From an uncultured Methanosarcinales archaeon (GTDB taxonomy: Archaea; Nanobdellota; Nanobdellia; Woesearchaeales; UBA12501), in NCBI GenBank assembly GCA_964343705.1, contig CAYFJX010000004.1, positions 69,583 through 133,582 of the forward strand: DNA of 64,000 nt, given 5' to 3'. The notes under the pieces are model-generated. The model did not search any database. It had not been told where the DNA came from and worked only from the letters and a program-made list of their open reading frames with translations. Position numbers and translations under genes: made by a program. Each line of letters begins with the position of its first letter. Within the stretch, counting starts at the first letter, position 1. This document shows positions 1 through 64,000 of this stretch, piece after piece.

Positions 1-61
1 GTGGTGGTGCTGCTGTGGCTTTACCACCTTCAACTAAGACATCAATACTTTCACTTGCCAT
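1..61 (-). CDS. rpl11: 50S ribosomal protein L11 (uL11), N-terminal fragment running off the window
   Basis: Minus-strand ATG at 61..59 translates MASESIDVLVEGGKATAAPP, the conserved uL11 N-terminus. It lies in the archaeal secE-spt5-rpl11 order. Confidence 0.7.
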   Translation of the reverse strand, partial: MASESIDVLVEGGKATAAPP

Positions 62-80
62 AGTGCTTTCGGAGAAACCA

Positions 81-96
81 GGGGTTTATAAAGCTT
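81..96 (-). promoter_or_regulatory. Archaeal BRE/TATA promoter (aagctttataaacccc on minus strand) for rpl11
   Basis: The TATA element tttataaa ends about 24 nt upstream of the rpl11 ATG. The identical 16-mer precedes rps7 at 59642..59657. Confidence 0.5.
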
Positions 97-132
97 GCGG
101 CTTTCTTGCTAGTAACGGCCAGAAATAGGGGT

Positions 133-627
133 TTACTCTTCGTTTTCTTCTTCACCCTCACGCCGAATAACCTTAACAGCGTCAAATTTAAGGGTGATAG
201 GGATAGGAACAGCAGCTTCAAGCAGTTCAACAACAACTTCTTCCTTGGTCTTATCAATACGTGTGATCTTACACTTTTCACGCTTGAAAGGACCAGAGAT
301 GATCTCAGCAATGTCATTCTTTTGAATGTTTACTTCGTGCTTTTTCTGCTCAACCATGTGTTCCATTTCAGAAAAGTCAACAGTATTAGGCAGTATTCCT
401 CGTGCGTATGGAATGTTTAATGCAGCTTGTTCAGCATCTGAACGTGTAGCAGCTTCAAGGAAGATATAGCCTCTCATACCATGTGGTCTAATAACTGAAT
501 ACACAGCGATTTTCTTCTTGTCTGCATTGCTTACAATAAAGTCCATGACTTGGTCTTCACGGTTTGCTGTAGTTCGCAGTGCAAAGATAGTGCTCTGTTT
601 TTCAGTTGTTGTTTCTGCTTCTGTCAT
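133..627 (-). CDS. spt5: Transcription elongation factor Spt5 (archaeal NusG homolog, NGN + KOW)
   Basis: 164 aa with a KOW-like C-terminus (KITRIDKTKEEVVVELLEAAVPIPITL) and an NGN-like N-terminus. It sits immediately downstream of secE and upstream of rpl11. Confidence 0.8.
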   Translation of the reverse strand: MTEAETTTEKQSTIFALRTTANREDQVMDFIVSNADKKKIAVYSVIRPHGMRGYIFLEAATRSDAEQAALNIPYARGILPNTVDFSEMEHMVEQKKHEVNIQKNDIAEIISGPFKREKCKITRIDKTKEEVVVELLEAAVPIPITLKFDAVKVIRREGEEENEE

Positions 628-628
628 T

Positions 629-835
629 TTAGATAATCAGTTTTGCAAGCATAAATATGAGGAATCCGAGCAAGCCAATAATTAGCATGCCAAGCGCTGA
701 AACCTTAACAATGGTCTTAAATTCCATGCCAGTTGGCTTTTGAGTCACTTTTAAGACTCGAAGGCATTCTTGGTAGTACGCCTGCAGCCATGTCCAGCTT
801 CGTTGGAGCTTGCTTTGCTTAATTTCGGTCTCCAT
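629..835 (-). CDS. secE: Protein translocase subunit SecE / Sec61-gamma
   Basis: 68 aa with a single C-terminal TM helix (LGMLIIGLLGFLIFMLAKLII). It is tightly coupled to spt5, with a 1-nt gap. Confidence 0.75.
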   Translation of the reverse strand: METEIKQSKLQRSWTWLQAYYQECLRVLKVTQKPTGMEFKTIVKVSALGMLIIGLLGFLIFMLAKLII

Positions 836-907
836 TATCCTCAGAGGTCTGTCATTATTTAAAAGTCTTTCTGTTTGTTAGGTATCTGAAAGCAGGTTAG
901 AAGGCGG

Positions 908-1951
908 TTATAACAGGTGTAGGGCGGTTACAATCTCTTGTGTGTCTTGTGTGTATTTTAGTGCTGCTGCCCTTGCTTGATCTACCTTGTCTTGGCCAAA
1001 ATTAATGTCATGAACGCGTTGTGCAGCATTAGTGAGTGCTGCCACACGCTGAGCCAAGTGAGATGTGTACGCTTCATCTGCCTTTGTTGTGCTTGGTTCA
1101 CCTAATTTTTCAATCTTATCTGCAAGCTCTTCAGCATATGCAGTTAATGCGACTGCATGTTGGAAGTGGGTGGATTCTAAGAGCTTTCTCAAACCTGGAA
1201 GTACATGATCATGTGCATATACCAGATCTTCGACGCCTATGTCATCTCCCATGCGAATACAGAAGGCATTGTTACCAGATGAACCAAGATTATATCTTTG
1301 GCCGTTACCTCCAGATCTATAAACTGGTTTCTGAAAACCATTGCCTGTAACTTCATTTAAGATGTAGCTAAACAGTACAGTGGCGTCTTCATAGCTGCTG
1401 TTTTGGCTGTGTAATCTTGGTCTTAGTGAGTAGGGCAATCCAGGTCTTCCACATTGAGTTACTGCCATTACTCCTAACAGCAGATTGTCAGGAAGCTTGT
1501 CTTGATTAAGGTCATGCTGTGACAAGCCTGCTCCTAAATTAAGCTTTTTTTCATCTCCTCGCATAAGTGTAGCATACACACGTAGTTCTGTTTCACCTCG
1601 TTCTTGTAATGGCGCACCACGTGTTTCTCGCGCATGGTCAAGATCAACACGCTTTCTTTTAAATGTGCGAAGTCTTCTTTTTTGCTTTGGAGTTGGTTGC
1701 AGGGCGAACATACCAACAGAATGTCTTCTTGAACCATTCTTATGTGACGCATAAAATGGGATGCTATCCTCATCAACAAGTCCTTGCTCAATAAGAAATG
1801 CGCGTACTCTATCCACTCCTTTTTTGGTGAGTGTAAGATGGCCAGGTTTGTCTTCTTTATGTATCTCACAAAGATGTCCAAGATCTCCTTGAAAAATCCT
1901 TTGATGAGGTGTCTCTAATTCTGGAACACGCTCAAGGTTCAGGTCTGCCAT
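908..1951 (-). CDS. Hypothetical protein, paralog A of a tandem pair (unknown family)
   Basis: 347 aa. Its N-terminus MADLNLERVPELETPHQRIFQGD closely matches the neighbouring ORF (MPDISFERVPELETPHQRIYKGD), and further similarity runs along the length (ELRVYA, NPY). Confidence 0.55.
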   Translation of the reverse strand: MADLNLERVPELETPHQRIFQGDLGHLCEIHKEDKPGHLTLTKKGVDRVRAFLIEQGLVDEDSIPFYASHKNGSRRHSVGMFALQPTPKQKRRLRTFKRKRVDLDHARETRGAPLQERGETELRVYATLMRGDEKKLNLGAGLSQHDLNQDKLPDNLLLGVMAVTQCGRPGLPYSLRPRLHSQNSSYEDATVLFSYILNEVTGNGFQKPVYRSGGNGQRYNLGSSGNNAFCIRMGDDIGVEDLVYAHDHVLPGLRKLLESTHFQHAVALTAYAEELADKIEKLGEPSTTKADEAYTSHLAQRVAALTNAAQRVHDINFGQDKVDQARAAALKYTQDTQEIVTALHLL

Positions 1952-2000
1952 GAAACAAAAGAAAAAAGAAGGTAGTTAAAAAGTTTGTGCATAGTGTTAA

Positions 2001-3071
2001 TTATATTCCCTGCAGCATCTGTGTGATGTCTTCGTGTTGTCGAGCATAGGTAAAAGCTGCTTCCATTGCTTTTACTTGTTCGTTCATGCCAAAATGTTCG
2101 TAGGCATTTGCATTCATGGTTGTACGGACAGTGTCTAACTTACCATCAAGATCTGCTCGCGCTTCATCGCTTAGCGGAGCTCTCACATTAAAAACATTAT
2201 CAGGTGTTAACTCTTTTAGTGCTTTTTGTACCTGTTGATTGTACCCTCTCAATGCAACAGCTTTTTGAAACTCTGCAGATCCCATAAGTTTTTGCAGACT
2301 CACAACATACGTGTCTCGTGCATTCACCAGTTTTTCAGCAGTTGTCTCGTCAGTAAGCCGTAAAAATAAGCCTTTGCCTGATGCAGGATTGAGTCGGTAG
2401 CGTTGATTATCTCTTCTTTGATCAAGCCAGGTGATTATAAAATCATTATTTCCTGTAATTTCTTCTTGGATTGCATGAAGCATTTGAGAAGCAAATGGTT
2501 CTCCTTCTTCATGCCGGTGTGCTTGGTCAATTGAGTAGGGGTTTGTTCCTCCACCAAAAACCAGCAAAGCAGAGACAGCAAGGTACAAGTTTTCAGGCAA
2601 GTTTCCTTTTGTTGGTCTGAGACGAGTGGGTAAACTAACTGAGTCACCTGATCCTTGTACAGGGTATGCATACACTCGTAATTCTACCATGCCTTTTTCA
2701 AGGGGTGGGAGTTCATCATTATAACGCCATACATCAAGATCTCTTCCTCTGAGTTCTGTTTTCATACGGCGTGCAATATCTTCATATCCTTGACGTAGTG
2801 CTGGTTGTGGGACAAGCACATAAGACCCTATCATCTTCCTTTCTCTAGCAACTTCTCGTGCTTCAAAAACAGGCTGGCTACCTTCAGGAACAAGGCCTTG
2901 GCCTGCAAGAAATGCAGCTATGTCTTCAAGTGCGTCATTTCCATGATCATTTTCATTCAACCAATCAAGTCCACCATGGGCATAGAACAGCAACTCTTCA
3001 AAGTCACCCTTGTATATTCGTTGATGTGGTGTTTCCAGTTCTGGAACACGCTCAAAAGAAATGTCTGGCAT
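2001..3071 (-). CDS. Hypothetical protein, paralog B of a tandem pair (unknown family)
   Basis: 356 aa. It shares its N-terminal motif and several internal motifs with 908..1951. Confidence 0.55.
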   Translation of the reverse strand: MPDISFERVPELETPHQRIYKGDFEELLFYAHGGLDWLNENDHGNDALEDIAAFLAGQGLVPEGSQPVFEAREVARERKMIGSYVLVPQPALRQGYEDIARRMKTELRGRDLDVWRYNDELPPLEKGMVELRVYAYPVQGSGDSVSLPTRLRPTKGNLPENLYLAVSALLVFGGGTNPYSIDQAHRHEEGEPFASQMLHAIQEEITGNNDFIITWLDQRRDNQRYRLNPASGKGLFLRLTDETTAEKLVNARDTYVVSLQKLMGSAEFQKAVALRGYNQQVQKALKELTPDNVFNVRAPLSDEARADLDGKLDTVRTTMNANAYEHFGMNEQVKAMEAAFTYARQHEDITQMLQGI

Positions 3072-3164
3072 GTGTATTTTCTAGTAAATAGACTATAAAA
3101 ATATGGTTGTAGTGGAGTATACAATTGGGAAGGTTTATATTGGGCCTGTTTTCCCTGTATTATT

Positions 3165-4016
3165 ATGCCAAGCAAACAACTCCAAGATTTAGTGGAACGC
3201 GTTGTAGCTGATATGCCTCTTGAAGATAGAACTTTTCCAAGAATACAAAATGAACTGATGGTTGAAGCTGGAGAGATTCAGCTTGTTCATGAAGCGTTGC
3301 AGGAGGATGACTTATATGAGCTTCTTGAAGACATTGCAGGGGAGTATGGTCTTCAGTTGTTCACTCCTGAACTTATACAACATATGGAATTAGAGTCAAT
3401 GAGTCGACGTCAAATTGAAGTCATGGGTTCATCAATGCAACATCTTCCTATTTTTTGGGAGAAAGTTAAAAACAAAAAGAGTCAGGCTACTCTTTTAGAT
3501 ATTGCAGAACGAGGTTTTGTATATCATGTTCGTGTCGGCAGGAAGAGGTATGTTGTGAAACCAATTCAAGGCGAGGAAGAACCAGAAATTGCACAGGTTG
3601 CTTCAGATATTGGTGTTGGGCCTGAGGTTGTAGAAGTTACACCTGAATGGATTGCTGAAGAATATGTTGAAGGTGTACCTTTGTATAAATCAGGCATAAC
3701 TAAACACCCTGCTGTTCCTTGGCTTGCTAAAGTTTTTGGTACACTTCACAGAAATGGTATTGCATACATTGATGACTTTAGTGATTCACGTGGCCATTTC
3801 ATTTTTAATCCTAAAGGTCCTAAACTTATTGATTATGGTGTTGCTTCTCGTCGTAGAAGTACAGAATATGACCTTGAGCATGTTGAGGTGTATCTTGAAA
3901 CAGATACGCTTTATGAACAATTTAAGGAAGTGTATCAACAGGTGTTGAAAGAAGAAAATAAACCCAAAGAAAAAAATAAAATTATTGCTGGACTGAAATC
4001 TTTGTTTCGACTTTGA
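3165..4016 (+). CDS. Atypical protein-kinase-like (RIO/Bud32-like fold) protein, possibly a pseudokinase
   Basis: The C-terminal half has a kinase-like layout: GFVYHVRVGRKRYVVKP (Gly-loop plus Lys), EYVEG hinge, IAYIDDFSDSRGHFIF...KLIDYGVA (catalytic-loop and DFG-like). The catalytic residues are non-canonical. Confidence 0.45.
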   Translation: MPSKQLQDLVERVVADMPLEDRTFPRIQNELMVEAGEIQLVHEALQEDDLYELLEDIAGEYGLQLFTPELIQHMELESMSRRQIEVMGSSMQHLPIFWEKVKNKKSQATLLDIAERGFVYHVRVGRKRYVVKPIQGEEEPEIAQVASDIGVGPEVVEVTPEWIAEEYVEGVPLYKSGITKHPAVPWLAKVFGTLHRNGIAYIDDFSDSRGHFIFNPKGPKLIDYGVASRRRSTEYDLEHVEVYLETDTLYEQFKEVYQQVLKEENKPKEKNKIIAGLKSLFRL

Positions 4017-4026
4017 TCCCTCAACA

Positions 4027-5304
4027 TTAATCAACAAATTCTATCCCAAGCTCAGTCTCAATCTCTTTTTTCCGTCGAGTACCAACCTTGCGCTCAGGCC
4101 CAAAGATCTGTGAGGACTTAACACCAGTCACAATAATCAATGTTCTCACAATGTTTTGTAGGTCGTCATTGATCAAGGCTCCCCAGATTATTTTTGCATC
4201 TTCATCAAGTCGTTCAGATACTTTTTCAACAATCTTACGAGCTTCATCTAGTGTCATGTCTGGACCACCAGCAACATTGATCAGTGCTCCATTAGCACCG
4301 CTAATGTCAACATCAAGAAGTGGGTTGGTGATTGCTTTTTCAACTGATTCAAGCGCACGGTTCTCAGTGTCACTTTCCCCTACACCAATCATTGCAACTC
4401 CGCCATTACCCATGATTGCTCGAATGTCTGCAAAGTCAAGGTTTACAAGACCAGCTTTAGTTACTAATTCTGCAACTCCTTTTACTGCGTTGGTAAGAAT
4501 TTCATCTGCAACTTTAAATGATGTATGTAGTGGCAGGTCTGGTGCTAATTCCAGAAGTTTGTCGTTAGGAATAACAATCAGTGTGTCAACAGTGTTTTCA
4601 AGTTTTTCAAGTCCAATCACTGCGTTTTCATATCGTCGTTGTCCTTCCATTGCAAATGGCATGGTCACAATTCCCACTGTGAGTGAGCCAAGTTTTTTAG
4701 CTATTTCTGCGATAACTGGTGCTGAACCTGTTCCAGTTCCCCCACCAAGACCGCATGTAATAAAGATCATATCAGATTCGCGGAGCATTTCTTTAAGTTC
4801 TGCCTCGCTTTCACGAGCAGCGTCTTCTCCAATTTTAGGTATGCTTCCTGCACCCATTCCTCGTGTAATATCCTTGCCAATAAGCAATTTCTTATCAGCA
4901 GTGGTGTACAAAAGATCTTGTGCATCAGTGTTGATTGCAATTGTTTCAGCACCGCGAATACCAACTTCAGCCATTCTGTTGACTGTGTTGTTTCCACCAC
5001 CACCACAGCCAATCACTTTGATCTTAGCTCGTTGGTGTTTGAGCATTTCTTCAAGTTCAAGATCTGCTGATCGTTGCTTTTCTGGTGTAATCTGTTTTGG
5101 AACAGGTGGAGCAGCTGGTTTTACCTCTTCTTTTGGCTTTATAGTAAAGCTAGAAGGTTGTGAAGGAGGCGTCGGCGTACTTGCTGGAGGAGTGTAGAAA
5201 GAACTACCTCCTGTACTACTTGGTGTTGTCGTTGTATTGCTTGTGCTTCCAAATGGTTTGTTAGATTCTTGATTAGGTTGTTGTTGAGAATGATTACTAT
5301 CCAT
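4027..5304 (-). CDS. ftsZ: Cell division GTPase FtsZ with an N-terminal Ser/Thr/Pro-rich low-complexity extension
   Basis: Carries the GGGTGTG tubulin signature and the [19 protein letters not shown]-terminal motif. The ORF is open to 5469, but the start at 5304 (MDSNHSQ) is preferred: it has a ggtgaggtg SD-like sequence 6 nt upstream and a tttatata box further upstream, and the longer ORF would overlap the FKBP gene. Confidence 0.85.
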
Positions 5305-5422
5305 GCACCTCACCCCAGGTTTTTCTCTTTTATTACTGTTAGTCCCCTCTTTTTTTAAACTTTCCAGTGTAAACGGAGACCGAGCTGGTATATAAAGTTT
5401 GTTGTGGTAGAAAAGAATGAAC

Positions 5423-6157
5423 TTATTGTTGTGGTGATGGCTCTGTAGGTTGCTCTGCTGGTTTTTCACTCTTTTTTTCTTCTTCCTTTTTCTGATCTTT
5501 GTCAGTTACAATCTTGACACCTTTAATTTCTTTGATAAGCTCGCTTGCTTTCTTACCAAAACCTTCTTCAAGTGTCTTATGTAACTCAGCAGGAATGTTT
5601 CCGCCCAGTTTTAGTTGAGCAATGCCATCTTTAATAGATACTTTAATGCCTTTTTGGTTAAATGTCAAATCCGCCAGTGCTTGTATTTTTTCTTCTGGCT
5701 TGTCAACCATGCGTTTTACATCAACGTCATAGATAACATCTCTTCCGGACAGAGGATGATTAAGATCAACAAGAATTCGGCCACCAGACACACTCTTAAT
5801 GGTTGCCATGTGATTATCAATATTTACCTGCAGCCCAGGTACTGGCTGAATATTTTGTTCTTTGAACTTTCTCAAGGGGATCATTTGTACAAGTTTTGCT
5901 GATTTCTTACCAAATGCTTGTTCAGGGGGCAGTTCAACACTATGCTTGCCGATTGCTTTTCCTTCAAGTTCCTCGTCAAGACCTTTGATTAAATGACCTT
6001 CACCAAGACAGATAACAACTGGGCCGTATACTTGGTTTGACTGAGCAATGCCTTCTTTTTCAGCTACAGCTTTGCTTGTGGTGTCAAAAACCATACCGCC
6101 TTCTTTGACTTTGCCAGTGTAATCAACTTCAATGAAGTCTCCTTTCTTGAGTGTCAT
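5423..6157 (-). CDS. FKBP-type peptidyl-prolyl cis-trans isomerase (long archaeal SlyD-like type) with a Lys/Glu-rich tail
   Basis: Contains [27 protein letters not shown] and [13 protein letters not shown], typical of archaeal FKBP. Confidence 0.75.
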
Positions 6158-6209
6158 ACTGCTTTGGAGAAAGAGGGGATATATAAAGGTATTTGCTGGG
6201 AGAGGGTCT

Positions 6210-6626
6210 TTAAACAGTAAGAACTTTTCTAAGCTCAGGAGTTGAGTGTACCATAATCACCGATTGTTGTTTTAACAGTGGCTCATTTGACCATATTTCT
6301 GCCTTAAGCTTCAATGCTAAGGCAAAGAAAGGAGCATCTTTTTCATCGGGTGAGATATCTTTTCCTTCTTCTTTCATATCACTGAAAAAAGATAAAGACT
6401 TTTTATCAACAAAGAGATCAAGTAATGTGAATATTTTTTCTAGTTCGTTTTCGTTTTTTAGTTTTGTGTATTTTAGGAGGTCATTTGCATTATTTTGTAA
6501 TTCTTCAAAAGCATATTCAGGTGTAAACAACTCTAACCCTAGCTGGTTTGCATTAACAATAATTGATCTTACTGGATTTTCCCTAAAAAATGAGAACAGG
6601 ATATTTGTATCTACAACGAGTCTCAT
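6210..6626 (-). CDS. vapC: PIN-domain ribonuclease toxin (VapC-like)
   Basis: Begins MRLVVDTNILFSFF (PIN N-terminal Asp motif), is 138 aa, and abuts the upstream RHH gene. Confidence 0.7.
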   Translation of the reverse strand: MRLVVDTNILFSFFRENPVRSIIVNANQLGLELFTPEYAFEELQNNANDLLKYTKLKNENELEKIFTLLDLFVDKKSLSFFSDMKEEGKDISPDEKDAPFFALALKLKAEIWSNEPLLKQQSVIMVHSTPELRKVLTV

Positions 6627-6866
6627 TTACCAACCTTGTGTTTTGTATTTTTTGAGCATGCTCTTTTTTGCTTTCTCTCCAAGTTTTAGGCATTGTTCTT
6701 CTGTAAGCTCAGAATTTTCAAGCATGCTGTCAAGTTTTTTGAGAACCATTGCTCGTTTTATTTTTTCTGATAGAAATCCTCTAATTACTTCAGACCAGTT
6801 CAATTCAGGAAGTTTGTCCATCTTATTCTTGAGTTCGTTGGGGATTGCTATAGTTAAATTTGGCAT
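6627..6866 (-). CDS. vapB: Ribbon-helix-helix / CopG-like antitoxin (VapB-like)
   Basis: 79 aa. Begins MPNLTIAIPNELKNKMDKL, an RHH beta-strand start, and sits directly upstream of the PIN gene with no gap. Confidence 0.6.
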   Translation of the reverse strand: MPNLTIAIPNELKNKMDKLPELNWSEVIRGFLSEKIKRAMVLKKLDSMLENSELTEEQCLKLGEKAKKSMLKKYKTQGW

Positions 6867-6943
6867 AAGGCACCTCCACAGTTCTCTGTGTAAATCGTGT
6901 AAGTTGTGAATGTATTTAAATGTTTTGTTTTCTGGGGGGTGTC

Positions 6944-7708
6944 TTACATGCTTGGACCAACAGGTGCTGCAACACGCTCCTCAAGTCCTTGTTCTTGAGG
7001 CTTTTCTGTTGGTTTTCGTTCACCCTTAGGTTGTCTTATTGCAACAAGAGTATTGCCTTTTGGTGTTACTTGGAAGATCGGTTCGTCAGTTATTCCTGTT
7101 ACTTCTAATGCCTGGGCGTATTGTTCATAAATTCCAAGTTTTCTATATGCTTCTCCATAGGTTGTTTGTTCTACAAGCCCATTGTCAATAGCGTATTGCA
7201 TACTTGGACACTCAAGATGCGCAATGTGATACGCATTCCATGGATTAAGAAGGTCATCTGGTGTATAAGTGGTGGCCTTGTTTTCTTTGATTTCAGACAG
7301 AATCATGGTGAACAACCTCCCTTCATATTTTTCTTGATCATACTTTCGCTTTCTCCGCTTTAAGTCAAAGCCACACCACCAACCTGCAACCTGTGCGTCA
7401 TAGCGTTTTAGTGTTTCTCCATCAGGGTTTGGGGTGTATAAGGGGTTTTGAATGATTGATCCTTCAAACAAACCACGATTTGTTCTGTTATCAAAAAATC
7501 GTCGCCAAACTCCCCTGTCAAAAGTCAAATCGGAATCCTGTAAGAATTTAGAGAAGAGTATTATTCTCCCAACAGTCGAGAGAAAGAAATTTAACATTGG
7601 ACGTACAATTCTACTTCTAGCAAGGCCCTCAATAAATTTTTCCTGCTTCTCGTCGCGGTACTTGTACTCCAAATCTTTCTTTGGTTCTGGTACTGGTTTC
7701 TCGTCCAT
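6944..7708 (-). CDS. Hypothetical protein
   Basis: 254-aa ORF with no recognisable motifs. It is transcribed divergently from the palindromic element. Confidence 0.4.
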   Translation of the reverse strand: MDEKPVPEPKKDLEYKYRDEKQEKFIEGLARSRIVRPMLNFFLSTVGRIILFSKFLQDSDLTFDRGVWRRFFDNRTNRGLFEGSIIQNPLYTPNPDGETLKRYDAQVAGWWCGFDLKRRKRKYDQEKYEGRLFTMILSEIKENKATTYTPDDLLNPWNAYHIAHLECPSMQYAIDNGLVEQTTYGEAYRKLGIYEQYAQALEVTGITDEPIFQVTPKGNTLVAIRQPKGERKPTEKPQEQGLEERVAAPVGPSM

Positions 7709-7744
7709 ATCATGCTGGTTTTCTGGATGATTTATATCTTTTTT

Positions 7745-7912
7745 GGGGTGTGTCCCGAATCTTGCTTTTTGTGCAGGAGGGATAGCACTGCGAAGGTTAA
7801 CGCTCGCATCCGCTCGCTGATTCTACGTCGGCACCCCTGCATAAATCGGGGTGCCTCCGAACAGACTTCAAGGCAGTGCTATCCCTCAGAAAGACTCTCG
7901 GGACATACCCTC
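7745..7912. repeat. GC-rich nested palindromic element (REP-B family, full copy) filling a divergent intergenic region
   Basis: Three nested inverted-repeat pairs: ggggtgtgtcccga(7745)/tcgggacatacccc(7898), gggatagcactgc(7779)/gcagtgctatccc(7873) and ggcacccc(7830)/ggggtgcc(7848). The right half recurs at 55503..55570. Confidence 0.7.
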
Positions 7913-7955
7913 TTTTTTGGCAAGGCTTAAATACATCCACCCTACACGCTCAATC

Positions 7956-8894
7956 ATGACACGCGTTGTAGTTGAAGGACGGCTTGCCACTCCAAGTATG
8001 CATCACGGCATGCCAGTTTGGCGAGAAGCTGGCACACACCCTATCACTTTGGCAAAAGTTCCAGTAACTGGTGACAAGCTTGAAGAATCAGTTCTGTTGC
8101 GTCCTGATTATGTGCCGCGCGGGGTTGAGCGTGAGCTTGTACAATTAGACTCGTTTCGTCGTGGCAGAACCATTGATGTCTTCCTTGATGAACCTATAGA
8201 GATTGGTGGCAAACCGTATACCATCCTTAATTTCAAAGGTGTTGGTGCAGATGCAGATCAACCAATGGCTATTCGCCGTGATGATTGGTGGGTTGGCGAA
8301 CTCGGTCGAGGTCATTGGGGTTGGAATGAAGAGCAAGGCGAGCGAATGTGGGGAGCAATGAAAACAGACAGAGCTGAAAAAGCATTTTCCTCAACAGTTC
8401 TTGCGAACTTGGCAGCTCCGGAAATCGGTTATGTTGCTTGCAATCCAATTCCAGAAAAAATTTTACCATTACTACACCCTTCTGAACCCTTAAGTCAGAT
8501 TGTTCGAGCATACAATACTAACATGCGCCATGATGATCCCTTTGCATACACGCAGTTGAAAGATGCAGGTGTTCAATTTGATCCTGTGGAAGTTGCAGAG
8601 CAAGACGCTGCTATGTTCAACAATATTAGGAAACTTGCAGAGCAAGGAAAAATGTTAATTGTTGGTGGAAGTATTGCAGGAAACCGCATGCTTACTGGCG
8701 AGTTTATTGATCGCCAAAATTATTGGGTTGAAAGCGCTGCAGGAAAGCCAGGACAATACTTGCAAACACACATGTGGCGATTTATCGGCGAGACTATTGA
8801 TACATCACAAAAAGCGCTTGGTCCTGAAGCTGAAAAAGTCTACAATGCTCACTTAAGAAAAAAAGTTACCTTCTCAGTCAGTCATATGTTGTGA
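7956..8894 (+). CDS. Hypothetical protein
   Basis: The ORF is open from 7851, but that stretch lies inside the repeat element. The start is called at MTRVVVEGRL (7956). Confidence 0.45.
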   Translation: MTRVVVEGRLATPSMHHGMPVWREAGTHPITLAKVPVTGDKLEESVLLRPDYVPRGVERELVQLDSFRRGRTIDVFLDEPIEIGGKPYTILNFKGVGADADQPMAIRRDDWWVGELGRGHWGWNEEQGERMWGAMKTDRAEKAFSSTVLANLAAPEIGYVACNPIPEKILPLLHPSEPLSQIVRAYNTNMRHDDPFAYTQLKDAGVQFDPVEVAEQDAAMFNNIRKLAEQGKMLIVGGSIAGNRMLTGEFIDRQNYWVESAAGKPGQYLQTHMWRFIGETIDTSQKALGPEAEKVYNAHLRKKVTFSVSHML

Positions 8895-8895
8895 T

Positions 8896-9630
8896 TTAGT
8901 CTTTTGACGTCATGGGTTTGGCAATCTTCCATAACAACTCAAAATGTTTTCTATATGACTCAGCAAGTTGTTTGTTCTTGATAAAAATAATCATGAGTGG
9001 TTCCCAGATCTCAATACAGACTGTATCACCAAAAATAAATGTGGGGGTTGGACTAAAATATCTTTTTGGAATTGTTCTATACTCCAAGTGGGGTTCGTCA
9101 TACACAAATGCTCCTTCCCAAGTTATGATTCTTTCATTTACCCCTGCTTCTTTTTCTTTTCGAAATACTTGTTTCATTTCAATGCTAAACTTTTTTTCAA
9201 ACTCTTTTTCATCAACACCAAAGATAAGCAGCTCTTTTCCTGTTTTTACAATTTCATTGCTTAATCGTCTAAAACCTTCAATTCCTCTGAATACTTCTAC
9301 GGTGCCTTCATGTTTTTCGTGTTTTTGTAAATTAATTAGTTTATTAAAGACTGTTTTGAGGTTTTCTTTTTTGCTTTCAAGCAGTTCAAAGAGTTTGTCT
9401 GGGTGTGCTGCGGTGTACACATGGGTGCCATGTTCTATTATGTCACTCACTAATCCTTTATTGCCCAGTTTTTCAAGAAAATCGTAGATTGTTGTTCTGT
9501 GCAGGTTTGTTGCTCGTTTTATGTTGTGAACATTACTTGGTCCAAGCTTGAGCAAGGCGAGGTATACTTTGGTCTCGCCAGTGCTTAGTCCAAGCTCATT
9601 GAGCACCTCATTGAGGGCATTCTCCATCAT
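8896..9630 (-). CDS. TrmB-family transcriptional regulator (HTH + C-terminal effector domain)
   Basis: N-terminal wHTH (LSTGETKVYLALLKLGPSNVHNIKRATNLHRTTIYDFLEKL), 244 aa. A truncated paralog lies at 23097..23399. Confidence 0.65.
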   Translation of the reverse strand: MMENALNEVLNELGLSTGETKVYLALLKLGPSNVHNIKRATNLHRTTIYDFLEKLGNKGLVSDIIEHGTHVYTAAHPDKLFELLESKKENLKTVFNKLINLQKHEKHEGTVEVFRGIEGFRRLSNEIVKTGKELLIFGVDEKEFEKKFSIEMKQVFRKEKEAGVNERIITWEGAFVYDEPHLEYRTIPKRYFSPTPTFIFGDTVCIEIWEPLMIIFIKNKQLAESYRKHFELLWKIAKPMTSKD

Positions 9631-9761
9631 TTTCTTGGGGTAAATAAGCCTTATTTATATGTTTTTCGTTTGTTGTCGGAAAAACGACAACTAATGTTTA
9701 AGTAGTTGATTGCCTCTTATTTGGTGTATATTTAGTTTATTATTGGAAAAAAGAGGTTATT

Positions 9762-10718
9762 ATGGCGCTTGAACGACTTATTTTGTGGAAACCCCTTCAA
9801 AAAACAACATTGGTCATGTATGCACTGGTGTTTTTTCTAGCCTTGCCTGCACCTAAACTAGCAACATTACTGCTGTTTGGTATTGTGGCGTTGTGGAGTC
9901 GAATTCCTGCAATGATGACTATGTTCACTCGTGACGTTGAAGTTGTTGACTTCTTTACTGTTATTATCGCAATCAATATGGGTGGCTTGGTTGCTGCATT
10001 ATTTGGCTCCTTACTTATTTTGTTTTCACGAATATTCGGGCCACTAGAAGATCTAGATTATACTATTAAGGAAAGTGTCTGCTTTTTTGTCGGTGCATTC
10101 TTTTCCTTAGCTGTGCATAACTTGTTTGGGAATGTGATGTGGACTATGTTTTCGTTCACGTTTATTAGGTATGGGTTTTATCCGGTGCTTGACTTGGTAA
10201 CAACACCGGGGAAAGTGTGGTTGACAGTAATAATTCTTGTGGTAAGTGCTCCTGTTGCCGTAATTTCAAACTTGTTGTTAGTGAACTTGTTTGGTGATGC
10301 GCTAGATGCGATTTTTGCAAAAGGGGCAGTACTAAGTTGGGAACTGTTGTTGTTTGTTACTGCTGTTATTGCTGGATTCTTTTTTGTGAGCAAATTTTTG
10401 TTTCGCGAAGAGCAGAAACGTGTAGAGTCTTATGGGGGTGATTTTGCAGAAAGCATGGCCAGTATTCCAGAACCGCATGAAGCATTGTTTAGTATGTTTA
10501 CCATTCCAGACGTCAACCCCTTCTTGTACGTCACACCAAATCTGTTTAAGGGATTCATGACAGTGATACTATTTATCCTTGTTCTTGTTGCAGGTTTTCA
10601 AACAGGTGTTACAGTCAACTGGGTGCAGATGGTATTCTTGCTGGTTAGTATCTATGCTGTTTTGTCGTCTGTAATCTGGGCGTTGAACAAAACAGTGGTT
10701 AAGAAAACATTGTATTAG
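9762..10718 (+). CDS. Polytopic membrane protein (about 8 TM helices), unknown function
   Basis: Hydrophobic helices throughout. No catalytic motifs recognised. Confidence 0.5.
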   Translation: MALERLILWKPLQKTTLVMYALVFFLALPAPKLATLLLFGIVALWSRIPAMMTMFTRDVEVVDFFTVIIAINMGGLVAALFGSLLILFSRIFGPLEDLDYTIKESVCFFVGAFFSLAVHNLFGNVMWTMFSFTFIRYGFYPVLDLVTTPGKVWLTVIILVVSAPVAVISNLLLVNLFGDALDAIFAKGAVLSWELLLFVTAVIAGFFFVSKFLFREEQKRVESYGGDFAESMASIPEPHEALFSMFTIPDVNPFLYVTPNLFKGFMTVILFILVLVAGFQTGVTVNWVQMVFLLVSIYAVLSSVIWALNKTVVKKTLY

Positions 10719-11071
10719 CTGCCAAGTTCAATTTCTATTTTCTTTTTGTCAACAGGAAAAATACGAGCTTGGTCTTTAACTTTAATCCCTGTAAATTTTG
10801 CAATTTCAGGGGGAATACGTACTACAAGTGAATTCCCTGACTTTCCAATATTAATTTTTTGATCAAGGCCAAAGAGTTTTTTCTTTTTTACTTCTTTTTC
10901 TATCTCTTCAAGTGTTGTGTCATCTAAGAATTCGCTATTGCATGAAGTACAGATTTCACATTCTCTTTCACCAAAGTCAATGCCAAAGAAGTTGACACTA
11001 CAAAAGCTTTTTTTTAATACTCCTCCGCAATTACAAGGATATTCACGTATTGTTTTTTCCATTTTTACCAT
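10715..11071 (-). CDS. Zn-ribbon + AbrB/SpoVT-like DNA-binding protein (putative antitoxin/regulator)
   Basis: Two Cys pairs (CNCGG...CEICTSC), then SLVVRIPPEIAKFTGIKVKDQARI, a swapped-hairpin AbrB-like motif. Confidence 0.5.
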   Translation of the reverse strand: MVKMEKTIREYPCNCGGVLKKSFCSVNFFGIDFGERECEICTSCNSEFLDDTTLEEIEKEVKKKKLFGLDQKINIGKSGNSLVVRIPPEIAKFTGIKVKDQARIFPVDKKKIEIELGS

Positions 11072-11304
11072 GTTTTTACTGTTATTGGATATATTTTTCT
11101 TACTTTTGCTTCCTTGTTGATGTATTCTTGATATACAATGGAATAATAGCGATGGAATGCTTCTGTAAGTCCTGTCTTTTTTTGTTTATGTTTTTGTCCC
11201 ATTTGTAATGCTGTGCGAACTTCATTCATTGAAATTCCTCGAAGCCACATACGTTCAAGTGCATGCTTTACTCTTTTATGTTCCCAATTGATTTTTAGTC
11301 TCAT
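11065..11304 (-). CDS. Small basic protein, possible toxin partner of 10715..11071
   Basis: 79 aa. Overlaps the downstream gene by 7 nt. No recognisable motifs. Confidence 0.35.
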   Translation of the reverse strand: MRLKINWEHKRVKHALERMWLRGISMNEVRTALQMGQKHKQKKTGLTEAFHRYYSIVYQEYINKEAKVRKIYPITVKTW

Positions 11305-11363
11305 GTATTACATGTAATACGCTGTAATTTATATAGTTTTCTGTTTTTTTTTTAAACATTGTA

Positions 11364-12059
11364 CTAATGATCTCTATTTCGAGCAAGTCTGTGTACATAC
11401 CTGCTTTGCCGTCCTAAGGGGGAAATCTCATCTTCCTCTGGAAGGTCAATTCCTTTGTACAATAGTCTGACCTGCCTCATGCCTTTTCCTTGCTTGTGCA
11501 TCTCAAGAACATTAACATATACATCCCCCACTAAAACATGGGGCTGCCAATGCACATCACTGTTTGCTTTAGTACCGGGGAATAAAATATCTCCTGATGG
11601 TTCGAGATGTCCTCTATGCAGGTGGAGAAATGCTCGACCACCGGGTTTTAAAACTCTATACGCTTCACGTATGGCACGTGCTTTGTCTACAACATACATT
11701 AATGCATAGGATGAGTATATGAGGTCAAAACTTCTTTTTGGAAATGGTAAATGGTGTGCATCAGCCTTAATACACTGTGCATCTTTATTTTGGCCATCAG
11801 GGTACGCAATATCAACACCTATTCCTTGCAGTCCTGGGAATTTCTTAACAAGGTCAGCAAGAGAATTTGCCTCACCGGTTCCTATGTCAAGAACACGTGG
11901 TTTGTCTATGGTTGCAAGAAATGCTTCCATGCGGTCTAAATTTTCTATACCGAGCGATTTATGTAATGTTGTCCATCCACGTTCTCGTCGTACGCCTGCA
12001 TCTTTCATCATTGCAATGCGTCGTTGGTTATCCTTTTCAAATTGTGTGTATGCAACCAT
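11364..12059 (-). CDS. Class I SAM-dependent methyltransferase
   Basis: Motif I is VLDIGTGEANSL, followed by IGVDIA and an acidic-loop pattern, consistent with a Rossmann-fold MTase. Confidence 0.7.
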   Translation of the reverse strand: MVAYTQFEKDNQRRIAMMKDAGVRRERGWTTLHKSLGIENLDRMEAFLATIDKPRVLDIGTGEANSLADLVKKFPGLQGIGVDIAYPDGQNKDAQCIKADAHHLPFPKRSFDLIYSSYALMYVVDKARAIREAYRVLKPGGRAFLHLHRGHLEPSGDILFPGTKANSDVHWQPHVLVGDVYVNVLEMHKQGKGMRQVRLLYKGIDLPEEDEISPLGRQSRYVHRLARNRDH

Positions 12060-12123
12060 ATCTGGTGGGGTGATTTCATCATATATAAGCTTTTCTATTT
12101 GTAATCACTAAGAAGTAGGTATT

Positions 12124-13809
12124 TTAGGCACTAAGTTTGTCGTCTTCATCTTCTTCAATATCATCAGCAAGTCGATCGAGGACAGTGGTTTCATCTTCTT
12201 CAGGGTGTTCATCCTCGGGCACTTCAGTATCTCCACCTGATGTATCTTCTATCTCACTATGTGCAGCCAATACGTGTCCAACCTCGTATTGCTCGGATCT
12301 TCTTTTAATGGCAGGCAAGGAGTGCATACAATGTCGTGCTCGTTCATCTAGAATGATGTATTTTCCTCCAAGAAATTCAGACGTCTCTGCTCGCTGCACA
12401 GTTGGATGGTGGTATCTATGCTTTAACATTGCAATAATCCCCTGGTCTAACTCGTCATGTGAAACAAATTTTCCTTCCTTGCTTGGAACCATACCGCCCC
12501 TTTGTAAACTGTACTTTGGCAAGAGCTCAAGTAATTCTCTACTCATCCATGGTTGGGGTGACACATGATACAATCCTTCAGCTTCTTGTATAAGTGTAAG
12601 TGCATCACCAAGTGGCATGTAAGCAAGCTCATCAAGATCAGGCAGCATGTCCTCTAAAACTTCTTCAACATATTGACCACTAAAATATAATGCACCCATA
12701 AACTCAACTGGTCTGCAACTAACAACAGCATCCTCAATTAAGCTTTCAGTAAACCGAACGCGGGACCGCTGAGCCTTATGGTGAACCAAATCAACAACAT
12801 CTGAAATAGTAAGTACATACATCTTCTGTATTAGCCCTTCATATGCTTCAACCAGTTTTGCCTTCGGTACAACAATCTTATCAGTTGGAGCAACAAACCC
12901 CATGACTTCTTTAAGTGCTTTGCGCATTGCCAGGCCAGAAATACCTGTGTCAACAGCATATTTTAACCTACGTGTTATCTGAGTGTATTCACTTGAATCA
13001 ATCAAATGTCCATAGTTGTCAAAAATCTCCCCACTGAGTTCACGTTCTTCTTCTATGTCATCAACAATGTCATCATCCATCTCACCCATACGTTCTTGTA
13101 ACTGCTTGTCTAATGAGGGGTCAGAAGTGCTTAGTGTCTTGTCAGTTTGTGCATGTGGATTCTTCGGTTTTCCAGCTTCTTCAATCGTTGCCCGCCTTTG
13201 TATTCGTCGTTCATTGTAGAACGTACTAACATCTAATTCACCTTCAACCTTTTTTTGTATTGTTCGTATTCTATCACCTTGTAAAAATTGCCGCTTCCGC
13301 AATGTAACTTGTTCTGTTGAATAAAAAAGAATTAATTCTGGATAGCTAGCATCCAAGACTTCCTCTGTGCCATTCCAGTGCTGGTATGTCCGAGGTATGC
13401 CAAGAGCAGCTGCTGCCACATCCTCAAGTAGAAAATCAAACTGGTCTGGACGTATCTTTCCATCTGTGACTGACAGTACTTCTCTTTCACCTAAATAATG
13501 AATACGCTCCTGCAAAAGACCAGGGGGGATTGGTACAAACCCAAGCTTAGGGATTTTCAAGGAATCAATTGGGATACTTTTCAATTGTTTTCCTAGTCCA
13601 GGGCTAAATCGTGTCAGTGCTGCCATTACTGATGCAGCATAATATGCAGTAGGCTTTCCAGGTTCTCGCAGCGCAAAAGCACCTTCAACATAAGGCAGAA
13701 GACCTTGCTCCTTTAATGTTTCTTCAGTTACTGTTTCCAGCGGCTGCCGAGAGTAAGCAAAACTCTTTGCATTGACCCCTGTTATAGTAACATCTAAAAT
13801 TTCTCCCAT
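12124..13809 (-). CDS. Hypothetical protein with a strongly acidic C-terminal tail; partner of the upstream GHKL ATPase
   Basis: 561 aa with no known motifs. C-terminus is DTSGGDTEVPEDEHPEEDETTVLDRLADDIEEDEDDKLSA. It is 93 nt downstream of the GHKL gene on the same strand. Confidence 0.5.
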   Translation of the reverse strand: MGEILDVTITGVNAKSFAYSRQPLETVTEETLKEQGLLPYVEGAFALREPGKPTAYYAASVMAALTRFSPGLGKQLKSIPIDSLKIPKLGFVPIPPGLLQERIHYLGEREVLSVTDGKIRPDQFDFLLEDVAAAALGIPRTYQHWNGTEEVLDASYPELILFYSTEQVTLRKRQFLQGDRIRTIQKKVEGELDVSTFYNERRIQRRATIEEAGKPKNPHAQTDKTLSTSDPSLDKQLQERMGEMDDDIVDDIEEERELSGEIFDNYGHLIDSSEYTQITRRLKYAVDTGISGLAMRKALKEVMGFVAPTDKIVVPKAKLVEAYEGLIQKMYVLTISDVVDLVHHKAQRSRVRFTESLIEDAVVSCRPVEFMGALYFSGQYVEEVLEDMLPDLDELAYMPLGDALTLIQEAEGLYHVSPQPWMSRELLELLPKYSLQRGGMVPSKEGKFVSHDELDQGIIAMLKHRYHHPTVQRAETSEFLGGKYIILDERARHCMHSLPAIKRRSEQYEVGHVLAAHSEIEDTSGGDTEVPEDEHPEEDETTVLDRLADDIEEDEDDKLSA

Positions 13810-13902
13810 CTGCCATAAGCTCCTGTGTTACACTACTTGTAGTGCTTCATGCTATAAATAAATACCTATTCTTGAATGCTAGCGGACTATACATTTCAAT
13901 CT

Positions 13903-16455
13903 CTAAACACGAACATGACCTAAAATAATATTTTCAGACTCAGCAACCCTTTGCATTGCATCAGCTTGATCCAGGCCACCTTGTATTAATGTGGCAACTG
14001 CATTGGTGAGAGGAAGATAGCCTAAGCTATCAAGCACAGCACTTCGGTCACCAGGCGTTTGTAACGCTTCCCCGGCATGGTCTAGCAAACGGTTGTACAA
14101 CATGTTTACATGCTTCCGTAACATACGAGGGTTGTTCACATTACCAAACATAACTCCACTTTTAAACCCAAACTCTACTAACTCTACGTCATCATCTGTG
14201 GTATATATTGTTGGATCAACTACAGTCATGTGTACTGACGCAGTTTGTTTTCCATAACAGAAAGAGCTTATTTCTAGACCATGTGCCAAAATTGCTGGTA
14301 CACCCTTGTTTGCTGAGCCAATCTGACGTAATCGTTGTCGAACTGCACTAATGTTTTTGCGTGTGTGTTCAGCAATCTCCTCTGCTGTAAGCACTGCATC
14401 AAGAGGGTATTCCTTTCCATTAAACACAACTCCTGTTGCATTAATTGCTCCTTTGTCAATAAGATCTTGAACATAGCGTTGTGTAAAATTATCACTGTAG
14501 GCACGCACTATGTCCAGTACAGCTTCATCTCCTTCTGTGTTTACATCTTCTAACTCATACCCTATAAGATTGCCTACTCTGTCCTCTTCAGGATCAAGCT
14601 CAACACTTGTTTTTCCTTTAAATCGTCGCTGATATGAAACAGGTAACTCATCAGTTAATGTTCCTTCTGCAAGAAGATGCACCAACTCTCCAAGATTTTC
14701 TTTAGGGAAGGTGTAAATTGGATGACTTCGAACTCTTGAAACATTCTTAACATACTTTGGCAGCTTTTTTGCTTTCTTAAGCTTTTCAATTTCTTTTGTT
14801 GCACGAGCCATGTGTGTTCTTCTAAAGTTAAATTCATCTGTTCCTTCTGGAACAGGCACATGTCGCACTCCTTCATGCAGAGTTACTTTGCCATCAAGGG
14901 TTTCAAGTAATGCTGACAAGTCCTTTCCTAAATATGTTTTTTCTCGGTATGGTTCAATAAGTCCTGCTTCTGCAAACCGTTTCAGCATCCACGCAGGATA
15001 CGTACGTGCTGTTGCATCACGCTGTTCATACAATCTATTGGGGTTTATGCTTTTTCTTGCTCTTTCTTGTTCTGGGGTTGTTTGTCCAGGTAAAATATTT
15101 GCCAGTCGTCGTCTTTCTCTACCACGTCCTATTTCCAGGTCAGTAAAAGCAGAAACTGCAGCTTCAGTTTTCTCATGGTCTTCAGATTCAAGTTTGCTAA
15201 AAGCAACAGCCATAACACCAAGTCTTCCAAGTACCCTGCGTGTTTCAGCTGGTCGATAGGTGGCAAGATCAAATGCTCTTGAAGTAGGATTAACATACAC
15301 AATACGAGCGCTTTCAGAAACATACAAAACTTTACCTGCATGCTCTTCACTGAACACAACTTTAAAAGGTGATCCTCCATCCATAAACTCACCCATCATA
15401 GCTTCTACAGTGGGTAAGTAATCAGTTAGTACTTCCTTACACTTTGCAATTTTGTTTTCTTTTACTTTGGCACTCATGTCACGGCGAGCTTGACGTAGAA
15501 CATCATGAATAATATCGCGTACTGCTCTTCCTTTTGCTGAAGCAAAAAACTGTTCACGGTCAATGGTGATGTACTCTTCTAAATCATCTACATGGACAAC
15601 ACCATAGATCCTGCTTTTAAGATCTTGTTCAGGAATAAGATCTTCGTTTTTTCCTCCAACAGCTCTATCGTTAACTTTTGTAAAAAGACCATTATCATCT
15701 CCAAGTTTTTTTGAAGCAAGAAAAATTGTTCCATGTACGTGGCCTGCCGCGGGATCATGAACATCAATGACATATTCAAGGGGTATCCCAAGATCTCGTC
15801 GTGGAACAAGATTATCATTCACGTATATCTCTGCTAACTTTCGAGGAAGTTCATCACGAAGAAGTCGCATTAAATTCATTTCATCAATGTATGTTTCGTC
15901 ATTGAGATCCATATCAAACAGTGTCAGGCGAGCACCATGTTTTTCAGGATTACATGGTTCCCTAGATACAACCAGTCTTTTTTCAATAGTGTCAGCATCA
16001 TCAAATGTTTCAGTGACTGTGTAGTGAGTACCTTCTTTCCATGACTCAACAGTCACTCCACCCCAAAATGCTCGTATACCAAGAACAGCAACACCAAATT
16101 TTCCTGTTCTCTTTCTTCCTTCTGGAGACAAGATTTCTTCTTTTTTGACACTATCGCCAATTCTTACAAATGATGTAAGACCTTCAACATCCATTCCTCT
16201 TCCGTTACCTTCAACAATCACCTTTCCTTCATCTTGATGCAGCCAGACTTTGTATACATCTGCATCTTCATCATGCTCATTTGAACCAAGTTCAAGAATA
16301 ATACGTTTAGGATGTTTAAAAAGTGATTTTCCCACAGTGACCATGAAGTCATCACCATAGGTGCGTTGGATAACTACATCTTCAAGTGTTTGATCTCCTG
16401 TGTTTGCAGCTGTGACTGCTTCTTCATGAGCCATGGATCTTAGTGTAGTAAGCAT
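13903..16455 (-). CDS. GHKL-superfamily ATPase (Bergerat fold; MORC/HSP90-like), 850 aa
   Basis: N-box ILELGSNEHDEDAD, G1 box VEGNGRGMDVEGL and G2 box GKFGVAVLG, in the canonical order within the first ~150 aa. There is no HisKA domain. Confidence 0.6.
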   Translation of the reverse strand: MLTTLRSMAHEEAVTAANTGDQTLEDVVIQRTYGDDFMVTVGKSLFKHPKRIILELGSNEHDEDADVYKVWLHQDEGKVIVEGNGRGMDVEGLTSFVRIGDSVKKEEILSPEGRKRTGKFGVAVLGIRAFWGGVTVESWKEGTHYTVTETFDDADTIEKRLVVSREPCNPEKHGARLTLFDMDLNDETYIDEMNLMRLLRDELPRKLAEIYVNDNLVPRRDLGIPLEYVIDVHDPAAGHVHGTIFLASKKLGDDNGLFTKVNDRAVGGKNEDLIPEQDLKSRIYGVVHVDDLEEYITIDREQFFASAKGRAVRDIIHDVLRQARRDMSAKVKENKIAKCKEVLTDYLPTVEAMMGEFMDGGSPFKVVFSEEHAGKVLYVSESARIVYVNPTSRAFDLATYRPAETRRVLGRLGVMAVAFSKLESEDHEKTEAAVSAFTDLEIGRGRERRRLANILPGQTTPEQERARKSINPNRLYEQRDATARTYPAWMLKRFAEAGLIEPYREKTYLGKDLSALLETLDGKVTLHEGVRHVPVPEGTDEFNFRRTHMARATKEIEKLKKAKKLPKYVKNVSRVRSHPIYTFPKENLGELVHLLAEGTLTDELPVSYQRRFKGKTSVELDPEEDRVGNLIGYELEDVNTEGDEAVLDIVRAYSDNFTQRYVQDLIDKGAINATGVVFNGKEYPLDAVLTAEEIAEHTRKNISAVRQRLRQIGSANKGVPAILAHGLEISSFCYGKQTASVHMTVVDPTIYTTDDDVELVEFGFKSGVMFGNVNNPRMLRKHVNMLYNRLLDHAGEALQTPGDRSAVLDSLGYLPLTNAVATLIQGGLDQADAMQRVAESENIILGHVRV

Positions 16456-16583
16456 CCTTAAAAAGATTCATGGTTTCTTGTATATACATGGGCTTGTTTG
16501 TATATGTTGGTAGTTCTTTTTCCACTTTCTGAGCCATGTTTGGAGAAACCTTTATAAACCAAATTCTTTCCCGAACAATGTAT

Positions 16584-16711
16584 CCCTCCATAGCTCAATT
16601 GGTAGAGCGCAGGGCTGTAGATAAACTCACCCACCGACTAGGCATATAGCCATGAATGAAAGTGGGACAGCCGATACCTTGAGGTTCCCGGTTCGAGTCC
16701 GGGTGGGGGGA
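16584..16711 (+). tRNA. tRNA-Tyr (anticodon GTA) with a 55-nt canonical intron (37/38) at 16621..16675
   Basis: Acceptor ccctcca/tgggggg (C1:G72). D arm gctc-aattggta-gagc. Anticodon stem caggg/ccttg with loop ctGTAg|intron|a. T arm cccgg-ttcgagt-ccggg. Discriminator A. Confidence 0.75.
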
Positions 16712-16856
16712 CTCTTATTTTTTTCTTATCGTTCCGAGAGGTTGAGCTTGCGAAACCTCTCATTGCATGCTAGGATGGTAAGGAGTGCAATCTCCTTACT
16801 CTTTGGTGGGGGGACTCATTTTCTTCTTATGGTTTTAAATACCATTACTAAATTCT

Positions 16857-18167
16857 GTGGACTATATGGCTGAGGATATACTAGAAGGTCGGTTAAAAGC
16901 ACTAAAAGGCAGCAGAGCTAGAAGACAGTTCCTTGAAGGACTATATGAAGAAGTGTGTAGACTAGAAGGTAATTTTAATTTTCCTTACATTGCTGTTGAA
17001 GCATTAGGTCAATTAGTACTGGATCTTACTAAGAAGCGGGAAAGAGGCAAGACCCCAACAGCAAAGAAGACGACTGTTGTGCTTAATACAACTCACTCTT
17101 TTAGATCCCAACCTGTTTTTGATACGCACCACAATCGGTTTGTATACTTTGCTCATTTTCTTGGAAACCAACACAGGCTTTACAATGATTCCTCTGGTAA
17201 TCCTGACCCCTCACCTTTGGAGGCAGTAGCACAAGTAGAAGGTAGAACCACCCGATACACGTTTCTAACTCCAGAGGGCTTACAGCAAAAAATATTTGAA
17301 ACAGATATGTATGAACCAGTACGGAGGATGCCCTCTTCAGTCTTTGCATCATCAGTAGGTGTAGCAACAAGAAAAGCAAACGCCAATGGCTCAATCAATT
17401 TCCGAAACGAATTATATGCCTTTGGCACTAGTCATAAAGGGAAAGATGTTCTTGTCTTTTACGCCCCAGGAGACAAATGCTACTTTTTTGATTTGTGGGG
17501 TGAGATGTTATTTGAGCGACTTAGTAATGAAGAGGTAATCCAACAGCGCAAGATACAAAAAATGCTTGCCATACAGGATGAGATGGAAGATCTTGATAGT
17601 CTTGATAGTAGCTCTGAGCTGCTTTATGCACAACTGAAAGAAGAATGGTCAAAAGATCCCCAAGAGTTTGCAACTCATTATGGTAGGACTTATGTTATAA
17701 CAGGGGAAGTACAAGGAACTATGAATGAGTTGGGAGAGGTTGGTTTTGCACACTTTCGAGACCAACACTTCCTTTCTCGAGTCCATGGAGCACGTGAACA
17801 TGCAGGTAAAGAAGCAAAGCTAGTTATACAAGGTCCATACATGACTGTTCATCATGAAGGGGAGATGATTAATGCTCATCGTCTTGGAGGTATCATTTAT
17901 TACACTAAAACAATGCGGCGGGTTAACAATGCTCACCTTGTTAATATCAGAACTGTTGGTAACACAAAACAACTCAAGCGTGATATCTCTGGTTCTCTTT
18001 ATCATTTCTCTATGCGTGCGTTTAAGAAAGAGTATTCTGGGGACCTTAAAGAAGCGCAAGCAGTGGGGATTATTGTTGACACACAACGAGAAAAGTATGA
18101 AGCTCTTATTATAGAAAAAGATGGTGCTTTTGTTAGTGTGCCATTGCAACTACATGCTGTGTATTAA
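16857..18167 (+). CDS. Hypothetical protein
   Basis: 436-aa ORF with no recognisable motifs. The true start may be internal. Confidence 0.4.
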   Translation: MDYMAEDILEGRLKALKGSRARRQFLEGLYEEVCRLEGNFNFPYIAVEALGQLVLDLTKKRERGKTPTAKKTTVVLNTTHSFRSQPVFDTHHNRFVYFAHFLGNQHRLYNDSSGNPDPSPLEAVAQVEGRTTRYTFLTPEGLQQKIFETDMYEPVRRMPSSVFASSVGVATRKANANGSINFRNELYAFGTSHKGKDVLVFYAPGDKCYFFDLWGEMLFERLSNEEVIQQRKIQKMLAIQDEMEDLDSLDSSSELLYAQLKEEWSKDPQEFATHYGRTYVITGEVQGTMNELGEVGFAHFRDQHFLSRVHGAREHAGKEAKLVIQGPYMTVHHEGEMINAHRLGGIIYYTKTMRRVNNAHLVNIRTVGNTKQLKRDISGSLYHFSMRAFKKEYSGDLKEAQAVGIIVDTQREKYEALIIEKDGAFVSVPLQLHAVY

Positions 18168-18177
18168 TAGAATGCAT

Positions 18178-20484
18178 TTAACGTGCTTCAACCCAAGCTT
18201 GATATTGATCATGGCGTTCTTTTACATCAGCCATCAATGAGGCAACTGCATCTTGTTTATCACCAGGATGACCAGGAATAAAGTTTGCAGCATTGGTGTG
18301 GTTTACAACTATTAAATTATGTTTTCCTACTGGGAGAATTAAAGAAGGTGTTTCTTGGGCACGCTTCATGATTTCATCTGACCCCACATAGGTTTTCTCA
18401 TGGCTTGCTATGTTCCTAATAGAGTACACTGCAAAGGGTCCGTCTTCACCATTTATTACAGGTGTTGTTTGTAGCCATGCCTGAAGTTCAAGAGGATTTC
18501 CAACCTGCCCAAGATCAGGTGCAGTTACATAAAATATATGTCGTTTGCGTTGATTTCCAATTGTTTGCTTATACACTTCTCCTTTCTTAAGTATGTCATC
18601 TACTCTCCCTCTTGTTATACCTTTTGCTTCACGGAGCTCTTTTGCTGTTACAAGCACTAATCCTTGATGATAATGTATTGCTTGAACCCTTCCAGTAGAC
18701 AGTGGCTCCTCGAGAGTTGGCTCGTGTTGTATAAGAGTGCCATCTGGTTCCATCTTCTGCCTCCAGCGCTGAAATTGTTCATAGCGCTGTCCAACATCAG
18801 CTAAAAGATCCTCAACAAATCCTCCTCTTTTTGTGTTGGTTGATACAAAGTGGCGAGCATTGTCTTTGTTAACAATGAAATATTTGCTTGCTCTTTGTTC
18901 TGAGTGTGTACCAATCACTCTTATTAGGTCTTGTTCAAAAACTTTTTCTAATGCTTCTACAGTTTTCATTCCTGGGATAGTGCCAAGTCTCACTGTGTTA
19001 TATAATGCAAAGGGTGTGTCTATACCAACAAAACGATTTGCCTTAACTTCGGAGAGAAGCTCATTATAACTTGATCCATGGCGTTCGAAAACAGCAGGAA
19101 GTATTTCAGGAGTGAGAAAGTAAACACGTATTGGTCGTTTCTCACCAAACTCTTCAGCATACAATAATCCTCCTTCAATAAGCCTTTGTAATTCCTTGCG
19201 GTTTTTGGTGTCCTTAATTTTGTGGAATACAACGTGGGTTATAGGGAAAAATCCATCTTGGTAACATGCGTCAACCTCATTGTTAAGTGATAAGGTTATT
19301 GAGGGGTTAGTTTTAGGTGGTTCCGGTTCTGTATTTGTTTTTTCTTCAAGACTTGCTGCTTCAGTAGGGGTAGCTGGTATACGAACTGCTGACAAAGCAG
19401 ATATTTCATCTACCTCTCCTGCATCATTCTGTTCTAGTTCTTCATCATGTTGCTCTTCATCAAGTCCTGCTTCATATGCTTCTAATGCTTTTAATTTTTC
19501 CCACAAGTTTTTCCTACTGATTCCAAGGAGTTTGGCAGCTTCTGCTTTTCTTCCTCCTGTGTGGGCGAGTGCAATTTTGATATAGCTAAGCTCTGCCTCA
19601 CGCATAACTTCTACCAACGGTCGAAATCCTCGACGTCTTCTGTATGTTTGTCCACCTGTTAAATCAAGAGAGTTTTGGTCAAAAATAATATGTTGCGCTC
19701 TGAGGCTTTCTCCGTCACTCAAGAGCACTGCCCGTTCAATAATATTTTCTAACTCCCTAACATTCCCACCCCACTCATAATTTTGTAAAATCACAGCTGC
19801 GTTTCCATCAATGCTAGTGACTCTTGTGCCATATTTTTTATTATTCTTAGCAACAAGATATGCGGCAATATCCAAAAGGTCACTTCCCCTATCTCGTAAG
19901 GGAGGTACATGTAATGGGAATACATTCAGTCGGTGAAATAGGTCTTGCCGAAACGTCCCTTTTTCAATTTCCTGCACAAGATCCTTATTTGTTGCTGCAA
20001 GCACACGTACATCAATAGATGCTGTTTGAGTTGCACCAACGGGGACTACTTCTCGTTCTTGTAACACATTAAGCAGCTTTGCTTGCATGTCAGGACTCAT
20101 TTCTGAAACTTCATCAAGGAATATAGTGCCTCTATCAGCTTCTCGGAAATGTCCTTTTCTTGCTTGACTTGCACCAGTAAACGCACCTTTAACATGACCA
20201 AACAATTCTGATTCCATGATTCCCTCAGGAATTGCAGGGCAATTTACATGGACAAACGGATTTTTCTTAGTTTGATTAGCTCCACTAGCATGTAATGCTT
20301 TAGCAATCAGTGTCTTCCCAGTTCCTGTTTCACCTGTAAGCAAAACACTAGCAGGCTTGCCTGCAAGAATGTTAAGAAATTGGTATAACTGCAGCATTGC
20401 AGGGCTTTTTCCTACAATCTCAAGATCTCCATTAATTTTGTAGATTCCCTGCTCAGCGTCATAATTGGCAATATCTCCTGTCAT
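18178..20484 (-). CDS. Sigma-54-interaction-domain AAA+ ATPase (bEBP-like, GAFTGA motif) + Fis-type HTH + duplicated C-terminal domain
   Basis: Walker A is LLTGETGTGKTLIAKA. ESELFGHVKGAFTGAS is the GAFTGA signature. Also has RVLAATNKDL...FRQDLFHRLNVFPLHVPPLRDR and the HTH GGRKAEAAKLLGISRKNLWEKLK. The last ~300 aa form two repeats of about 130 aa (..ADVGQRYEQFQRW.. / ..ADVKERHDQYQAW..). Confidence 0.75.
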   Translation of the reverse strand: MTGDIANYDAEQGIYKINGDLEIVGKSPAMLQLYQFLNILAGKPASVLLTGETGTGKTLIAKALHASGANQTKKNPFVHVNCPAIPEGIMESELFGHVKGAFTGASQARKGHFREADRGTIFLDEVSEMSPDMQAKLLNVLQEREVVPVGATQTASIDVRVLAATNKDLVQEIEKGTFRQDLFHRLNVFPLHVPPLRDRGSDLLDIAAYLVAKNNKKYGTRVTSIDGNAAVILQNYEWGGNVRELENIIERAVLLSDGESLRAQHIIFDQNSLDLTGGQTYRRRRGFRPLVEVMREAELSYIKIALAHTGGRKAEAAKLLGISRKNLWEKLKALEAYEAGLDEEQHDEELEQNDAGEVDEISALSAVRIPATPTEAASLEEKTNTEPEPPKTNPSITLSLNNEVDACYQDGFFPITHVVFHKIKDTKNRKELQRLIEGGLLYAEEFGEKRPIRVYFLTPEILPAVFERHGSSYNELLSEVKANRFVGIDTPFALYNTVRLGTIPGMKTVEALEKVFEQDLIRVIGTHSEQRASKYFIVNKDNARHFVSTNTKRGGFVEDLLADVGQRYEQFQRWRQKMEPDGTLIQHEPTLEEPLSTGRVQAIHYHQGLVLVTAKELREAKGITRGRVDDILKKGEVYKQTIGNQRKRHIFYVTAPDLGQVGNPLELQAWLQTTPVINGEDGPFAVYSIRNIASHEKTYVGSDEIMKRAQETPSLILPVGKHNLIVVNHTNAANFIPGHPGDKQDAVASLMADVKERHDQYQAWVEAR

Positions 20485-20505
20485 ATATGGATAAGCCTAT
20501 CTTAT

Positions 20506-21234
20506 TTAAGTGTTTCTGGTCTGTCCAACCATCTCTTTATAACAGTGATCCATGATGAACTTTAAATTCTCAATATCTTCTTTGTTATACTCCACTAACA
20601 ACTCTAAATACTCACGATCGCCACTGGCATGAAATGCTTTCCATAAGTCAACTGGATTGCCTCTTAGATTTTGTGGTCGTTGCAAGCCAAGCAGTTCTTC
20701 AACAACTTTTAATCCACCTTTCAAACCAAGTTTGACACACAGTGGTTTCAAATCAATGTGTGGTCCATTAAATTGTATGTTAAATTGCTTTCTTAATTTT
20801 GGAAGATCAAACGCTCCACCATTAAACGTCACGAGCACTTTAAACTGATCAAGTACTTTTTGCACCAGTGCAGCATCAAGATTAGCACCTGCAACAAACA
20901 CCTTAGTATCATAATAATTAGAAATGCCCACTATGGTTATCTCACCGCGTGAGTCTGTTTCAATATCAACAAAGCCAACATCATCACGAAAGTGCTCATA
21001 CAAACGCCAGTGCTCTGTACTGGGAAAACACCTAAAGAATGTTGCATCATCTGCAACAAGTGCATCCTGTGCCTCCTGGATCTTTCTGTCATAATGTGCT
21101 TTGCGTCCAGCAGAAAACCCTTTAATCTCACCAGCACGCAAGAAATCAGCCCAGTCAGTAATACCTTGCTTCCAAAGCTGGCGCTCTTTGCCAGCTCCGA
21201 TCTTATCCAGAAATACAAACGTGTTTCGTATCAT
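20506..21234 (-). CDS. RNase H-like 3'-5' exonuclease (YprB/DnaQ-like fold)
   Basis: FVDIETDSRGEITIVGI and FNGGAFDLPKL match the Exo I and Exo II motifs. It is 22 nt upstream of the AAA+ gene on the same strand. Confidence 0.55.
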   Translation of the reverse strand: MIRNTFVFLDKIGAGKERQLWKQGITDWADFLRAGEIKGFSAGRKAHYDRKIQEAQDALVADDATFFRCFPSTEHWRLYEHFRDDVGFVDIETDSRGEITIVGISNYYDTKVFVAGANLDAALVQKVLDQFKVLVTFNGGAFDLPKLRKQFNIQFNGPHIDLKPLCVKLGLKGGLKVVEELLGLQRPQNLRGNPVDLWKAFHASGDREYLELLVEYNKEDIENLKFIMDHCYKEMVGQTRNT

Positions 21235-21267
21235 AAAAAAAGAGAAAAAAAAGAAAGAATAAAAAAG

Positions 21268-21915
21268 TTACTTATGTAAGTTCTTGATGAACTTCTTTGC
21301 GTCCTCTTTTAGACCAAGTCCTAGGCTAATTCCTAGAGCAAGACCAATTCCAATTGCTAGCGCACCAACAATCGCAAGGATTATGTTTTCTAAGATTGAT
21401 ACATCAATGCCAATTTGTTTTAGAGCAATGATGCCAACTAAGATAACAATAGCAAAGTATAGTAGTTGACTTACCGCTTTAGCACCTTTGATGCGTGTAC
21501 TCATAACCTTAGCTCCTGTGTAATCCGCAAGGATTAGCGCTAAGATAATTAAGATTACTGCAACAATAAGGTTTGGTAACCAACCGACCACAAGGGTCAA
21601 GAACCCAGTTAAGACACCTAGGTCAACCAATTCAACTGCTTGGCCTAGAAACAGTATAAAGATATACCATTTTACAATAATGCCTACGAAATCTGATAAT
21701 TCAGCGTTTCGTATAACATCTGTCTTACAAATTCTCTGAACTCGCTTGTCTAGCTTCAATCGGTCAAGGAATTCTGTGACAACCCAGCCAATCAAAGCTG
21801 CGATGATATATCCCAGTATCAGAATAATTATCGCGGCAATAATGCCAGGTAGAGCTAGTAACGAGTTGTTGAGTAGGGTCTTTACAGCTGTGCCCACATT
21901 TGCAACAAACGCCAT
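21268..21915 (-). CDS. Membrane protein with repeated TM-helix modules (MscS-associated TM_helix-like)
   Basis: 215 aa with repeated hydrophobic helices separated by short charged loops. Confidence 0.45.
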   Translation of the reverse strand: MAFVANVGTAVKTLLNNSLLALPGIIAAIIILILGYIIAALIGWVVTEFLDRLKLDKRVQRICKTDVIRNAELSDFVGIIVKWYIFILFLGQAVELVDLGVLTGFLTLVVGWLPNLIVAVILIILALILADYTGAKVMSTRIKGAKAVSQLLYFAIVILVGIIALKQIGIDVSILENIILAIVGALAIGIGLALGISLGLGLKEDAKKFIKNLHK

Positions 21916-22203
21916 CTATAATCCACCTCTTTTTTCTTTTTTTTGTATTATCTTACATTATAAATAATACTACAGTCATTTTGTGAAACCTAGTATAAAA
22001 AGGTTTCTATAAAAAATGTACTTTTGTGTATACTAACTGGTTATAGTGTGTATGCACCTTGTTTGATTGTGTATTTTTAACTACATAAAAATTTAAATAA
22101 AAGATTATATCTCTTGAATAGCAACAAAGCTTTATGAATGACCTAGCTGAGGTGATGGGAATTCAGAAAAGAGATGATTAACTAGTGATAAAAAAGGTAA
22201 AAA

Positions 22204-23061
22204 ATGGGGGCTGTTGAAATGAAAAAGATAGTAGCATTCTTATTGTGTGTTCTTATGCTGACTCTAGTAGCTGGTTGTTACAACGCTGGATACTATGAAG
22301 AAGACAAAGAACAACAACCAGAAAAAGATTCTGGAGAACTAGGCGAGCAAGGCTTGCTTGAAATTCTAGAAGAAGCAGAAAAAGAAGAAGCTGCAGAAGA
22401 ACCTAAAGCTGAAGAAAAAGCTGAAGAAAAAGCTGAAGAGAAAGCTGCAGAAGAACCTAAAGCCGAAGAAAAAGAAGAAATGGCTGAAGAAAAGAAAGAT
22501 GATTCTGAAGAAAAACCTGAAGAAAAAGAAATGAAGAAAGCACCACTAAGACAAGACGTTACTGGTGATGTTACTGTAACAGAAGGTGACCTTGTTGAAG
22601 TAAAGCTTTCAGCATACGATCCAGACGGTGACAAAGTTACCTACTCATATGCTCGACCACTCGAAGCAGATGGTACATGGCAAACCAAAATTGGTGACGA
22701 AGGAACATACAAAGTGGATGTGACAGCTTCAGATGGCTCATCAAAAACAACAAAAACACTGACAATCCGTGTTCTACACAAGAACCGACCTCCAGTTATG
22801 GAGCCAATGAAAAAGATCGTTGTAAACGAAGGTGACACTATTAACCTTGCACCTCGAGTACGAGATCCAGAAGGACGAGATGTAACACTATCCTTCTCAG
22901 GCTGGATGACAGAAGCTAAGAAGAAAACAGGATTTGATGATGCAGGAAGTTACGAAGTAACCATCACAGCATCTGACGGTAAACTTAAAGACTCAATGGC
23001 AGTAAAAATTGATGTCTTGAACGTAAACCGAGCTCCTGTGTTTGAAACATCAGTCAACTAA
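22204..23061 (+). CDS. Secreted lipoprotein-like protein with an acidic EEKA-repeat linker and two Ig/cadherin-like repeat domains
   Basis: Signal plus lipobox-like LVAGC. (AEEKAEEK)n low-complexity region encoded by 18-bp tandem repeats. Two ~80-aa repeats carry DPDGD/DPEGRD...TY.V.VTASDG motifs. An alternative start lies at 22219. Confidence 0.55.
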   Translation: MGAVEMKKIVAFLLCVLMLTLVAGCYNAGYYEEDKEQQPEKDSGELGEQGLLEILEEAEKEEAAEEPKAEEKAEEKAEEKAAEEPKAEEKEEMAEEKKDDSEEKPEEKEMKKAPLRQDVTGDVTVTEGDLVEVKLSAYDPDGDKVTYSYARPLEADGTWQTKIGDEGTYKVDVTASDGSSKTTKTLTIRVLHKNRPPVMEPMKKIVVNEGDTINLAPRVRDPEGRDVTLSFSGWMTEAKKKTGFDDAGSYEVTITASDGKLKDSMAVKIDVLNVNRAPVFETSVN

Positions 23062-23096
23062 AGGTTTTTTTTACCTTTTTTATTTTCTATTTTTCT

Positions 23097-23399
23097 TTAT
23101 GATTTCCACAACAACTCAAACTGTTTTCTAAAAGAATCAGCCATTTCATTATTTCTAATAAGAACCATCATGGGATTAACACCTGCAGTGGTTGAAATTA
23201 GAACATTCTTGCCAATAATACAAATCTCCATTGGCACACGGAACTTCTCAGGCAGCATTTTACACTGACACCCTTTGATTTTCTCAATCTTGTCCTTTTC
23301 AGTAGATGGTTCATTAAATAACATCTTTGTCTTGCCAACATTGGCATTTCCAAGTATAAGTTGTATGGCGAGCGACACCGGGTGAGCTCCCTCTTGACG
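23097..23399 (-). pseudogene. Truncated TrmB-like regulator fragment (C-terminal domain only)
   Basis: ADSFRKQFELLWKS matches the C-terminus of the 8896..9630 TrmB (AESYRKHFELLWKIA). The ORF lacks the HTH half and is only 93 aa. Confidence 0.5.
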
Positions 23400-23685
23400 C
23401 TGATATTGTTAAGTACCATCGATCTGTTTTTGGCTACAGTCCAAATCAAATAAGTGATTTGTGTCCAGTACCCCATCCTGGGCCTACAGATTCTGTTCGA
23501 AGAATATCTACGGTGTATCATGCAACAGAGCAAGACACTCTTGCATTTGCAGAGCAAGCTCAAAACAAATGGGGTTCTTTTCCTGGGGCTGCAAAAATAG
23601 TTTCAGAACAAATTTGTGTAGTGAGTGAACCAATAAGGACCTAGTGCAAGCAAAGTTTATATAGTAGTTTAGCTTCTCTAGCCTT

Positions 23686-23970
23686 ATGGCAAAACAACTT
23701 GTATTAAAAGTGGCAGTAAAAGAAGAGCCAGAAGGAGGCTATTCTGTAATTTGTACTGATTTAGGCGTAGCAAGCCAGGGTGAAACAGTAGATGAAGCTC
23801 TGGAAAATATTAAAGAAGCTGTTGAATTATATTTAGAAAGTGCCAAGGAATTAGGTATTATGGACGAAGTTCTTGATAAGTTAGGCCTTACTAAAGAAGA
23901 TCTTGAGAAAGGAGGTCTTTCAGTACCTAAAGTGTTTACAACAGATATTCCTGTTGAGTTGACAGCTTGA
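23686..23970 (+). CDS. hicB: HicB-family antitoxin
   Basis: YSVICTDLGVASQGETVDEALENIKEAVELYLE is the HicB/UPF0150 N-domain signature. It overlaps hicA by 4 nt. Confidence 0.7.
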   Translation: MAKQLVLKVAVKEEPEGGYSVICTDLGVASQGETVDEALENIKEAVELYLESAKELGIMDEVLDKLGLTKEDLEKGGLSVPKVFTTDIPVELTA

Positions 23971-24194
23971 AACTGCCTCTTGTTTCTTCTGACAAAGTTG
24001 TGAAATGGTTAAGCAAGCGAGGATTTTCAGTTACGCGACAAAAAGGATCACATATTTCTCTTCACAAAAAAGAAGGAAATAAAACCTTATTAGTTGTTGT
24101 TCCAAGAAAAAATCCAATCAAGAAAGGAACAATGTTAAATATTTTAAAGCAGGCGGGTATAAGTAGGAAAGAATTTATTGGGGAGATTAATTAA
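23967..24194 (+). CDS. hicA: HicA-family mRNA interferase toxin
   Basis: VVKWLSKRGFSVTRQKGSHISLHKK is the HicA/YcfA motif. 75 aa. Confidence 0.7.
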   Translation: MKLPLVSSDKVVKWLSKRGFSVTRQKGSHISLHKKEGNKTLLVVVPRKNPIKKGTMLNILKQAGISRKEFIGEIN

Positions 24195-24246
24195 TGGAGA
24201 AGTCAAAATTAGAGCAGGGTTATCTTAATATAAAAAAATACTTTTC

Positions 24247-25608
24247 TCACGCAACTCTTCGTTCAGCTTCTGAAACAGCACGTCTTAGTACTCGATGCGG
24301 TGCTGTTTCAGGGTTGGCAAATACGTGTTGGATATCTCCCCAGCGGTACACTTGTAGTATTGCTTTATACACCTTCAGTTCATCGATGGGGCTGGCATCA
24401 GGTGCTTTTTCCTTGATTAAAGTATTGATTCTGCTAGTGGATTTTGCATACATCAATGCTAGGTTTCTTTGTGTTACTGGTGTGTCTTCATTCCACAACT
24501 CAGGTGACCAGTATTCATCTTGTTCACCATTAAAATATTTGAAAATTCTTTCTTTCATCTGAGCTGCTGAGTAATTACTTTCTACTTTTTCCTCTAACTG
24601 TGCTGTTATTGCATCAACATGAGGTGCAAGGTCTCCAAATTGGTATACTTCCACACCACCTACCATTGTTCGTTCTGAGGTAATACCACGAACTGCAAGC
24701 TCAGGAGCAACGTGCTTTGTCATTGGAGGATGAAACCACTCCTCAATATTGAAGTACTTCTTTGCATTCTTAAATTCGCCACTTTTCATACTTTCTTGAG
24801 CAGCGTCATATGCTTTTCTTAAAAAGCTTTGAACAGGAGAATGTCGAGGGAAAACTACAAAACTAGCAGCAAGATAGTGTGGAGCTCGCATCTCATACAA
24901 TGCTACTGCTGCTTCCATTTCTTGGGCCAGCGCCACTTCTTGCTCCGGAGTTAGGAGAGGTGCTTTTCCTGCTTCTCGCAACCATAATTTCACCAGGTCT
25001 TTAGTTACTGCAGCTCCTTCTTCATCTTGTCTTTGCCGGCTTTCCTTAAGTATCTTACTTTCCGGGATATTAGTCTCTGCAGCATACATTGATTCTGGAA
25101 TTTCCCCTTCATACCCCAGTGACTTCATGACTTCTTTAAGTTCTTCTTTGCTTATATCAACAGCTTCATCTTTTTCAGCTTCGTGTTCTTCATAAAAACT
25201 TTCAAGTTCATCACGAGTAGTAAATACTTGCGAAGGAGTGAAACCTTCTGCAGTCTTTTTTTCTCGGAAGTCAACTATGCTTACTCCTTTTTTTTCATAT
25301 GCAACTGTTACATGGTAGCTGTTTGGCCCTTTTTTTTTCTTGACTGGTTTTGCATTGAACATGGCTCCAGCAACAAACATACTATCACCATCTTGCATGC
25401 TGACCACAAGTGTGTCTCTAGTAAGTTGGTCAACTTGCACTTCTAAAGTGGCATACACTAAGAAATTCTTTGCATTATCAGAAGGCAGAGGTAATGTGGC
25501 CACGTATTCCTCGCCACTTTTTTGAAGGGGGATAGTGAGGTCTCCAAGAATTTTCAAATAGTCGCTTCTGCTTTGTACTGGCTCCATTATCTCAGCAGGC
25601 ATTCCCAT
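24247..25608 (-). CDS. Hypothetical protein (453 aa)
   Basis: Long ORF. Contains a short stretch resembling sigma-70 region 1.2 (LWLREAGKAPLLTPEQEVALAQ), but no further sigma regions. Confidence 0.4.
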   Translation of the reverse strand: MGMPAEIMEPVQSRSDYLKILGDLTIPLQKSGEEYVATLPLPSDNAKNFLVYATLEVQVDQLTRDTLVVSMQDGDSMFVAGAMFNAKPVKKKKGPNSYHVTVAYEKKGVSIVDFREKKTAEGFTPSQVFTTRDELESFYEEHEAEKDEAVDISKEELKEVMKSLGYEGEIPESMYAAETNIPESKILKESRQRQDEEGAAVTKDLVKLWLREAGKAPLLTPEQEVALAQEMEAAVALYEMRAPHYLAASFVVFPRHSPVQSFLRKAYDAAQESMKSGEFKNAKKYFNIEEWFHPPMTKHVAPELAVRGITSERTMVGGVEVYQFGDLAPHVDAITAQLEEKVESNYSAAQMKERIFKYFNGEQDEYWSPELWNEDTPVTQRNLALMYAKSTSRINTLIKEKAPDASPIDELKVYKAILQVYRWGDIQHVFANPETAPHRVLRRAVSEAERRVA

Positions 25609-25659
25609 AATTTGGAGGTGAAGAACATTTTTTATAAATATTGTTGTGGAGCATTTCTG

Positions 25660-27261
25660 TTATCTCACTTTCTTCTTAACATTCCACACATCCTTCAATA
25701 ACATATTCATGTGTTTTTTCTCTGTAAAAGGACTCATAGGATATGATTTCAAAGAAACAATTGTCCGTCCTTTTCTGGTTTTACGATACACATCAGTGTA
25801 TGAAATCATACTGCTTCCTTTTTGTTCAGCTTCATGAATCATTTTTTCAGCAAGCTTGACATTAAACTTGTTCACACGTTCGGTAAACGACTGCGGCAGT
25901 TTATCATGTAGTTCAAGATCAAACAATTCTTCTCCATTTTTACCATGCTTGGTTTTTGGATACACTCTGAAGTCTGTTACAAATGCAGGATTGTGCTTGT
26001 TCATTACTGCAATGTCTGCACTCTTTTCCATTTTGTCACGAAGATAATCAGCACAGCCAAGAAGGTGTACTAACAATGTTTCATACCCTTCCTTACCAAA
26101 TGCCATCATATTAACCAGGGCTTTCTGCGCATAGTTTGGCCTGCTGGATTCAAGAGTAAAACATCCGGGCTGGTATCCTGCACCGTGGTACAAGTAGGGC
26201 ATGTCTTTTTTTCCTTTTGTTAGTAATAAGAAATCTTTTTGATTTTTTACAACAATAGCACTGCACAAGTACGGACTCCACCCTGTTTTGTGAAAGTCAA
26301 TACCTACACTGTCAGCGTATTGTACACCCGTTATGTTTTTACATATGCTTTGTACTTCACTACGTAATCGTTTACTAAAACCGCGCAACAAGTGTGATCG
26401 TTTAAATGTCAAGTAGGGCCAGCCAATCACTGCGTCAGCATGTACGTGAATCTTGTACCTCAGCTTTTGTTGGATTCTGTTCCGTATCTTGACAATTTCC
26501 TTGACAGGATCAAGACCAAAAGCATCTGTTGTTCCCATTGTTGCGTACACTGTTCCAATTCTGCATCCTTGCTTGATTGCTTTTTTCATTTCACGCTCGA
26601 GAACATCAACTCTCATAACATTGTTGTCGTCAGTTGGAATTTTTACCACGTTTCGTCCACCAAGTCCTGTCCAGATAGCAGCAGACAAAATACTATAATG
26701 GCTAATGTCACTGCAAAACATCTTAATGCGATCGCGTATCCCTGTTACTTTTGCATTAGGGTCGGCTTTTTCAATACCTACACGAGCAGCGTACAAGTTA
26801 CAACCTGTTCCACCAAACGTGAAAATACCTCCAGCACGCTTTTTGTCATACCCAATGATGTCAGCAAGCATTGCAATACTCATAACCTCGCTTTGTGCAG
26901 CACTCACACCATAATGATCCCAAATACTATTCTCGTTATATCTCGCAGCAAGTGTTGCAGCTGCAATAGAAACATTAGTGGGTGGTGGAACTACATTTAC
27001 TTGGGTGCGAGGATCTGCCCACACACCAACACCCTGATAGATTTTCTTGAGCATGGCAAGTATTTGCTGCTCTGACTGCATCCTCTTTGGAAATCGCGTG
27101 GTGCGCATGATCTTTTTGTAGTTAATCTGCTTTTTCTTTCCAACAACAGTGCCATTCTTGTCACGGTCAATTGAGAAAAGTTGCTTAGAAATAGTTTTGA
27201 GCAGTTTGTGCTCATCACCTTTTGCTTTAGAAAACAGTTTACGTACTTTACTTATACCCAT
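25660..27261 (-). CDS. PLP-dependent amino-acid decarboxylase (group II, Tyr/Glu/DOPA decarboxylase family)
   Basis: HVHADAVIGWPYL matches the HVDAAxGG region. SVGIDFHKTGWSPY carries the PLP-lysine motif (S-x-x-x-HK). 533 aa. Confidence 0.65.
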   Translation of the reverse strand: MGISKVRKLFSKAKGDEHKLLKTISKQLFSIDRDKNGTVVGKKKQINYKKIMRTTRFPKRMQSEQQILAMLKKIYQGVGVWADPRTQVNVVPPPTNVSIAAATLAARYNENSIWDHYGVSAAQSEVMSIAMLADIIGYDKKRAGGIFTFGGTGCNLYAARVGIEKADPNAKVTGIRDRIKMFCSDISHYSILSAAIWTGLGGRNVVKIPTDDNNVMRVDVLEREMKKAIKQGCRIGTVYATMGTTDAFGLDPVKEIVKIRNRIQQKLRYKIHVHADAVIGWPYLTFKRSHLLRGFSKRLRSEVQSICKNITGVQYADSVGIDFHKTGWSPYLCSAIVVKNQKDFLLLTKGKKDMPYLYHGAGYQPGCFTLESSRPNYAQKALVNMMAFGKEGYETLLVHLLGCADYLRDKMEKSADIAVMNKHNPAFVTDFRVYPKTKHGKNGEELFDLELHDKLPQSFTERVNKFNVKLAEKMIHEAEQKGSSMISYTDVYRKTRKGRTIVSLKSYPMSPFTEKKHMNMLLKDVWNVKKKVR

Positions 27262-27314
27262 GGAATACCTCTTTTTTCTTCTCTAACACAACAATCTTTT
27301 TAAATTTTTTTCAT

Positions 27315-27914
27315 GTGGGTGGGTGTATGTCTCTTGAAGCGGAACTTGTTGAGGAAGGTCGTGGAATCGGCAATTCAAAAGATGATATTCTTCAAGCACT
27401 TATCAACCAATTTCATCACCAAATACGAGTTTGTATTGAACTGGGGATTGCACAAGCTAATAGGTCTCTTTACACTCGATTTGATCCTGCTGTTAAAGCG
27501 AGTATGGACTATGGTGAGATCTTTGTTGCAATCTATCAGAATGAGGAACAACCAGAAAATATTGTAATCGGTGGCAACATCTCCAGGGAACAATTCCTTG
27601 CAGCATTTGGTTCAACTGGGTGGCTGCAAGACTACAAGTTTACGCCACGTGGCTGGTACCGTGGACCTGCAGTTCTACAACCCAGTCTTGCTTATGTGAG
27701 GGAGCATCCGGATACACCAACAATAAACCTAACACTTATTGAAAGCATCCCATGGGTAAGAGAAGGAGACACACTTGCAGAACACCGACGCTACCATTGT
27801 ATTACTGCTGACGAGTTTGCTGAGAAACATGCTGGTTTACTAGAAGGAACTACGCTGGTCTACTCAGCACGATTCCCTGCAAAAGACCTTCCTTTGTGTG
27901 TTGAACAACCCTGA
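27315..27914 (+). CDS. Hypothetical protein
   Basis: 199-aa ORF with no recognisable motifs. Confidence 0.35.
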   Translation: MGGCMSLEAELVEEGRGIGNSKDDILQALINQFHHQIRVCIELGIAQANRSLYTRFDPAVKASMDYGEIFVAIYQNEEQPENIVIGGNISREQFLAAFGSTGWLQDYKFTPRGWYRGPAVLQPSLAYVREHPDTPTINLTLIESIPWVREGDTLAEHRRYHCITADEFAEKHAGLLEGTTLVYSARFPAKDLPLCVEQP

Positions 27915-27988
27915 TACGTCACAACAATCTTTATATACCTGCCATTCTTACCTTTTTAAGTAGTAAACAGATAAAAAGGGCTAAAAGA

Positions 27989-29464
27989 GTGGTTGATTTG
28001 TATCGTAAGCACGCATGGACTATGGTAGTATTTCTCTTATTACTTCTTCCAACAGTCAGTGCAACTCTTCCTGATGACATTGTTCTTGAAACAAAACTAA
28101 TCAAAAACCGTATAGGTCCAGCACAATGGGCAGAATTTGAACTCACCATCCACAATAATGGATTGGCTTTTGACGCATTTACCATTCTCAATGACTTGGA
28201 AGGCACTGAATGGAGCATGCTTACTGAACCACAAACCAGAACAGACTTGATTATCAAAGGAGGAACCAGTGAGTCAATCAAAATTCTTCTCAAAGATATC
28301 AATCTTCCACGTGACTACAAACGACCCTATTTTGTTAAAGTTTTTGTGTACACAAAAGATCGAAAAGTACGAAAGTATGTAAAACTCCCTGTGTACCTTA
28401 TGCCAGGCGATGTGCGTGAAGGAGTTCATTTTGAAGTAACTCCTGACTTTCCAAAACAACTTGACCCACGACGAAGTCACTCATTCATTGTAAATGTAAA
28501 AAATGAAAACTGGTATGATTACGAAGATATTCGCGTGTCTGTGAAAAGTGCAGATTTTGAACGTGTATCATTGCTTACCTTTGCACCTAATGAAACAAAG
28601 TCAGTTGAGTTTACTGTTTTTCTTCCTCCTGACACACCACCAAAAAATGAAAAAGTTGCTCTGACAGTTTCGAAAAAAGGTACAGTATACTTTCTTGACG
28701 AGCAAAGCTATACTGTCATTGGTTACAACACACCTTTTCAACAAAACCAAGAAGAAACAAGTAGTTTTTTGAAAACAAAGAAGACACTGTACATAAAAAA
28801 TGTTGATAATGATGCTCAAAGCCAGGAGATTACACAGCCTGTTTCAACTTTTGCCAGCTTTTTTACATCAACTGATCCAGAAACGCAAACTGAAACAATA
28901 AACAGCGAAAAACACTACGTGTGGGATATCTCATTAAACCCTAAAGAAGAAGTAAAAATTATCATAAACACTAATTATAGGGGGTTATTCTATGCTGGAA
29001 TCCTCCTTGCAATCGTTCTTTTCTTGTGGTACATGTTTCAGTCACCTGTGGTTGTAGTTAAACGCGCAGAGTTTGTAAAGACACAACAAGGAGGGATTAA
29101 CTCCATTGACATTCGATTAGTGATCTATAATAGGGGTGGTAGGGAGTTACGAGATGTCACCCTTGTTGAACATGTTCCAACACTTATGAAAACTCACTGG
29201 AAAAGTAAGCACACTTTTCACCCTAAACGTGTATCTCATGTGAAACATGGTAAGATTATGTACTGGGAGTTTGACTTAACACCTAAAGAAGAACGAATTA
29301 TTTCGTACACTCTTATTCCTCGCTTGAGTGTGATTGGTGATTTGACCTTGCCACGGACCATGTTACGGTACACCTGGGACAAACACAAACTCAAATCATA
29401 TTCTAATGAAGTGCGTGTGAGCAATCTTAAACTAGGTGAGCAAGAAGAAGACTTGTTGGATTAA
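27989..29464 (+). CDS. Membrane-anchored protein with a large extracellular N-terminal region (signal peptide + one TM near aa 335)
   Basis: N-terminal signal MVVFLLLLLPTVSA, internal TM GILLAIVLFLWYMF, 491 aa. Confidence 0.5.
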   Translation: MVDLYRKHAWTMVVFLLLLLPTVSATLPDDIVLETKLIKNRIGPAQWAEFELTIHNNGLAFDAFTILNDLEGTEWSMLTEPQTRTDLIIKGGTSESIKILLKDINLPRDYKRPYFVKVFVYTKDRKVRKYVKLPVYLMPGDVREGVHFEVTPDFPKQLDPRRSHSFIVNVKNENWYDYEDIRVSVKSADFERVSLLTFAPNETKSVEFTVFLPPDTPPKNEKVALTVSKKGTVYFLDEQSYTVIGYNTPFQQNQEETSSFLKTKKTLYIKNVDNDAQSQEITQPVSTFASFFTSTDPETQTETINSEKHYVWDISLNPKEEVKIIINTNYRGLFYAGILLAIVLFLWYMFQSPVVVVKRAEFVKTQQGGINSIDIRLVIYNRGGRELRDVTLVEHVPTLMKTHWKSKHTFHPKRVSHVKHGKIMYWEFDLTPKEERIISYTLIPRLSVIGDLTLPRTMLRYTWDKHKLKSYSNEVRVSNLKLGEQEEDLLD

Positions 29465-31602
29465 GACTGCACCAAGCTCTCATGCCCACGCTTTTCAACA
29501 CGAATAATGTTCTTCACAAAACTCTCTACCTTTGGTTCGTGGGAAACAATGATTGCTTGCCGTGCTTGGAGTTGGTGAAGCACATCACGTAGTTTGTCAA
29601 GTTGCTCATGACTAAAACCATCAGTTGGCTCGTCTAAGATAATAAGATCTTTTGTTCGAATGGTAGCAACAACGTCATTAATAACTTTGTTAAGTGCAAG
29701 TCTGTACGCAAGTGCCACTGCTGTTTTTTCACCGCCAGACAAGTTTTCAATGCTGGTCTCGTAGCCATTTTGGTCAACAATTACACTGAAGTCATCTGCA
29801 AGTCGTGCAGTGAGTATTTCATCTTCTACCAACATGCTGAACCATGTTCGGAATAGTTCATCAAATGCAAAATATACCTTGCGCATAACTTCTTTTTCCA
29901 TAATTGCAGCAACATTTACTAAATATTCTGTTATCCATGTGTGGTACTGGCTGAGTTGGTGTGTTTCTTTTGCGTGTTGTTCTTTTGCTGCAATGCCTTT
30001 TTGTAACTGCTCTATGTTTTTTTTACTGTGTTCAACTTCTTTCTCTAGTGAGGCGAGGGTGATTGATTCTTGTCGCTCACGTGCTTGAAGGGTTTCAAGT
30101 TGTTGTCGCGCAGTGTTAAACTTCGCTGTTATATCTTTGTAGCCTTCGAGTTCTTTTTGTAAAGCTCCTTGCTGCATTTGTAGTTTGCGAATATCTTCTG
30201 CCTTGCGTTGGGTCTGTTCTTCTTTTACTCTCACTGTTTTCTTTTTTTCTTCAATAAGTTGTGTGAGTTGTTCTACATGTTGTATCTCTTGTTGTATTTT
30301 TAGGATGTGGTGCTCAGCTTCTCGTATTTTTTGCAGTGACTGTTCGTGTTGCTTAGTTGCATGTGTTGCAGCTTCTTTCAGAGTAGCAATGTTTTGTACT
30401 TGTTTTCTGTATTGTTCAATGCCTTGTACTTCTTTGCCTGTAAGTCCTTGCTTGTGTTCGGGGGCAACCGTTTGCTTACAATAAGGACACTCACTTACAT
30501 CTCCAATTCGTTCAATCAACTTCTGTGCATGTTCAATATGTGTTTGTATCTCTTTTTCTTGTAGTCCCAAGTCTCTTGTTTTTCTTTGGTTTTCATCGCA
30601 TTGTTTTTGTACATCTTCTTTACATTGTATTTTTGCTTGGTAGGTTTGTAGTTGCACTTTTTTTTCTTCAATACTGTTTTGTTGCATGCTTTGTTCTTGT
30701 TCAACTATTGCTTTTCGTACCTGTGCTGTTTCCCGAGCAAGTAGTTCATACTGTGTTTCGTTTTCCTTGAGTTGGACAGAACAAATCTTAGCTTGCTGTT
30801 CTTTTTCTCTCTGTTGCTGTGTTTGTTTTTCAAGTGCTACTACTTGTTCTTTGTGTGTAAGTAGGTCTTTTCTTAGAGTTTCAACAAGTGGCTTTTTCTC
30901 TGCAACTAAGGTTTCATGTTGAGTCTTCTGTTCTTGTTCTTGTTGCAAAGCTCTTTTCTCATCGTCAAGTCCTTCAACAAGCATCTTTTTTTGCTTAATA
31001 CGCACGCGTAATTCTTTAGCATACAATTCACTATTTGTCCTGATTTGCTTATACTTGTCAATGCCAAATATTTTCCTGAGAATATCTAGGCGCTCTTCTG
31101 CAGGACTTGTTAAAATATGTTTCATATGTTCTTGCGGCGTGTACACAGTGTACCTGTATAAGAGCGACTTTGATTTAGTGAGTAACTCTTTAGGGTACCC
31201 AAGCGCAGTCAACATTTTAATTTTTAATTCAATAGGTGTTGCTTCTGTCTTGATCCAATCATTTGTGTCTTCTTGTTTTTCTGCAACCCACCCAGCGTCC
31301 TGCTTGATGCTGTCTTTTGTTCGTTTAAGCACACGTTTAATCATGATATCTTTGTTAGGTGTTCCACTTTGAGTAAGTGCAAAGTGCAGTTCAACACTTC
31401 CTTTTTGCGTGCCATGGCGTAACAAGTGGTTACTTGCAAGGTCATTTCCTCGTAAGCCAAACAATGCAAATTCAATTGCAAGCAAAATACTGGACTTACC
31501 ACTTCCAATATCACCGGAAAGAACCATGCTTGTTTCAGGAAATGTAATGTGTGCATTGGTGTAGCTTCTGATATTTTCCAGCTTTACTGACTTTAGAATC
31601 AT
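29461..31602 (-). CDS. rad50: Rad50 / SMC-family DNA double-strand-break repair ATPase (short form, zinc hook present)
   Basis: Walker A is LSGDIGSGKSSILLA. Long coiled coil with a CPYC zinc hook. Signature LSGGEKTAVALAYRLAL. Walker B/D-loop LIILDEPTDG. H-loop VSHEP. Confidence 0.8.
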   Translation of the reverse strand: MILKSVKLENIRSYTNAHITFPETSMVLSGDIGSGKSSILLAIEFALFGLRGNDLASNHLLRHGTQKGSVELHFALTQSGTPNKDIMIKRVLKRTKDSIKQDAGWVAEKQEDTNDWIKTEATPIELKIKMLTALGYPKELLTKSKSLLYRYTVYTPQEHMKHILTSPAEERLDILRKIFGIDKYKQIRTNSELYAKELRVRIKQKKMLVEGLDDEKRALQQEQEQKTQHETLVAEKKPLVETLRKDLLTHKEQVVALEKQTQQQREKEQQAKICSVQLKENETQYELLARETAQVRKAIVEQEQSMQQNSIEEKKVQLQTYQAKIQCKEDVQKQCDENQRKTRDLGLQEKEIQTHIEHAQKLIERIGDVSECPYCKQTVAPEHKQGLTGKEVQGIEQYRKQVQNIATLKEAATHATKQHEQSLQKIREAEHHILKIQQEIQHVEQLTQLIEEKKKTVRVKEEQTQRKAEDIRKLQMQQGALQKELEGYKDITAKFNTARQQLETLQARERQESITLASLEKEVEHSKKNIEQLQKGIAAKEQHAKETHQLSQYHTWITEYLVNVAAIMEKEVMRKVYFAFDELFRTWFSMLVEDEILTARLADDFSVIVDQNGYETSIENLSGGEKTAVALAYRLALNKVINDVVATIRTKDLIILDEPTDGFSHEQLDKLRDVLHQLQARQAIIVSHEPKVESFVKNIIRVEKRGHESLVQS

Positions 31603-31723
31603 GGTTGCATCAATGCTGGGCGTGTATAAAAAGATTATTGTACTCTGTTATTCTGCTTCATATCCCACATCCAATAACAATATTTATATATCCCCTAGTC
31701 CTAAAAGTCCTTAGAGGTGTTCA

Positions 31724-32431
31724 ATGAGCAGAAAAGAGGAACCACACAAGCTTCTATTCACAGCATTTGTGATTCTAGCCATTGGCAGCTTAACATTCAT
31801 GTTTTCTCAGCTATCTGGTGACGCTTCAGATGTTACTGGCAATGTTTTACGTGCGGAGCGTGAAGTAACTCTTCCAGAAGGATATGATTACAAAGGTGTA
31901 TTAAACAGGGGCCGGTTCCAAGGTCAAACTGGATGTAATGTCTGTGCTCAAGGAGCACTGCGGCCAGGCATGAGTAATATTGACTCATTATGTACTGGTG
32001 ATTATGCTATTCGTCTTAATCTTGTTGGTATGCACTCAGGCAGTGCATTGATGGATGTGAACGGAGAAATGTTTAACATGAAAGAAGGAGAAAAGTACTC
32101 GCTTCGTGATGGTATGCAGCTACAACTTCTTTCAGTAAGCAACAAAGATGGTCAAGAATCAGTTTCTTACAAGCTTGGTCTGCTCAGTTACCAAACTGAA
32201 ATGATGCAAGGTGACACCCGACACATGCGTGTCTGTGACAAAAAAGTGGATGTAACAGTAAATTCTTTTGAAACAGATCCAAAAACAGTACACCTTACAG
32301 CAAATGGTAAAGACTATGTGCTTGCTCCTGCAGAAGCTCGGAAGCTCAGCAATGGTGTCCCTCTTTACATAATGCACATTGATGCTAAAGAAGATCGATG
32401 GGGCTCAGTTGCCTTTGAAATTGGTAATTAA
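31724..32431 (+). CDS. Membrane-anchored/secreted hypothetical protein
   Basis: N-terminal TM LLFTAFVILAIGSLTFMF, 235 aa, several Cys. Confidence 0.4.
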   Translation: MSRKEEPHKLLFTAFVILAIGSLTFMFSQLSGDASDVTGNVLRAEREVTLPEGYDYKGVLNRGRFQGQTGCNVCAQGALRPGMSNIDSLCTGDYAIRLNLVGMHSGSALMDVNGEMFNMKEGEKYSLRDGMQLQLLSVSNKDGQESVSYKLGLLSYQTEMMQGDTRHMRVCDKKVDVTVNSFETDPKTVHLTANGKDYVLAPAEARKLSNGVPLYIMHIDAKEDRWGSVAFEIGN

Positions 32432-32470
32432 GCGTAAACTTTATCTACTCTAGGTTTTCTCTTCAATTCT

Positions 32471-33118
32471 ATGGTAACAGTAATCTTTGATATGGATGGT
32501 GTCATAGCAGACACTGAGAAGCTCCATGCGCAAACATCAGAAGAATTACTTAAAGAAGATTATGGCATTCTTATTCCTGGCCCTGAGCTTTCAGCAGAGT
32601 ATGCAGGAACTGACGATGCATTTATGTTTGCTGATCTCTTCAAAAAACACAATGTTGCAGGTGATCCTCACCAAGCATCAAAAAAAAGATGGGAAAAAAT
32701 GTATGGTGTTTTGGAAGGTAATATCAGGCCAATGCCTGGCTTTTTTTCGTTGTTTGATCAACTCAAAAAAAATGGAAATAAAATTGGTCTTGCATCTGGT
32801 TCCTTTCTACATTTTATTGACCTTGTTTTGGGCAGCTTGAATATAGCTGATCAATTCCACGCTCTTGCCAGCAGTGAGGAAGTACAAAATCCTAAACCTG
32901 CGCCTGATGTGTTCTTGCTTGCAGCAAAGCGTCTTGGGGTGAAGCCTGAAGAGTGTGTTGTGATTGAGGATGGCATTAATGGCATGCGTGGCGCTCGACA
33001 AGCTGGTATGAAAGTTGTTGCCTTGGTAGGAGATACATCAAAAGATTGGCCAGCTGATTTAGTTATTACACATCTTGGCAGCTTGACATTGGTTCAATTG
33101 CAAGCGCTTGTATCATAA
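32471..33118 (+). CDS. HAD-superfamily hydrolase (beta-phosphoglucomutase-like subfamily IA)
   Basis: Motif I is FDMDGVIADTE. Also has the IGLASGS motif II-like region and C-terminal EDGINGMRGARQAGM (motif IV). Confidence 0.7.
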   Translation: MVTVIFDMDGVIADTEKLHAQTSEELLKEDYGILIPGPELSAEYAGTDDAFMFADLFKKHNVAGDPHQASKKRWEKMYGVLEGNIRPMPGFFSLFDQLKKNGNKIGLASGSFLHFIDLVLGSLNIADQFHALASSEEVQNPKPAPDVFLLAAKRLGVKPEECVVIEDGINGMRGARQAGMKVVALVGDTSKDWPADLVITHLGSLTLVQLQALVS

Positions 33119-33136
33119 TTTTTCTTATTAGAATTC

Positions 33137-33592
33137 TTACATCAGGGCAATAAGGCTAGCTAATTGACCATCTTGTTCTTGTCGTGGGCTTGCGTACCCT
33201 GTTACTTGACGAAACAGGTCAAATCTTATCAGTAGGTCATTTATGGTATATCTTTTCCCTTCTTCCAACCCATATGCTTCCAGTCCCACTCTGTCAGGTG
33301 GATCATTGATTTCATTGCTTTCAGCAGGGCAACCTAGTGGTAGTTTAGGGCATGCAAGGCACACTGAATCAATACCAAAGGTAATCTTGATTTCTTGGTC
33401 TGGACTTTTTAAAAGAAGATCATATAGTTTTGTTATTGTTTCAACTTTTTCACTATCAGTATTATCTGCCATCGGGTCAAGATCGATCAAACCATAAGTT
33501 GGGTCTGCTTCATCGGTTGCTCCTTGCTTTTTAGCATAGTGCTCAGCAAGTGCTTCTACATGGTGGCCTCGTAGGGTAAGGGGTTGCATACC
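33137..33592 (-). CDS. Hypothetical protein
   Basis: The ORF is open to 33703, but that would overlap the divergent neighbour. Start called at MQPLTLRG. Confidence 0.35.
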   Translation of the reverse strand, partial: GMQPLTLRGHHVEALAEHYAKKQGATDEADPTYGLIDLDPMADNTDSEKVETITKLYDLLLKSPDQEIKITFGIDSVCLACPKLPLGCPAESNEINDPPDRVGLEAYGLEEGKRYTINDLLIRFDLFRQVTGYASPRQEQDGQLASLIALM

Positions 33593-33692
33593 TGTGTAAG
33601 GTGATTCCACTATATAAATCTTTCGGAAATTAATCACTAAACAGGGGTTACAGTAGCAAGGTTTATATACTAGTTTTTCTCCTCTTCTCCTT

Positions 33693-34481
33693 ATGACAAT
33701 CATTCATGGTGCTCCTGATAACTCTGCTGTTTTTGCACGTCTTGAAGAAGCCCAAGCAGCAGGAGATGCACGAACCTATGCTACAATTTGTCGCAGGCTT
33801 GCAATTACACAACCACCTGCTGGAAATCTCTTACTAGAAGGTATTGAACTCCTAGCACAAGATGAAGTAATTGACGCAGAAGCTGCAGAACACAGAGTCA
33901 CTATACAAATGCTTCAGAAGCGAGATGCAGAAGCTATTCTTGCAGCTCCAAGAAACTGGGGTATTAGAACAGCGGACATCGCGACACTTGCAAAAGACAA
34001 ACGTTACGGTTATACTGCTGCTCAAGATTTCTACTGGGCTGTACACAACATTGAAATTCCACCAGAAATGGCAGCGCGAATGACACATGTTGAAATCCTT
34101 GCTAAGTATTGGGGAACAGTCCTCACAAAAAGACGACCTTCACCTATTGCATCACCTACACCCACTGACTTTCGCGGAATATACAGGCAGTTGGACGGGG
34201 AGGCATACAAAAGTTGGCAGTTTAGAACTCTCAAAACTGAAGCTGTTGAACGTTTTCCTACAACAACAGGAGAACAGCAAAAACGATTAGAGGATTTGAG
34301 TGAGGTTCAAAGGAAAGTTTTTGTTGACTCATTCTTTGCGCCATCACATTCTGACTATCGCGACCCGAATGTGGATGGTGCTGACAAATCATTATATGTG
34401 CGAGATGCATTTACTATAATCAAGAACAGGTACCAGAGCGCAGTACAACAAGCCAAAGCTACCGTCGCATCTTTTTCTTAA
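33693..34481 (+). CDS. Hypothetical protein
   Basis: 262-aa ORF with no recognisable motifs. Confidence 0.4.
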   Translation: MTIIHGAPDNSAVFARLEEAQAAGDARTYATICRRLAITQPPAGNLLLEGIELLAQDEVIDAEAAEHRVTIQMLQKRDAEAILAAPRNWGIRTADIATLAKDKRYGYTAAQDFYWAVHNIEIPPEMAARMTHVEILAKYWGTVLTKRRPSPIASPTPTDFRGIYRQLDGEAYKSWQFRTLKTEAVERFPTTTGEQQKRLEDLSEVQRKVFVDSFFAPSHSDYRDPNVDGADKSLYVRDAFTIIKNRYQSAVQQAKATVASFS

Positions 34482-35433
34482 AATCCTCAACCATCTTAAT
34501 CGGAGTTGGATCAATTTCATATTCTAAAGCAAGATAGTAGCCAACATAACTACCGAGTAATGCTGTCGAGAAAATCCGTGCAAGCCTACTTGTTCCTGAA
34601 ACTTTCAATAACAAGACAGGAATGCCCTTGCTTTGCATAACTTGTTTAGTGATCTCCATACGTTTCTTGATCTCAGGAGCGTCATCAACATCTTCGATAA
34701 TGATAATGTAATAATCAGTAAGCGGGTTAGTAAAACCAACCATCTCATTATGGTTAAGCTCAGGGAATTCATTGGCAAAAGCCTGGACTTTGGCATTTTC
34801 ATTTATTTTTGCTTTCCAAATCTTTGCTAGGCATGCCATCTTTCTTGAAGAATAAATCATTGGTACTTTGTTTATCAGGCGTTCTGCAAGTGGCCTTGCT
34901 TTTTCTTTGTGATCTTTTTTCAAAACACGAATAAGACTTGCAAGCTCACTTGTTTTTGGGATTATGTTTGAGTTCATTAACACATTCAACATAGGGATTG
35001 TTTGATACCCCAACGAGTCACGTGGCATGATGCCCCCTGGTAATTCAACATGCGGGACTCCTTCACGAAGTGCTAGCTCCTTTAGTTTCCCACCACTCGA
35101 AAGGCAAACAACACGGCAGCCACGTTGTTTTACTTCTTTGTACATTGACAATGTTTCTTCAGTATTACCAGAATAAGATACAACAAACACCAAGGTGTTT
35201 TTGTTGAACCAGGGAGGTATGGTGTAGTCACGCACAATAAAAAATGGCAGTCGTTCTTGCAAGTATGATTGTAGTATCTCAGCACCAAGTGCCGACCCGC
35301 CCATGCCACACACTGCAATGGCGTTCACAGGGGGAACTATCTTAATGTGGTTTCCTAATTCAAGCGCGTGTTCACACTGTGCATAAAAGCCATCAAGAAC
35401 ACGTTTCATATCTGATTTGTCAACTCGAGCCAT
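34459..35433 (-). CDS. Bifunctional phosphoglucose/phosphomannose isomerase (SIS domain, archaeal PGI/PMI)
   Basis: SIS-domain motifs AIAVCGMGGSALGAEIL and VVSYSGNTEET. 324 aa. Confidence 0.6.
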   Translation of the reverse strand: MARVDKSDMKRVLDGFYAQCEHALELGNHIKIVPPVNAIAVCGMGGSALGAEILQSYLQERLPFFIVRDYTIPPWFNKNTLVFVVSYSGNTEETLSMYKEVKQRGCRVVCLSSGGKLKELALREGVPHVELPGGIMPRDSLGYQTIPMLNVLMNSNIIPKTSELASLIRVLKKDHKEKARPLAERLINKVPMIYSSRKMACLAKIWKAKINENAKVQAFANEFPELNHNEMVGFTNPLTDYYIIIIEDVDDAPEIKKRMEITKQVMQSKGIPVLLLKVSGTSRLARIFSTALLGSYVGYYLALEYEIDPTPIKMVEDFKKKMRR

Positions 35434-35598
35434 TGGTTACCCCCAGTCAAGGGAAACAGTGAACTCCTTATAAATATTATGTGCTCAGATAGTATGTATT
35501 CGGGTCTATAGGTTAAATGGACTAAGAAACTTTATAAAGCCAAGAATCAAGAAATAAATAATTCATACAAAAAAAGTTGTGTAAAAAAGGGATGGTAG

Positions 35599-36207
35599 AT
35601 GTCACGCTTAGACCACAAAATACTTGGGAAAAAACATCATAAGCAGTCAGTGCATCATATGCTTGTAAAGCATGCTGTCAAGCACCGAAAGAAGCATAAG
35701 CGTAAACAATCACATAATCCTTCAAAAAAACATTCTGACATGGCACTATTTATCATTAGTGTCATAGTTGTTCTCTGTATTGGTGGATTATTTATTTTAG
35801 ATGATTATGGTATGGTAACCTATGGGCATGCAGTAGCACCTCCAGCAGATGCAGCATGTGCATGTACTGGCGACGGCTGTACTGGTTTACTCCCAGTACA
35901 AGTTGGCGAATTTCTTGTTGCTGAAGAAATTAGAGGGCAAAAAAATATTTGTTCCACAAACTCTGCAGATCAGGTGTTTGGTCCAGAACTTAACATGCTT
36001 CTTATTGGAGAACGATGCATACTAGATGATACTAAGAAAGTTCAGTTCACCTATGGTGGTGGCAAAACTAAAACATTTCAAAACTATTGCATAAATAATC
36101 ATCGCACTATTGTTCCAAACTCAGACCGACTTGGTGTTATTGAGTGTGAGGGAAAAAACGTGCGTATTACAGAACGTGCATGTGATTGCAATGGTGGTAC
36201 TTGTTAA
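35599..36207 (+). CDS. Membrane protein with a His/Lys-rich cytoplasmic N-tail and a Cys-rich ectodomain
   Basis: N-terminus is HHKQSVHHMLVKHAVKHRKKHKRKQSH. One TM. The C-terminus has 12 Cys. Confidence 0.4.
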   Translation: MSRLDHKILGKKHHKQSVHHMLVKHAVKHRKKHKRKQSHNPSKKHSDMALFIISVIVVLCIGGLFILDDYGMVTYGHAVAPPADAACACTGDGCTGLLPVQVGEFLVAEEIRGQKNICSTNSADQVFGPELNMLLIGERCILDDTKKVQFTYGGGKTKTFQNYCINNHRTIVPNSDRLGVIECEGKNVRITERACDCNGGTC

Positions 36208-36407
36208 TGGAAAGAAAAGACATACTTTTTTGGGGAATAATGCTCCTTAGAGTAGGTTTCTACATTGGAGCTGACTTAACAGGTTTTGTTGTACAGGAAA
36301 CTCCTCGTTATCAAGAACTTACTAACTGTGTGAATGGAGAAATAACTAGTTTGCATGATTTGGGAAGAGATAGTAATTATAATTAATTTTTTTGCCCTTT
36401 AATTCTG

Positions 36408-36959
36408 TTACTTATTTTTCAGAAATTTTATAATCTTCTCAACAACTTGCTTAACATTTGACTTATTTGTATCAACAACAAGGTCATAATTCTTCTTGAC
36501 TAAATAATCAACCCCATAATACTTTTTGTAACGCTTACGTTCTATTGCAGTTCGCTTTTGTATTTCCTTTTTTGCTTCAGCAAGTGTCTTTGAAATTTCA
36601 ACACCACCACGCCTTGCATCAAAAATACGTTTTGCAGCAATGTCAGGATTAACATCAAGAAAAACGCGGATTGAGTGAGGAATAAAATGAAAACCAAGCC
36701 GGGCATCCATAACAAATCCATGTTTTGTCTTGCCAAGTTTTGCCAGCCGATCATCAAGGATCTTGTCAATTTTACCACCATCACTCTGCGCTTCCTTACT
36801 TAACTCCAGCAAAGTCATGCCACGTTTTGCAGCCATGTCTCGCATAAAATCTCCTGTAGAAAAATGATCAAGACTTAGTTTTTTTGCAAGCTCTTTTGCC
36901 ACTACACTCTTACCACTGCCTGGCCTGCCAGATATGGTTATAATGATGTCTTGTGCCAT
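36408..36959 (-). CDS. cmk: Cytidylate kinase (archaeal CMP kinase / adenylate-kinase fold)
   Basis: P-loop IIITISGRPGSGKSVVAKELA. 183 aa. A TATA box (tttataaa) lies about 25 nt upstream. Confidence 0.65.
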   Translation of the reverse strand: MAQDIIITISGRPGSGKSVVAKELAKKLSLDHFSTGDFMRDMAAKRGMTLLELSKEAQSDGGKIDKILDDRLAKLGKTKHGFVMDARLGFHFIPHSIRVFLDVNPDIAAKRIFDARRGGVEISKTLAEAKKEIQKRTAIERKRYKKYYGVDYLVKKNYDLVVDTNKSNVKQVVEKIIKFLKNK

Positions 36960-37095
36960 ACCGTCTTTTATAAATTAGCATTTATAAACTTTTCCTAATC
37001 CCTCCAAAAGCTTTAAATACAACCCTCAAATTCAGAAATGTAGCAAAAAGAGGAAAAACGCAATACAACAAACATGTCAGCGGGGTGACTATATT

Positions 37096-38748
37096 ATGAC
37101 TAATCAAGTACAACCTATATTTATTCTGCCAGAAGGCACACAACGTACCTCTGGAAAGACAGCTCAAAAAAATAATATCACAGCGGCAAAGCTCGTTGGT
37201 GACACAGTACGAACAACACTTGGTCCTAAAGGAATGGACAAGATGCTTGTTGATGGTATTGGAGATATTACTGTTACCAATGATGGAGTTACCATTCTTA
37301 ATGAAATGCAAATTGAACACCCTGCAGCAAAAATGGTTGTTGAAATTGCAAAAACCCAAGAAAAAGAAGTGGGAGATGGGACTACTACTGCAGTTGTACT
37401 TGCAGGAGAGTTTCTAAAAAAAGCAGAAGACCTTCTTGAACAAGATATTCATCCAAGTGTTTTGGCACGAGGTTACCGATTGGCAGCTGAAAAAGCACAG
37501 TCTATACTTCACGGACTTGCAGCAGATGTGACTGTTCAAGACACTGAAAACCTAAAGAAAATTGCAATGACTGCAATGACTGGTAAGGGTGCAGAAGCGT
37601 CAAAAGATAAACTATCTGAGCTTACTGTAAAAGGTGTTATGCAAATTATTGATACTAACCCACATGACATGTCTATTAACGCAGAAAATCTGAAAATAGA
37701 AAAGAAAGTTGGCGGCAGTGTAGAAGACACTGAGCTTGTTAGTGGTATTGTACTTGACAAAGAACGTGTACACCCACAAATGCCAAAGAAAATAGAGCAA
37801 GCAAAAATCGCATTACTTGACACAGCGCTTGAAATAAAAAATACTGAGATTGACGCTAAAATTCAGATCACTGATCCAAGCCAGATGCAGGCTTTTCTTG
37901 ATCAAGAAGAAAAAATGTTAACAAGTATGGTTGAAAAGGTTGCAGCATCTGGTGCAACAGTTATTTTCTGTCAAAAAGGTGTTGATGATATTGCACAACA
38001 CTTTCTTGCAAAAAAAGGAATCTTTGCAGCACGGAGAGTAAAGAAAAGTGATATTGAAGCACTTGCTCGGGCAACTGGTGCAAAGATCATTTCAAACATT
38101 GATGATCTTTCCGCAACTGATCTTGGTAGCGCAGGAGTTGTCGAAGAAGTGACTGTTGGTAGTGAAGAAATGATTTATGTAAAAGATTGCAGCAATCCAA
38201 AAACAGTTACCCTCCTTGTAAAAGGGGGAACTGAACACGTTGTTGATGAAGTAAAGCGAGCACTTGACGACGCTATTGGTGGTGTTGTAAGTGCACTTAA
38301 AAACAAGAAGATTGTTGCTGGTGCAGGAGCTCCTGAGATTGAAGTAACACGGGGCCTACACCAGTTCGCAAACACGCTTTCTGGACGAGAACAGCTTGCA
38401 GTGCAAGCATTTGCAAATGCAATGGAAATTATTCCACGAACTCTTGCTGAAAACGCAGGTCTGGATCCTATTGATGTGTTGACAGAGCTTAAGGCAGCGC
38501 ATGATCAAGGAAGTAAATGGGCTGGTGTTAATGTTGCTGACAATGGCAAAGTGTTTGACGCATGGCAAGCAGGAGTTATCGAACCACTCAAAATTAAAAC
38601 ACAAGCAGTAAGCAGTGCATCAGAAGTTGCAATTATGATTTTGCGTATTGATGATGTTATTGCTGGTCAAGCTGGTAGTGGCGGCGGTGCAGGCGGACCA
38701 CCTCCTGGTATGAGTATGGGTGGTATGGGCGGTATGCCTGGTATGTGA
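37096..38748 (+). CDS. ths: Thermosome subunit (group II chaperonin, CCT/TCP-1 family)
   Basis: Contains [21 protein letters not shown] and the ATP motif GDGTTT. C-terminal GGM repeat tail is [21 protein letters not shown]. Confidence 0.9.
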
Positions 38749-38806
38749 TCAAAATAATTAAAAATCTTATTTTTCTTTTTCTGACTTTTTGTAGGTGATC
38801 TGACTT

Positions 38807-38927
38807 CAGCAGATTCTACAAAATCAAAGAACATTTCAACTGCACAGATTAATTATTATTTAATCCGCCCTGAAGGGCGGTTAAAACTGTGCAATATAAG
38901 ATTTGATTAAGAAAAAGCTCAGGCTTT
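38807..38927 (-). repeat. REP-A intergenic element, copy 1 (reverse orientation; divergent inner hairpin ccgccc-tgaa-gggcgg)
   Basis: Aligns with the copies at 44728, 48681 and 52591. Shares the outer tgcacag...ctgtgca stem and the flanks ctttgattttgtagaat / cctgagc. Confidence 0.7.
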
Positions 38928-38957
38928 ACCTGATTTTACCTAATTCTCGTTATTTTC

Positions 38958-38972
38958 ATAAACTTTTTAAAG
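38958..38972 (+). promoter_or_regulatory. Putative BRE/TATA promoter (aaactttttaaag) for the 39014 gene
   Basis: The aaacttt(t)taaa motif recurs upstream of the 53591 and 53936 genes. Confidence 0.4.
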
Positions 38973-39013
38973 TACAGTGCTTACATTTCTTTATATTGTA
39001 GAGAGGTGTTATC

Positions 39014-39622
39014 ATGCCAAAAGTACCAAAACACGCTGTTGAAGAACCTGAAGAAGATTATGACATTGTTCCCCACAAACGATTGGTGGAATTAGAACAA
39101 CAAGTTTCTCACATACAAAAGAACCCTTTTGGGGCTGTTCCTTCTGGAAAAGAGATGGTTGAAGGAATGCGAGCACTAAACAGAAATCTACACGATCTTA
39201 CTGGCTTGTTCAAAGATGCTGCTGAAGAAATGAAAACAGAGCAGCATGATCTTGAACTTGTTGAAAAACAGATGGGGCCTGTTCTCCACAAGCTTGAGAT
39301 GATTCTTGATCAAAACAGAAAAATTGCAAAAGGCATTATTGCCATTGCAGATATGTTAAAGGATCACGGCCAAAAAATTCATGAAGTGCACAGAAGCACA
39401 GCAGGTCGTTCACCTTTAGGACCAAGTCCTGAAGCACCACCTGGGCATATTAATCCTTTGCCACCTGGTGATATTCCTCCGCCAATGGGGTTTGCACCTC
39501 CACCTGGTGGTGCACCAATGGGACCTCCAGGAATGATGCCTCCACCACGAGGAGCTGGCATGGGACAACCAAAGCCAGGACGAGTGCCACCCTTTGCTCC
39601 ACCACCACGTCCAAAGAGGTAA
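39014..39622 (+). CDS. Coiled-coil protein with a Pro/Gly/Met-rich C-terminal tail
   Basis: N-terminal heptad-rich region. Tail is PPGHINPLPPGDIPPPMGFAPPPGGAPMGPPGMMPPPRGAGMGQPKPGRVPPFAPPPRPKR. Confidence 0.5.
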   Translation: MPKVPKHAVEEPEEDYDIVPHKRLVELEQQVSHIQKNPFGAVPSGKEMVEGMRALNRNLHDLTGLFKDAAEEMKTEQHDLELVEKQMGPVLHKLEMILDQNRKIAKGIIAIADMLKDHGQKIHEVHRSTAGRSPLGPSPEAPPGHINPLPPGDIPPPMGFAPPPGGAPMGPPGMMPPPRGAGMGQPKPGRVPPFAPPPRPKR

Positions 39623-39623
39623 G

Positions 39624-40295
39624 ATGGCTTCTCCAGAACTTCTAATGGAGTCAGGTGAACTGAAAGTACACCCCTTTATTTACAAGCGTTTTATTCGTGC
39701 ACTAGCTCGTGCTGCAAACAAACGTAAGAAACCAAAGATAGGTCATCGTGTAAAAGGTATTCCAAAACAGATTTACACATTCCAAAATCAAGTGCTCAAA
39801 AGAAAAGCACCACCTAAATTGCTTCGGAAAGAACTCAATGAATTGCAACGAAGTATCAATGAAGTTATCAACCAAGAGAAATATGTCATCTCAATTCATG
39901 AACAAGAGCATAAAACACTTGACAAGATTCAAGAAAAGCTCGAACCAGTTTCTAAGGATGTTGCTAAAAAGCTAAGAGAATTAGACAGGAAAAAGAAAGT
40001 ATCACGACACAGAAAAGGCAAACCAATACTCTTGCCTGCTTTGCCAGCTCCGTCTGGGAAACCTGAGGAGCATGAGTCGTTACTGGGGGTTATGGAACCA
40101 GAAAAGCCTAGTTTCACTGTGCAGCATCGTTTTATCATGCAAATAGAAGAGCAGCTCGAGGAGATAGAAGCGCACAAAAAGCAACTCTCACGAAGAAAGA
40201 GCACTGATAAAAAGAAACTTGCTGCACTTGAAAAAACAATCAAAAAGTTCAAACAAAAGCTTTCTGAATTACGAGAAAAACACGTTGCTGGGTAA
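39624..40295 (+). CDS. Basic coiled-coil protein
   Basis: Lys/Arg-rich with long predicted coiled coils. Start chosen at MASPELL; the ORF is open from 39594 and overlaps the previous gene. Confidence 0.45.
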   Translation: MASPELLMESGELKVHPFIYKRFIRALARAANKRKKPKIGHRVKGIPKQIYTFQNQVLKRKAPPKLLRKELNELQRSINEVINQEKYVISIHEQEHKTLDKIQEKLEPVSKDVAKKLRELDRKKKVSRHRKGKPILLPALPAPSGKPEEHESLLGVMEPEKPSFTVQHRFIMQIEEQLEEIEAHKKQLSRRKSTDKKKLAALEKTIKKFKQKLSELREKHVAG

Positions 40296-40297
40296 TT

Positions 40298-40546
40298 TTA
40301 TTGTTCATCTTTATGGTATATGTCCAGAAAGATGAGTGTATTTTCAGCTGGATTATATGCATAAGCTAATCTATAAGGTACAATATATACCTCTCTTGTT
40401 CCTTTTCTGTTGTATCTCATAGGTTTTCCAATCTTTGGATTTTCAATTATCTTTTCAACATGCTTCTTGATTTTTGCTTTTACTGCTTGGTTCTTTATTT
40501 TACTAATTGCTTTTAAGAAATCTTTCTTGTAATCAATATTTAACAT
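40298..40546 (-). CDS. relE: RelE/ParE-family toxin
   Basis: 82 aa. Begins LNIDYKKDFLKAISKI and has the C-terminal YRLAYAYNPAENTLIFLDIYHKDE, a RelE-like pattern. Confidence 0.65.
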   Translation of the reverse strand: MLNIDYKKDFLKAISKIKNQAVKAKIKKHVEKIIENPKIGKPMRYNRKGTREVYIVPYRLAYAYNPAENTLIFLDIYHKDEQ

Positions 40547-40806
40547 GCATGTAACTCCTTAAGAAAATCATCCTTTGTTTTACGTTCAAATTTACCTTTA
40601 TCATGATCTTGCCATGCTTTTTCAACTCGCTCAGCAAAAACAAGATCTTCTTTTAGATCTTCAGCTAGGTCTTTGACATTTTTCATTATGAGTTTGCCCT
40701 TGTCCTCAACAATCAAAAATTCATCACCACTATGGATGTCTTTTCGTAACGGGCTTGGTATAACTATTTGTCCTTTTGTGCTTACTTTTGCAATCGCAAA
40801 TTTCAT
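40540..40806 (-). CDS. AbrB/MazE-type (SpoVT-AbrB) antitoxin
   Basis: AKVSTKGQIVIPSPLRKDIHSGDEFLIVED is a swapped-hairpin motif. It overlaps relE by 7 nt. Confidence 0.65.
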   Translation of the reverse strand: MKFAIAKVSTKGQIVIPSPLRKDIHSGDEFLIVEDKGKLIMKNVKDLAEDLKEDLVFAERVEKAWQDHDKGKFERKTKDDFLKELHAC

Positions 40807-40838
40807 AATATCACCTAGGTAAGGTATGTCTTACTTAC

Positions 40839-41312
40839 TTATAAAGCTTTCTTTTTTTGGATTAACTCATCAAATGAAACAGTGATGAATTGGGGGTTAT
40901 CTAGCCCTAGTTTGTTTGTAATCATTTCTTTGTTGATGTTCTCTCCTGTTAGGATCAAAAACTCACCAACATCTTCAATAAGCTCTATACTGATTTGATT
41001 TTCTTCAAAATCAAAAAATCTCCTTTTCTTTTTTAAAACACATTTTATTTCATGCTTTTTTACTAACTCTTTTTTAGTTTGTTCATTATCAGTAAGTGGC
41101 TGTTTTTCTTTTATTTCAAAACCACCGTCCTTTGCTTGTAATCTTACCAAGAAATTGCCTTTATCAGTTTCACTAACTTTTAGAACCAACCCAACTGGCT
41201 GTGGGTAGTAAGTATCAACTACAGCCACTTCTTCAGAAAATACAGCTCCAGCTGCAACTAGTTGTTTTTCTATTTTTTTATAATTCTCAATCCTAATTTT
41301 TAGTTCTTTCAT
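40839..41312 (-). CDS. CYTH-like domain protein (class IV adenylyl cyclase / triphosphatase fold)
   Basis: Begins MKELKIRIENY, an ExExK-like start, followed by alternating charged beta-strand patterns. 157 aa. Confidence 0.4.
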   Translation of the reverse strand: MKELKIRIENYKKIEKQLVAAGAVFSEEVAVVDTYYPQPVGLVLKVSETDKGNFLVRLQAKDGGFEIKEKQPLTDNEQTKKELVKKHEIKCVLKKKRRFFDFEENQISIELIEDVGEFLILTGENINKEMITNKLGLDNPQFITVSFDELIQKKKAL

Positions 41313-41336
41313 AGAATAAGAAAAAAGAAAAGAAAA

Positions 41337-41708
41337 TTATAAATCTTTTGCCATAACTGTACTTCGCTTGTTACCTTGTGCTCGCTCAACTGCGTTCTTA
41401 ACCATCATGTTTAGAACATTGTTAAGTCCTTCTGCTAGGTCACCTGCGACATTACATCCTTCGCATGCTTCCTTAAGCTTGGATCGCACTACTAGCATTG
41501 CTCCTGCCTTATCACAACAGTAATTGTAGCCAACATCCTTTGGCATAACAGTACTTCGTTTGTTGTCTTTTGCTCGAGCTACTGCGTCTTTAAGTAGTTC
41601 TCGTGCTTTTCCGTCAAGTGCTTGTGCTAGGTCTCCAGCAACATTTGCATTGCCAGCTACTTCTTTTATTTTTGCCTTTACAATTAATAGGTCTGCCATG
41701 TTTTTCAC
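41337..41708 (-). CDS. Doublet histone-fold protein (two tandem histone-like repeats in one polypeptide)
   Basis: Two ~60-aa repeats: ..AGNANVAGDLAQALDGKARELLKDAVARAKDNKRSTVMPKDV and ..CEGCNVAGDLAEGLNNVLNMMVKNAVERAQGNKRSTVMAKDL. The tail resembles the histone motif HAGRKTIKAEDI. Confidence 0.55.
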   Translation of the reverse strand: MKNMADLLIVKAKIKEVAGNANVAGDLAQALDGKARELLKDAVARAKDNKRSTVMPKDVGYNYCCDKAGAMLVVRSKLKEACEGCNVAGDLAEGLNNVLNMMVKNAVERAQGNKRSTVMAKDL

Positions 41709-41865
41709 CCCTCCATGAGTTTTACTTGTTTTATTGCCTGAAATTGCTGTTTTCAGACGTCTTACGCTTTTACGTGTTCGAATCTAATTTGTCATCTTAT
41801 ATAAAGATTGTGGAAACACACCGCAAACTATTTATATATGCCTCGATCATTATTCTATACAAAAA

Positions 41866-42075
41866 ATGGGCTCTCACAACGTACAAAAGCTGATTTTGCT
41901 TTTTTCAACTGTTATCCTTTTCTCAGGGTTAGTCCTCATCTTTGCAGATGGGGCTACTTTGACAGGGGCTGCAGTTACTGACTTGCCCGCCCCAAGCCCC
42001 TTAATTTTATTTGTGGTGTTGGGAATAACAATTTACATTATTTTAGGGATTACACAGACACATGGCAAAGATTGA
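41866..42075 (+). CDS. Small two-TM membrane protein
   Basis: 69 aa, hydrophobic. Overlaps the start of the downstream gene. Confidence 0.35.
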   Translation: MGSHNVQKLILLFSTVILFSGLVLIFADGATLTGAAVTDLPAPSPLILFVVLGITIYIILGITQTHGKD

Positions 42076-42949
42076 TTTAATTACAGCGGGTGGTCAAGCT
42101 GTTATAGAAGGCGTTATGATGCGTTCTACTGAGAAGGTTGCAGTAGCAGTTCGTACACCAAACAAAAAAATTGCCATGCAAGAAAAAACAATCAAACCAC
42201 TTAGTAAAAAATACAAATTTCTTGGCTGGCCACTTGTGCGTGGTGTAATTGGCATGGCTGAAATGATGGTGGTAGGTATCAAAGCACTGAACTGGTCTGC
42301 GAACCAAGCCCTTGGTGAGGAAGAAGAACTTTCATGGTATCAGCTTGCGATTACTATGATGATTTCTTTTGGTTTTGCGATTGTTATTTTCAAATTTGTT
42401 CCTTTGCTTATTGCAGAGTTTGCCAACAAGTCAAGCTCACTGGTGCAAGAAAACTATCTTTTGTTTAACCTGGTAGATGGTTTGTCACGAATTGCTTTAT
42501 TTTTGTTGTACATTTTTTGTATTTCGTTCATGGATGATATCAAACGATTGTTTATGTATCACGGCGCAGAACACAAAGCAGTGCACTGTTATGAACACTA
42601 CAAGGGTGACAAGAAAAAACTTACTGTGAAGAATGTGCAATCATTTACCACACTACATCCAAGATGTGGGACGAGTTTTATCCTTATTGTTCTTATTTTG
42701 AGTGTGATGGTGTATAGTTTCATCCCTAAGGATTTTGGCTTTTGGGGAAAGCTAGGATTACGACTTCTACTCCTCCCCATTCTAGCAGGTGTCTCTTATG
42801 AGGTACTGCGTTTCAGCGCAAAGTATCGTGAGAATTGGTTCATGAAAATTATTATTTGGCCAGGGCTTATGACACAGAAATTAACAACAAAAGAACCAGA
42901 AGATGACATGGTTACAGTAGCAATTAAAGCATTGAAGGCTGTAATTTAA
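42062..42949 (+). CDS. DUF1385-like membrane protein
   Basis: Conserved core AVIEGVMMR...YHGAEHKAVHCYE, characteristic of this family. Confidence 0.5.
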   Translation: MAKIDLITAGGQAVIEGVMMRSTEKVAVAVRTPNKKIAMQEKTIKPLSKKYKFLGWPLVRGVIGMAEMMVVGIKALNWSANQALGEEEELSWYQLAITMMISFGFAIVIFKFVPLLIAEFANKSSSLVQENYLLFNLVDGLSRIALFLLYIFCISFMDDIKRLFMYHGAEHKAVHCYEHYKGDKKKLTVKNVQSFTTLHPRCGTSFILIVLILSVMVYSFIPKDFGFWGKLGLRLLLLPILAGVSYEVLRFSAKYRENWFMKIIIWPGLMTQKLTTKEPEDDMVTVAIKALKAVI

Positions 42950-42952
42950 TTC

Positions 42953-44665
42953 TTACCTATGTCCAAAGCAGAACACGTGCACATCGCCTTCTCGTCGGTC
43001 AAGCCGACAGAATCCAACCCGCTCAAACTGGACAGTGCTGCCGATTTCAAGATCTTTTATTCTTTGCTCACCCAGGCCATCATGGTATTCACCATCTGGC
43101 ATTTGCAACTTTACTTTGATTAAGTCAGCGTCACCTGGTAGCCAGTGAATAATTGCCTTTCCTTGTTGCTTGAATTTTTCATAATCAAGGCTGTCAAACA
43201 CATACTCTGTTCCTTTCTTTGTGAAGTTGATGCAATCTATGAGTCGAATTAATGCTCCTTCATCTAGTTTTTGTATGCGTTCATAATCTTCTTTTGCAAG
43301 GTAAAACGTCTTGCCTGTCTTAAATTTCCTGCCACCCTTTCTATGTTCTGGGTGTATGTCAAGTTCTACCTCTTGTTCTGGTGCGCCCTGCACTGTTATT
43401 GCAATGGGTTCTTGAGCAAAGAAGAATCTGTTGGAGCTTGCGTCAATTATGTCTTTGTTAAACGCATTGATGGATTTGAAAAACTCATTGGCTTGCACTT
43501 TTTTGTCAACAAGTGTTACACCAACACTGAGTGCGTATTTTTTGAAGGCATTTGGTTGGTAGCCTCGACGCTTTAGTGCTTGGATAAACGGAATTCGTAT
43601 GTCTTCCCAGCCAGTGTATTGTCCTGTCTCAATTGCTTTCCTGGTTTCACTAGCAGACACTTTAAGTCCTTCAAAGTTGATTCTACCAATATGCAGGTAC
43701 TCTGGTTTTTTCCATTTTAAATACTCAAAAATGTATTCTTGTCGTTTAGTATTGTCATAATGATCTTTGCCTCGCAGTACATGGGTGAGTCCCATGTCAT
43801 GATCATCAATGGCAACAGCAAAGTTAAGCAAGGGCCACACCTTGTACTTTTTCCCTTGACGAGGATGTTCATTTTCATTTATTCGTAAAAGCGGGAAGTC
43901 TCGCATTGCGGGATTCTTATGTTTCATATCTGTCTTGAGTCGTACTACTGCGTCACCTTCAGTAAAGCCATTAAACATTTTACGCCATAACTCCTCATTG
44001 GTTTTGACACCATTTTTTCGACAGGGGCATTCTTCTTGTTTCTTGGACATTTCTCTAAATTCATCACCAGTACAAGTACACACATACGAAAATCCTTTTT
44101 CAATAAGCTGTAATGCATGCGTGTAATACAACTCCATGCGGTCAGATTGAATAAGTGTTTGGTGTGGAACATCGTTACACAGCCAGTTAAAGTCTTGCTC
44201 AAGTAATGCATAAGCATTTGGGTCAATATTGTCAGGGTTAGTATCTGCAATTCTCAGAATGAGTCGTCCTTTGTATTTTTGTGCATACGCAAAGTTCAAC
44301 ATCAAAGGGTAGGCGTGACCAATGTGCATTGGACCGGAAGGTGATGGCTCAAACCGAAGAACCACTCTGCCTTCTTGCACGTTTTCTAGTTCTTTAATTT
44401 CTTTTTTTGTTGTTTCTTTTTTAGCAACAAGATCTGCACTTGCTTCTAATTCTTTTTGTTGGTCTTCAAGTGACATGGCATTTACTTCTTGGACTATTGC
44501 CTGGATTCGTTGCATGACAGTAGCCATGTCTTCCTTGTTCTTTTTCAGATCAGGGTATTGCCCAAGTATTTTCCCTACAATTTTCCCAGGGTTTGCTTTG
44601 CCTTCGTACTGCACTGCGTTCTGGAGTGCGAGTGCTCGTATTGTTTTTTCAATGACTCCTTTCAT
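42953..44665 (-). CDS. gltX: Glutamyl-tRNA synthetase, archaeal/eukaryal type
   Basis: HIGH motif in RFEPSPSGPMHIGHAYPLMLNFAYAQ. 570 aa with a class I catalytic core and an archaeal-type C-terminal anticodon-binding region. Confidence 0.85.
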   Translation of the reverse strand: MKGVIEKTIRALALQNAVQYEGKANPGKIVGKILGQYPDLKKNKEDMATVMQRIQAIVQEVNAMSLEDQQKELEASADLVAKKETTKKEIKELENVQEGRVVLRFEPSPSGPMHIGHAYPLMLNFAYAQKYKGRLILRIADTNPDNIDPNAYALLEQDFNWLCNDVPHQTLIQSDRMELYYTHALQLIEKGFSYVCTCTGDEFREMSKKQEECPCRKNGVKTNEELWRKMFNGFTEGDAVVRLKTDMKHKNPAMRDFPLLRINENEHPRQGKKYKVWPLLNFAVAIDDHDMGLTHVLRGKDHYDNTKRQEYIFEYLKWKKPEYLHIGRINFEGLKVSASETRKAIETGQYTGWEDIRIPFIQALKRRGYQPNAFKKYALSVGVTLVDKKVQANEFFKSINAFNKDIIDASSNRFFFAQEPIAITVQGAPEQEVELDIHPEHRKGGRKFKTGKTFYLAKEDYERIQKLDEGALIRLIDCINFTKKGTEYVFDSLDYEKFKQQGKAIIHWLPGDADLIKVKLQMPDGEYHDGLGEQRIKDLEIGSTVQFERVGFCRLDRREGDVHVFCFGHR

Positions 44666-44727
44666 GGGTTGTTGGGGTTATTTGGGGTTTTTATAGTTTG
44701 TTATTGGGTGTGCTTTGGGTAAAATTA

Positions 44728-44862
44728 GTTTCAGCTGGGGCTGTTTCAAAACCATATCTGACATTGCACAGTTTTAACCGGGCCGTGTTCCGGCCCGGAT
44801 TTAACGGCAAAGCCGTTCTATCTGTGCGTTTGAAATACTCTTTGACTTTGAAGAACTTGCAG
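44728..44862 (+). repeat. REP-A intergenic element, copy 2
   Basis: gtttcagctggggctgtttcaaaa...tgcacagttttaaccgggccgtgttccggcccgg...ctgtgcg...ctttgactttgaagaacttgc. Confidence 0.7.
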
Positions 44863-44953
44863 ATGTCAGATCCCAACCGTATCCTGCCTTATTTTTGTTT
44901 CATGCCTTTAACTTGCCGAAATACTTATAAACTATTACAACCTTGCATCTTTC

Positions 44954-45181
44954 ATGGGACAGAAACAATCAACCATTATTCCAAAGGCACCTGTGGGCAG
45001 AATTATTTTGAATTCTGGTGCAAAGCGGGTAAGCCAGGATGCCATTGATGTGTTTACTGACGTGCTTGAAGATCTTGCTGAGCAAATTGGCACGCACGCA
45101 GTGAGTATTGCAAAGCATGCTGGTAGAAAAACTGTTCATGATTCTGATATTAAACTTGCAGCTAATAGTTTAAGAAGGTGA
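44954..45181 (+). CDS. Archaeal histone (HMf family)
   Basis: LPKAPVGRIILNSGAKRVSQDAIDVFTDVLEDLAEQIGTHAVSIAKHAGRKTVHDSDIKLAA is a canonical archaeal histone fold. 75 aa. Confidence 0.85.
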   Translation: MGQKQSTIIPKAPVGRIILNSGAKRVSQDAIDVFTDVLEDLAEQIGTHAVSIAKHAGRKTVHDSDIKLAANSLRR

Positions 45182-45994
45182 TTATACTTGATCTGCTATA
45201 ACATGTTTTGCAATGTATTGTTCATTGCACGTTCTGGTCCTGTCTAATTCTCCAATAATTCTTTCTGGTTGACTCCCAAAGCGTTGCATCATCAAGTTGA
45301 GCATCAAATCACGACGTTCTTGGTAAGAAATTCCTTCAAATAAAGCATGGTCTTCTGCAGTAACAGGTCTATATTGAGGTGCTCCTATTTCTCCAGTGAG
45401 GGGATCATAACCTTTTTGCGTTAAGTCCATTACAAGGACTTCCATGTGTACTTGTTCGCCATACTGTTTGATTTCATCTGGTGTAAACTCTCGAGCACCA
45501 GCTCGTAAGTACATGGCACGTAATTGGTCAGTTGTTAAAGGGTATCGTGAGTCTCCTTGTCCTGGTTTTTTTGGTTCACCAACAAGTTGCATGTCCCGAC
45601 CATTTGCAAGCTTAACTGATTGGAGCAAAAGTATTTTTGCAATGCCACTTTTGAAATGGTCTGGGTCAGTAGTAAGCATGCTTAATTCAAGAAAGCGTGG
45701 ATCAAGACGAGCAATTCCTGCATTTTCCATAAATCCAGCATACCCAAGAACATCACCTTTGTATCCTGGCATTGCGGTTGCCACATTTCGTGCCACTAAT
45801 GCAAATTCATATGCTGTGCATGAAGAACAGTTTTTGTTTGCTGTGTTAATTCCAGTAGGTATTGTTTCAGCAAGTGATATGCCTACTTCTACAGGTGTTC
45901 GCTCATCAGAAAAAGGCTTGGTTCGTAAATTTAATACTACAGAATCTAAGTCATGCTCATGCACAATTCTACCTGGTAAATGTATTCCACCCAT
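45182..45994 (-). CDS. Hypothetical protein
   Basis: 270-aa ORF with no confident motif. Confidence 0.4.
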   Translation of the reverse strand: MGGIHLPGRIVHEHDLDSVVLNLRTKPFSDERTPVEVGISLAETIPTGINTANKNCSSCTAYEFALVARNVATAMPGYKGDVLGYAGFMENAGIARLDPRFLELSMLTTDPDHFKSGIAKILLLQSVKLANGRDMQLVGEPKKPGQGDSRYPLTTDQLRAMYLRAGAREFTPDEIKQYGEQVHMEVLVMDLTQKGYDPLTGEIGAPQYRPVTAEDHALFEGISYQERRDLMLNLMMQRFGSQPERIIGELDRTRTCNEQYIAKHVIADQV

Positions 45995-46098
45995 TGTCTC
46001 TCAGTTTCACCTTTATTTAGGTATTAGAACATTGTTGCATATATGAACTTAATGTTATTATGGTAACAGAATTAGCTAAAAAGTGTTATTCTTGCTGA

Positions 46099-46575
46099 CT
46101 AGGCAGCCTGGTCTATGTTATATGCTTGGAGCTGTGGTGTATTGAGCGAAACAACATCTGCTTCAAGCGTGGGTTGGTCATATCTTGTATTCCTATAATC
46201 CAATGCCTGTGCCCATCCACCGCGAACTTCAATAACTGGTCGTGGTATGCCGTTATACCCTGCTCTAGGAGAAAACGCACCTGTACTTCTCATGGCAAGC
46301 CTATATGCTTCATCACGACGCAAGCCTTTAGGTAGCTCCACACGCTCACCATTGCGACACGCTTTTTGTATACTTTGCACTAGCTCGGATTGCCCTATTT
46401 GTTCACAAGCCTCGTCAACACTAGTGCCTATCATGCAAAATACACTCACAGACAATATCTTAGATGGATTGTTGTCTGTTCGTAATAGTAAAGGCCATCT
46501 AATATTTTTGTCCTTTACTAAACCTGGGGGTTTTAGTCCTTCTTCCGCACCATCACCTCTTTGATCAGTGCCCAC
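46099..46575 (-). CDS. Hypothetical protein
   Basis: 158-aa ORF with no recognisable motifs. Confidence 0.35.
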   Translation of the reverse strand: MGTDQRGDGAEEGLKPPGLVKDKNIRWPLLLRTDNNPSKILSVSVFCMIGTSVDEACEQIGQSELVQSIQKACRNGERVELPKGLRRDEAYRLAMRSTGAFSPRAGYNGIPRPVIEVRGGWAQALDYRNTRYDQPTLEADVVSLNTPQLQAYNIDQAA

Positions 46576-46800
46576 ATTACTATATTGGTCTAGCTATTTA
46601 ATATGTTGGTATAGGGAGTATATACCTAGAATTACTTATTCAACAATACTTTTCTCAATGCTTGGTAACGAGCATTACCTTCTTTCAGAATTTTCAAAGA
46701 GTTTTTGTAATTGAGCTTCAAGCTCTGACGTGTCTGTATAACTAGTATCTGCAGTCATACATGTGGAAAATTTTTAAGATATTTAAGGCTTTCTAGATGC

Positions 46801-47733
46801 TTAAAAATGATCCCTATGCCCACCATTAGGAAAACATTGCTGGTAGAAGTCACACTGGCCAGTTGACCATCGACAGAGAGGACTTGGCTTCATGGGGTAC
46901 TCTTTAATCTCTTTTGTTTGTGTTGCAAAATGTATTTGTTCAATTTCAAACTTTGCAAAGTCAACAAGTTCTTGGTCAACATCAAGACATACTTCTTTGC
47001 CTGACTTGAGAAATACAATCCCTACGCGGTGGGGCTTGCTGCCATGTTTTTGCTCGTACAGCAATGCGTAAATAGCAAGTTGCAATTTGTAATTGTCAGT
47101 CATTTTACTTGACTTACTTGTCTTATAATCCATTAATGCAATCTTGTTCTCGCCTTTTGTATCTTGGTATTCTTCGATGTAATCAATAAAACCACGCACC
47201 ATGTGTTCTTCACACTTAACACCTTGTTCTAATGCAATTGGCTTAAGTTTTTCAAATGCTTCTTTGACTGTTTTTCCTTCTAGTTCACCGCGAAGACGCA
47301 CTAAGAAATTATTTAACCAGTTCGCAAGCATCATAATTGTTTCTTCATAGTAAAAAACAATCTTGTCTTCAGTCAAGCCAAGAGTGATTATTTTTTTTCG
47401 GTTCTTGTTCCACAGTGCCGTAAACAAATTTTTTACATAGTGTGTCATGTACTCCACATAGTTCTCAGGATTCATGTTGTCTGTGTTGATTTCAAAGAAT
47501 TTTTCAAGAACAGTGTGTGCAATTTTTCCACGGACAAGGTGGATGTTTTCCTTGCCTGGCAGTTTCAAAACATATTGGTAGTAATATTTTCGTGGGCATT
47601 GCTTGTGTGTGAGAATGGAACTAGGAGATTGTACTCTACTTGCGATTTCTTTCATTGACTTCTTTGGTGTGAAGTCTTTGTTAATAACATTGAGTTCAGA
47701 ACCTGCCTCCATTTTTTGCATCACCTCTCCCAT
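46801..47733 (-). CDS. Cas4-like PD-(D/E)xK nuclease with a 4Fe-4S cluster (RecB-family exonuclease, DUF83-like); stand-alone
   Basis: N-terminal Cys in HKQCPRKYYYQYVL. RGFIDYIE...ALMDYKTSK matches the D...E-x-K core. C-terminal CRWSTGQCDFYQQC provides three further Cys. Confidence 0.65.
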   Translation of the reverse strand: MGEVMQKMEAGSELNVINKDFTPKKSMKEIASRVQSPSSILTHKQCPRKYYYQYVLKLPGKENIHLVRGKIAHTVLEKFFEINTDNMNPENYVEYMTHYVKNLFTALWNKNRKKIITLGLTEDKIVFYYEETIMMLANWLNNFLVRLRGELEGKTVKEAFEKLKPIALEQGVKCEEHMVRGFIDYIEEYQDTKGENKIALMDYKTSKSSKMTDNYKLQLAIYALLYEQKHGSKPHRVGIVFLKSGKEVCLDVDQELVDFAKFEIEQIHFATQTKEIKEYPMKPSPLCRWSTGQCDFYQQCFPNGGHRDHF

Positions 47734-47826
47734 TCTGCTTTGTGCTGGTTTATAAATTTTTTCAGCTTTGGATAATATGTTTTTAGCATAAACTAAATAA
47801 ATGGGCTATTATTCTTAGCGTGTTAT

Positions 47827-47954
47827 GGGCTGGTAGTTAAATCTGGTATAACGCTCGGCTGGCAGCCGAGACCGAGACAAACTCGGCGGTTAAGGCTCCG
47901 GGTTCAAATATCCATGGGGGGACTCCTCGGGAATTGAAAGTCCCGGCCAGTCCA
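47827..47954 (+). tRNA. tRNA-Ala (anticodon GGC) with two putative non-canonical introns (variable region and T-loop)
   Basis: Acceptor gggctgg/ccagtcc with G3:U70. Anticodon stem ctcgg/ccgag, loop ctGGCag. ~18-nt insert accgagacaaactcggcg in the variable region. T stem ccggg/cccgg is interrupted after ttcaaa(t) by about 31 nt. Discriminator A. Confidence 0.55.
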
Positions 47955-47978
47955 TATTTTTTTCTTTGATAATAAGGG

Positions 47979-48097
47979 CGCCCGCCCCGGGATTTTCATC
48001 CAAACACTTGTTGTTGCCTAGATTTTGAACCCGGATAGCTGGTAAACCAGCAGCTGGGATCTCAACCCAGTGCAATACCAAGTTATGCGAAGCGGGC
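47979..48097 (-). tRNA. tRNA-Leu (anticodon GAG), class II, with a putative ~31-nt intron in the T-loop
   Basis: Minus-strand acceptor gcccgct/ggcgggc. Anticodon stem ctggg/cccag, loop ttGAGat. Long variable hairpin gctgg-ttta-ccagc. T stem ccggg/cccgg separated by ttcaaa + insert + at. Confidence 0.55.
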
Positions 48098-48157
48098 ATT
48101 TTCATATGGTTCTTATTTAGTTTTACGAAAAATATTTATACTTCATTACATCTAAGT

Positions 48158-48199
48158 GCTTTGGATCTCAACTCAGTGCGTCCAAGTTATACGATGCGC
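48158..48199 (-). pseudogene. Partial tRNA-Leu-like fragment (5' two-thirds: acceptor/D/anticodon arm), degenerate
   Basis: Minus strand ..gcgcatcgtataacttggacgcactgagttgagatccaaag aligns with the tRNA-Leu 5' part (..cgcataacttggtattgcactgggttgagatcccag). Confidence 0.45.
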
Positions 48200-48233
48200 T
48201 TTTTTTCTTTTCATTTTTTCTTTAATTATAATG

Positions 48234-48355
48234 AGGCGAGGGCGGGATTTTCATCCGCGGTAGATACTTCCACTCACACTTTTGAACCCGCGTGATACGG
48301 ATGTATCATCCTGACCTTCAACCAGGTGCCTTAGACCTGACTCGGCCACCTCGCC
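48234..48355 (-). tRNA. Class II tRNA (Ser/Leu-type long variable arm) with a putative T-loop intron; anticodon assignment uncertain
   Basis: Acceptor ggcgagg/cctcgcc is a perfect stem. Anticodon arm cctgg-ttgaagg-tcagg reads GAA under standard framing, which is atypical for class II. Variable hairpin gatac-atcc-gtatc. T stem gcggg/cccgc is interrupted by about 31 nt. Confidence 0.45.
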
Positions 48356-48394
48356 AGATGGAAAATTATTTATAGTTGTATTATTTTACAAGTG

Positions 48395-48446
48395 ATTGGA
48401 TGTATCATCCTGATTTCCAATCAGGTACTTGACCAAACTCAGTCAC
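48395..48446 (-). pseudogene. Partial tRNA-Ser-like fragment (anticodon arm cctga-ttGGAaa-tcagg plus start of variable arm), no T arm or 3' acceptor
   Basis: Shares tcaggatgatacatcc with the adjacent class II tRNA. Confidence 0.45.
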
Positions 48447-48680
48447 TTTTTTTCTTTTTTTCTTTACTTTTCGTATAGTTTTCGAGCTATTTAAGTTCTG
48501 GGTCCACAGATGTCCAGTGTCCAGTGGGTGTTTCGGTTTCGTCGGAAAATTTTCAAAACAGTAGTAGAAGCTTTCTAAAAGATGTCTAGTAAAAGAAATC
48601 GAAGATGTTCTGTTAAAATTCGTAAAGTATCCGGAAAAAAGCCTGTCCAGTAGAAAAACAAAAATGAGTGTGCAAAGTTA

Positions 48681-48812
48681 GTTTCAGCCTGAGCTGTTTC
48701 AAAAACCTTGCCTAACATTGCACAGTTGTAACCGGGTCGGGTTCCGACCCGGATTTAAAATTATTAATCTGTGCATTTGAAAATATTCTTTGATTTTGAT
48801 GAATTTGCTGCC
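48681..48812 (+). repeat. REP-A intergenic element, copy 3
   Basis: gtttcagcctgagctgtttcaaaaa...tgcacagttgtaaccgggtcgggttccgacccgg...ctgtgca...ctttgattttgatgaatttgc. Confidence 0.7.
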
Positions 48813-48910
48813 CCTTATTCACCTACAAAACCCCAGATACCCAGTTTGACCTTACTCCCAAACCCTTACCATCACAAACTATAAAAAGGCTGTATCCTAA
48901 AACTAATTTC

Positions 48911-49669
48911 ATGTTCCAGCAAAACATAACCTTTGAAAACGAAAAAGGCCAGCATTACTCTGGTGTGCTTCGTGTTCCAAAAGAAGATGGCAAGCATCCA
49001 GCTGTTCTAATCTGTCACGGTTTTTTAGAGAATAAAGACAATGGGCTTATTGCAGATATTGCCAACGGTCTTTCGTACTATGGCTTTGTTACTATGCGTT
49101 TTGACTTTTTGTTTCATGGTGAAAGTCATGGTGCTGCTGAAGAAATGACACTCACACAACAAGTGCAAGATATTCGTCAAGCAGTTGACTATCTTAAAAC
49201 AATTGAACAAGTTGACACACGAAAAATAATCCTACTTGGCCATGACCTCGGAGGTGTTGGATGTTTGCTGGCTAATCATGAAGAAGTTGATGGGATCATT
49301 CTATTGAATGTACGCGTTGATACTAAGAAATTTATTATGTCGTTTATGACTGACATGGACTTGCGTGAATGGTTGCGCACTGGATGGTTGGTGATTAATG
49401 ATGTTAATCTTCGCAAAGAGTTTTACCAAGACCTTGTCCGTTATGATGTTATCAAAGAAATTCAAGATGAGAAAATTCCTATTTTAATTATTCATGGTAC
49501 CAATGATAAACGGGTTCCAGAACATGAAGCTCGGGAATTATTTCACCAAGCTGCACAGGCAGAACTTGAATTAGTTGAAGGTGCTGATCATCACTTTTCT
49601 AACCAAGAACATAAAATGTATGTGATAGAATTTATGGCAGATTGGGTAAATAAGATATTAGGGACGTGA
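48911..49669 (+). CDS. Alpha/beta-hydrolase fold protein
   Basis: HGF oxyanion region LICHGFLENKD. Nucleophile-elbow-like ILLGHDLGG (G-H-D-L-G, Ser replaced). Late HG/Asp and His (IIHGTNDKRV...ADHHF). Confidence 0.55.
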   Translation: MFQQNITFENEKGQHYSGVLRVPKEDGKHPAVLICHGFLENKDNGLIADIANGLSYYGFVTMRFDFLFHGESHGAAEEMTLTQQVQDIRQAVDYLKTIEQVDTRKIILLGHDLGGVGCLLANHEEVDGIILLNVRVDTKKFIMSFMTDMDLREWLRTGWLVINDVNLRKEFYQDLVRYDVIKEIQDEKIPILIIHGTNDKRVPEHEARELFHQAAQAELELVEGADHHFSNQEHKMYVIEFMADWVNKILGT

Positions 49670-49670
49670 T

Positions 49671-50777
49671 TTATTTCCCCTGAATTACATCTTTCTGTAC
49701 TTGCTTGAATCGAGCATCAGCTTGTTTTAGAATGTCTGTTGTTTCTTTTTGATATCTGGTGTGTAATGCTTCACTGTTCTTACTTGGTTTGTCAAGGTCT
49801 ACAAGAGTGCCACGCATACATGCGTATCCTCGCGCTATCCATCCATCAGATGAAATAACAGCGTCTCGTTCTGGATTGTCAATCTTTCCATCCATGTCTC
49901 CATCGACAATATAGTCTGGGGTGCTCGACAAGCCTCCATCACTAGAATGTCTGATCTCAACAAGGTCGCCATACCATGAGACTGGTGTGTGGGTGTGGTT
50001 TACTAATCGGTCACATGTTTTTTTTGGATGGTGTTTTTGTCCACCGTTCATTGGTTGTGTGGTGCACGATGCTTTTCTATTTACTGATTCTTCATAGGTA
50101 CCAACTGCTTTTGTAGCTACAACTTTTCCATCTTTTATTTTGTTTCCAGTATATTCTTTTTCTCCAACTCTATGTCGAAGTTTAATGGGTTTCTCAATAA
50201 GATCATGAATTAAAAAATTATGTTTACCTGGATTTGGTGCGAGATTGTTAACTCCATCAATTGAAAATGCACAGTTTTTGTCAACTGGGTAATATTCATC
50301 TTCTTCAATTAAGGGTCCTTGTGTTGCAATTCCTGGTGTTAAATCTCTGATTGGTGGGTGGTATGGTTCTGCAAATGTATTACCTACTAAATGTGTTGCT
50401 GCTGCAACTGCAATAGCAAGTCCTACAGCACTAATTTTAGTCAATATGTGCATGTTATCATATCCTTCAGCCACGCTTCCTAGTATTTGCTTATGCCATG
50501 GCATTGCCTTGTTTGCTTTTTGTTCCCAGTGTTGCTGTGCATAGCCAACAACTTCTTCTGGTGTCATATGTTCTAGTAATCCAGAAAGTTCTTGTATTGA
50601 GTGGGTGGTTGCTTCATCTCTGTTGGTATCATCCAACTGAGCGTGTAGTGCTAAGTCTAGGATAGCGTCATGATCTGCTGCATCAAATTGGTCTAAAGGG
50701 ATGCCTGATCGGCGAAGAAGGTCTTCAAGTTGTTTATCCAGCTCAGCTGTTCTAGATTTAGTTTTGGTGCTCATCAC
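49671..50777 (-). CDS. Membrane-anchored hypothetical protein (one central TM, large C-terminal ectodomain)
   Basis: 368 aa. TM helix ISAVGLAIAVAAATHLV. Confidence 0.4.
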   Translation of the reverse strand: MMSTKTKSRTAELDKQLEDLLRRSGIPLDQFDAADHDAILDLALHAQLDDTNRDEATTHSIQELSGLLEHMTPEEVVGYAQQHWEQKANKAMPWHKQILGSVAEGYDNMHILTKISAVGLAIAVAAATHLVGNTFAEPYHPPIRDLTPGIATQGPLIEEDEYYPVDKNCAFSIDGVNNLAPNPGKHNFLIHDLIEKPIKLRHRVGEKEYTGNKIKDGKVVATKAVGTYEESVNRKASCTTQPMNGGQKHHPKKTCDRLVNHTHTPVSWYGDLVEIRHSSDGGLSSTPDYIVDGDMDGKIDNPERDAVISSDGWIARGYACMRGTLVDLDKPSKNSEALHTRYQKETTDILKQADARFKQVQKDVIQGK

Positions 50778-50899
50778 TCTTGGGGATAAAATAACCCTAT
50801 TTAAACCTTTCGGTTTTTACCACTAATAAGTGGTCTTTTGGGGTGTTTTTCGGCTGTTTCACCACTAAGCTTAAATACGACCAGCAAGCCCTCATTTTC

Positions 50900-52114
50900 A
50901 TGAAAGCAGTCATACTTTGCGCAGGAAAATCAACCAGAACGTATCCTTTGACAGTTACACGGCCAAAACCAATGGTCATGGCAGGCAATAAAACACTGCT
51001 TGAGCTCACACTCACACAACTTGCTCAGCTAGGCACTGTCAATGAAGTAATTCTAGTGGTGGGGTATCGAAAAGAAATGTTGCAAGAACATGCATTGCAC
51101 CTAAGAGCCAAACTAAACTTGCCCTTTATTATTAGCTTTGCTGAGCAAACAGAACAAAACGGAACAGCACACGCACTGCTCAGTGCAAAAGACAAGCTCA
51201 CTGAAGAATTCCTCCTGCTCCATGGGGATGACTTGTACTTTGCAGATGATATGAAAAACTTACTACAACACAACAACGCATTCTTGGTAAAAAAAGTTGC
51301 TGACCCAAGCCAATTTGGTGTCTGTATTACCAACGAAAATAACACACTCAAACACATCCATGAAAAACCAACAGAGTTTGTTGGTGATCTTGTAAACATA
51401 GGGTGTTACAAACTACAACCAAACATACTAACTCTTCCAAACATTCAACCTTCTGGCAGAGGAGAACTTGAAATAGTTGATTACCTCACAGCTCATGCGC
51501 AACAAACACCCGTTATGTGTGTTGAAGCACAAACATGGATTCCTATCCCATTCTCATGGAGCTTGCTTGAAGCAAACAAGTTCCTCCTTTCACAACTACA
51601 ACCAAACAACACAGGAATTATTGAACACAATGTCACACTCAAAGGTGCAGTGAGCATTGGAAAAAACACCATCATAAAAGCAGGCACCTACATTGAAGGG
51701 CCAGTTAGTATTGGGGACAATGCAGTTATCGGTCCAAACGCCTACATCCGTGGTCCAACAAGTATTGGTAACAACTGTAAAATTGGAGCAAGCGTAGAAA
51801 TCAAAAACTGCATTATTATGAACAACAGCAATGTTCCTCACCTCTCATACATGGGTGATTCAATTCTCAGTGAAAACGTTAACATTGGTGCTGGCTCAAT
51901 TACTGCAAATGTCCGCCACGATGAAGGAACCATCAAGACCATGCTCAAAGGTCAACTAGTTGACACTGGCCTGAAAAAGTTTGGCACTGTTGTTGGCGAC
52001 AATGCACGCATAGGAATCAACACATGTATCTACCCTGGTAGGAAAATCTGGCCAAGTCAAGGTACGGTACCAGGAGCTCAGGTTACACAAGACCTCAATG
52101 AGGACAAAACATAA
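50900..52114 (+). CDS. Sugar-phosphate nucleotidyltransferase with a C-terminal left-handed beta-helix (GlmU-like bifunctional architecture)
   Basis: MKAVILCAGKSTR and TVTRPKPMV match the NTP-transferase Gly-rich loop. The C-terminal hexapeptide repeats are (I/V)G.N..IG. Confidence 0.7.
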   Translation: MKAVILCAGKSTRTYPLTVTRPKPMVMAGNKTLLELTLTQLAQLGTVNEVILVVGYRKEMLQEHALHLRAKLNLPFIISFAEQTEQNGTAHALLSAKDKLTEEFLLLHGDDLYFADDMKNLLQHNNAFLVKKVADPSQFGVCITNENNTLKHIHEKPTEFVGDLVNIGCYKLQPNILTLPNIQPSGRGELEIVDYLTAHAQQTPVMCVEAQTWIPIPFSWSLLEANKFLLSQLQPNNTGIIEHNVTLKGAVSIGKNTIIKAGTYIEGPVSIGDNAVIGPNAYIRGPTSIGNNCKIGASVEIKNCIIMNNSNVPHLSYMGDSILSENVNIGAGSITANVRHDEGTIKTMLKGQLVDTGLKKFGTVVGDNARIGINTCIYPGRKIWPSQGTVPGAQVTQDLNEDKT

Positions 52115-52556
52115 AAACAATGAGTTCCAGCTGATCACAATGACAGGCAAAGACTGCTTATTTTGTAAAATAATCAAAGGAGAACTTCCTTGTTCTAAAA
52201 TCTATGAGGATGAACAAACTTTTGCATTCTTAGATATTAGTCCAGTAAATCCAGGGCATACACTTGTTATCCCAAAAGCGCATTGCAAAAATCTTCTAGA
52301 CATGCCAGAAGATGATGCAGGTGCTGTATACAAGACTGCAAAGAAAGTTGCAATTGCAGTTAAAGAAGGTACTGGCGCAGGAGGCGTTACTGTCACCATG
52401 AGTAATGAGAAACCTGCAGGTCAAGTAGTGTGGCACGCGCATGTTCATGTTATTCCTCGGTTTGAAAATGATGGCTTTAAGTTATGGCCAGGCAAGCCGT
52501 ACAAAGAAGGTCAGCAAGAAGAAATGTTAAAGAGAATTAGTGAGAAATTGAATTAA
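52098..52556 (+). CDS. HIT-family hydrolase (histidine triad)
   Basis: Contains CLFCKII, NPGHTLVIPKAH and the triad WHAHVHVIPR. The start may be internal, MTGKD at 52140. Confidence 0.7.
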   Translation: MRTKHKNNEFQLITMTGKDCLFCKIIKGELPCSKIYEDEQTFAFLDISPVNPGHTLVIPKAHCKNLLDMPEDDAGAVYKTAKKVAIAVKEGTGAGGVTVTMSNEKPAGQVVWHAHVHVIPRFENDGFKLWPGKPYKEGQQEEMLKRISEKLN

Positions 52557-52590
52557 AGAGTATTCTAACTTTTTGTAAGTGAGCTAGGAG

Positions 52591-52722
52591 CGGCAAATTC
52601 TACAAAATCAAAGAGAATTTCAACTGCACAGATTGAATAAATTTAAATCCGGGTCGGAACCCGACCCGGTTAAAACTGTGCATGCTTGATATGATTATGA
52701 AACAGTCCAAGCTGAAACTAAC
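52591..52722 (-). repeat. REP-A intergenic element, copy 4 (reverse orientation)
   Basis: The reverse complement reads gtttcagcttggactgtttcataat...tgcacagttttaaccgggtcgggttccgacccgg...ctgtgcag...ctttgattttgtagaatttgc. Confidence 0.7.
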
Positions 52723-52862
52723 TTTGCTCATTGCTCAAAACAGATTTTTTATCCAGATCTTACCTCTTTCTTTGTCCAGGCTGAAACTGATTCTGCTTTA
52801 TTACTGTTGCTTAAGCACAAAATATATAAAACTAAGACACATTACTCATGTAAGGTGATAGC

Positions 52863-53108
52863 ATGCCCCAGAAAAGAGGAACAATTTTAACACGACGCCA
52901 AGTGAAACTAAGCACAGACTGGCGAGCAAGTCCTTCTCAACGAAAAGCACCAACCAAGTTTGTTGGTAAACTCCAACCTTTTGGTGGTGGAGATCCTATA
53001 ACATATACTTCACGAATTCGCGTTAACAAAAATGATAAGGTATTATACACTGGCGCAAAGCGTGCTACTGTTGTGAAAGCTGAAAGCATGGCCACAACAA
53101 ACGTGTAA
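52863..53108 (+). CDS. Small basic hypothetical protein
   Basis: 81 aa, Lys/Arg-rich. Confidence 0.35.
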   Translation: MPQKRGTILTRRQVKLSTDWRASPSQRKAPTKFVGKLQPFGGGDPITYTSRIRVNKNDKVLYTGAKRATVVKAESMATTNV

Positions 53109-53130
53109 GTACAATAAAGTAATTTAATGG

Positions 53131-53511
53131 GTGGTGGAAATGAAAACAATATATCTAGTACTTTGTCTACTTTTTGTATTCAGTATGGTGCCAGGCTGTG
53201 CACAACAAGCACCTGAGCAAGAAACCATTGTGTACAAGCACATTCTTATAAGTCCAAAAGAGTACACTGTTGTGCACGATGAGCCAGTGGTTGCAGAAAT
53301 GCAAACAATGCCTCAAGCAAAAGCTGCACCAATACCAATGTGGCATCTTGGTGATGCAGGAGATATTTGTTTTGATACAACGCATTGCCAAGGATTTTGT
53401 TTAAGCTACAGAGGAAATGTCAGTCGAGGGTTCTGCTCTGACACGCACCATCCTCAAGGATGTTACTGGTTGTTACACCAAGGCAATGCAAGTTTGCGTG
53501 TGTGTTCCTAA
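53131..53511 (+). CDS. Cys-rich secreted lipoprotein-like protein
   Basis: Signal plus lipobox-like VPGC. Mature region has 8 Cys (CFDTTHCQGFC...GFCSD...GCYW...RVC). Confidence 0.45.
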   Translation: MVEMKTIYLVLCLLFVFSMVPGCAQQAPEQETIVYKHILISPKEYTVVHDEPVVAEMQTMPQAKAAPIPMWHLGDAGDICFDTTHCQGFCLSYRGNVSRGFCSDTHHPQGCYWLLHQGNASLRVCS

Positions 53512-53590
53512 ATTCCTTTTTCCTTTTTTTCAATAAACTTTTTAAACAGCACAAGCTATAGTTTATCTATTATACTAAACAGGTGATACA

Positions 53591-53845
53591 ATGGATGATC
53601 GAAAATTTGCACGATACGCGTTTCTGATTGTTGCTGCAGTAGCAATTGTTGGCATGCTCAGTGCTGGTGGAAACCAGACAGCAGTTGGGAAAGCCACTAA
53701 TATACCAATGCCGGCTGCACTTGAAGCTGCAATGGACAAATGTGTTCCGCAACACGATGATGTAAGTCTTGACAAAGCAGAAAAATATTGTGAATGCGTT
53801 TACCTTTACGGTGGCGACGAAGACTGCGCAAAACATCTTGCATAA
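53591..53845 (+). CDS. Small secreted protein, paralog 1 of the YCEC...DC family
   Basis: N-terminus MDDRKFARYAFLIVAAVAIVGMLSAGG. C-terminus KYCECVYLYGGDEDCAKHL. SD-like aggtga and aaactttttaaa lie upstream. Confidence 0.55.
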   Translation: MDDRKFARYAFLIVAAVAIVGMLSAGGNQTAVGKATNIPMPAALEAAMDKCVPQHDDVSLDKAEKYCECVYLYGGDEDCAKHLA

Positions 53846-53935
53846 TTCTTTTTTTTTCTTTTCTCTTTATTTCTTCAACAAACTTTATAAACAGTAATGC
53901 CTATACTATCTTTATTATTAAAAAAAGGTGATTGC

Positions 53936-54214
53936 ATGAATGATCGAGACTTTGGAAAATATGCATTTCTTATTGTAGCTGTTGTTGCAGTTGTTGGCCT
54001 ACTAAGTACAGGTGGTCAGGATATGACAGGGTTTGCAACAAAAGTAGCTAAAGAAACACAAACTGCTGCTGAACCTGCTCCAAGGACAGCTGCGAATTAC
54101 TGGTGTGAAAAAGCAAAAGCAAACTATGCTAATGTGGGTTGTGATCACTTAACTAAACCAACCCCTAAGTGTCAAGTACTTGAAAAAGATGTAGAAGAAC
54201 ATTGCGAGAACTAA
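53936..54214 (+). CDS. Small secreted protein, paralog 2 (same N-terminal signal family)
   Basis: N-terminus MNDRDFGKYAFLIVAVVAVVGLLSTGG. Cys pairs WCEK...GCDH...KCQ...HCEN. aaactttataaa lies upstream. Confidence 0.55.
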   Translation: MNDRDFGKYAFLIVAVVAVVGLLSTGGQDMTGFATKVAKETQTAAEPAPRTAANYWCEKAKANYANVGCDHLTKPTPKCQVLEKDVEEHCEN

Positions 54215-54729
54215 AAATGGAAAACAGACACTTTGCACGGAATGTATTGTTGCTTATTGTAGCAGTATCACTTGTTGGAGTGCTTCAAGGAAATGACATT
54301 GCTGAAGGAGGAGAGATCACTGGCAGTGCGATTGTGTCAGGCCACACTGATATGGACGACGAAGCTGCTTACTTCCAATGGGAACAGCGATGTGCTCTTG
54401 ACACTGCAAAATACGAAGAAAAATGTGCTGTTGTATATGATAGTTCTGATAAAAGACTTCGTACTGAGAGGCCAGGATGTAATAATTTACGTAACAGAAT
54501 GCGTAAGTCTTGTGCAATGAAAGAAAATTCAGAACGAAACATGGCAGGTACCCAAACTGACAGGGAATTCTTTGCAAAGAACAACGAAGAAGAACGACGT
54601 CTTGTTGCTAAATCAACTCCCACTGGAGCAGTAATTGGGGTTGGTGCAGGGGCTGTACCATTTAGCTTCCTTATTATTGTGGCTGGCTTTGTCGGCTTAT
54701 TATTATACATACGAAAAGATTCGAGGTGA
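54202..54729 (+). CDS. Secreted/anchored protein, paralog 3, with a C-terminal TM anchor
   Basis: N-terminus MENRHFARNVLLLIVAVSLVGVLQG. C-terminal GAVPFSFLIIVAGFVGLLLYIRKD resembles an archaeosortase-type C-terminal sorting tail. Confidence 0.5.
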   Translation: MRELKMENRHFARNVLLLIVAVSLVGVLQGNDIAEGGEITGSAIVSGHTDMDDEAAYFQWEQRCALDTAKYEEKCAVVYDSSDKRLRTERPGCNNLRNRMRKSCAMKENSERNMAGTQTDREFFAKNNEEERRLVAKSTPTGAVIGVGAGAVPFSFLIIVAGFVGLLLYIRKDSR

Positions 54730-54733
54730 ATGC

Positions 54734-54994
54734 ATGGATTCAAAATACTTACTTAGTGCAGTGGCCATTGTTGCTCTCTTAAGCATGAGTATGATGTTTA
54801 TGGAGGCAGGCGTGTCACCAGTTGGTAAAGCAACTGGGACACCCAGTCTGGGATTGCAACAAGATATTGCTGACTGTACAGAAAGGACTGTTGCAGAAAC
54901 AGGAGACGATGAAAATGCTGCGTACCGCTACTGTGAGTGTATAACTGTATACAGTAATAAACTTGACTGTGAGCGATACCTAGGTGTGGAATAA
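54734..54994 (+). CDS. Small secreted protein, paralog 4 of the YCEC...DC family
   Basis: C-terminal YRYCECITVYSNKLDCERYL matches paralog 1. N-terminal hydrophobic signal. Confidence 0.5.
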   Translation: MDSKYLLSAVAIVALLSMSMMFMEAGVSPVGKATGTPSLGLQQDIADCTERTVAETGDDENAAYRYCECITVYSNKLDCERYLGVE

Positions 54995-55502
54995 TTTTTT
55001 TTATTCTCTTTCCACTTCTTTTTTTTCTTAGTAGTAATCTTCAAAATCGTAGTATGTGTTGTCGTCTAATTCGTGTTCTGCAAGCTCTTCATCAAACTCG
55101 TAATCTATTAGCTTGTCAACACGTGGATGGGCAATCCATTGTTCCCACTCTTCACGTCGCATTGGCATAGTTTACACCCCCATGTAATGCCTTAATTAGG
55201 GTGAATAAAATATAATAAAGTGATGTATATATGGTATAACCAAGGTTTCCTAAACTTTAGGTGATGGTCCTTTTTACTTCCTCAATAAATATCAATCTTT
55301 CGGAACAGACACCGCTATGAAGTGATGGTTGACCTTACCTCGCAGAATTCTTGCTGTAGAACGCTTAATTCGCTTTTTGTTGTTTGAAATTTTTGCGAAC
55401 TTATCTTCAACTCTTTTGGCTCAATTTGGAGAGTGTTACACATTGCTTTTGTAATGAAGCAACATTTTGTTATATGGTCTGCATACCCTCAACATTTTGG
55501 GA

Positions 55503-55570
55503 ATCGGGGTGCCTCCGAACAGACTTCAAGGCAGTGCTACCCCTCAGAAAGACTCTTGGGACACACCCCT
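55503..55570. repeat. REP-B element, half copy (matches 7845..7912 with 3 mismatches in 68 nt)
   Basis: atcggggtgcctccgaacagacttcaaggcagtgctacccctcagaaagactcttgggacacacccct. Internal ggggtg/cacccc inverted repeat. Confidence 0.7.
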
Positions 55571-55695
55571 TTATTTTGTGAGAAATTGCGTCAACCAGAT
55601 CGCGAGAGTTGTTGTTATTCTTAAGTAATTAAAAAAGAAAAACTTATAAATAATCAGCACTTTTCAATACCAAAAAGTATGATTGAGGTATACTC

Positions 55696-55845
55696 ATGTC
55701 ACAAAAGCAATATATCATAACAAAAAAGATAGCCAAACAAGGCGATAAGGCAGTTATCTGTATTCCTGCTTTGCTTCAGGAAGAATTAAAACCTTCAACA
55801 GTTGTGAAAGTAACTATTGACGTAATTAAGGAGGCAGGGCAATGA
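55696..55845 (+). CDS. AbrB/SpoVT-like small DNA-binding protein (49 aa), first gene of a three-gene operon
   Basis: MSQKQYIITKKIAKQGDKAVICIPALLQEELKPSTVVKVTIDVIKEAGQ is a swapped-hairpin-like pattern. Its stop overlaps the next ATG (ATGA). It is too short for the ORF track. Confidence 0.45.
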   Translation: MSQKQYIITKKIAKQGDKAVICIPALLQEELKPSTVVKVTIDVIKEAGQ

Positions 55846-56897
55846 ACGATAATACAAACGACACTTCATTAGTTCCTGTTGATCCTTGGCAAGGAATTTT
55901 GGGACAAGCTTATGATGGTAGTATGGAAAAAGTTTTAAGTGCACATTTTCGCAATGGTTTAGAAGAACTTACTGTTGACGCAAGCACATTAGAGCGACAA
56001 AAATCAAAGCTGGAAGAGTCACGCAGAAAAGATGCTGAAATGCATAAAGTTGCTGTGCTAACTGAAAAAGCAGATTTCAAAGAAAAAAATAGATTGCTTG
56101 CACGATTAACTCGTAAAGTAGTTTTTATAGAACCTGATCATAAACCTTCACTTGAAACGTCTGTTTATGAAAAGGCAGTTGAAGTTGGGCAAACATTGAC
56201 AGAATATCTTGATAATCTTAGAAAGTTTGCTTCACAGTTTTCTGTGCTGGGAGAAAGATATCAAAAACTCTGTGAACAACAAACTGAATTGGAACTGAGA
56301 AGAGAACAGATAGAACGGCGTGCTTCAACATATGAGAATGAAGAAAGATTAACAGCCGATTTTATTGGCAAAGTAACAGGTTATTCTAGTTTAGCAGATG
56401 CTGATCAGGATGCTTTGGCTCAATCTGTCAGAGAAGCGACTAATGGTGTTGATATTAGTGACGAAAATGTAAGAGAAATTTTTGTTCAACAGTTGAAAAG
56501 AGGACAGTTTACTTTGCGTCAAACCCATATTACTGACCAAGCTGATCATGAAGAGATAAGTATACGGCTTGCTTCTGTTTCCAGACAGTTGGAGGGAGTA
56601 AATAAAGATGCTGGAAGGTTGTGGGATCTATATAATCCTGCAAGGACCGAAGCTGTTCATTTAAGTGTAACATATCAGGAATTAAGTTCTGCTGCGGAAA
56701 CAGGAACAGCAATTTATGGTGTTGCACAAATGCTTGGGTCAGCAAGAGAATTATGTGAATCTGCCAGAGAAATGCAAGATGCCTTAGAAGCTGCAGTAGA
56801 AGGGCAGTTGGAAGTATTAAGTGCGTTTAGGGGAGTAAATGATGGAAGAGGATCTTATCAATTATCAACTGGAGACACAAGGAGGGGTGAAGAGTAA
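55842..56897 (+). CDS. Coiled-coil hypothetical protein (351 aa)
   Basis: Long heptad-rich central region. No catalytic motifs. Confidence 0.45.
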   Translation: MNDNTNDTSLVPVDPWQGILGQAYDGSMEKVLSAHFRNGLEELTVDASTLERQKSKLEESRRKDAEMHKVAVLTEKADFKEKNRLLARLTRKVVFIEPDHKPSLETSVYEKAVEVGQTLTEYLDNLRKFASQFSVLGERYQKLCEQQTELELRREQIERRASTYENEERLTADFIGKVTGYSSLADADQDALAQSVREATNGVDISDENVREIFVQQLKRGQFTLRQTHITDQADHEEISIRLASVSRQLEGVNKDAGRLWDLYNPARTEAVHLSVTYQELSSAAETGTAIYGVAQMLGSARELCESAREMQDALEAAVEGQLEVLSAFRGVNDGRGSYQLSTGDTRRGEE

Positions 56898-56898
56898 A

Positions 56899-57912
56899 AT
56901 GGATGAAGTAAGATTTCCTACGATTGTTAGTGTGATTAGTGAAAAGTTTGGTGCTTATACCAAGGCTTTAACTGAAGCGCAGAACTTAGCTGGCAGAGAC
57001 GAGTTAGATGCTGATGAACGAAGAAGATTTGATGAGTTGATGCAACATTTAAGAAAAGATGAAGCGACTGCTGGTTTGCTTTCCTCTGAGCAGCGTGTTG
57101 GTCTTGATGCTGTTTTTGATGCTCATGTACAATTATCAAATGTTCCTTTTCCTGCTTGTATCAGTAAGATCACCCAAAACTATGTTGTTTTGAATAATAT
57201 TAGGCCTGTTGATGCTGATGATACTGTTCTTTGGAGTCATCCTAAGCTGTATATTCCTAAAAACATTATTAAGGATGCGAATGGCAATCACGTTAATAAA
57301 ACCCCTTATGAGTGGGCTGTTTTTTTTGAACAACAAGAGCAAAATGGCTGGTTTTTACCAAGTCCTGCAGACACTTGTAACATTCTGGCTGTTTTGTTTA
57401 AAAATAGGGAGGATAAGGAAGTAAGAAGAGTGTTTATGCAGTATAAAGACCAAGGCTATGGTTCTGGCCTGCACGCTCAGAATGGCCTTGTTGATTTTGG
57501 TGTAAGGCAATTTATTCATTACCCTAATGCTGCTGATTTTGGTAAGTCGGGAAGTGTTAATGCTGGCAGGAGAAGAACTGCTTTAAGTTTTGACAAGTTT
57601 GTTTTGCGAAGTGAGAGGTTAGAGGATGCCTTGCGTGTTCCTGAAAAAGCAAGGTATGTTCGGCAGTGGAGTTGTTTAAAAGATCCTTCTGTTTTGGTTG
57701 AGATTGGAGAGGAGTATGGCAATCCTGCTAGGTTGTGGTTTCCTTGGAACAGAAAGAATAGTACAGGATATAACAAGAAAATGCTGGCCTGGGTTGGTCA
57801 CATCGCCGATATCTTCACACTTTATGCCAGCGGCAATCTTTCCTTCTATTATGCTACTCGTGGGGTACTTCAGGCGCCGCAGGCGCGCAAACGAAAAAAT
57901 AGTTCCACCTGA
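56899..57912 (+). CDS. Hypothetical protein (338 aa) with Cys...His...Asp order suggestive of a papain/transglutaminase-like fold (speculative)
   Basis: PADTCNILAV ... WVGHIADIF ... D. The ATG is 2 nt after the stop of the previous gene. Confidence 0.4.
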   Translation: MDEVRFPTIVSVISEKFGAYTKALTEAQNLAGRDELDADERRRFDELMQHLRKDEATAGLLSSEQRVGLDAVFDAHVQLSNVPFPACISKITQNYVVLNNIRPVDADDTVLWSHPKLYIPKNIIKDANGNHVNKTPYEWAVFFEQQEQNGWFLPSPADTCNILAVLFKNREDKEVRRVFMQYKDQGYGSGLHAQNGLVDFGVRQFIHYPNAADFGKSGSVNAGRRRTALSFDKFVLRSERLEDALRVPEKARYVRQWSCLKDPSVLVEIGEEYGNPARLWFPWNRKNSTGYNKKMLAWVGHIADIFTLYASGNLSFYYATRGVLQAPQARKRKNSST

Positions 57913-58397
57913 AATAAAGGTTAGGTAAATCTTTATAAACACCAGCAACTTCTTTATTTTTGTCCTCATTGCTCTACTTCTTTGGTGGAACGGCATGGGC
58001 TCTACACGTCTCTTTGCTAGCGCCTCTTATTCAAGAGGACATAAAATTCAACCACAACAGCAAATGCCTGAAGTGGTGGTGCTAGAAACAGCAAGGAGGC
58101 TACTTAAGGGCGGCCTGGCTCGGTTGCAGCAACAATAACTTCAACCTTAATGCCAACAACAATCTTAACAGCAATAATACTGCTCGTGGAATAGCCCTAC
58201 CTCAGCGAGGACTTTTCTTTAAACTATTTAAGAGAGTTCTCTTCCCAATCACTAAAGCTAGTTTTCAGTTCAATAACATCATTTTCGAGATTTTTCAGTC
58301 CATCCAAAAGCTCTTTATAGTCCATACATGTCAGGTATAAATTAGAACTTTTAAAATTTTCTTCTATTTATGTTATCTAGGGTAGCTACCTGCTAGA

Positions 58398-58485
58398 ATC
58401 AGCTTGCCGCTCAAGCTCTAACTTCTTAGCGATTGCAGCAGAATTATTACTTAGGTTGAAAGCATGTGTGATCTCGTCAGCAAGG
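58398..58485. repeat. 88-bp exact direct repeat of the rps7 3'-terminal coding sequence (second copy at 59036..59123)
   Basis: Identical 88-mer atcagcttgccgctcaag...ctcgtcagcaagg. Flanking codons at both copies encode SSR-stop using different codons. Confidence 0.8.
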
Positions 58486-58492
58486 TACTTGA

Positions 58493-58615
58493 CTATAGCT
58501 TACCTATTGCTTCAAGAATCTTTTCATGTCCTTTGACTAAACTCATAAATCGATCTAGTTCATGTGATACAATTTTATATGCTTCTTTATCTTTTAAATT
58601 CTCTGATTTTGCCAT
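58493..58615 (-). CDS. Small ORF (40 aa), possible antitoxin partner of the Fic/Doc gene
   Basis: MAKSENLKDKEAYKIVSHELDRFMSLVKGHEKILEAIGKL. Overlaps the 3' end of the Doc gene by 29 nt. Confidence 0.3.
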   Translation of the reverse strand: MAKSENLKDKEAYKIVSHELDRFMSLVKGHEKILEAIGKL

Positions 58616-58979
58616 GTTTTAACCACTCTTTTATTTCACTATCCTGATAGTATCTTTCTCTGATGCCAAGCATAACGCGTGCCTGTTTTGGGTTGTTTTT
58701 TACTGCAAAACGCGCCTTGTTTTTACGTAAAAATTCTTTTGTTACAATAAATGCAGTTCTTCGATTTCCGCTAGCAAAAGGGTGTTCTCTGATGAGACCC
58801 TTGCAAAGCACTACTGCTTTATCATACATGTCTCCTCTTTCTTGTTTGCACAAATTAATTACTTTGTTTAATTTTGATTTATTTAAAACTTTAGGGGAAT
58901 CTGCTTTTTTAGTTTTCAAAAAAGCGATTGCAAGTAGATTATATTCAATAATTCGTTCTGGTGTTGGGTAATAAAGCAT
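58587..58979 (-). CDS. doc: Fic/Doc-family toxin (death-on-curing)
   Basis: The Fic motif HPFxxGNKRTA is present as HPFASGNRRTAF. 130 aa. Its own TATA (tttataaa) lies about 27 nt upstream. Confidence 0.7.
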   Translation of the reverse strand: MLYYPTPERIIEYNLLAIAFLKTKKADSPKVLNKSKLNKVINLCKQERGDMYDKAVVLCKGLIREHPFASGNRRTAFIVTKEFLRKNKARFAVKNNPKQARVMLGIRERYYQDSEIKEWLKHGKIREFKR

Positions 58980-59005
58980 TATAAGAAATTAATAGCTAAA
59001 ACTCT

Positions 59006-59013
59006 TTATAAAT
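59006..59013 (-). promoter_or_regulatory. TATA box for the doc cassette
   Basis: Minus strand reads gatttataaagagt, 27-34 nt upstream of the doc ATG, inside the rps7-doc spacer. Confidence 0.4.
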
Positions 59014-59023
59014 CTTCTTTTCT

Positions 59024-59623
59024 TTATCGACTACTATCAGCTTGCCGCTCAAGCTCTAACTTCTTAGCGATTGCAGCAGAATTATTACTTAGGTTGAAAG
59101 CATGTGTGATCTCGTCAGCAAGGCAGTCAACCATTGACTTTTTTCCATTGAAACTTTTGTGGAATGAACCTTGTGCCATAACACGTAGTGCAAAATCAAT
59201 GCGTCGTTGTGGTGAGCACTCAACTGCCTTTGGGTATCGAGCTCCACCATATTCAATGGTGATGATCTCTTCTCGTGGTGCAGCGTTTTCAATTGCTTTT
59301 ACCAGTGCTTCAACAGGGTTCTTGCCTGTTTTTTGCTCAACTTTGATAAGTGCTTTTTTGAGAATGTCTGCAGCAGTAGCATACTTGCCGGTGATACGGC
59401 CAGAGCTTTTGAAGTGTTTTTTGCTCTTGTGACCAGGTACCATTAGTTTGTTGATAAGTCGTTCAACAATAAATGACTTTGATTTGTGGAATCTGCTTCC
59501 TGCGTATTTTCCAGAACTCTTTGGTACAATACGTGGTTCTAAACAGATGTAATCTTTAAGCCCAAGGTCTTCTACTACGATATCTGTGGTAGGCCACTTG
59601 TTGAATGCTAATACTTCAGTCAT
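59024..59623 (-). CDS. rps7: 30S ribosomal protein S7 (uS7)
   Basis: 199 aa ending KAVECSPQRRIDFALRVMAQG. Typical archaeal uS7. Confidence 0.85.
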   Translation of the reverse strand: MTEVLAFNKWPTTDIVVEDLGLKDYICLEPRIVPKSSGKYAGSRFHKSKSFIVERLINKLMVPGHKSKKHFKSSGRITGKYATAADILKKALIKVEQKTGKNPVEALVKAIENAAPREEIITIEYGGARYPKAVECSPQRRIDFALRVMAQGSFHKSFNGKKSMVDCLADEITHAFNLSNNSAAIAKKLELERQADSSR

Positions 59624-59641
59624 AGCAATGCAGAAAAGCAG

Positions 59642-59657
59642 GGGGTTTATAAAGCTT
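59642..59657 (-). promoter_or_regulatory. BRE/TATA promoter of rps7 (aagctttataaacccc)
   Basis: The same 16-mer as upstream of rpl11. The TATA box is 23-30 nt from the ATG. Confidence 0.5.
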
Positions 59658-60022
59658 TTTGTTAGTTGTGTTCAGAATAAGCAGTAGGCTTATAAACTCT
59701 TTATCTACTCCTGCTTGATTAATGGCTGGATCAAAGAGTAAAGCTGGGGTGATACGTATGTTCCTCTATTTGGTGGTGAGCTCCAACGTGAACGAGCATT
59801 ATGGGTTGTTCCATTGCATATGGGGTATAAAGACAAGATACATCCTGATACAGAAGAACGATTAGTATCTATTGCAGTGGATCATCCTGATGTGGCAACT
59901 GCAACCTCTGCTCGGGTCTATCTGGAGAGGTGTGATATTCCTGCCCCCCAAGCAGTAAAATGACCACTATTTGGTGATTAAAAATAGGAAGGTTTAAATG
60001 TGGTGAGGTTACTTTCAGACGT

Positions 60023-61282
60023 ATGAATAAGCGTATTAAGATACAAGACAACCGTATTCGAGCACAAAGGCAAAATGGAACTACAGAGGGTTCAGTGCTC
60101 ATTGACTTTTTCAAGGAAAAATGGGGTTATTTTGCAGCAACTGGAGCTCTTATTGCATTACTAGCTGGTGGAATATACGCTCTTGGGGGAAAATCACCAT
60201 CAGAGGTGTGGGATGAACAATTCCCAGCAGTGGCAACTGTGCAATGTGGTGATTCAACATGTCTTGATATTAGTGATTATGTCAAAGGAGAGAATCTTAT
60301 TCAAATTCCACAAGGGGATTATTCAATATTCTTTGTAACCGATGTGCACTCAGACGCTGGACAACTTAAAGATATATTTGAACAAAATGATCTTGTAGCA
60401 CGCTTAGAATCAGGTGATTATGTTGTTATACAGGGAGATATGATTGATACAAAATTTATCTACACACGAGTTCCAGGACCAATTCCTGGAAAACACGTTG
60501 TACAACGAAAAATTGATGACGACACTGTAGCATTTTATGAAGTTAGTCAACCAAAAGAAATGGGCCAAGACAAAGCAGTAATAAAATTCTTGCAAGCAGT
60601 ACAAGAACAGCACCCACAAAATCTTGTTGTACTTCGGGGTAACCACGAAGAAATTGCAGTACAATACTACAAGCGGATTGCAGAAATTGCAGACCGTCAT
60701 GATCTCTCATTTGAAGACGCAGTTACTGCAGTTGCAAAAGGTTTAGTTGGTGTGCCTCAGGATTCGATGCTAGCAAATGAAAACGCGCGCATGCCAAAAG
60801 CTCCTGGGTTATTTCGTTCACAACTTGACCTTCTTAACTTTGACTTTGTCACACGAATGAGTGAAGCTGACTATGACTTTCTTGAAGCATTGCCTCATGG
60901 AGTTGTTTTTGGCAATGGTGTTGCAGCATTCCACGCCAAATGTCCACTGAGTCTTGAAGATCTTGAAGGTGTGTACCGAGGACGAGAATTAGATCGTTCT
61001 TCATACAAAACAACAGCATCAGAGTATACAACCTTGTGGCAACGTGAAGGTTCATGTGATCTTCCAGGTGTAACACTAGTACTTAATGGTCATTCAGAAC
61101 CACAAGAATTCAAGCATGGATACGATGCGGAACGAGGTATTGCAATCCAAAAAGATCGTGTTATCTTTGCGTCAGGAACACATGGTGTACATTCAAAAGA
61201 ACAGATTGTAAAACTTAAGGGTGATCAATCCTACACTCCTGCAGCATTGCAATCAGGTCAAGAACTTGTAGCAGTACAATAA
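60023..61282 (+). CDS. Calcineurin-like metallophosphoesterase with an N-terminal TM anchor
   Basis: Motifs FFVTDVHSD, GDMID and VLRGNHEE (D-x-H, GD-x-x-D, GNHE). Confidence 0.6.
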   Translation: MNKRIKIQDNRIRAQRQNGTTEGSVLIDFFKEKWGYFAATGALIALLAGGIYALGGKSPSEVWDEQFPAVATVQCGDSTCLDISDYVKGENLIQIPQGDYSIFFVTDVHSDAGQLKDIFEQNDLVARLESGDYVVIQGDMIDTKFIYTRVPGPIPGKHVVQRKIDDDTVAFYEVSQPKEMGQDKAVIKFLQAVQEQHPQNLVVLRGNHEEIAVQYYKRIAEIADRHDLSFEDAVTAVAKGLVGVPQDSMLANENARMPKAPGLFRSQLDLLNFDFVTRMSEADYDFLEALPHGVVFGNGVAAFHAKCPLSLEDLEGVYRGRELDRSSYKTTASEYTTLWQREGSCDLPGVTLVLNGHSEPQEFKHGYDAERGIAIQKDRVIFASGTHGVHSKEQIVKLKGDQSYTPAALQSGQELVAVQ

Positions 61283-61284
61283 TT

Positions 61285-61488
61285 CTACACATCAACAGCA
61301 ACAGCGCGATTCCAAAACCACGTAAACGCACTGATAATAATTATGGAAAGAACCACAGCTTCAATACTATGCAAGACAACGGTCTTAATCAGTGTTGTGC
61401 CAAACATACCTGTCTTCTTAAAATAGAAAAAGATAATGCCCATCATAAGCAAGGTCATCAGGCCAAAGTTCTTCATGATTACTTCCAT
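61285..61488 (-). CDS. Small two-TM membrane protein
   Basis: 67 aa, hydrophobic. Confidence 0.3.
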   Translation of the reverse strand: MEVIMKNFGLMTLLMMGIIFFYFKKTGMFGTTLIKTVVLHSIEAVVLSIIIISAFTWFWNRAVAVDV

Positions 61489-61565
61489 GTGTACTCTTTA
61501 ATGTTTGCTCTTAATAAATATTTCCTGCCGCAACCTTTTTAAATCATCTCCCTCAACTCTAGCTC

Positions 61566-64000
61566 ATGAAATCAACACCTAATGAAGGCACTAGTGATCG
61601 AGGACCCTTCTTTAGTCCGCGCTATAATGCACCAGAACTTGAACCACAAATAATGACATTCTGGGAAAAACAAGACACCTACGCAGCACTACAAAAAATG
61701 CGAAGCAAAGGAAAAGAGTTCTACTTTCTTGACGGACCCCCCTACACTAGTGGTCGTGTCCACATTGGAACAGCATGGAATAAATCACTCAAAGACATGG
61801 TGCTACGGTACAAACGAATGCAGGGCTTTAATGTGTGGGATCGAGCAGGCTATGACATGCATGGTCTTCCCACAGAGCACGCAACAGAAAAAAAACTAGG
61901 CATCAAAGGAAAAAAAGGCATACAACACATAGGTGTAAAAAAATTCATTGACGAATGTAAAACCCTATGCGTAGAAAACATGAAAGTAATGAACAAAGAT
62001 TTCCAACGCCTTGGAGCTTGGATGGACTTTGACAACGCCTATCAAACAATTAGCAAAGAATACATGGAAGGTGTTTGGTGGCTGGTAAAAAAAGCACATG
62101 ACAAAAAACGCTTGTATGAAGGAAAGCGAGCAATGACTTGGTGCGGGCATTGTGCAACAGCAATAGCTAAACACGAACTAGAATACAAAAACATAACAGA
62201 TACATCACTCTTTGTAAAATTTCCAGTTAAAGGGAAAGAAAACACATTTCTTCTTATCTGGACAACAACACCTTGGACAATACCATTCAACCTTGCAGTC
62301 ATGGTTAATCCAGAACTTGACTACTTAACTGTTGAAGTGCAAGACGGTGAAGAAAAAGGGCAGCATTGGATACTTGCCAAAGCACTTGCAGGGCCAGTCA
62401 TGAACATGATTGCAGAACGAAAGTATAAAGTTGTTGAGGAATACAAGGGAGAAAAACTTGAAGGAATACAATACACTCACCCACTTGAAAAAGATATACC
62501 TTACCTCAAAGAAATTGCAAAAGACAAAACTGCCGCAAAAAAATTACATACTGTTCTCATGAGTAATGAGTATGTAACAACAACTGCAGGAACAGGACTA
62601 GTGCACTGCGCACCGGGGTGCGGAGCTGAAGACTATGAAGTAGGTCACCGCAATGGTCTTCCAGCGTTTAACAACATTAATGACCATGCTGTTTTCGAAA
62701 ACATGGGTAAGTTTGACAAGCTTGTTGCTAAAAAAGATGACTTACAATTTGTAGAACATATTGAAGAATCAGGTTTTCTCCTTGGAAAAACAAAAATAGA
62801 TCACGATTACCCACACTGTGACCGGTGTCACAAGCCAGTTGTCTTCAAAGCAACAAAGCAATGGTTCTTCAAAGTTGAAGACCTAAAAAAACAAATGATT
62901 GCAGAAAATAAGAAAATAGGTTGGGTACCTGAAGCAGCATTCAACGCGTTCAATTCATGGCTAGAAAACCTACGTGATAATTCTATAACAAAACAACGAT
63001 ACTGGGGAACAGCAATTCCAGTATGGCGATGTGAAAAAGAAGATTGTGAAAAATACGACGTGTTTGGATCTGTTGCAGAACTTGAAAAAGCAGCAAAAAC
63101 AACAGTCAAAGACATGCATAAGCCTGCAATTGATGAGGTAACAGTACCTTGTGAGTGTGGCGGTACAAAAAAACGACTTCCTGACATTCTTGACGTTTGG
63201 GTAGATGCGGGTTCAGCATCATGGAACTGCCTTGACTATCCAGCAAGTGATAAGAATTTCAAACTCTGGCCTGCTGAATTCATTATGGAGGGTAAGGATC
63301 AAATACGTGGTTGGTTTAACTTGCTTATGGTTGGCTCAATCATAGCACTTGATAAGCCTTCATTCAAGAACTGTTACATGCATGGCTTTGTGCAAGATGC
63401 TCTCGGCAGAAAAATGTCAAAAAGCTTGGGCAATGTTATAAGTCCTTACGAAGTTATTGATGAGTATGGTGCAGACACATTCCGTTATTATAGTATAGGC
63501 GGGTGTCCCCCAGCAACAGACCTCAAATACAACTTTGAGGATATGAAACTAAAACACAAGAACCTCATGGTATTGTGGAACTTACACAAGTATGTGTTAG
63601 ACATAAGTAGAACAATGGGTGTTTTGCCTTCTGACATTGACGAAAAGACAATGGCAAAAAGTGTTGAAGAGAAATACATGCTTTCCTATCTTAACAACAC
63701 TTTAAAGAAATTAACACAAGCTCATGACACTTATGCACTCAATGAAATCCCTTGGCTTGTTGAAGGGCTCTTCCTAGAACTTTCACGAACATACATTCAA
63801 CTTATCAGAGAAAAAACAGTGCTTGGTACTAATGAAGAAAAACAAGCAGTACTCTTTGTTTTATCAAAGACAATGCTTGAAACACTTAAACTATTTGCAC
63901 CTGTTGCTCCCTTTATCAGTGAAGCAATGTATCAGAACATGCGACACGAATTCGGTGAAAAATGGTCACAACCTGACAGTATACATCATTGTGACTGGCC
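61566..64000 (+). CDS. ileS: Isoleucyl-tRNA synthetase (class Ia), 3'-truncated by the window end
   Basis: HIGH region PPYTSGRVHIGTAWN, WDRAGYDMHGLPTE, Zn-knuckle CDRCHKPVVFKATKQWF and KMSKSLGN. No stop before the window end. ValRS cannot be fully excluded. Confidence 0.65.
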   Translation, partial: MKSTPNEGTSDRGPFFSPRYNAPELEPQIMTFWEKQDTYAALQKMRSKGKEFYFLDGPPYTSGRVHIGTAWNKSLKDMVLRYKRMQGFNVWDRAGYDMHGLPTEHATEKKLGIKGKKGIQHIGVKKFIDECKTLCVENMKVMNKDFQRLGAWMDFDNAYQTISKEYMEGVWWLVKKAHDKKRLYEGKRAMTWCGHCATAIAKHELEYKNITDTSLFVKFPVKGKENTFLLIWTTTPWTIPFNLAVMVNPELDYLTVEVQDGEEKGQHWILAKALAGPVMNMIAERKYKVVEEYKGEKLEGIQYTHPLEKDIPYLKEIAKDKTAAKKLHTVLMSNEYVTTTAGTGLVHCAPGCGAEDYEVGHRNGLPAFNNINDHAVFENMGKFDKLVAKKDDLQFVEHIEESGFLLGKTKIDHDYPHCDRCHKPVVFKATKQWFFKVEDLKKQMIAENKKIGWVPEAAFNAFNSWLENLRDNSITKQRYWGTAIPVWRCEKEDCEKYDVFGSVAELEKAAKTTVKDMHKPAIDEVTVPCECGGTKKRLPDILDVWVDAGSASWNCLDYPASDKNFKLWPAEFIMEGKDQIRGWFNLLMVGSIIALDKPSFKNCYMHGFVQDALGRKMSKSLGNVISPYEVIDEYGADTFRYYSIGGCPPATDLKYNFEDMKLKHKNLMVLWNLHKYVLDISRTMGVLPSDIDEKTMAKSVEEKYMLSYLNNTLKKLTQAHDTYALNEIPWLVEGLFLELSRTYIQLIREKTVLGTNEEKQAVLFVLSKTMLETLKLFAPVAPFISEAMYQNMRHEFGEKWSQPDSIHHCDW

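Follow-up and report, generated by a model that had tools for sequence, protein, structure and literature searches.

The window, by which we mean the whole stretch of 64,000 nucleotides analysed here, is archaeal, with genes for FtsZ, Spt5, SecE, the ribosomal proteins L11 and S7 and a tRNA. The tRNA is a match to the Rfam model at 16584-16711 on the plus strand, and its span of 128 nt suggests the presence of an intron; no tRNA was detected in the window by ARAGORN. A 247-nt spacer (7709-7955) separates two divergent genes, 6944-7708 on the minus strand and 7956-8894 on the plus strand, which encode proteins of 254 and 312 amino acids, respectively, that contain no Pfam domain. Homologues of the right-hand gene are rare, the sole named example being from a Micrarchaeota MAG, and the organism is therefore probably an archaeon of DPANN type. 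The spacer houses a 165-bp nested palindrome at 7746-7910, with 37 nt of spacer remaining to its left and 45 nt to its right.

Alignment of the 60 nt upstream of 19 start codons revealed a local promoter consensus in which a purine-rich BRE is followed by a TTTATAAAT-like TATA box ending ∼22-24 nt before the ATG, a distance indicating that the mRNAs of this organism are mostly leaderless. The regular form of this promoter, (A/G)AAAG-N-TTTATAAAT, precedes at least 11 genes (835 -, 3165 +, 6157 -, 7708 -, 7956 +, 9630 -, 59623 -, 60023 + and others). An exception is the gene at 55696, encoding a 49-residue protein, where the TATA box is ∼45 nt upstream and a GAGGT Shine-Dalgarno-like motif is present. 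The BRE/TATA promoters of both genes that flank the palindrome sit in the parts of the spacer outside it, and the element is positioned exactly between these two back-to-back core promoters. The features of the locus, and the second copy at 55.5 kb, are as follows.

7731-7738, minus strand: TATA box of the left gene (6944-7708, minus strand), from the promoter consensus and the fixed distance to the ATG in 11 window genes
7737-7745, no strand assigned: left copy of the putative TSD, TCTTTTTTG, the reverse complement of which is the BRE of the left gene's promoter
7746-7910, no strand assigned: full-length element, putative MITE, from k=127 contig ends, simulation and the outer inverted repeat
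7746-7758, plus strand: left TIR, GGGTGTGTCCCGA, from inverted-repeat and TIR motif searches
7777-7887, no strand assigned: conserved core, with closing stem 7777-7791/7873-7887 and inner hairpin 7830-7837/7848-7855
7898-7910, minus strand: right TIR, reverse complement GGGTATGTCCCGA, 12 of 13 positions matching, from inverted-repeat and TIR motif searches
7911-7919, no strand assigned: right copy of the putative TSD, TCTTTTTTG, from a direct-repeat search
7926-7933, plus strand: TATA box of the right gene (7956-8894, plus strand), from the promoter consensus and the fixed distance to the ATG
55499-55568, plus strand: second, apparently internally deleted copy, comprising the left-end GGG and the right 67 nt of the element

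Anatomy of the palindrome and its flanks

An inverted-repeat search identified three pairs of arms. The outer arms (7746-7758/7898-7910) are 13 nt long and match at 92% of positions, while the inner closing arms (7777-7791/7873-7887, 15 nt) and the innermost arms (7830-7837/7848-7855, 8 nt, enclosing the loop TGCATAAATC at 7838-7847) match perfectly. The repeats are nested but do not have one common centre. The earlier note on this DNA had described a 165-bp nested palindrome, which the search bears out at 7746-7910. It had also reported three concentric repeats of 14, 13 and 8 bp; those of 13 and 8 bp were recovered, but the longest measures 15 nt and there is no single shared centre. The claim that the element fills the entire spacer is not correct, as the 37 and 45 nt that remain hold the BRE/TATA promoters.

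The note's description of a GC-rich element in an AT-rich genome agrees with a GC content of 0.556 for the element against 0.398 for the window. The hairpin capability that it had proposed was evident when both strands were folded. The predicted energy of 7740-7920 is -81.4 kcal/mol on the plus strand and -83.8 kcal/mol on the minus strand, compared with ∼-53 and ∼-51 for shuffled sequences (z = -7.1 and -7.25, respectively), and none of 200 shuffles was as stable.

The 13-bp TIRs, which are identical at 12 of 13 positions and fall within the ∼4-30 bp of MITE TIRs, lie exactly at the two ends of the element. Immediately outside both ends is the 9-bp direct repeat TCTTTTTTG, its two copies identical at all nine positions; the chance of a perfect flanking repeat of this length is ∼1e-5, given the base composition. 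With one further base at each copy the repeat extends to the 10-nt sequence TCTTTTTTGG (7737-7746 and 7911-7920), which overlaps both ends of the palindrome. Removal of the element and one 9-bp repeat yields ...TTTATATCTTTTTTGGCAAGGCTTAAATA..., a divergent spacer of 73 bp in which the two BREs abut and both BRE/TATA pairs remain intact at the canonical distance. For a compact genome such a spacer is a plausible ancestral state. At 165 bp the element is below the 500 bp of a MITE; it has one open frame, and its six frames showed no match among 5.8 billion proteins. No frame is conserved, and a small protein gene was rejected.

Copies in the window, in related assemblies and in a relative

The right half of the element recurs at 55.5 kb, as the earlier note had observed: 7844-7910 matches 55502-55568 with 95.5% identity over 67 nt, or 93% over 75 nt if the alignment is continued to 55575. 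This copy has the layout CAACATTTT, GGG, AATCGGGG...GGGACACACCC, CTTTATTTT, and is most simply explained as the first 3 nt of the element joined to its right 67 nt by a single internal deletion. Its right end matches the TIR at 12 of 13 positions. The flanks, CAACATTTT (left) and CTTTATTTT (right), agree at six of nine positions and have T-rich sequence (...ATTTT) on both sides, consistent with a decayed duplication at a similar T-rich target. The copy is ∼70 nt upstream of the TATA box of the 49-residue protein gene at 55696.

Evidence for a further copy comes from five MEGAHIT assemblies at k=127, independent of one another, whose contigs encode the proteins flanking the element at 7.8 kb (ENA project PRJEB17505; a literature search on this accession found no paper). 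Both of the contigs that carry the left gene end at the position equivalent to 7871 (7746+125). Of the four that carry the right gene, three start at 7787 and the fourth at 7785, which places the right boundary at 7912 or 7910. By blastn and nhmmer the contig ends therefore hold exactly 126 nt of the element in five of the six contigs and 128 nt in the sixth, defining the shared repeat as 7746-7912 in four samples and 7746-7910 in one. Ends of 126 nt are those of a de Bruijn repeat node, because unique flanking sequence extends k-1 bases into the repeat, and the boundaries thus defined coincide with the outer inverted repeat. Simulation showed that an extra copy of 7746-7912 with random flanks generates unitig ends at 7871 and 7787, as observed. 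In contrast, an empty-site allele gave ends at 7746 and 7911, and an inverted allele at 7749 and 7907, while the window alone, its half copy included, produced no break. As only the added copy fits the contig ends, the samples probably contain one or more additional copies of identical sequence, flanked on each side by other DNA. We infer this from the assembly graph, and another replicon of the community could be the carrier.

Searches for additional members or for a mobilizing partner covered several collections. Allowing two mismatches or fewer, the TIR motif has four matches in the window, against 0.33 expected. These are the known ends of the element and one unrelated site, and so there is no autonomous partner within the window. 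The 64-kb window and ∼190 kb of related loci yielded neither an autonomous IS nor a transposase with these TIRs, and a covariance model of the core, run over the window and ∼190 kb of loci from the same organism and from related ones, more distant relatives included, returned known copies only. Exact 22-mer scans of GTDB genomes and JGI metagenome contigs gave no matches, and nor did the pattern of two blocks common to the window and the relative described below in JGI metagenome contigs. The two-block pattern did match an Oscillospiraceae genome and a viral contig, but neither has nhmmer similarity to the element and both matches are compatible with chance. Three further IMG/VR viral scans, one of them with the TIR-pair pattern, returned no matches, and blastn against plasmids and phages was likewise negative. 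A search for copies annotated as spurious ORFs among 5.8 billion proteins, initially with the open frame and then with the six frames joined, also found none. No copy is present in the ∼10 kb adjoining the window on its left; at the right end the only sequence found is a 2.9-kb contig that ends inside the window, and 62828-63187 is without any record.

A more distant member of the family is present in a relative. The closest homologue of the right-hand gene (55% identity) is on a JGI contig, L007, whose Spt5, FtsZ and SecE are 96, 92 and 85% identical, respectively, to those of the window, and whose four-fold degenerate sites are 60% identical (125 of 207). Element-like sequence occurs at 786-913 of this contig (nhmmer E = 6e-5), within the 194-nt spacer between SecE and a divergent gene encoding a 283-residue protein. 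In the window the spacer upstream of SecE is 72 nt and lacks the element, and two extra genes separate SecE from the gene for the 283-residue protein. The presence of the element at SecE on L007 and its absence at SecE in the window show that the family occupies different loci in the two genomes. The L007 copy consists of the core only, with no recognizable TIRs or TSD and no frame kept. The rightmost aligned block, the 10-mer CAGAAAGACT, also occurs in the SecE promoter of the window and fits the local BRE consensus, and is thus probably promoter rather than element or homology.

Identity between the two cores is ∼60% (73 identical of ∼120 aligned positions), equal to that of four-fold degenerate sites. 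RNAalifold of these two sequences identified nine pairs that are kept by double changes, of which the 15-bp stem has three and the inner hairpin five. The stem of the inner hairpin changes from GGCACCCC/GGGGTGCC to GGGAAAAGA/TCTTTTCCC between the species, with conservation of the loop, T(G/A)CATAAAT. The consensus fold of the window's minus strand (-29.5 kcal/mol, 26 pairs) is better than that of the plus strand (-19.5 kcal/mol, 21 pairs), and contains four G-U pairs (one on the plus strand) at positions where the plus strand would have A-C mismatches. The retention of nine compensated pairs despite identity at the neutral level indicates that pairing is under constraint. With two sequences to compare, the cause may be the element's own propagation, if only intact palindromes are mobilized, a hairpin recognized by a protein, or a function as RNA.

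Gene order around the element differs between the two genomes, both at 908-3071 of the window compared with 758-953 of L007, and at 7956-10718 compared with 4288-7142. The genes found between SecE and the gene for the 283-residue protein in the window only (908-1951 and 2001-3071) are paralogous. The gene for the 312-residue protein is upstream of TrmB in the window, and on L007 is downstream of a gene encoding a 318/319-residue protein. As gene order is rearranged at both element loci, the repeats may mark rearrangement breakpoints.

Nature of the element

The element at 7746-7910 is probably a MITE, a non-coding, non-autonomous DNA transposon. In its size, TIRs, flanking repeats, intergenic site and stable hairpin it conforms to the architecture published for prokaryotic MITEs (PMC10969869), and MITEs are reported to be dense in some DPANN archaea (PMC11602168). 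A transposase encoded at another locus of the genome would recognize the 13-bp TIRs, excise or copy the element, and insert it at a T-rich target through a 9-bp staggered cut, the repair of which would give the flanking duplication. The present copy would have entered the gap separating the two leaderless promoters, which are arranged back to back, and in a compact genome such a site would tolerate insertion without harm. The copy at 55.5 kb would be an older, internally deleted relic, and that of L007 a diverged member of the family at another divergent-promoter spacer. Of the earlier proposals the remnant of a foldback mobile element came closest; with its TIRs, perfect TSD and at least one inferred identical copy, however, the element looks intact rather than remnant. 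The counter-reading in the same note, a MITE-type repeat in several copies with TSDs, is largely what the evidence shows.

The element departs from a typical MITE in being GC-rich, in having no known partner IS and in its co-varying inner stems. MITEs are typically AT-rich (PMC10969869), and a GC content of 0.56, compared with 0.40 for the window, is a point against this assignment. So too are the absence of recognizable TIRs and TSD from the L007 copy, and the nine double substitutions, which a decaying selfish repeat would not keep unless the hairpins serve its own propagation. Like SM1-SM4 of Sulfolobus solfataricus and the MITEs of DPANN archaea, the element is short, non-coding and intergenic, carries TIRs and flanking direct repeats, probably occurs in several copies per genome and would presumably be mobilized in trans by an IS transposase (PMC10969869, PMC11602168). 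Unlike these, it has no known cognate IS, is unrelated in sequence to the searched collections, is GC-rich for its host and displays a three-level palindrome of unusual complexity, with inner stems that co-vary between species. The sequence is new to the searched collections, while the MITE is a kind of element that is already known. If the element is a MITE, it is evidence of a transposon family that is, or was until recently, active in the small and compact genome of an uncultured archaeon; it also accounts for the breaks in short-read assemblies of the organism at this site, and may mark rearrangement breakpoints.

If the element has an effect on its host, the closest functional analogues would be the Correia (NEMIS) elements of Neisseria and the ERIC sequences of enterobacteria. 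These are also ∼100-200 bp, form long imperfect hairpins, often lie just upstream of genes and can affect the expression of their neighbours. They are, however, bacterial and have no sequence in common with the present element, and Correia elements carry sigma-70 promoters and an IHF site and duplicate TA, in contrast to the 9-bp duplication seen here. A search inside the element for outward promoters of the local archaeal consensus gave none.

The nine pairs kept by double changes in cores that are only ∼60% identical, together with the conserved loop, raise the question of whether the element is instead a gene for a structured non-coding RNA. Such an RNA, of ∼110-165 nt, would comprise a closing stem, a three-way junction and the conserved-loop hairpin, and would belong to a family of few copies transcribed between divergent promoters. 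The better fold of the minus strand and its G-U pairs hint at a single-stranded, strand-specific structure; in addition, the element is GC-rich in an AT-rich genome and is followed on the plus strand by a run of six T residues. The minus strand, which the G-U pairs favour, nevertheless has no downstream oligo-T terminator in the window, and no BRE/TATA of the local consensus is located at the right distance upstream of the core. Rfam 15 contained no match for the element, either at the gathering score over the window or at E <= 10 over 7600-8050, and ARAGORN found nothing. The covariation derives from two sequences, and a DNA palindrome would require pairing to the same extent; the half copy at 55.5 kb lacks the 5' arm of every stem, and an RNA gene leaves the perfect 9-bp flanking duplication unaccounted for. 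A stand-alone RNA gene is therefore unlikely. The structured RNA proposed in the earlier note is favoured by the compensation of the stems in the relative, but it has no Rfam match, neither a promoter nor a terminator of its own was evident, and it leaves the duplication unexplained.

A further possibility, to which we also attach a low probability, is that the MITE carries a functional folded nucleic acid, the ∼110-nt core at 7777-7887. The core could be a small RNA of the minus strand or a hairpin recognized by a protein, and would have been retained by selection in two or more species of an uncultured archaeal lineage that probably belongs to DPANN. Its repeated placement between back-to-back leaderless promoters could allow it to insulate them from each other or to couple them. 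Should this compensated core have a function, it would represent a new structured element of archaea, linked to divergent promoters.

A variable, compensated stem beneath a conserved loop is also the pattern of a hairpin recognized by a protein, and the tolerance of G-T pairs is strand-asymmetric. Both features would suit a single-strand mobile repeat that depends on its hairpins, either an IS200/IS605-derived PATE or a REP-like sequence, moved by a Y1 (HUH) transposase that reads conserved hairpins rather than terminal repeats. IS200/IS605 elements are common in archaea. REP/BIME sequences with RAYT, and IS200/IS605 PATEs, resemble the element in being extragenic palindromes with stems that stay compensated, in their case because a protein recognizes the folded strand. 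They have neither TIRs nor TSDs, however, whereas the present element has both. REPs are 20-40 bp, the hairpins of the element are central and not subterminal, and no Y1 transposase (TnpA), TnpB or RAYT gene was seen nearby. An origin of this kind is thus very improbable.

Least probable of all is regulation in cis, in which a dimeric regulator would bind the palindrome as an operator or insulator and co-regulate the divergent pair together with the small-regulator operon at 55696. The element is palindromic, and its three known copies all occupy intergenic DNA close to promoters, a short distance upstream of BRE/TATA boxes, but 165 bp with three nested stems far exceeds the size of an operator. 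The neighbours of the three copies are unrelated, encoding proteins of 254 and 312 residues, a 49-residue protein, and SecE with a 283-residue protein. Insertion rather than local evolution is indicated by the flanking duplication and by the exact identity of copies whose flanks differ. An operator common to the two loci, as suggested in the earlier note, is also at odds with the copy at 55.5 kb, a truncated half that holds only one half of each palindrome, and with the core promoters at 7.8 kb, which are outside the element.

Several other identities were rejected. Motifs reminiscent of 5S rRNA, SRP RNA and RNase P RNA (CCGAAC, GAAGGTTAAC and CAGAAAGAC) are superficial, in the wrong order and without an Rfam score. 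By manual inspection the registers do not fit a K-turn or a bulge-helix-bulge. An archaeal replication origin (ORB boxes, orc1/cdc6) is inconsistent with the GC-rich interior, the flanking genes without Pfam domains and the lack of a GC-skew turn at 7.8 kb.

Other repeats and RNAs in the window

The window contains a full-length match to the Rfam RT-16 RNA (RF03019) at 57965-58108 on the plus strand, which scores 71.7 bits against a gathering score of 50. The motif is named for its association with reverse transcriptase genes; no such gene is evident near this site. Neither of the two ORFs upstream of the RNA (55842-56897 and 56839-57912) has a Pfam domain, and on the downstream side the next gene encodes a Fic/Doc protein. 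The Fic/Doc gene (58587-58979, minus strand) is within a 550-bp segment bracketed by two exact copies (58398-58485 and 59036-59123) of an 88-bp sequence, the 3' end of the gene for ribosomal protein S7 (59024-59623, minus strand). This duplication resembles an att-type repeat, such as would result from an insertion into the rpS7 3' end. The RT-16 RNA and the copy of the element at 55499-55568 are just to the left of this segment, and the region from 55.5 to 59.0 kb may be a mosaic of mobile DNA.

A second family of intergenic repeats, ∼140-200 nt long, is present in four copies, at 38760-38960 (minus strand), 44690-44830 (plus), 48650-48850 (plus) and 52550-52760 (minus), and has no Rfam match at the gathering score. 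Its members begin with TGCACAGTTnTAACC, followed by a GC-rich hairpin, GGGYCGnGTTCCGRCCC, and then GGATTTAA...ATCTGTGCA. In one copy the hairpin is GCCC/GGGC, showing that the stem varies with compensation.

What the first reader, a model, noticed from the sequence alone, without database searches (positions are those of the whole stretch)
12124..16455. Two-gene cassette: 850-aa GHKL ATPase followed by a 561-aa acidic-tailed unknown, beside a SAM methyltransferase and a tRNA
The 850-aa protein has a clean Bergerat ATP-binding fold: ELGSNEHDEDAD, NGRGMDVEGL and GKFGVAVLG. It has no histidine-kinase dimerisation domain, no MutL C-terminus and no obvious Hsp90 middle domain. It is co-oriented 93 nt upstream of a 561-aa protein with no recognisable motifs and a 40-residue poly-acidic C-terminus. 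It is followed by a class I MTase and a small Zn-ribbon/AbrB pair. The block lies next to tRNA-Tyr, a typical landing site for accessory and defence islands. MORC-like GHKL ATPases with dedicated partners are known in prokaryotic conflict systems. This pairing is not one I can assign to a described system.
Basis: partly seen in the sequence, partly recalled or inferred. Interest (0 to 1): 0.6.

Follow-up and report, generated by a model that had tools for sequence, protein, structure and literature searches.

The report
Archaeal GHKL ATPase with sigma-linked partner
The two genes form a real, conserved pair in Woesearchaeota-type archaea: a MORC/Hsp90-like ATPase and a partner whose first domain also heads a bacterial-type sigma-70 factor at the same position in a related genome, which points to transcription control rather than virus defence.

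Summary
Both ORFs, the 93-nt spacer, the acidic tail, the methyltransferase and an intron-bearing tRNA-Tyr are present. The 850-aa protein belongs to a small, mostly DPANN-archaeal family (312 cluster representatives). Its confident AlphaFold core is a GHKL ATPase plus an S5/transducer domain, like Hsp90 and MORC2, so a "middle domain" does exist. The window copy has lost two adenine-contacting residues (D83G, T175A).

The 561-aa "orphan" does have relatives. In the GHKL subfamily that shares the window's C-terminal domain, all three loci with readable downstream DNA have a tightly spaced downstream gene carrying the same ~155-aa N-domain (BLASTP E = 1e-10 and 3e-7). In a Woesearchaeota genome that gene is a full sigma-70 factor. 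Sigma-70 genes also sit beside other family members in four more archaeal loci and one bacterial locus. One member is fused to a CarD RNA-polymerase-binding domain.

Nothing supports a defence island. There are no PADLOC, phage, plasmid or viral-contig relatives. Codon usage is host-like and GC is flat. The tRNA, methyltransferase and toxin–antitoxin-like neighbours are not conserved.

Best reading: a derived member of an undescribed GHKL–sigma-70 partner module, with the mechanism inferred only.

The parts
13903..16455 (-). GHKL-S5 ATPase gene, 850 aa. Public gene calls start at Met8 (nt 16434), giving 843 aa. The first ~25 residues are not conserved.
   Evidence: ORF; identical in four assemblies; family of 312 cluster representatives; AlphaFold pLDDT 82.6
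15856..16368 (-). Bergerat (GHKL) ATP-binding domain, aa ~30-200. E55, N59, D62, G85, G87, G118 and G121 are kept; the adenine contacts are degenerate (D83G, T175A).
   Evidence: Pfam HATPase_c_3; column counts; PDB profile hits to MutL/PMS2/MORC2-3
15541..15843 (-). S5-fold transducer/'middle' domain, aa ~205-305, with the conserved G256...R264 block (GLFTKVNDRAV)
   Evidence: Foldseek to TRAP1, Hsc82 and MORC2 over 358-409 columns; motif scoring
14644..15537 (-). Family-conserved region, aa ~307-604: a 52-residue helix, an alpha/beta domain and two small helix-strand modules that may be HTH-like
   Evidence: pLDDT >90; conserved in ~30 relatives; HTH support is weak, HTH_17 in 1 of 19 members at E 5e-4
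13906..14538 (-). Subfamily-specific C-terminal domain, aa ~640-850. Found only in the window protein, P0004, P0018 and P0019. Proposed docking site for the partner.
   Evidence: Profile E 1.7e-8 (P0019) and 5e-8 (P0018); co-occurs with the partner N-domain in 3 of 3 testable loci; low pLDDT
13810..13902 (-). 93-nt spacer with an A/T-rich TATTTATTTATAG element about 40 nt upstream of the partner ATG, plus a GGAG. Co-transcription is not established.
   Evidence: Sequence read directly
12124..13809 (-). Partner gene, 561 aa, pI 4.8
   Evidence: ORF; coding score +0.27 bits/codon in frame 0 only; homologues in L113 and L114/L115
13324..13794 (-). Partner N-domain, aa ~6-162. Homologous to the N-termini of the L113 510-aa protein and the L114/L115 877-aa sigma-70 factor.
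   Evidence: BLASTP E 1e-10 and 3e-7; phmmer 1.4e-9 and 6.9e-5 against 4610 ORFs; alignment A7
12385..12804 (-). Partner domain 2, aa ~336-475. Shared only with the L113 protein.
   Evidence: BLASTP 27% identity, E 2e-8; profile search; alignment A8
12127..12267 (-). Acidic C-terminal tail, aa ~515-561. There is a second acidic patch at aa 241-256.
   Evidence: Net charge -12 to -15 per 30 residues. The L113 homologue also has an acidic stretch after domain 2 (sequence).

Best explanation
The cassette is a diverged member of an undescribed two-gene module of Woesearchaeota/DPANN archaea.

Gene 1 encodes a dimerising GHKL+S5 ATPase of the Hsp90/MORC/MutL class. After the ATPase module it has a conserved helical/HTH-like region and then a subfamily-specific C-terminal domain. 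Gene 2 encodes a partner whose ~155-aa N-domain is proposed to dock onto that C-terminal domain. In a related Woesearchaeota genome the same N-domain is the head of a complete sigma-70 factor. In other branches of the GHKL family, sigma-70 genes sit beside the ATPase gene.

The most likely mechanism is a partner switch. The ATPase holds the partner and, through ATP-driven closure of its N-terminal domains, controls whether the partner's C-terminal effector part can act on DNA or RNA polymerase. That effector part is sigma regions 2-4 in the relative, and domain 2 plus an acidic tail here.

In the window lineage the sigma regions are absent and two adenine-contacting residues of the ATPase are lost. 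This copy probably binds ATP poorly and acts mainly as a scaffold or sequestering protein.

Shown: the fold, family membership, the conserved pairing, the shared N-domain, the sigma-70 linkage. Inferred: the physical docking, the ATP-gated switching, and the transcriptional target.
For: GHKL+S5 fold: AlphaFold pLDDT >90 for aa 30-610. Foldseek finds TRAP1/HtpG/Hsc82 at E~1e-13 and MORC2 at E 4.5e-11, TM 0.51, rmsd ~5 A over ~405 columns.

Family: 312 representatives, about 30 of which share aa 24-600.

Pairing: the C-terminal domain is shared with P0004, P0018 and P0019. In L113 the GHKL gene is followed after 12 nt by a 510-aa homologue of the partner (E 1e-10 and 2e-8, colinear). In L114/L115 it is followed after 46 nt by an 877-aa protein made of the partner N-domain (E 3e-7) plus sigma-70 regions 1.2, 2, 3 and 4, all above Pfam cutoffs. 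NCBI names the host Candidatus Woesearchaeota archaeon. The N-domain occurs in none of 12 other family loci that lack the C-terminal domain.

Wider link: all nine sigma-70-family ORFs detected among 4610 ORFs of 115 loci are co-oriented with a GHKL gene and within 1.7 kb of it. Gaps are 1, 4, 4, 46 and 52 nt in L014, L013, L021, L114/L115 and L012. These loci are spread over at least 4 branches of a rough tree. One member is fused to CarD_TRCF_RID + CarD_C.

Literature: sigma-70 homologues are prevalent in Woesearchaeota, with no anti-sigma factor known (PMC8204110).

Host-like codon usage and flat GC. Degenerate ATP site in the window copy only.
Against: Only three loci support the exact pairing. 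The closest orthologue (P0004) is uninformative because both of its contigs end 22-94 nt after the gene. The partner itself has no sigma regions: no Pfam hit, and hhalign 0.7% against the sigma neighbours. The N-domain could not be shown in the sigma-70 neighbours of L007, L012, L013 and L014. About half of the family loci have no sigma-70 or partner gene nearby. Archaeal RNA polymerase is not known to use sigma factors, so the target is uncertain. The spacer may hold its own promoter.
Confidence: 0.5

Rival explanations
1. A novel two-gene conflict/defence system. A MORC-like GHKL sensor or motor works with a dedicated, rapidly evolving partner against viruses or mobile DNA.
For: The family is rare and patchy (37 representatives at E<=1e-30 among 1.84 billion). 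The partner has a constant N-domain with swapped C-terminal parts, a pattern common in conflict systems. More distant archaeal GHKL relatives pair with C5 DNA methylases, and one CPR relative sits next to a serine recombinase. Prokaryotic MORC/paraMORCs work mainly in restriction-modification systems (PMC2292703). A toxin-antitoxin-like pair and a methyltransferase lie just downstream.
Against: No PADLOC system matches; the only hit is a weak GHKL-module one. Neither protein has a nuclease, helicase, TIR or other effector domain. No relatives on phages, plasmids or viral contigs. Neighbours of relatives are ribosomal proteins, Rpo7, Drg GTPase, DNA ligase and glycosyltransferases. The methyltransferase and toxin-antitoxin genes are not conserved. 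Codon usage is host-like. The recurring partners are sigma-70 factors.
Confidence: 0.17
2. An Hsp90-type chaperone with a lineage-specific co-chaperone or client encoded next to it. The ATPase folds or matures proteins, and the sigma-70 linkage reflects a dedicated client.
For: The best Foldseek matches are Hsp90 family members (TRAP1, HtpG, Hsc82, Grp94; E 1e-13 to 1e-11). DnaJ is a neighbour of one relative.
Against: NCBIfam HSP90 scores 11 bits against a cutoff of 455, and there is no Pfam HSP90 hit. By sequence profile, MutL and MORC rank above Hsp90. TM-scores are modest (0.36-0.61 on the target). The C-terminal half does not resemble the Hsp90 dimerisation domain. The window copy has a degenerate ATP pocket.
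Confidence: 0.12
3. Two functionally unrelated neighbours. The GHKL gene acts alone, and the 561-aa gene is a lineage-specific protein that merely lies downstream.
For: The spacer contains a possible separate promoter. Many family members have no partner. The partner diverges fast (27-30% identity).
Against: The same gene order, orientation and close spacing (12, 46 and 93 nt) recur in three genomes whose GHKL proteins are only ~27-31% identical. The N-domain co-occurs with the GHKL C-terminal domain in 3 of 3 loci against 0 of 12 without it. My own hypergeometric estimate is p about 0.002, and the lineages are not fully independent.
Confidence: 0.08

Closest known systems
Prokaryotic MORC and paraMORC GHKL-S5 ATPases (Iyer, Abhiman & Aravind 2008, PMC2292703)
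   Same: An N-terminal GHKL domain fused to an S5-fold domain that supplies a conserved basic residue. HATPase_c_3 is the best Pfam model. MORC2 is a good structural match. The G...R block in the S5 domain has the MORC spacing. Distribution is sporadic, and the proteins have dedicated neighbours.
   Different: The MORC signature GhXhhpXXRhl is never fully met: the polar position is Val in 104 of 111 sequences, and the window protein meets 5 of 8 positions. No SF-II helicase, nuclease or DNA methylase accompanies the close family. The recurring neighbours are sigma-70 factors. The ~300-aa conserved region after S5 and the C-terminal domain have no described counterpart.
Hsp90 family (HtpG, TRAP1, Grp94)
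   Same: Best Foldseek E-values. The N-terminal ATPase plus the first middle-domain alpha/beta/alpha layer superpose.
   Different: No sequence-level membership. The C-terminal half is different. There is no evidence of chaperone function.
SpoIIAB/RsbW anti-sigma factor kinases (from established knowledge: Bergerat-fold proteins that bind sigma F/sigma B in a partner-switching circuit)
   Same: A Bergerat-fold protein is genetically coupled to a sigma-70-family factor. This is a functional analogy for ATP-dependent control of a sigma factor.
   Different: Those are ~145-aa HATPase_c_2 kinases with no S5 domain. No HATPase_c_2 hit was found here. This is a resemblance of logic, not of family.
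Sigma-70 homologues of DPANN archaea (Castelle et al. 2021, PMC8204110)
   Same: The same lineage (Woesearchaeota) and the same protein family as the GHKL neighbours found here. The paper states that no anti-sigma factor was found and that how they are controlled is unclear.
   Different: The paper reports no linkage to a GHKL ATPase. The window's partner has only the N-terminal extension of such a factor, not sigma regions 2-4.
Phage T4 rIIA-rIIB pair
   Same: A ~700-aa GHKL protein followed by a poorly understood partner. rIIA proteins appear among the BFVD fold matches (E ~1e-11).
   Different: The matches are no better than to any other GHKL protein (TM 0.24-0.30). There is no sequence relationship and no phage context.

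Membership tests
GHKL (Bergerat-fold) ATPase superfamily | Motif I ExxxNxxD (catalytic Glu, Mg-binding Asn) | tested here: met
   E55, N59 and D62 are present; in 111 relatives they are E in 102, N in 108 and D in 105
GHKL (Bergerat-fold) ATPase superfamily | Motif II DxGxG, whose Asp hydrogen-bonds the adenine N6 | tested here: not met
   The window has G83-N-G85-R-G87. Asp is present in 108 of 111 relatives, including P0004, P0018 and P0019. The glycines are kept.
GHKL (Bergerat-fold) ATPase superfamily | Motif III glycine-rich lid and motif IV G-T | tested here: inconclusive
   G118, G121 and G174 are kept. Thr175 is Ala, whereas T occurs in 98 of 111 relatives.
GHKL (Bergerat-fold) ATPase superfamily | Bergerat alpha/beta sandwich fold | tested here: met
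   Pfam HATPase_c_3 at 28.3 bits against a cutoff of 25; AlphaFold pLDDT >90; 619 PDB chains at E<=1e-3, all GHKL proteins among the top 50
MORC family sensu Iyer et al. 2008 | GHKL domain followed by an S5-fold domain with a conserved basic residue | tested here: met
   Foldseek to MORC2 9cdh/9cdj with TM 0.51 and rmsd 5.0-5.4 A over ~405 columns; R264 is conserved in 102 of 111 relatives
MORC family sensu Iyer et al. 2008 | GhXhhpXXRhl signature in the S5 domain | tested here: not met
   The G-to-R spacing is conserved, but the window meets 5 of 8 constrained positions, relatives meet 5-7, and none meets all 8; the polar position is never met
MORC/paraMORC restriction-modification systems | Operon with an SF-II helicase, restriction-fold/HNH nuclease or DNA methylase | tested here: not met
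   None is found next to the window gene or in 15 close-family loci. Only distant relatives (L027, L029, L055, L065, L081) pair with a C5 methylase.
paraMORC2-5 | Family-specific C-terminal features (ExxxH motif, RE-fold nuclease, TIR, HxH domain) | tested here: inconclusive
   Pfam finds no nuclease or TIR domain in 31 members. The motifs themselves were not examined.
Hsp90/HtpG | Sequence membership (Pfam HSP90 or the NCBIfam HSP90 equivalog) | tested here: not met
   NCBIfam PRK14083 scores 11 bits against a cutoff of 455; no Pfam HSP90 hit
MutL | DNA_mis_repair transducer and MutL_C dimerisation/endonuclease domains | tested here: not met
   No Pfam hit. The PDB profile matches MutL only over motifs I-II, E ~6e-7.
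Histidine kinase | HisKA/DHp dimerisation domain with a phospho-accepting His | tested here: not met
   No Pfam hit in the window protein or in the 31 aligned members
Known anti-phage defence systems (PADLOC-DB v2) | Match of both genes to the models of one system | tested here: not met
   GHKL: one weak hit, REase_II at E 5.7e-6 over aa 43-145. Partner: none.
Sigma-70 family (tested for the 561-aa partner) | Regions 2 and 4 (Pfam PF04542, PF04545) | tested here: not met
   No Pfam hit at E<=0.1; hhalign probability 0.7% against the GHKL-adjacent sigma-70 proteins
GHKL-associated N-domain proteins (a group defined here) | ~155-aa N-domain, encoded directly downstream of a GHKL gene that has the window-type C-terminal domain | tested here: met
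   Window, L113 and L114/L115: BLASTP E 1e-10 and 3e-7; phmmer 1.4e-9 and 6.9e-5; gaps of 93, 12 and 46 nt

The most novel reading that the evidence does not exclude
MORC/Hsp90-like GHKL ATPases are the missing partners of the puzzling bacterial-type sigma-70 homologues of DPANN archaea, acting either as regulators or as effectors. They hold the sigma factor through a dedicated N-domain/C-domain interface and gate it with ATP. The window cassette would be a derived end-member in which sigma regions 2-4 were replaced by a new domain plus an acidic, possibly DNA-mimicking, tail, and in which the ATPase became a pseudo-enzyme.
Probability: 0.22. Interest if true: 0.75.

Novelty: new variant of a known kind. 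Interest (0 to 1): 0.58.

Why it matters
Woesearchaeota and other DPANN archaea carry bacterial sigma-70 homologues even though they have an archaeal RNA polymerase. The only study I found that addresses this says no anti-sigma factor is known and that their control is unclear (PMC8204110). A GHKL ATPase that is repeatedly encoded next to these sigma factors, and a partner domain shared between a sigma factor and this window's "orphan", give a concrete and testable candidate for who interacts with them. The finding also adds a GHKL+S5 lineage that is linked to transcription factors rather than to restriction-modification. And it shows that an apparent ORFan can be placed by following its neighbour's relatives when direct searches fail.

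Tried and rejected
1. Direct homologue searches for the partner found nothing: the word-indexed search returned only itself, and pattern scans of GTDB genomes, JGI metagenomes, IMG/VR and phages were all empty. Relatives at 27-30% identity are beyond those methods. They turned up only through the context of GHKL relatives.

It was overturned once I restricted the comparison to GHKLs that share the C-terminal domain.

3. A shared domain among the GHKL C-terminus, the partner, the 436-aa ORF and the tail of the sigma-54-type protein: rejected by BLAST and by profile HMMs.

4. The partner as a divergent sigma-70: rejected.

5. The window's 453-aa 'region 1.2' protein as a sigma-70: it has region 1.2 only.

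6. The partner N-domain in the sigma-70 neighbours of L007, L012, L013 and L014: there is a similarity visible by eye (LETxTxxxLxxxGL...), but hhalign gives 2.7% and the reverse profile finds nothing. Rejected.

7. An HTH assignment for GHKL aa 466-604: only HTH_17 in 1 of 19 members, and no PDB hit. Left as a suggestion.

8. A single-sequence AlphaFold model of the partner: pLDDT 35, unusable.

10. A tRNA-anchored island: the duplicated tRNA 3' end lies only 103 nt downstream, on the side away from the cassette; there is no integrase and no GC shift.

11. Selection analysis from strain variants: only one substitution, so no power.

12. The 94-nt tail after the P0004 gene is uninformative.

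Full report
OBSERVATION. The window is an archaeal chromosome. It carries a thermosome, FtsZ, an archaeal-type GluRS, FKBP26 and TrmB. Its GC content is about 40% and does not change across the cassette. On the minus strand lie an 850-aa ORF (13903-16455) and a 561-aa ORF (12124-13809), separated by 93 nt. Pfam places aa 51-158 in HATPase_c_3, just above threshold (28.3 bits against 25). The 561-aa protein matches nothing in Pfam, PADLOC, NCBIfam, PHROGs or PDB sequences. Its tail is the most acidic in the window. Both ORFs show host-like codon usage in frame 0 only. Four independent assemblies of one metagenome project (PRJEB17505) give identical sequence apart from a single substitution.

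Downstream and co-oriented are a class I methyltransferase and a small DUF4258-like plus Zn-ribbon/AbrB-like pair; both members of that pair score below Pfam cutoffs. ARAGORN found no tRNA. Rfam, however, finds a tRNA at 16584-16711(+) with an intron of about 58 nt, and the anticodon loop reads CU-GUA-GA, which is Tyr. The cassette lies on the 5' side of this tRNA.

THE GHKL PROTEIN. The word-indexed search found only the protein itself. An exhaustive HMMER search found 312 cluster representatives at E<=1e-3. There is one full-length relative at 45% identity (P0004), and about 30 relatives share residues 24-600 at about 30% identity. Loci from GTDB genomes and from contig look-ups place the full-length relatives in Woesearchaeota/Nanoarchaeota-type MAGs. 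Bacterial hits share only the first 100-300 residues.

With a 111-sequence alignment, AlphaFold gives pLDDT above 90 for aa 30-610 and a poor model for aa 610-850. Foldseek against the PDB returns Hsp90-family proteins (TRAP1 4z1i_A at TM 0.61 over 358 columns; Hsc82 at rmsd 5.1 A) and MORC2 (TM 0.51, rmsd about 5 A, about 405 columns). By sequence profile the nearest solved proteins are MutL, PMS2 and MORC2/3, and only over motifs I-II.

Iyer et al. 2008 define MORCs by a GhXhhpXXRhl motif in the S5 domain. The family keeps the G-to-R spacing (window G256-R264) but never the polar position, and the window protein meets 5 of 8 constrained positions. It is MORC-like but not a strict MORC.

Two adenine-contacting positions are degenerate in the window copy alone. 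Motif II Asp83 is Gly (D in 108 of 111 relatives). Motif IV Thr175 is Ala (T in 98 of 111). P0018 and P0019 keep both residues, and P0004 keeps the Asp. From what is established about the equivalent Asp in GyrB, Hsp90 and MutL, this predicts weak or lost ATP binding. That is an inference, not a measurement.

IS THE PAIR CONSERVED? At first the answer looked like no. In twelve family loci the downstream gene varied: NUDIX, a convergent intein-bearing gene, a Drg GTPase, an FMN reductase and various unknowns. No ORF resembled the partner or any other gene of the window block. The one close orthologue, P0004, sits at a contig end in both assemblies.

The picture changed when I asked which relatives share the window's lineage-specific C-terminal domain (aa ~640-850). 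Only P0004, P0018 and P0019 do (profile E 5e-8 and 1.7e-8).

In L113 (P0019), an archaeal contig that encodes Rpo10, the GHKL gene is followed after 12 nt by a 510-aa protein with no Pfam hit. That protein aligns with the window partner in two colinear blocks: aa 22-151 with 18-148 (30% identity, E 1e-10) and aa 342-467 with 171-305 (27% identity, E 2e-8).

In L114/L115 (P0018), a 1.47-Mb contig that NCBI labels Candidatus Woesearchaeota archaeon, the GHKL gene is followed after 46 nt by an 877-aa ORF. Its first ~150 residues align with the partner's N-domain (28% identity, E 3e-7). The rest is a canonical sigma-70, with region 1.2 at 36 bits, region 2 at 76, region 3 at 37 and region 4 at 61. 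NCBI's own gene call starts later, at 550 aa, and so omits the N-domain.

A profile of the N-domain finds it in no other fetched locus. So the N-domain is present in 3 of 3 testable loci whose GHKL has the C-terminal domain, and in 0 of 12 whose GHKL lacks it. My own hypergeometric estimate is p about 0.002, and the lineages are not fully independent. Domain 2 and an acidic stretch after it are shared by the window and L113 proteins only. Neither partner domain matches any PDB sequence.

THE SIGMA-70 LINK IN THE WIDER FAMILY. An all-against-all comparison of flanking ORFs picked out one recurrent neighbour, and Pfam identifies it as a genuine sigma-70-family protein. A sigma-70 profile run over all 115 loci (4610 ORFs) detects nine ORFs in seven distinct loci. 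Every one is co-oriented with the GHKL gene and within 1.7 kb of it. The gaps are: L014, 1 nt; L013, 4 nt; L012, 52 nt; L114/L115, 46 nt; L007/L008, one intervening gene; bacterial L021, 4 nt. Bacterial L018 has an overlapping downstream gene with a borderline Sigma70_r4 hit of 24.0 bits against a cutoff of 24.1.

On rough NJ trees without support values, these loci fall on at least four branches. One family member (P0014), which lies next to an archaeal S-layer gene, carries a C-terminal CarD/TRCF RNA-polymerase-interaction domain.

Castelle et al. 2021 report that sigma-70 homologues are prevalent in Woesearchaeota, that no anti-sigma factor was found, and that their control is unclear. Literature searches found no paper linking them to a GHKL protein. 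I could not show that the sigma-70 neighbours of L007, L012, L013 and L014 carry the partner's N-domain.

AGAINST A DEFENCE ISLAND. PADLOC gives only a weak hit from the GHKL module to a restriction-enzyme model, and nothing for the partner. Neither protein has relatives on phages, plasmids or IMG/VR contigs. There is no integrase, no GC shift, and codon usage is host-like. The methyltransferase, the toxin-antitoxin-like pair and the tRNA do not accompany relatives. Neighbours of relatives are mostly housekeeping or cell-surface genes.

Some features still fit an accessory or conflict role: the family is rare and patchy, the partner is modular, and more distant GHKL relatives sit beside C5 methylases or a recombinase. 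I therefore keep this rival at about 0.17.

MECHANISM. What is shown: a GHKL+S5 ATPase family; a subfamily-specific C-terminal domain that co-occurs with a partner N-domain encoded immediately downstream; that N-domain heading a full sigma-70 in one genome; and sigma-70 or CarD linkage elsewhere in the family.

What is inferred: the C-terminal domain docks the N-domain, and ATP-driven closure of the GHKL dimer (as in Hsp90, MORC and MutL) gates the partner's effector half. This is analogous in logic, but not in family, to the Bergerat-fold anti-sigma kinases SpoIIAB and RsbW. In the window lineage the effector half is domain 2 plus an acidic tail, and the ATP pocket is degenerate, so the protein would be a scaffold-like or sequestering variant.

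It remains open whether the GHKL protein regulates the sigma-like partner or is targeted to DNA by it. The spacer has an A/T-rich TATA-like element, so co-transcription is unproven.

VERDICT. The defence and tRNA-island framing is not supported. The pair is best filed as a new variant of the GHKL+S5 (MORC/Hsp90-like) kind, tied to the unexplained sigma-70 homologues of DPANN archaea. Interest 0.58, limited by the small number of loci and the lack of any interaction or structural test of the partner.

Noticed in passing
window 16584-16711 (+) and 16702-16835: tRNA-Tyr(GUA) has an intron of about 58 nt. ARAGORN in bacterial mode misses it and Rfam finds it. The 3' end of the tRNA plus its flank (GGTGGGGGGACTC..TTTTCTTAT) is repeated 103 nt downstream. 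This looks att-like, but no element lies between the copies.
   Followed up: partly
window 18178-20484 (-): A 768-aa sigma-54-activator-type AAA+ protein in an archaeon (Sigma54_activat E 3e-65, HTH_8; PADLOC RtcR/PspF-like 1.5e-102). It has no N-terminal sensor domain and carries a ~430-aa C-terminal extension that matches no library. It is flanked by a 436-aa ORF with no library or locus homologue (16857-18167) and an RNase_H_2 protein (20506-21234).
   Followed up: partly
window 57965-58108 (+): A full-length match to Rfam RT-16 RNA (RF03019, 71.7 bits against a gathering score of 50). It lies directly after two co-oriented ORFs with no Pfam hit (55842-56897 and 56839-57912).
   Followed up: no
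window 24247-25608 (-): A 453-aa protein with an above-threshold sigma-70 region 1.2 (36.6 bits, aa 204-233) but no detectable regions 2-4. It lies about 8 kb from the GHKL gene.
   Followed up: partly
window 23097-23378 (-) and 8927-8995: A 93-aa ORF resembles the C-terminus of the TrmB regulator at 8896-9630, and the two share a 69-nt repeat at 77% identity. The two TrmB-like copies bracket the 9.6-23 kb stretch, which is rich in ORFs without library matches. It may be a decayed paralogue.
   Followed up: partly
window 23686-24194 (+) and 10715-11304 (-): Two small toxin-antitoxin-like pairs. The first is HicB-like (weak Pfam hit) plus a 75-aa ORF that looks like HicA by eye. The second is DUF4258-like plus Zn-ribbon/MazE-AbrB-like, both below Pfam cutoffs.
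   Followed up: partly
window 908-1951 (-) and 2001-3071 (-): Tandem paralogues of 347 and 356 aa, 31% identical (E 8e-38), with no Pfam hit.
   Followed up: no
L005 10521-10614; L006 4885-4906: Two independent assemblies of the closest orthologue (P0004) both end within 94 nt and 22 nt after the GHKL stop codon. The downstream sequence may be repeated or strain-variable.
   Followed up: no
L027, L029, L055, L065, L081: More distant archaeal GHKL relatives (Hodarchaeota, Micrarchaeota, Nitrosopumilaceae and others) share a homologous neighbour. The one scanned (L027) is a C5 cytosine DNA methylase (PF00145, E 1e-52). This is the classical MORC/paraMORC restriction-modification context.
   Followed up: partly
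L017 7992-12112; L034 6572-10181; L111 3352-6435: L017 has two tandem GHKL paralogues. The GHKL relative in CPR locus L034 follows a serine recombinase. P0014 (L111) fuses the GHKL core to CarD_TRCF_RID + CarD_C.
   Followed up: partly
L009 6351-6938, L011 7317-7907, L093 1298-1891: A small MTS/PrmA-type methyltransferase is divergently adjacent to the GHKL gene in three related loci that also share a Drg GTPase. It is unrelated to the window's Methyltransf_11 enzyme.
   Followed up: partly
L114 10429-13062: NCBI annotates the sigma-70 gene as 550 aa (MBI2573090.1). The 877-aa open frame upstream of that start encodes the N-domain that is homologous to the window's partner, so the annotated start is probably too far downstream.
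   Followed up: yes

What the first reader, a model, noticed from the sequence alone, without database searches (positions are those of the whole stretch)
18178..21234. Bacterial-type sigma-54 activator AAA+ domain (intact GAFTGA) in an archaeal genome, fused to a duplicated C-terminal domain and upstream of a YprB-like exonuclease gene
Archaea lack sigma-54. This 768-aa protein nevertheless carries an intact enhancer-binding-protein module (ESELFGHVKGAFTGAS, R-finger region, Fis-type HTH). It has no N-terminal receiver or GAF/PAS sensor. Instead, after the HTH, an acidic linker leads to two tandem ~130-aa repeats of unknown fold. The exonuclease gene lies 22 nt upstream of it on the same strand, and the exonuclease appears to be RNase H-like. 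The GAFTGA loop is normally kept only for contacting sigma-54. Its conservation here suggests either a very recent bacterial transfer, or repurposing as a substrate-engaging loop in a non-transcriptional AAA+ machine. The arrangement is reminiscent of RtcR-type or defence-associated AAA+ ATPases.
Basis: partly seen in the sequence, partly recalled or inferred. Interest (0 to 1): 0.62.

Follow-up and report, generated by a model that had tools for sequence, protein, structure and literature searches.

The report
Sigma-54-type ATPase in DPANN archaeon
A tiny-celled (DPANN, Woesearchaeota-like) archaeon carries, on a strain-variable island next to a tRNA gene, a complete bacterial-style "enhancer-binding" ATPase whose sigma-54-gripping loop is intact although archaea have no sigma-54, and it belongs to a rare archaeal family marked by a new nucleic-acid-binding-like tail domain, so the motor probably works on a different, unknown partner.

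Summary
ORF 18178..20484(-) encodes a 768-aa protein. It has a full NtrC/EBP AAA+ module (PF00158, 219 bits), all ATPase motifs, ESELFGHVKGAFTGAS, an AAA lid and a Fis-type HTH, and no N-terminal sensor. An acidic linker follows, then a duplicated C-terminal domain of about 170 aa per copy, not about 130. The window is archaeal, with thermosome, archaeal GluRS and Spt5; its closest relatives are Woesearchaeota/Nanoarchaeota.

"Very recent bacterial transfer" is not supported. The best bacterial identity is 56%, codon usage is native, and the protein sits in a small clade of at least 8 sequences. Three member contigs carry archaeal markers. Clade members are only 47-70% identical in the AAA+ domain, yet keep GAFTGA (one has GSFTGA).

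The C-terminal unit is new. Only 4 other clusters were found among 1.84 billion representatives, with no Pfam match and no significant fold match. It models confidently as two winged-helix-like modules plus a helix, is basic, and replaces the Fis HTH in half of the members.

The exonuclease link is incidental. The exonuclease is a core Woesearchaeota gene (at least 422 homologues). A contig with ~87% nucleotide identity over the conserved flank lacks the EBP and the neighbouring 436-aa gene. No other family locus with sequenced flanks has the exonuclease.

Most likely function: a nucleic-acid-tethered, ATP-driven remodeller acting on a non-sigma-54 target. This is inferred, not shown.

The parts
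18178..20484 (-). 768-aa EBP-type AAA+ protein. Order of parts: short N-terminal clade motif, AAA+, lid, Fis HTH, acidic linker, two C-terminal units.
   Evidence: ORF; Pfam; ZraR 1ojl E 1e-75 over res 23-331
20419..20484 (-). N-terminal 22 residues (..NYDAEQGIYKING..). Shared short motif of the clade (NY-x3-E/P-x-Y). No sensor or receiver domain.
   Evidence: Sequences; coordinates
19912..20418 (-). Sigma-54-interaction-type AAA+ core (res 23-191) with Walker A, L1 loop, Walker B, sensor I and R-fingers.
   Evidence: PF00158 219 bits. 68 of 75 columns that are at least 95% conserved in bacterial EBPs are kept.
20170..20187 (-). GAFTGA loop-1 motif (res 100-105).
   Evidence: Kept in 5 of 6 full-length clade members; one has GSFTGA.
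19684..19896 (-). AAA+ lid (res 197-267) with sensor II GNVRELEN. In 5 of the 6 members with a full AAA+ domain the usual WPGN proline is replaced (WGGN/FGGN/WKGN/WRGN); fragment P0122 keeps WPGN.
   Evidence: PF25601 65.8 bits; alignment; sequences
19486..19605 (-). Fis-type HTH (HTH_8, res 294-333).
   Evidence: PF02954 46.3 bits
19270..19485 (-). Acidic, probably disordered linker (res 334-405; 20 D+E, 3 K+R).
18751..19269 (-). C-terminal unit 1 (res 406-578). Two beta-alpha-alpha-beta-beta-alpha winged-helix-like modules plus a long helix ending in the Y..F..W motif. Basic, pI 8.6.
   Evidence: HMM; AF2 pLDDT 82 and pTM 0.78; ScpB WH2 E 5.5e-4
18184..18678 (-). C-terminal unit 2 (res 603-767), a diverged copy of unit 1.
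20485..20505 (-). 21-nt spacer between the exonuclease stop and the EBP start. An A/T-rich TTAAATAA lies 17-26 nt upstream of the ATG and could be a TATA box for a leaderless transcript (inference only).
   Evidence: Sequence
20506..21234 (-). 242-aa RNase_H_2 (PF13482, DEDD-type) exonuclease. A conserved Woesearchaeota core gene that is a neighbour by insertion, not a partner.
16857..18167 (+). 436-aa ORF of unknown function, convergent with the EBP gene (10 nt between the stop codons). Absent together with the EBP gene from the closest syntenic contig.
   Evidence: no hit in Pfam, NCBIfam, PADLOC, PHROGs or PDB
16584..16711 (+). Intron-containing tRNA gene. The variable segments lie on both sides of it, and its 3' end faces the 436-aa/EBP segment.
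   Evidence: Rfam RF00005 51.6 bits; homologous tRNA in L094 and L095; 3'-end repeat 16707-16733 / 16808-16834

Best explanation
The gene encodes a complete, ATPase-competent NtrC/EBP-type AAA+ motor that has been resident in DPANN archaea for a long time. It belongs to a small, rare clade. Members have no sensor domain and share a short N-terminal motif. Most share a previously undescribed basic C-terminal unit of about 170 aa, made of two winged-helix-like modules plus a helix. That unit accompanies the Fis-type HTH in the window protein and P0121, and replaces it in P0123, L091 and L092.

In this genome the gene lies, with a 436-aa ORF, in a strain-variable segment beside a tRNA gene. That segment sits just downstream of a conserved core exonuclease gene, so the adjacency to the exonuclease is an accident of insertion.

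Proposed mechanism (inferred). The protein is tethered to nucleic acid, most likely DNA, through the HTH and the four winged-helix-like modules. It assembles into an AAA+ ring and uses ATP hydrolysis and its GAFTGA pore loop to grip and remodel a protein partner other than sigma-54. That partner would be a DNA-bound regulator or a component of the archaeal transcription machinery.

Shown: domain content, intact motifs, archaeal host, clade membership, accessory location, and lack of linkage to the exonuclease. Inferred: nucleic-acid binding by the C-terminal units, ring formation, and the existence and nature of the non-sigma-54 target.
For: Intact EBP module and motifs.

Archaeal host. Two independent assemblies.

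Clade evidence. An exhaustive search with the C-terminus found only 4 other clusters in 1.84e9 representatives, all fused to or fragments of EBP-type AAA+. Three more members came from JGI metagenomes. AAA+ identity within the clade is 47-70%, against at most 56% to bacteria. The six AAA+ domains form an NJ clade with bootstrap 61-66%. Five of those six replace the usual WPGN proline, and all share an N-terminal motif.

Member contigs that are archaeal: L003 has uS10_euk_arch at 137 bits and EF-1alpha; L006 has DUF655.

Retention of GAFTGA/GSFTGA and all ATPase motifs at about 50% divergence implies purifying selection in hosts without sigma-54. Bacterial EBPs that act without sigma-54 lost the loop.

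C-terminal unit: AF2 pLDDT 82; profile hit to the ScpB winged helix at E 5.5e-4; internal duplication; pI 8.2-9.9. It occupies the position of the DNA-binding domain in HTH-less members.

Accessory status. Contig L094 is syntenic, with ~87% nucleotide identity over the MS-channel/exonuclease stretch and 71-84% over the other aligned blocks (MS-channel protein 98.6%, FtsZ 89%). It lacks window 16857..20505, and homology breaks 24 nt before the exonuclease stop. A tRNA lies at the junction, and a tRNA lies 97 nt upstream of the P0121 gene in L003. Codon usage is native.
Against: No partner or target is identified. No gene neighbour is conserved among the family loci, though only one other long contig exists.

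The clade bootstrap is only moderate, from NJ on about 250 columns with bacterial sampling limited to the top 120 hits.

Fold searches gave no significant match. The best were tandem KH domains at E 5e-3 with TM 0.23. RNA binding, or a purely protein-binding role as in ScpB, is therefore not excluded.

Only 64 kb of the genome could be inspected, so a sigma-54 gene elsewhere cannot be formally ruled out.

Sequence conservation of GAFTGA could partly reflect structural constraints of the AAA+ fold.
Confidence: 0.5

Rival explanations
1. Sigma-independent DNA-binding regulator. The AAA+ domain serves only as an ATP-dependent oligomerisation or DNA-binding switch, as in TyrR or Rhodobacter/Caulobacter NtrC. 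The GAFTGA loop has no partner and is conserved for structural reasons or by chance.
For: HTH_8 plus winged-helix-like modules point to DNA binding. Precedent exists for EBP-derived regulators that work without sigma-54. No target was found.
Against: The cited sigma-54-independent EBPs (Caulobacter and R. capsulatus NtrC, NtrX, VspR) lack the GAFTGA motif. Here the loop and its ESELFG context are kept in all 6 full-length members at about 50% divergence. R-fingers and sensor II, needed for hydrolysis, are also intact.
Confidence: 0.2
2. Regulator or effector of a mobile element or defence island. The EBP and the convergent 436-aa ORF would form a two-gene accessory cassette acquired at a tRNA hotspot, possibly working with the adjacent GHKL-ATPase/561-aa/methyltransferase block. 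Its function would lie in conflict, for example sensing or remodelling invader proteins.
For: The EBP and 436-aa genes are jointly absent from the closest syntenic contig. tRNA genes adjoin the gene in two loci. A second accessory block with a GHKL ATPase and a methyltransferase lies on the other side of the tRNA. A toxin/antitoxin gene occupies the same slot in L095.
Against: The 436-aa ORF has no homologue next to other family members. There are no PADLOC, PHROG, plasmid, phage or viral-contig matches for the C-terminal unit or the 436-aa ORF. No integrase and no att duplication were seen by eye in the sequence at the exonuclease-side junction.
Confidence: 0.15
3. Functional operon with the upstream RNase H-like exonuclease, forming an RtcR-like, RNA-repair or defence AAA+ plus nuclease machine.
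For: Same strand with a 21-nt spacing. PADLOC RtcR_PspF2 model scores 342 bits on the AAA+/HTH part.
Against: The exonuclease has at least 422 full-length homologues at 56-86% identity in Woesearchaeota/Nanoarchaeota. The family-defining C-terminal unit has only 5 clusters among the representatives. 0 of 5 exonuclease contexts carry an EBP, and 0 of 4 other EBP loci carry the exonuclease. The synteny break lies at the 3' end of the exonuclease gene. There is no CARF domain, and the RtcR equivalog scores 298 against a cutoff of 650.
Confidence: 0.05
4. Canonical sigma-54 activator. Either the contig is really bacterial or chimeric, or the gene is a very recent, possibly non-functional, bacterial import.
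For: The AAA+/HTH part is indistinguishable in motif content from bacterial EBPs.
Against: Archaeal markers lie on both sides, and synteny with other Woesearchaeota contigs is conserved. Two assemblies agree. Bacterial identity is at most 56%. Codon usage is native. No Sigma54 domain appears in 48 scanned ORFs. The -24/-12 consensus is not enriched: 57 matches against 46+-6.7 expected, none exact. A 2025 survey found no sigma-54 EBPs in 380 archaeal proteomes and states that archaea lack sigma factors (PMC12316311).
Confidence: 0.04

Closest known systems
Bacterial enhancer-binding proteins of the NtrC family without a regulatory domain (PspF / HrpR-HrpS type), and ZraR/NtrC1 central plus C-terminal domains
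   Same: The AAA+ core, lid and Fis HTH align end to end (ZraR 1ojl E 1e-75; PspF E 1e-49). GAFTGA, Walker A/B, R-fingers and sensor II are present. There is no N-terminal sensor, as in PspF.
   Different: The host is an archaeon with no sigma-54 detected. All NCBIfam equivalog scores are far below cutoff (PspF 229 against 443). There are about 430 extra C-terminal residues: an acidic linker plus two copies of a new domain. No pspA-like partner is present. Five of the six members with a full AAA+ domain replace the WPGN proline.
RtcR (CARF-AAA+-HTH activator of the rtcBA RNA-repair operon)
   Same: The AAA+ and HTH part matches (NF038308 298 bits; PADLOC RtcR_PspF2 342 bits).
   Different: No CARF domain: the match starts at model position 181 (NF038308) or 168 (PADLOC RtcR_PspF2). 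There are no rtcA or rtcB neighbours. The score is below the 650-bit cutoff.
Sigma-54-independent EBP derivatives (Rhodobacter/Caulobacter NtrC, NtrX, VspR, TyrR)
   Same: They function without sigma-54, which must also be true here if the host lacks it.
   Different: Those proteins have lost the GAFTGA loop. This clade keeps it.
Sigma-70-like genes reported in Woesearchaeota (Castelle et al. 2021, PMC8204110)
   Same: Another bacterial-transcription-derived component found in the same archaeal lineage, also with no known regulatory logic. The window itself carries a 453-aa ORF with a sigma-70 region 1.2 match.
   Different: A different protein family. No link to the EBP clade has been shown, and the 453-aa ORF has no homologue near P0121.
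ScpB-type tandem winged-helix domains
   Same: The only sequence-level hit of the C-terminal unit (6juv_A WH2, E 5.5e-4, positions 11-83). It shares the tandem arrangement of small winged-helix-like modules.
   Different: The match is weak and partial. There is no structural match above noise (best TM 0.23). ScpB winged helices bind proteins (ScpA/SMC), whereas the units here are basic and sit where EBPs carry their DNA-binding domain.

Membership tests
NtrC/EBP-type AAA+ (Pfam PF00158 Sigma54_activat) | AAA+ domain scoring above the family gathering threshold | tested here: met
   219.4 bits against a cutoff of 20.2
NtrC/EBP-type AAA+ (Pfam PF00158 Sigma54_activat) | GAFTGA loop-1 motif in the ESELFGH.KGAFTGA context | tested here: met
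   Res 91-106 read ESELFGHVKGAFTGAS. The motif is conserved in the clade.
NtrC/EBP-type AAA+ (Pfam PF00158 Sigma54_activat) | Catalytic set: Walker A, Walker B, sensor I, arginine fingers, sensor II | tested here: met
   GETGTGK, IFLDE, AATN, FRQDLFHRL and GNVRELEN are all present. 68 of 75 near-invariant bacterial columns are kept.
Functional sigma-54 activator (bEBP in the strict sense) | Host encodes sigma-54 (rpoN) and a bacterial RNA polymerase | tested here: not met
   The host is archaeal. No Sigma54 domain was found in 48 window ORFs. The rest of the genome is not available. The literature states that archaea lack sigma-54 (PMC12316311).
Functional sigma-54 activator (bEBP in the strict sense) | -24/-12 (TGGCAC-N5-TTGCW) promoters at target genes | tested here: not met
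   57 matches with up to 2 mismatches against 46+-6.7 expected, and none exact
Functional sigma-54 activator (bEBP in the strict sense) | ATP-dependent remodelling of the sigma-54 holoenzyme closed complex | not testable with these tools
   Needs biochemistry
Functional sigma-54 activator (bEBP in the strict sense) | C-terminal Fis-type HTH that binds upstream enhancer sites | tested here: inconclusive
   HTH_8 is present (46.3 bits), but no candidate enhancer repeats were found in nearby intergenic regions. The HTH is absent in half of the clade.
RtcR | N-terminal CARF domain | tested here: not met
   Only 22 residues precede the AAA+ domain. The alignment to NF038308 starts at model position 181.
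RtcR | Equivalog score and rtcBA neighbourhood | tested here: not met
   298 bits against a cutoff of 650. No RtcA or RtcB domain occurs among the neighbours.
PspF | Equivalog score and a divergent pspA operon | tested here: not met
   TIGR02974 scores 229 against 443.6. No PspA domain was found in the window ORFs scanned.
Known anti-phage defence systems (PADLOC) | Match to a system-specific component together with its partners | tested here: not met
   Only RtcR-type AAA+/HTH models hit. The exonuclease, the 436-aa ORF and the 561-aa ORF have no hits.
RNase_H_2 / YprB-like 3'-5' exonuclease (PF13482), for the upstream gene | Domain above threshold with DEDD-type acidic motifs | tested here: met
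   93.6 bits against 22. Motifs VDIETD, FNGGAFD and YNKED are present and invariant in orthologues.
New clade: DPANN sensor-less EBP with C-terminal double winged-helix-like unit (defined here) | EBP AAA+ preceded only by the NY..E/P.Y motif and followed by at least one C-terminal unit with invariant P-F, F and W positions | tested here: met
   The window protein has two units. The other members are P0121, P0122, P0123, P0124, L091, L092 and L093.

The most novel reading that the evidence does not exclude
A lineage of DPANN archaea has domesticated the bacterial sigma-54 activator motor for a sigma-54-independent job. Ring-shaped, nucleic-acid-tethered GAFTGA pore loops would thread or remodel an archaeal protein. 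Candidates are a basal transcription factor, a DNA-bound repressor, or one of the enigmatic sigma-70-like proteins reported in Woesearchaeota. This would make it the first enhancer-binding-type, ATP-driven transcription or chromatin remodeller in Archaea, and a natural experiment on what the GAFTGA loop can recognise.
Probability: 0.3. Interest if true: 0.8.

Novelty: new variant of a known kind. Interest (0 to 1): 0.55.

Why it matters
EBP-type AAA+ proteins are treated as strictly bacterial partners of sigma-54, and the GAFTGA loop as a sigma-54-specific device. A 2025 survey even used 380 archaeal proteomes as a negative control and found none (PMC12316311). This clade keeps the loop and the whole catalytic apparatus through about 50% sequence divergence, on archaeal contigs wherever marker genes are present. 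That implies the motor has another substrate.

Identifying that substrate would show how a specialised transcription-activating unfoldase can be rewired. It would also add to the unexplained set of bacterial transcription parts found in DPANN archaea, such as the sigma-70-like genes reported in PMC8204110. Finally, it introduces a new ~170-aa domain, probably nucleic-acid-binding, with no detectable relatives outside the clade.

The finding also carries a caution. The tight adjacency to the exonuclease, which looked like an operon, is an insertion artefact.

Tried and rejected
- AF2 on the 369-aa C-terminus without an alignment failed (pLDDT 36.6). The 6-sequence alignment of one unit then gave pLDDT 82.
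- A profile search of the 5.8-billion-protein database with alignment A1 returned only P0124 and missed known members, so it was uninformative.
- The C-terminus was not found in GTDB representative genomes.
- No paralogue of the C-terminal unit exists elsewhere in the window.
- The different C-terminus of P0004 is unrelated to the unit and has no Pfam hit.
- No sigma-54 region-I-like peptide was found among the window ORFs.
- The sigma-54 promoter consensus is not enriched.
- No convincing enhancer-like inverted repeats occur in nearby intergenic DNA.
- No conserved neighbour is shared between the window and the other family loci.
- The gene upstream of P0123 is not an exonuclease.
- There were no matches of the C-terminal unit on plasmids or phages. 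The degenerate DNA pattern derived from its motifs found nothing in viral contigs. Neither the 436-aa nor the 850-aa ORF has relatives in viral contigs.
- PHROGs and PDB gave nothing for the 436-aa ORF.
- Literature searches found no report of EBPs in archaea or DPANN.
- Cluster look-ups gave no organism names.

Full report

Yes. The window has a 768-aa ORF at 18178..20484(-) and a 242-aa ORF at 20506..21234(-), separated by 21 nt.

Pfam places four things on the large protein:
- Sigma54_activat at res 23-191 (219 bits, E 3e-65).
- AAA_lid_14 at res 197-267.
- HTH_8 at res 294-333.
- Nothing before residue 23 and nothing after residue 340.

The first 336 residues align end to end with solved EBPs: ZraR 1ojl at E 1e-75, followed by NifA, NtrC1, FleQ and PspF. 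All functional motifs are present: GETGTGK, ESELFGHVKGAFTGAS (GAFTGA = window 20170..20187), IFLDE, AATN, FRQDLFHRL and GNVRELEN. The linker, res 334-405, has 20 acidic and 3 basic residues.

The C-terminal duplication is significant (BLASTP E 1e-9). However, the units span res 406-578 and 603-767, about 170 aa each rather than about 130.

The upstream gene is a PF13482 RNase_H_2 exonuclease (93.6 bits) with DEDD-type motifs.

**2. Is the host archaeal?**

Yes. Archaeal markers lie on both sides of the locus:
- Thermosome (NF041082, 805 bits), archaeal GluRS (TIGR00463, 556 bits) and FtsZ.
- FKBP26.
- Spt5-NGN and TrmB.

The thermosome's best genomic matches, at 65-73% identity, are Nanoarchaeota/Woesearchaeota MAGs. 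The same gene order is found in two separate ENA assemblies of PRJEB17505 and on a 170-kb NCBI contig. A chimeric contig is therefore unlikely.

No Sigma54 domain was found in the 48 window ORFs scanned. The -24/-12 promoter consensus is not enriched.

**3. What family is it?**

A full-length search returned thousands of bacterial EBPs at 45-51% identity over the AAA+/HTH part only. It also returned one sensor-less relative, P0004.

An exhaustive phmmer search of the C-terminus against 1.84 billion representatives found only four other clusters: P0121 to P0124. All are EBP-type AAA+ proteins or fragments of them. All have no N-terminal sensor and carry one C-terminal unit.

A degenerate DNA pattern built from unit motifs recovered three more members from JGI metagenomes: L091, L092 and L093.

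Evidence that member contigs are archaeal:
- L003 carries archaeal uS10 and EF-1alpha.
- L006 carries DUF655.

Relationships among the AAA+ domains:
- Within the clade they are 47-70% identical. This is no closer than their distance to the best bacterial EBPs, which is 51-56%.
- The six AAA+ domains nevertheless form a neighbour-joining clade, with bootstrap 61-66%.
- The HTH-less trio (P0123, L091, L092) is supported at 100%.
- Independent shared characters are the short N-terminal NY..E/P.Y motif, replacement of the WPGN proline in five of the six members with a full AAA+ domain (fragment P0122 keeps it), and the C-terminal unit.
- 63-68 of the 75 columns that are at least 95% conserved in bacterial EBPs are retained.
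- GAFTGA is intact in five of six full-length members and is GSFTGA in the sixth.

The gene's GC content (0.407), GC3 (0.267) and codon usage are typical of the window.

Taken together, this rules out a very recent bacterial import. It points to long residence in archaea under purifying selection.

**4. The C-terminal unit**

The unit has no Pfam match, no paralogue in the window, and no match on plasmids or phages. The degenerate DNA pattern built from its motifs found nothing in viral contigs.

With a six-sequence alignment, AlphaFold2 gave a confident model (pLDDT 82, pTM 0.78). The model shows two beta-alpha-alpha-beta-beta-alpha modules followed by a long helix. That helix ends in a conserved Y..F..W motif.

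The two modules are homologous to each other (hhalign probability 85%, E 6e-6). The window protein therefore carries four such modules.

The only sequence-level relative in the PDB is the second winged helix of ScpB (E 5.5e-4). Foldseek found nothing significant in PDB or BFVD. Its best hits were tandem KH domains at E 5e-3 and TM 0.23.

The units are basic, with pI 8.2-9.9. In P0123, L091 and L092 they directly follow the AAA+ lid, where bacterial EBPs carry their DNA-binding HTH. I infer a nucleic-acid-binding role, with DNA more likely than RNA. This has not been demonstrated.

**5. The exonuclease is a bystander**

The exonuclease has at least 422 full-length homologues at 56-86% identity. 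Those that carry a source name are called 'ribonuclease H-like domain-containing protein' from Woesearchaeota/Nanoarchaeota.

In five distinct orthologue contexts (L094, L095, L097, L098, L101) no EBP is present. Conversely, none of the four other family loci with sequenced flanks has the exonuclease.

The closest syntenic contig, L094, is ~87% identical in nucleotides over the MS-channel/exonuclease stretch and 71-84% over the other aligned blocks. Its MS-channel protein is 98.6% identical, its exonuclease 86% and its FtsZ 89%. It keeps the order MS-channel, exonuclease, tRNA..., TrmB, FKBP26, FtsZ, Spt5. It lacks two window segments:
- 16857..20505, which holds the 436-aa ORF and the EBP gene.
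- About 10720..16455, which holds small ORFs, a methyltransferase, a 561-aa ORF and an 850-aa GHKL ATPase.

These two segments lie on either side of an intron-containing tRNA at 16584..16711. Rfam detects it at 51.6 bits, and ARAGORN missed it.

Nucleotide homology with L094 stops 24 nt before the exonuclease stop codon, and the last residues of the two proteins differ.

In L003 a tRNA gene lies 97 nt upstream of the P0121 gene.

The EBP gene is therefore an accessory gene in a tRNA-associated variable region.

An A/T-rich TTAAATAA lies 17-26 nt upstream of the EBP start codon. It could be the gene's own TATA box. This is inference only.

**6. Mechanism**

Three points from the literature frame the interpretation:
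[quoted passage not shown] Activation has been described as ATPase-driven limited unfolding (PMC11839083, title and abstract).
- The GAFTGA loop-1 motif is needed for interaction with the N-terminal regulatory domain of sigma-54. EBPs that work without sigma-54 (Caulobacter and R. capsulatus NtrC, NtrX, VspR) lack the motif (10.1101/2023.06.06.543975).
- Archaea lack sigma factors, and a 2025 survey found no sigma-54-specific EBP in 380 archaeal proteomes (PMC12316311).

Retention of the loop and the catalytic residues across this archaeal clade therefore argues that the motor still grips a polypeptide, but not sigma-54.

The best-supported model is a nucleic-acid-tethered AAA+ ring that remodels an unknown partner. 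Tethering would be through the Fis HTH and the winged-helix-like modules.

No candidate partner emerged:
- No neighbour is conserved among family loci.
- No region-I-like peptide is present in the window.
- The co-inserted 436-aa ORF has no detectable homologues or domains.

Woesearchaeota have been reported to carry sigma-70-like genes of unknown role (PMC8204110). The window itself has a 453-aa ORF with a sigma-70 region 1.2 match. This is suggestive context, not evidence.

**7. Comparison with known systems, and novelty**

By domain and motif criteria the protein is a member of the NtrC/EBP AAA+ family. Its architecture is closest to PspF-type sensor-less EBPs.

It is not an RtcR, PspF, NorR or NifA orthologue, because all equivalog scores are far below cutoff. 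It also fails the defining contextual features of a sigma-54 activator: host sigma-54 and -24/-12 promoters.

I rate it a new variant of a known kind. The motor is known, the host domain of life is unexpected, and the C-terminal domain is new. Interest is moderate to high (0.55). The surprise is real, but the function is inferred and the family is tiny and uncultured.

Noticed in passing
window 24247..25608 (-): A 453-aa ORF matches bacterial sigma-70 region 1.2 (PF00140, 36.6 bits, res 204-233, 'DLVKLWLREAGKAPLLTPEQEVALAQEME'). It also has weak RpoD and PHROG sigma-factor hits over the same stretch, but no other sigma regions. Castelle et al. 2021 (PMC8204110) reported sigma-70-like genes prevalent in Woesearchaeota with unknown role. 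This ORF may belong to that phenomenon.
   Followed up: partly
window 16584..16711 (+): An intron-containing tRNA (128 nt, Rfam 51.6 bits) that ARAGORN did not report. Its 3' end is partly duplicated about 100 nt downstream (16707-16733 against 16808-16834, 78% identity), like an old att remnant. The duplication is also present in the relative L094.
   Followed up: partly
window ~10720..16455: A second accessory block, absent from the syntenic contig L094. It holds small ORFs, a SAM methyltransferase (11364..12059), a 561-aa unknown ORF (12124..13809) and an 850-aa GHKL/HATPase_c_3 protein (13903..16455). The 850-aa protein has weak hits to a type II REase model and phrog_6203. This may be a defence or restriction-like island.
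   Followed up: partly
window 57965..58108 (+): Rfam RT-16 RNA (RF03019, 71.7 bits), immediately downstream of two ORFs without Pfam hits (55842..56897 and 56839..57912).
   Followed up: no
window 29461..31602 (-) and 27989..29464 (+): A 713-aa SMC/Rad50-like ATPase whose best PADLOC hit is LmuB (130 bits). It is convergent with, and overlaps by 4 nt, a 491-aa ORF of unknown function. Both are conserved, at 59% and 54% identity, in the Woesearchaeota contig L095.
   Followed up: partly
window 38805..38938 and L094 1566..1707: A ~140-nt intergenic sequence downstream of the thermosome gene is 73% identical to intergenic DNA after the exonuclease gene in the relative L094. The L094 copy (the one read) contains a GC-rich hairpin. 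It may be a repeated small element or a non-coding RNA.
   Followed up: no
window 21235..21267 (-): A 33-nt spacer between the MS-channel-like gene and the exonuclease gene is an almost pure T/C run (TTTTTTATTCTTTCTTTTTTTTCTCTTTTTTT). It is typical of an archaeal oligo-T terminator and/or a promoter-proximal element.
   Followed up: no
L003 1..2756: The archaeal contig carrying family member P0121 also encodes a giant protein of at least 2913 residues that runs off the locus. No domain information is available for it.
   Followed up: no
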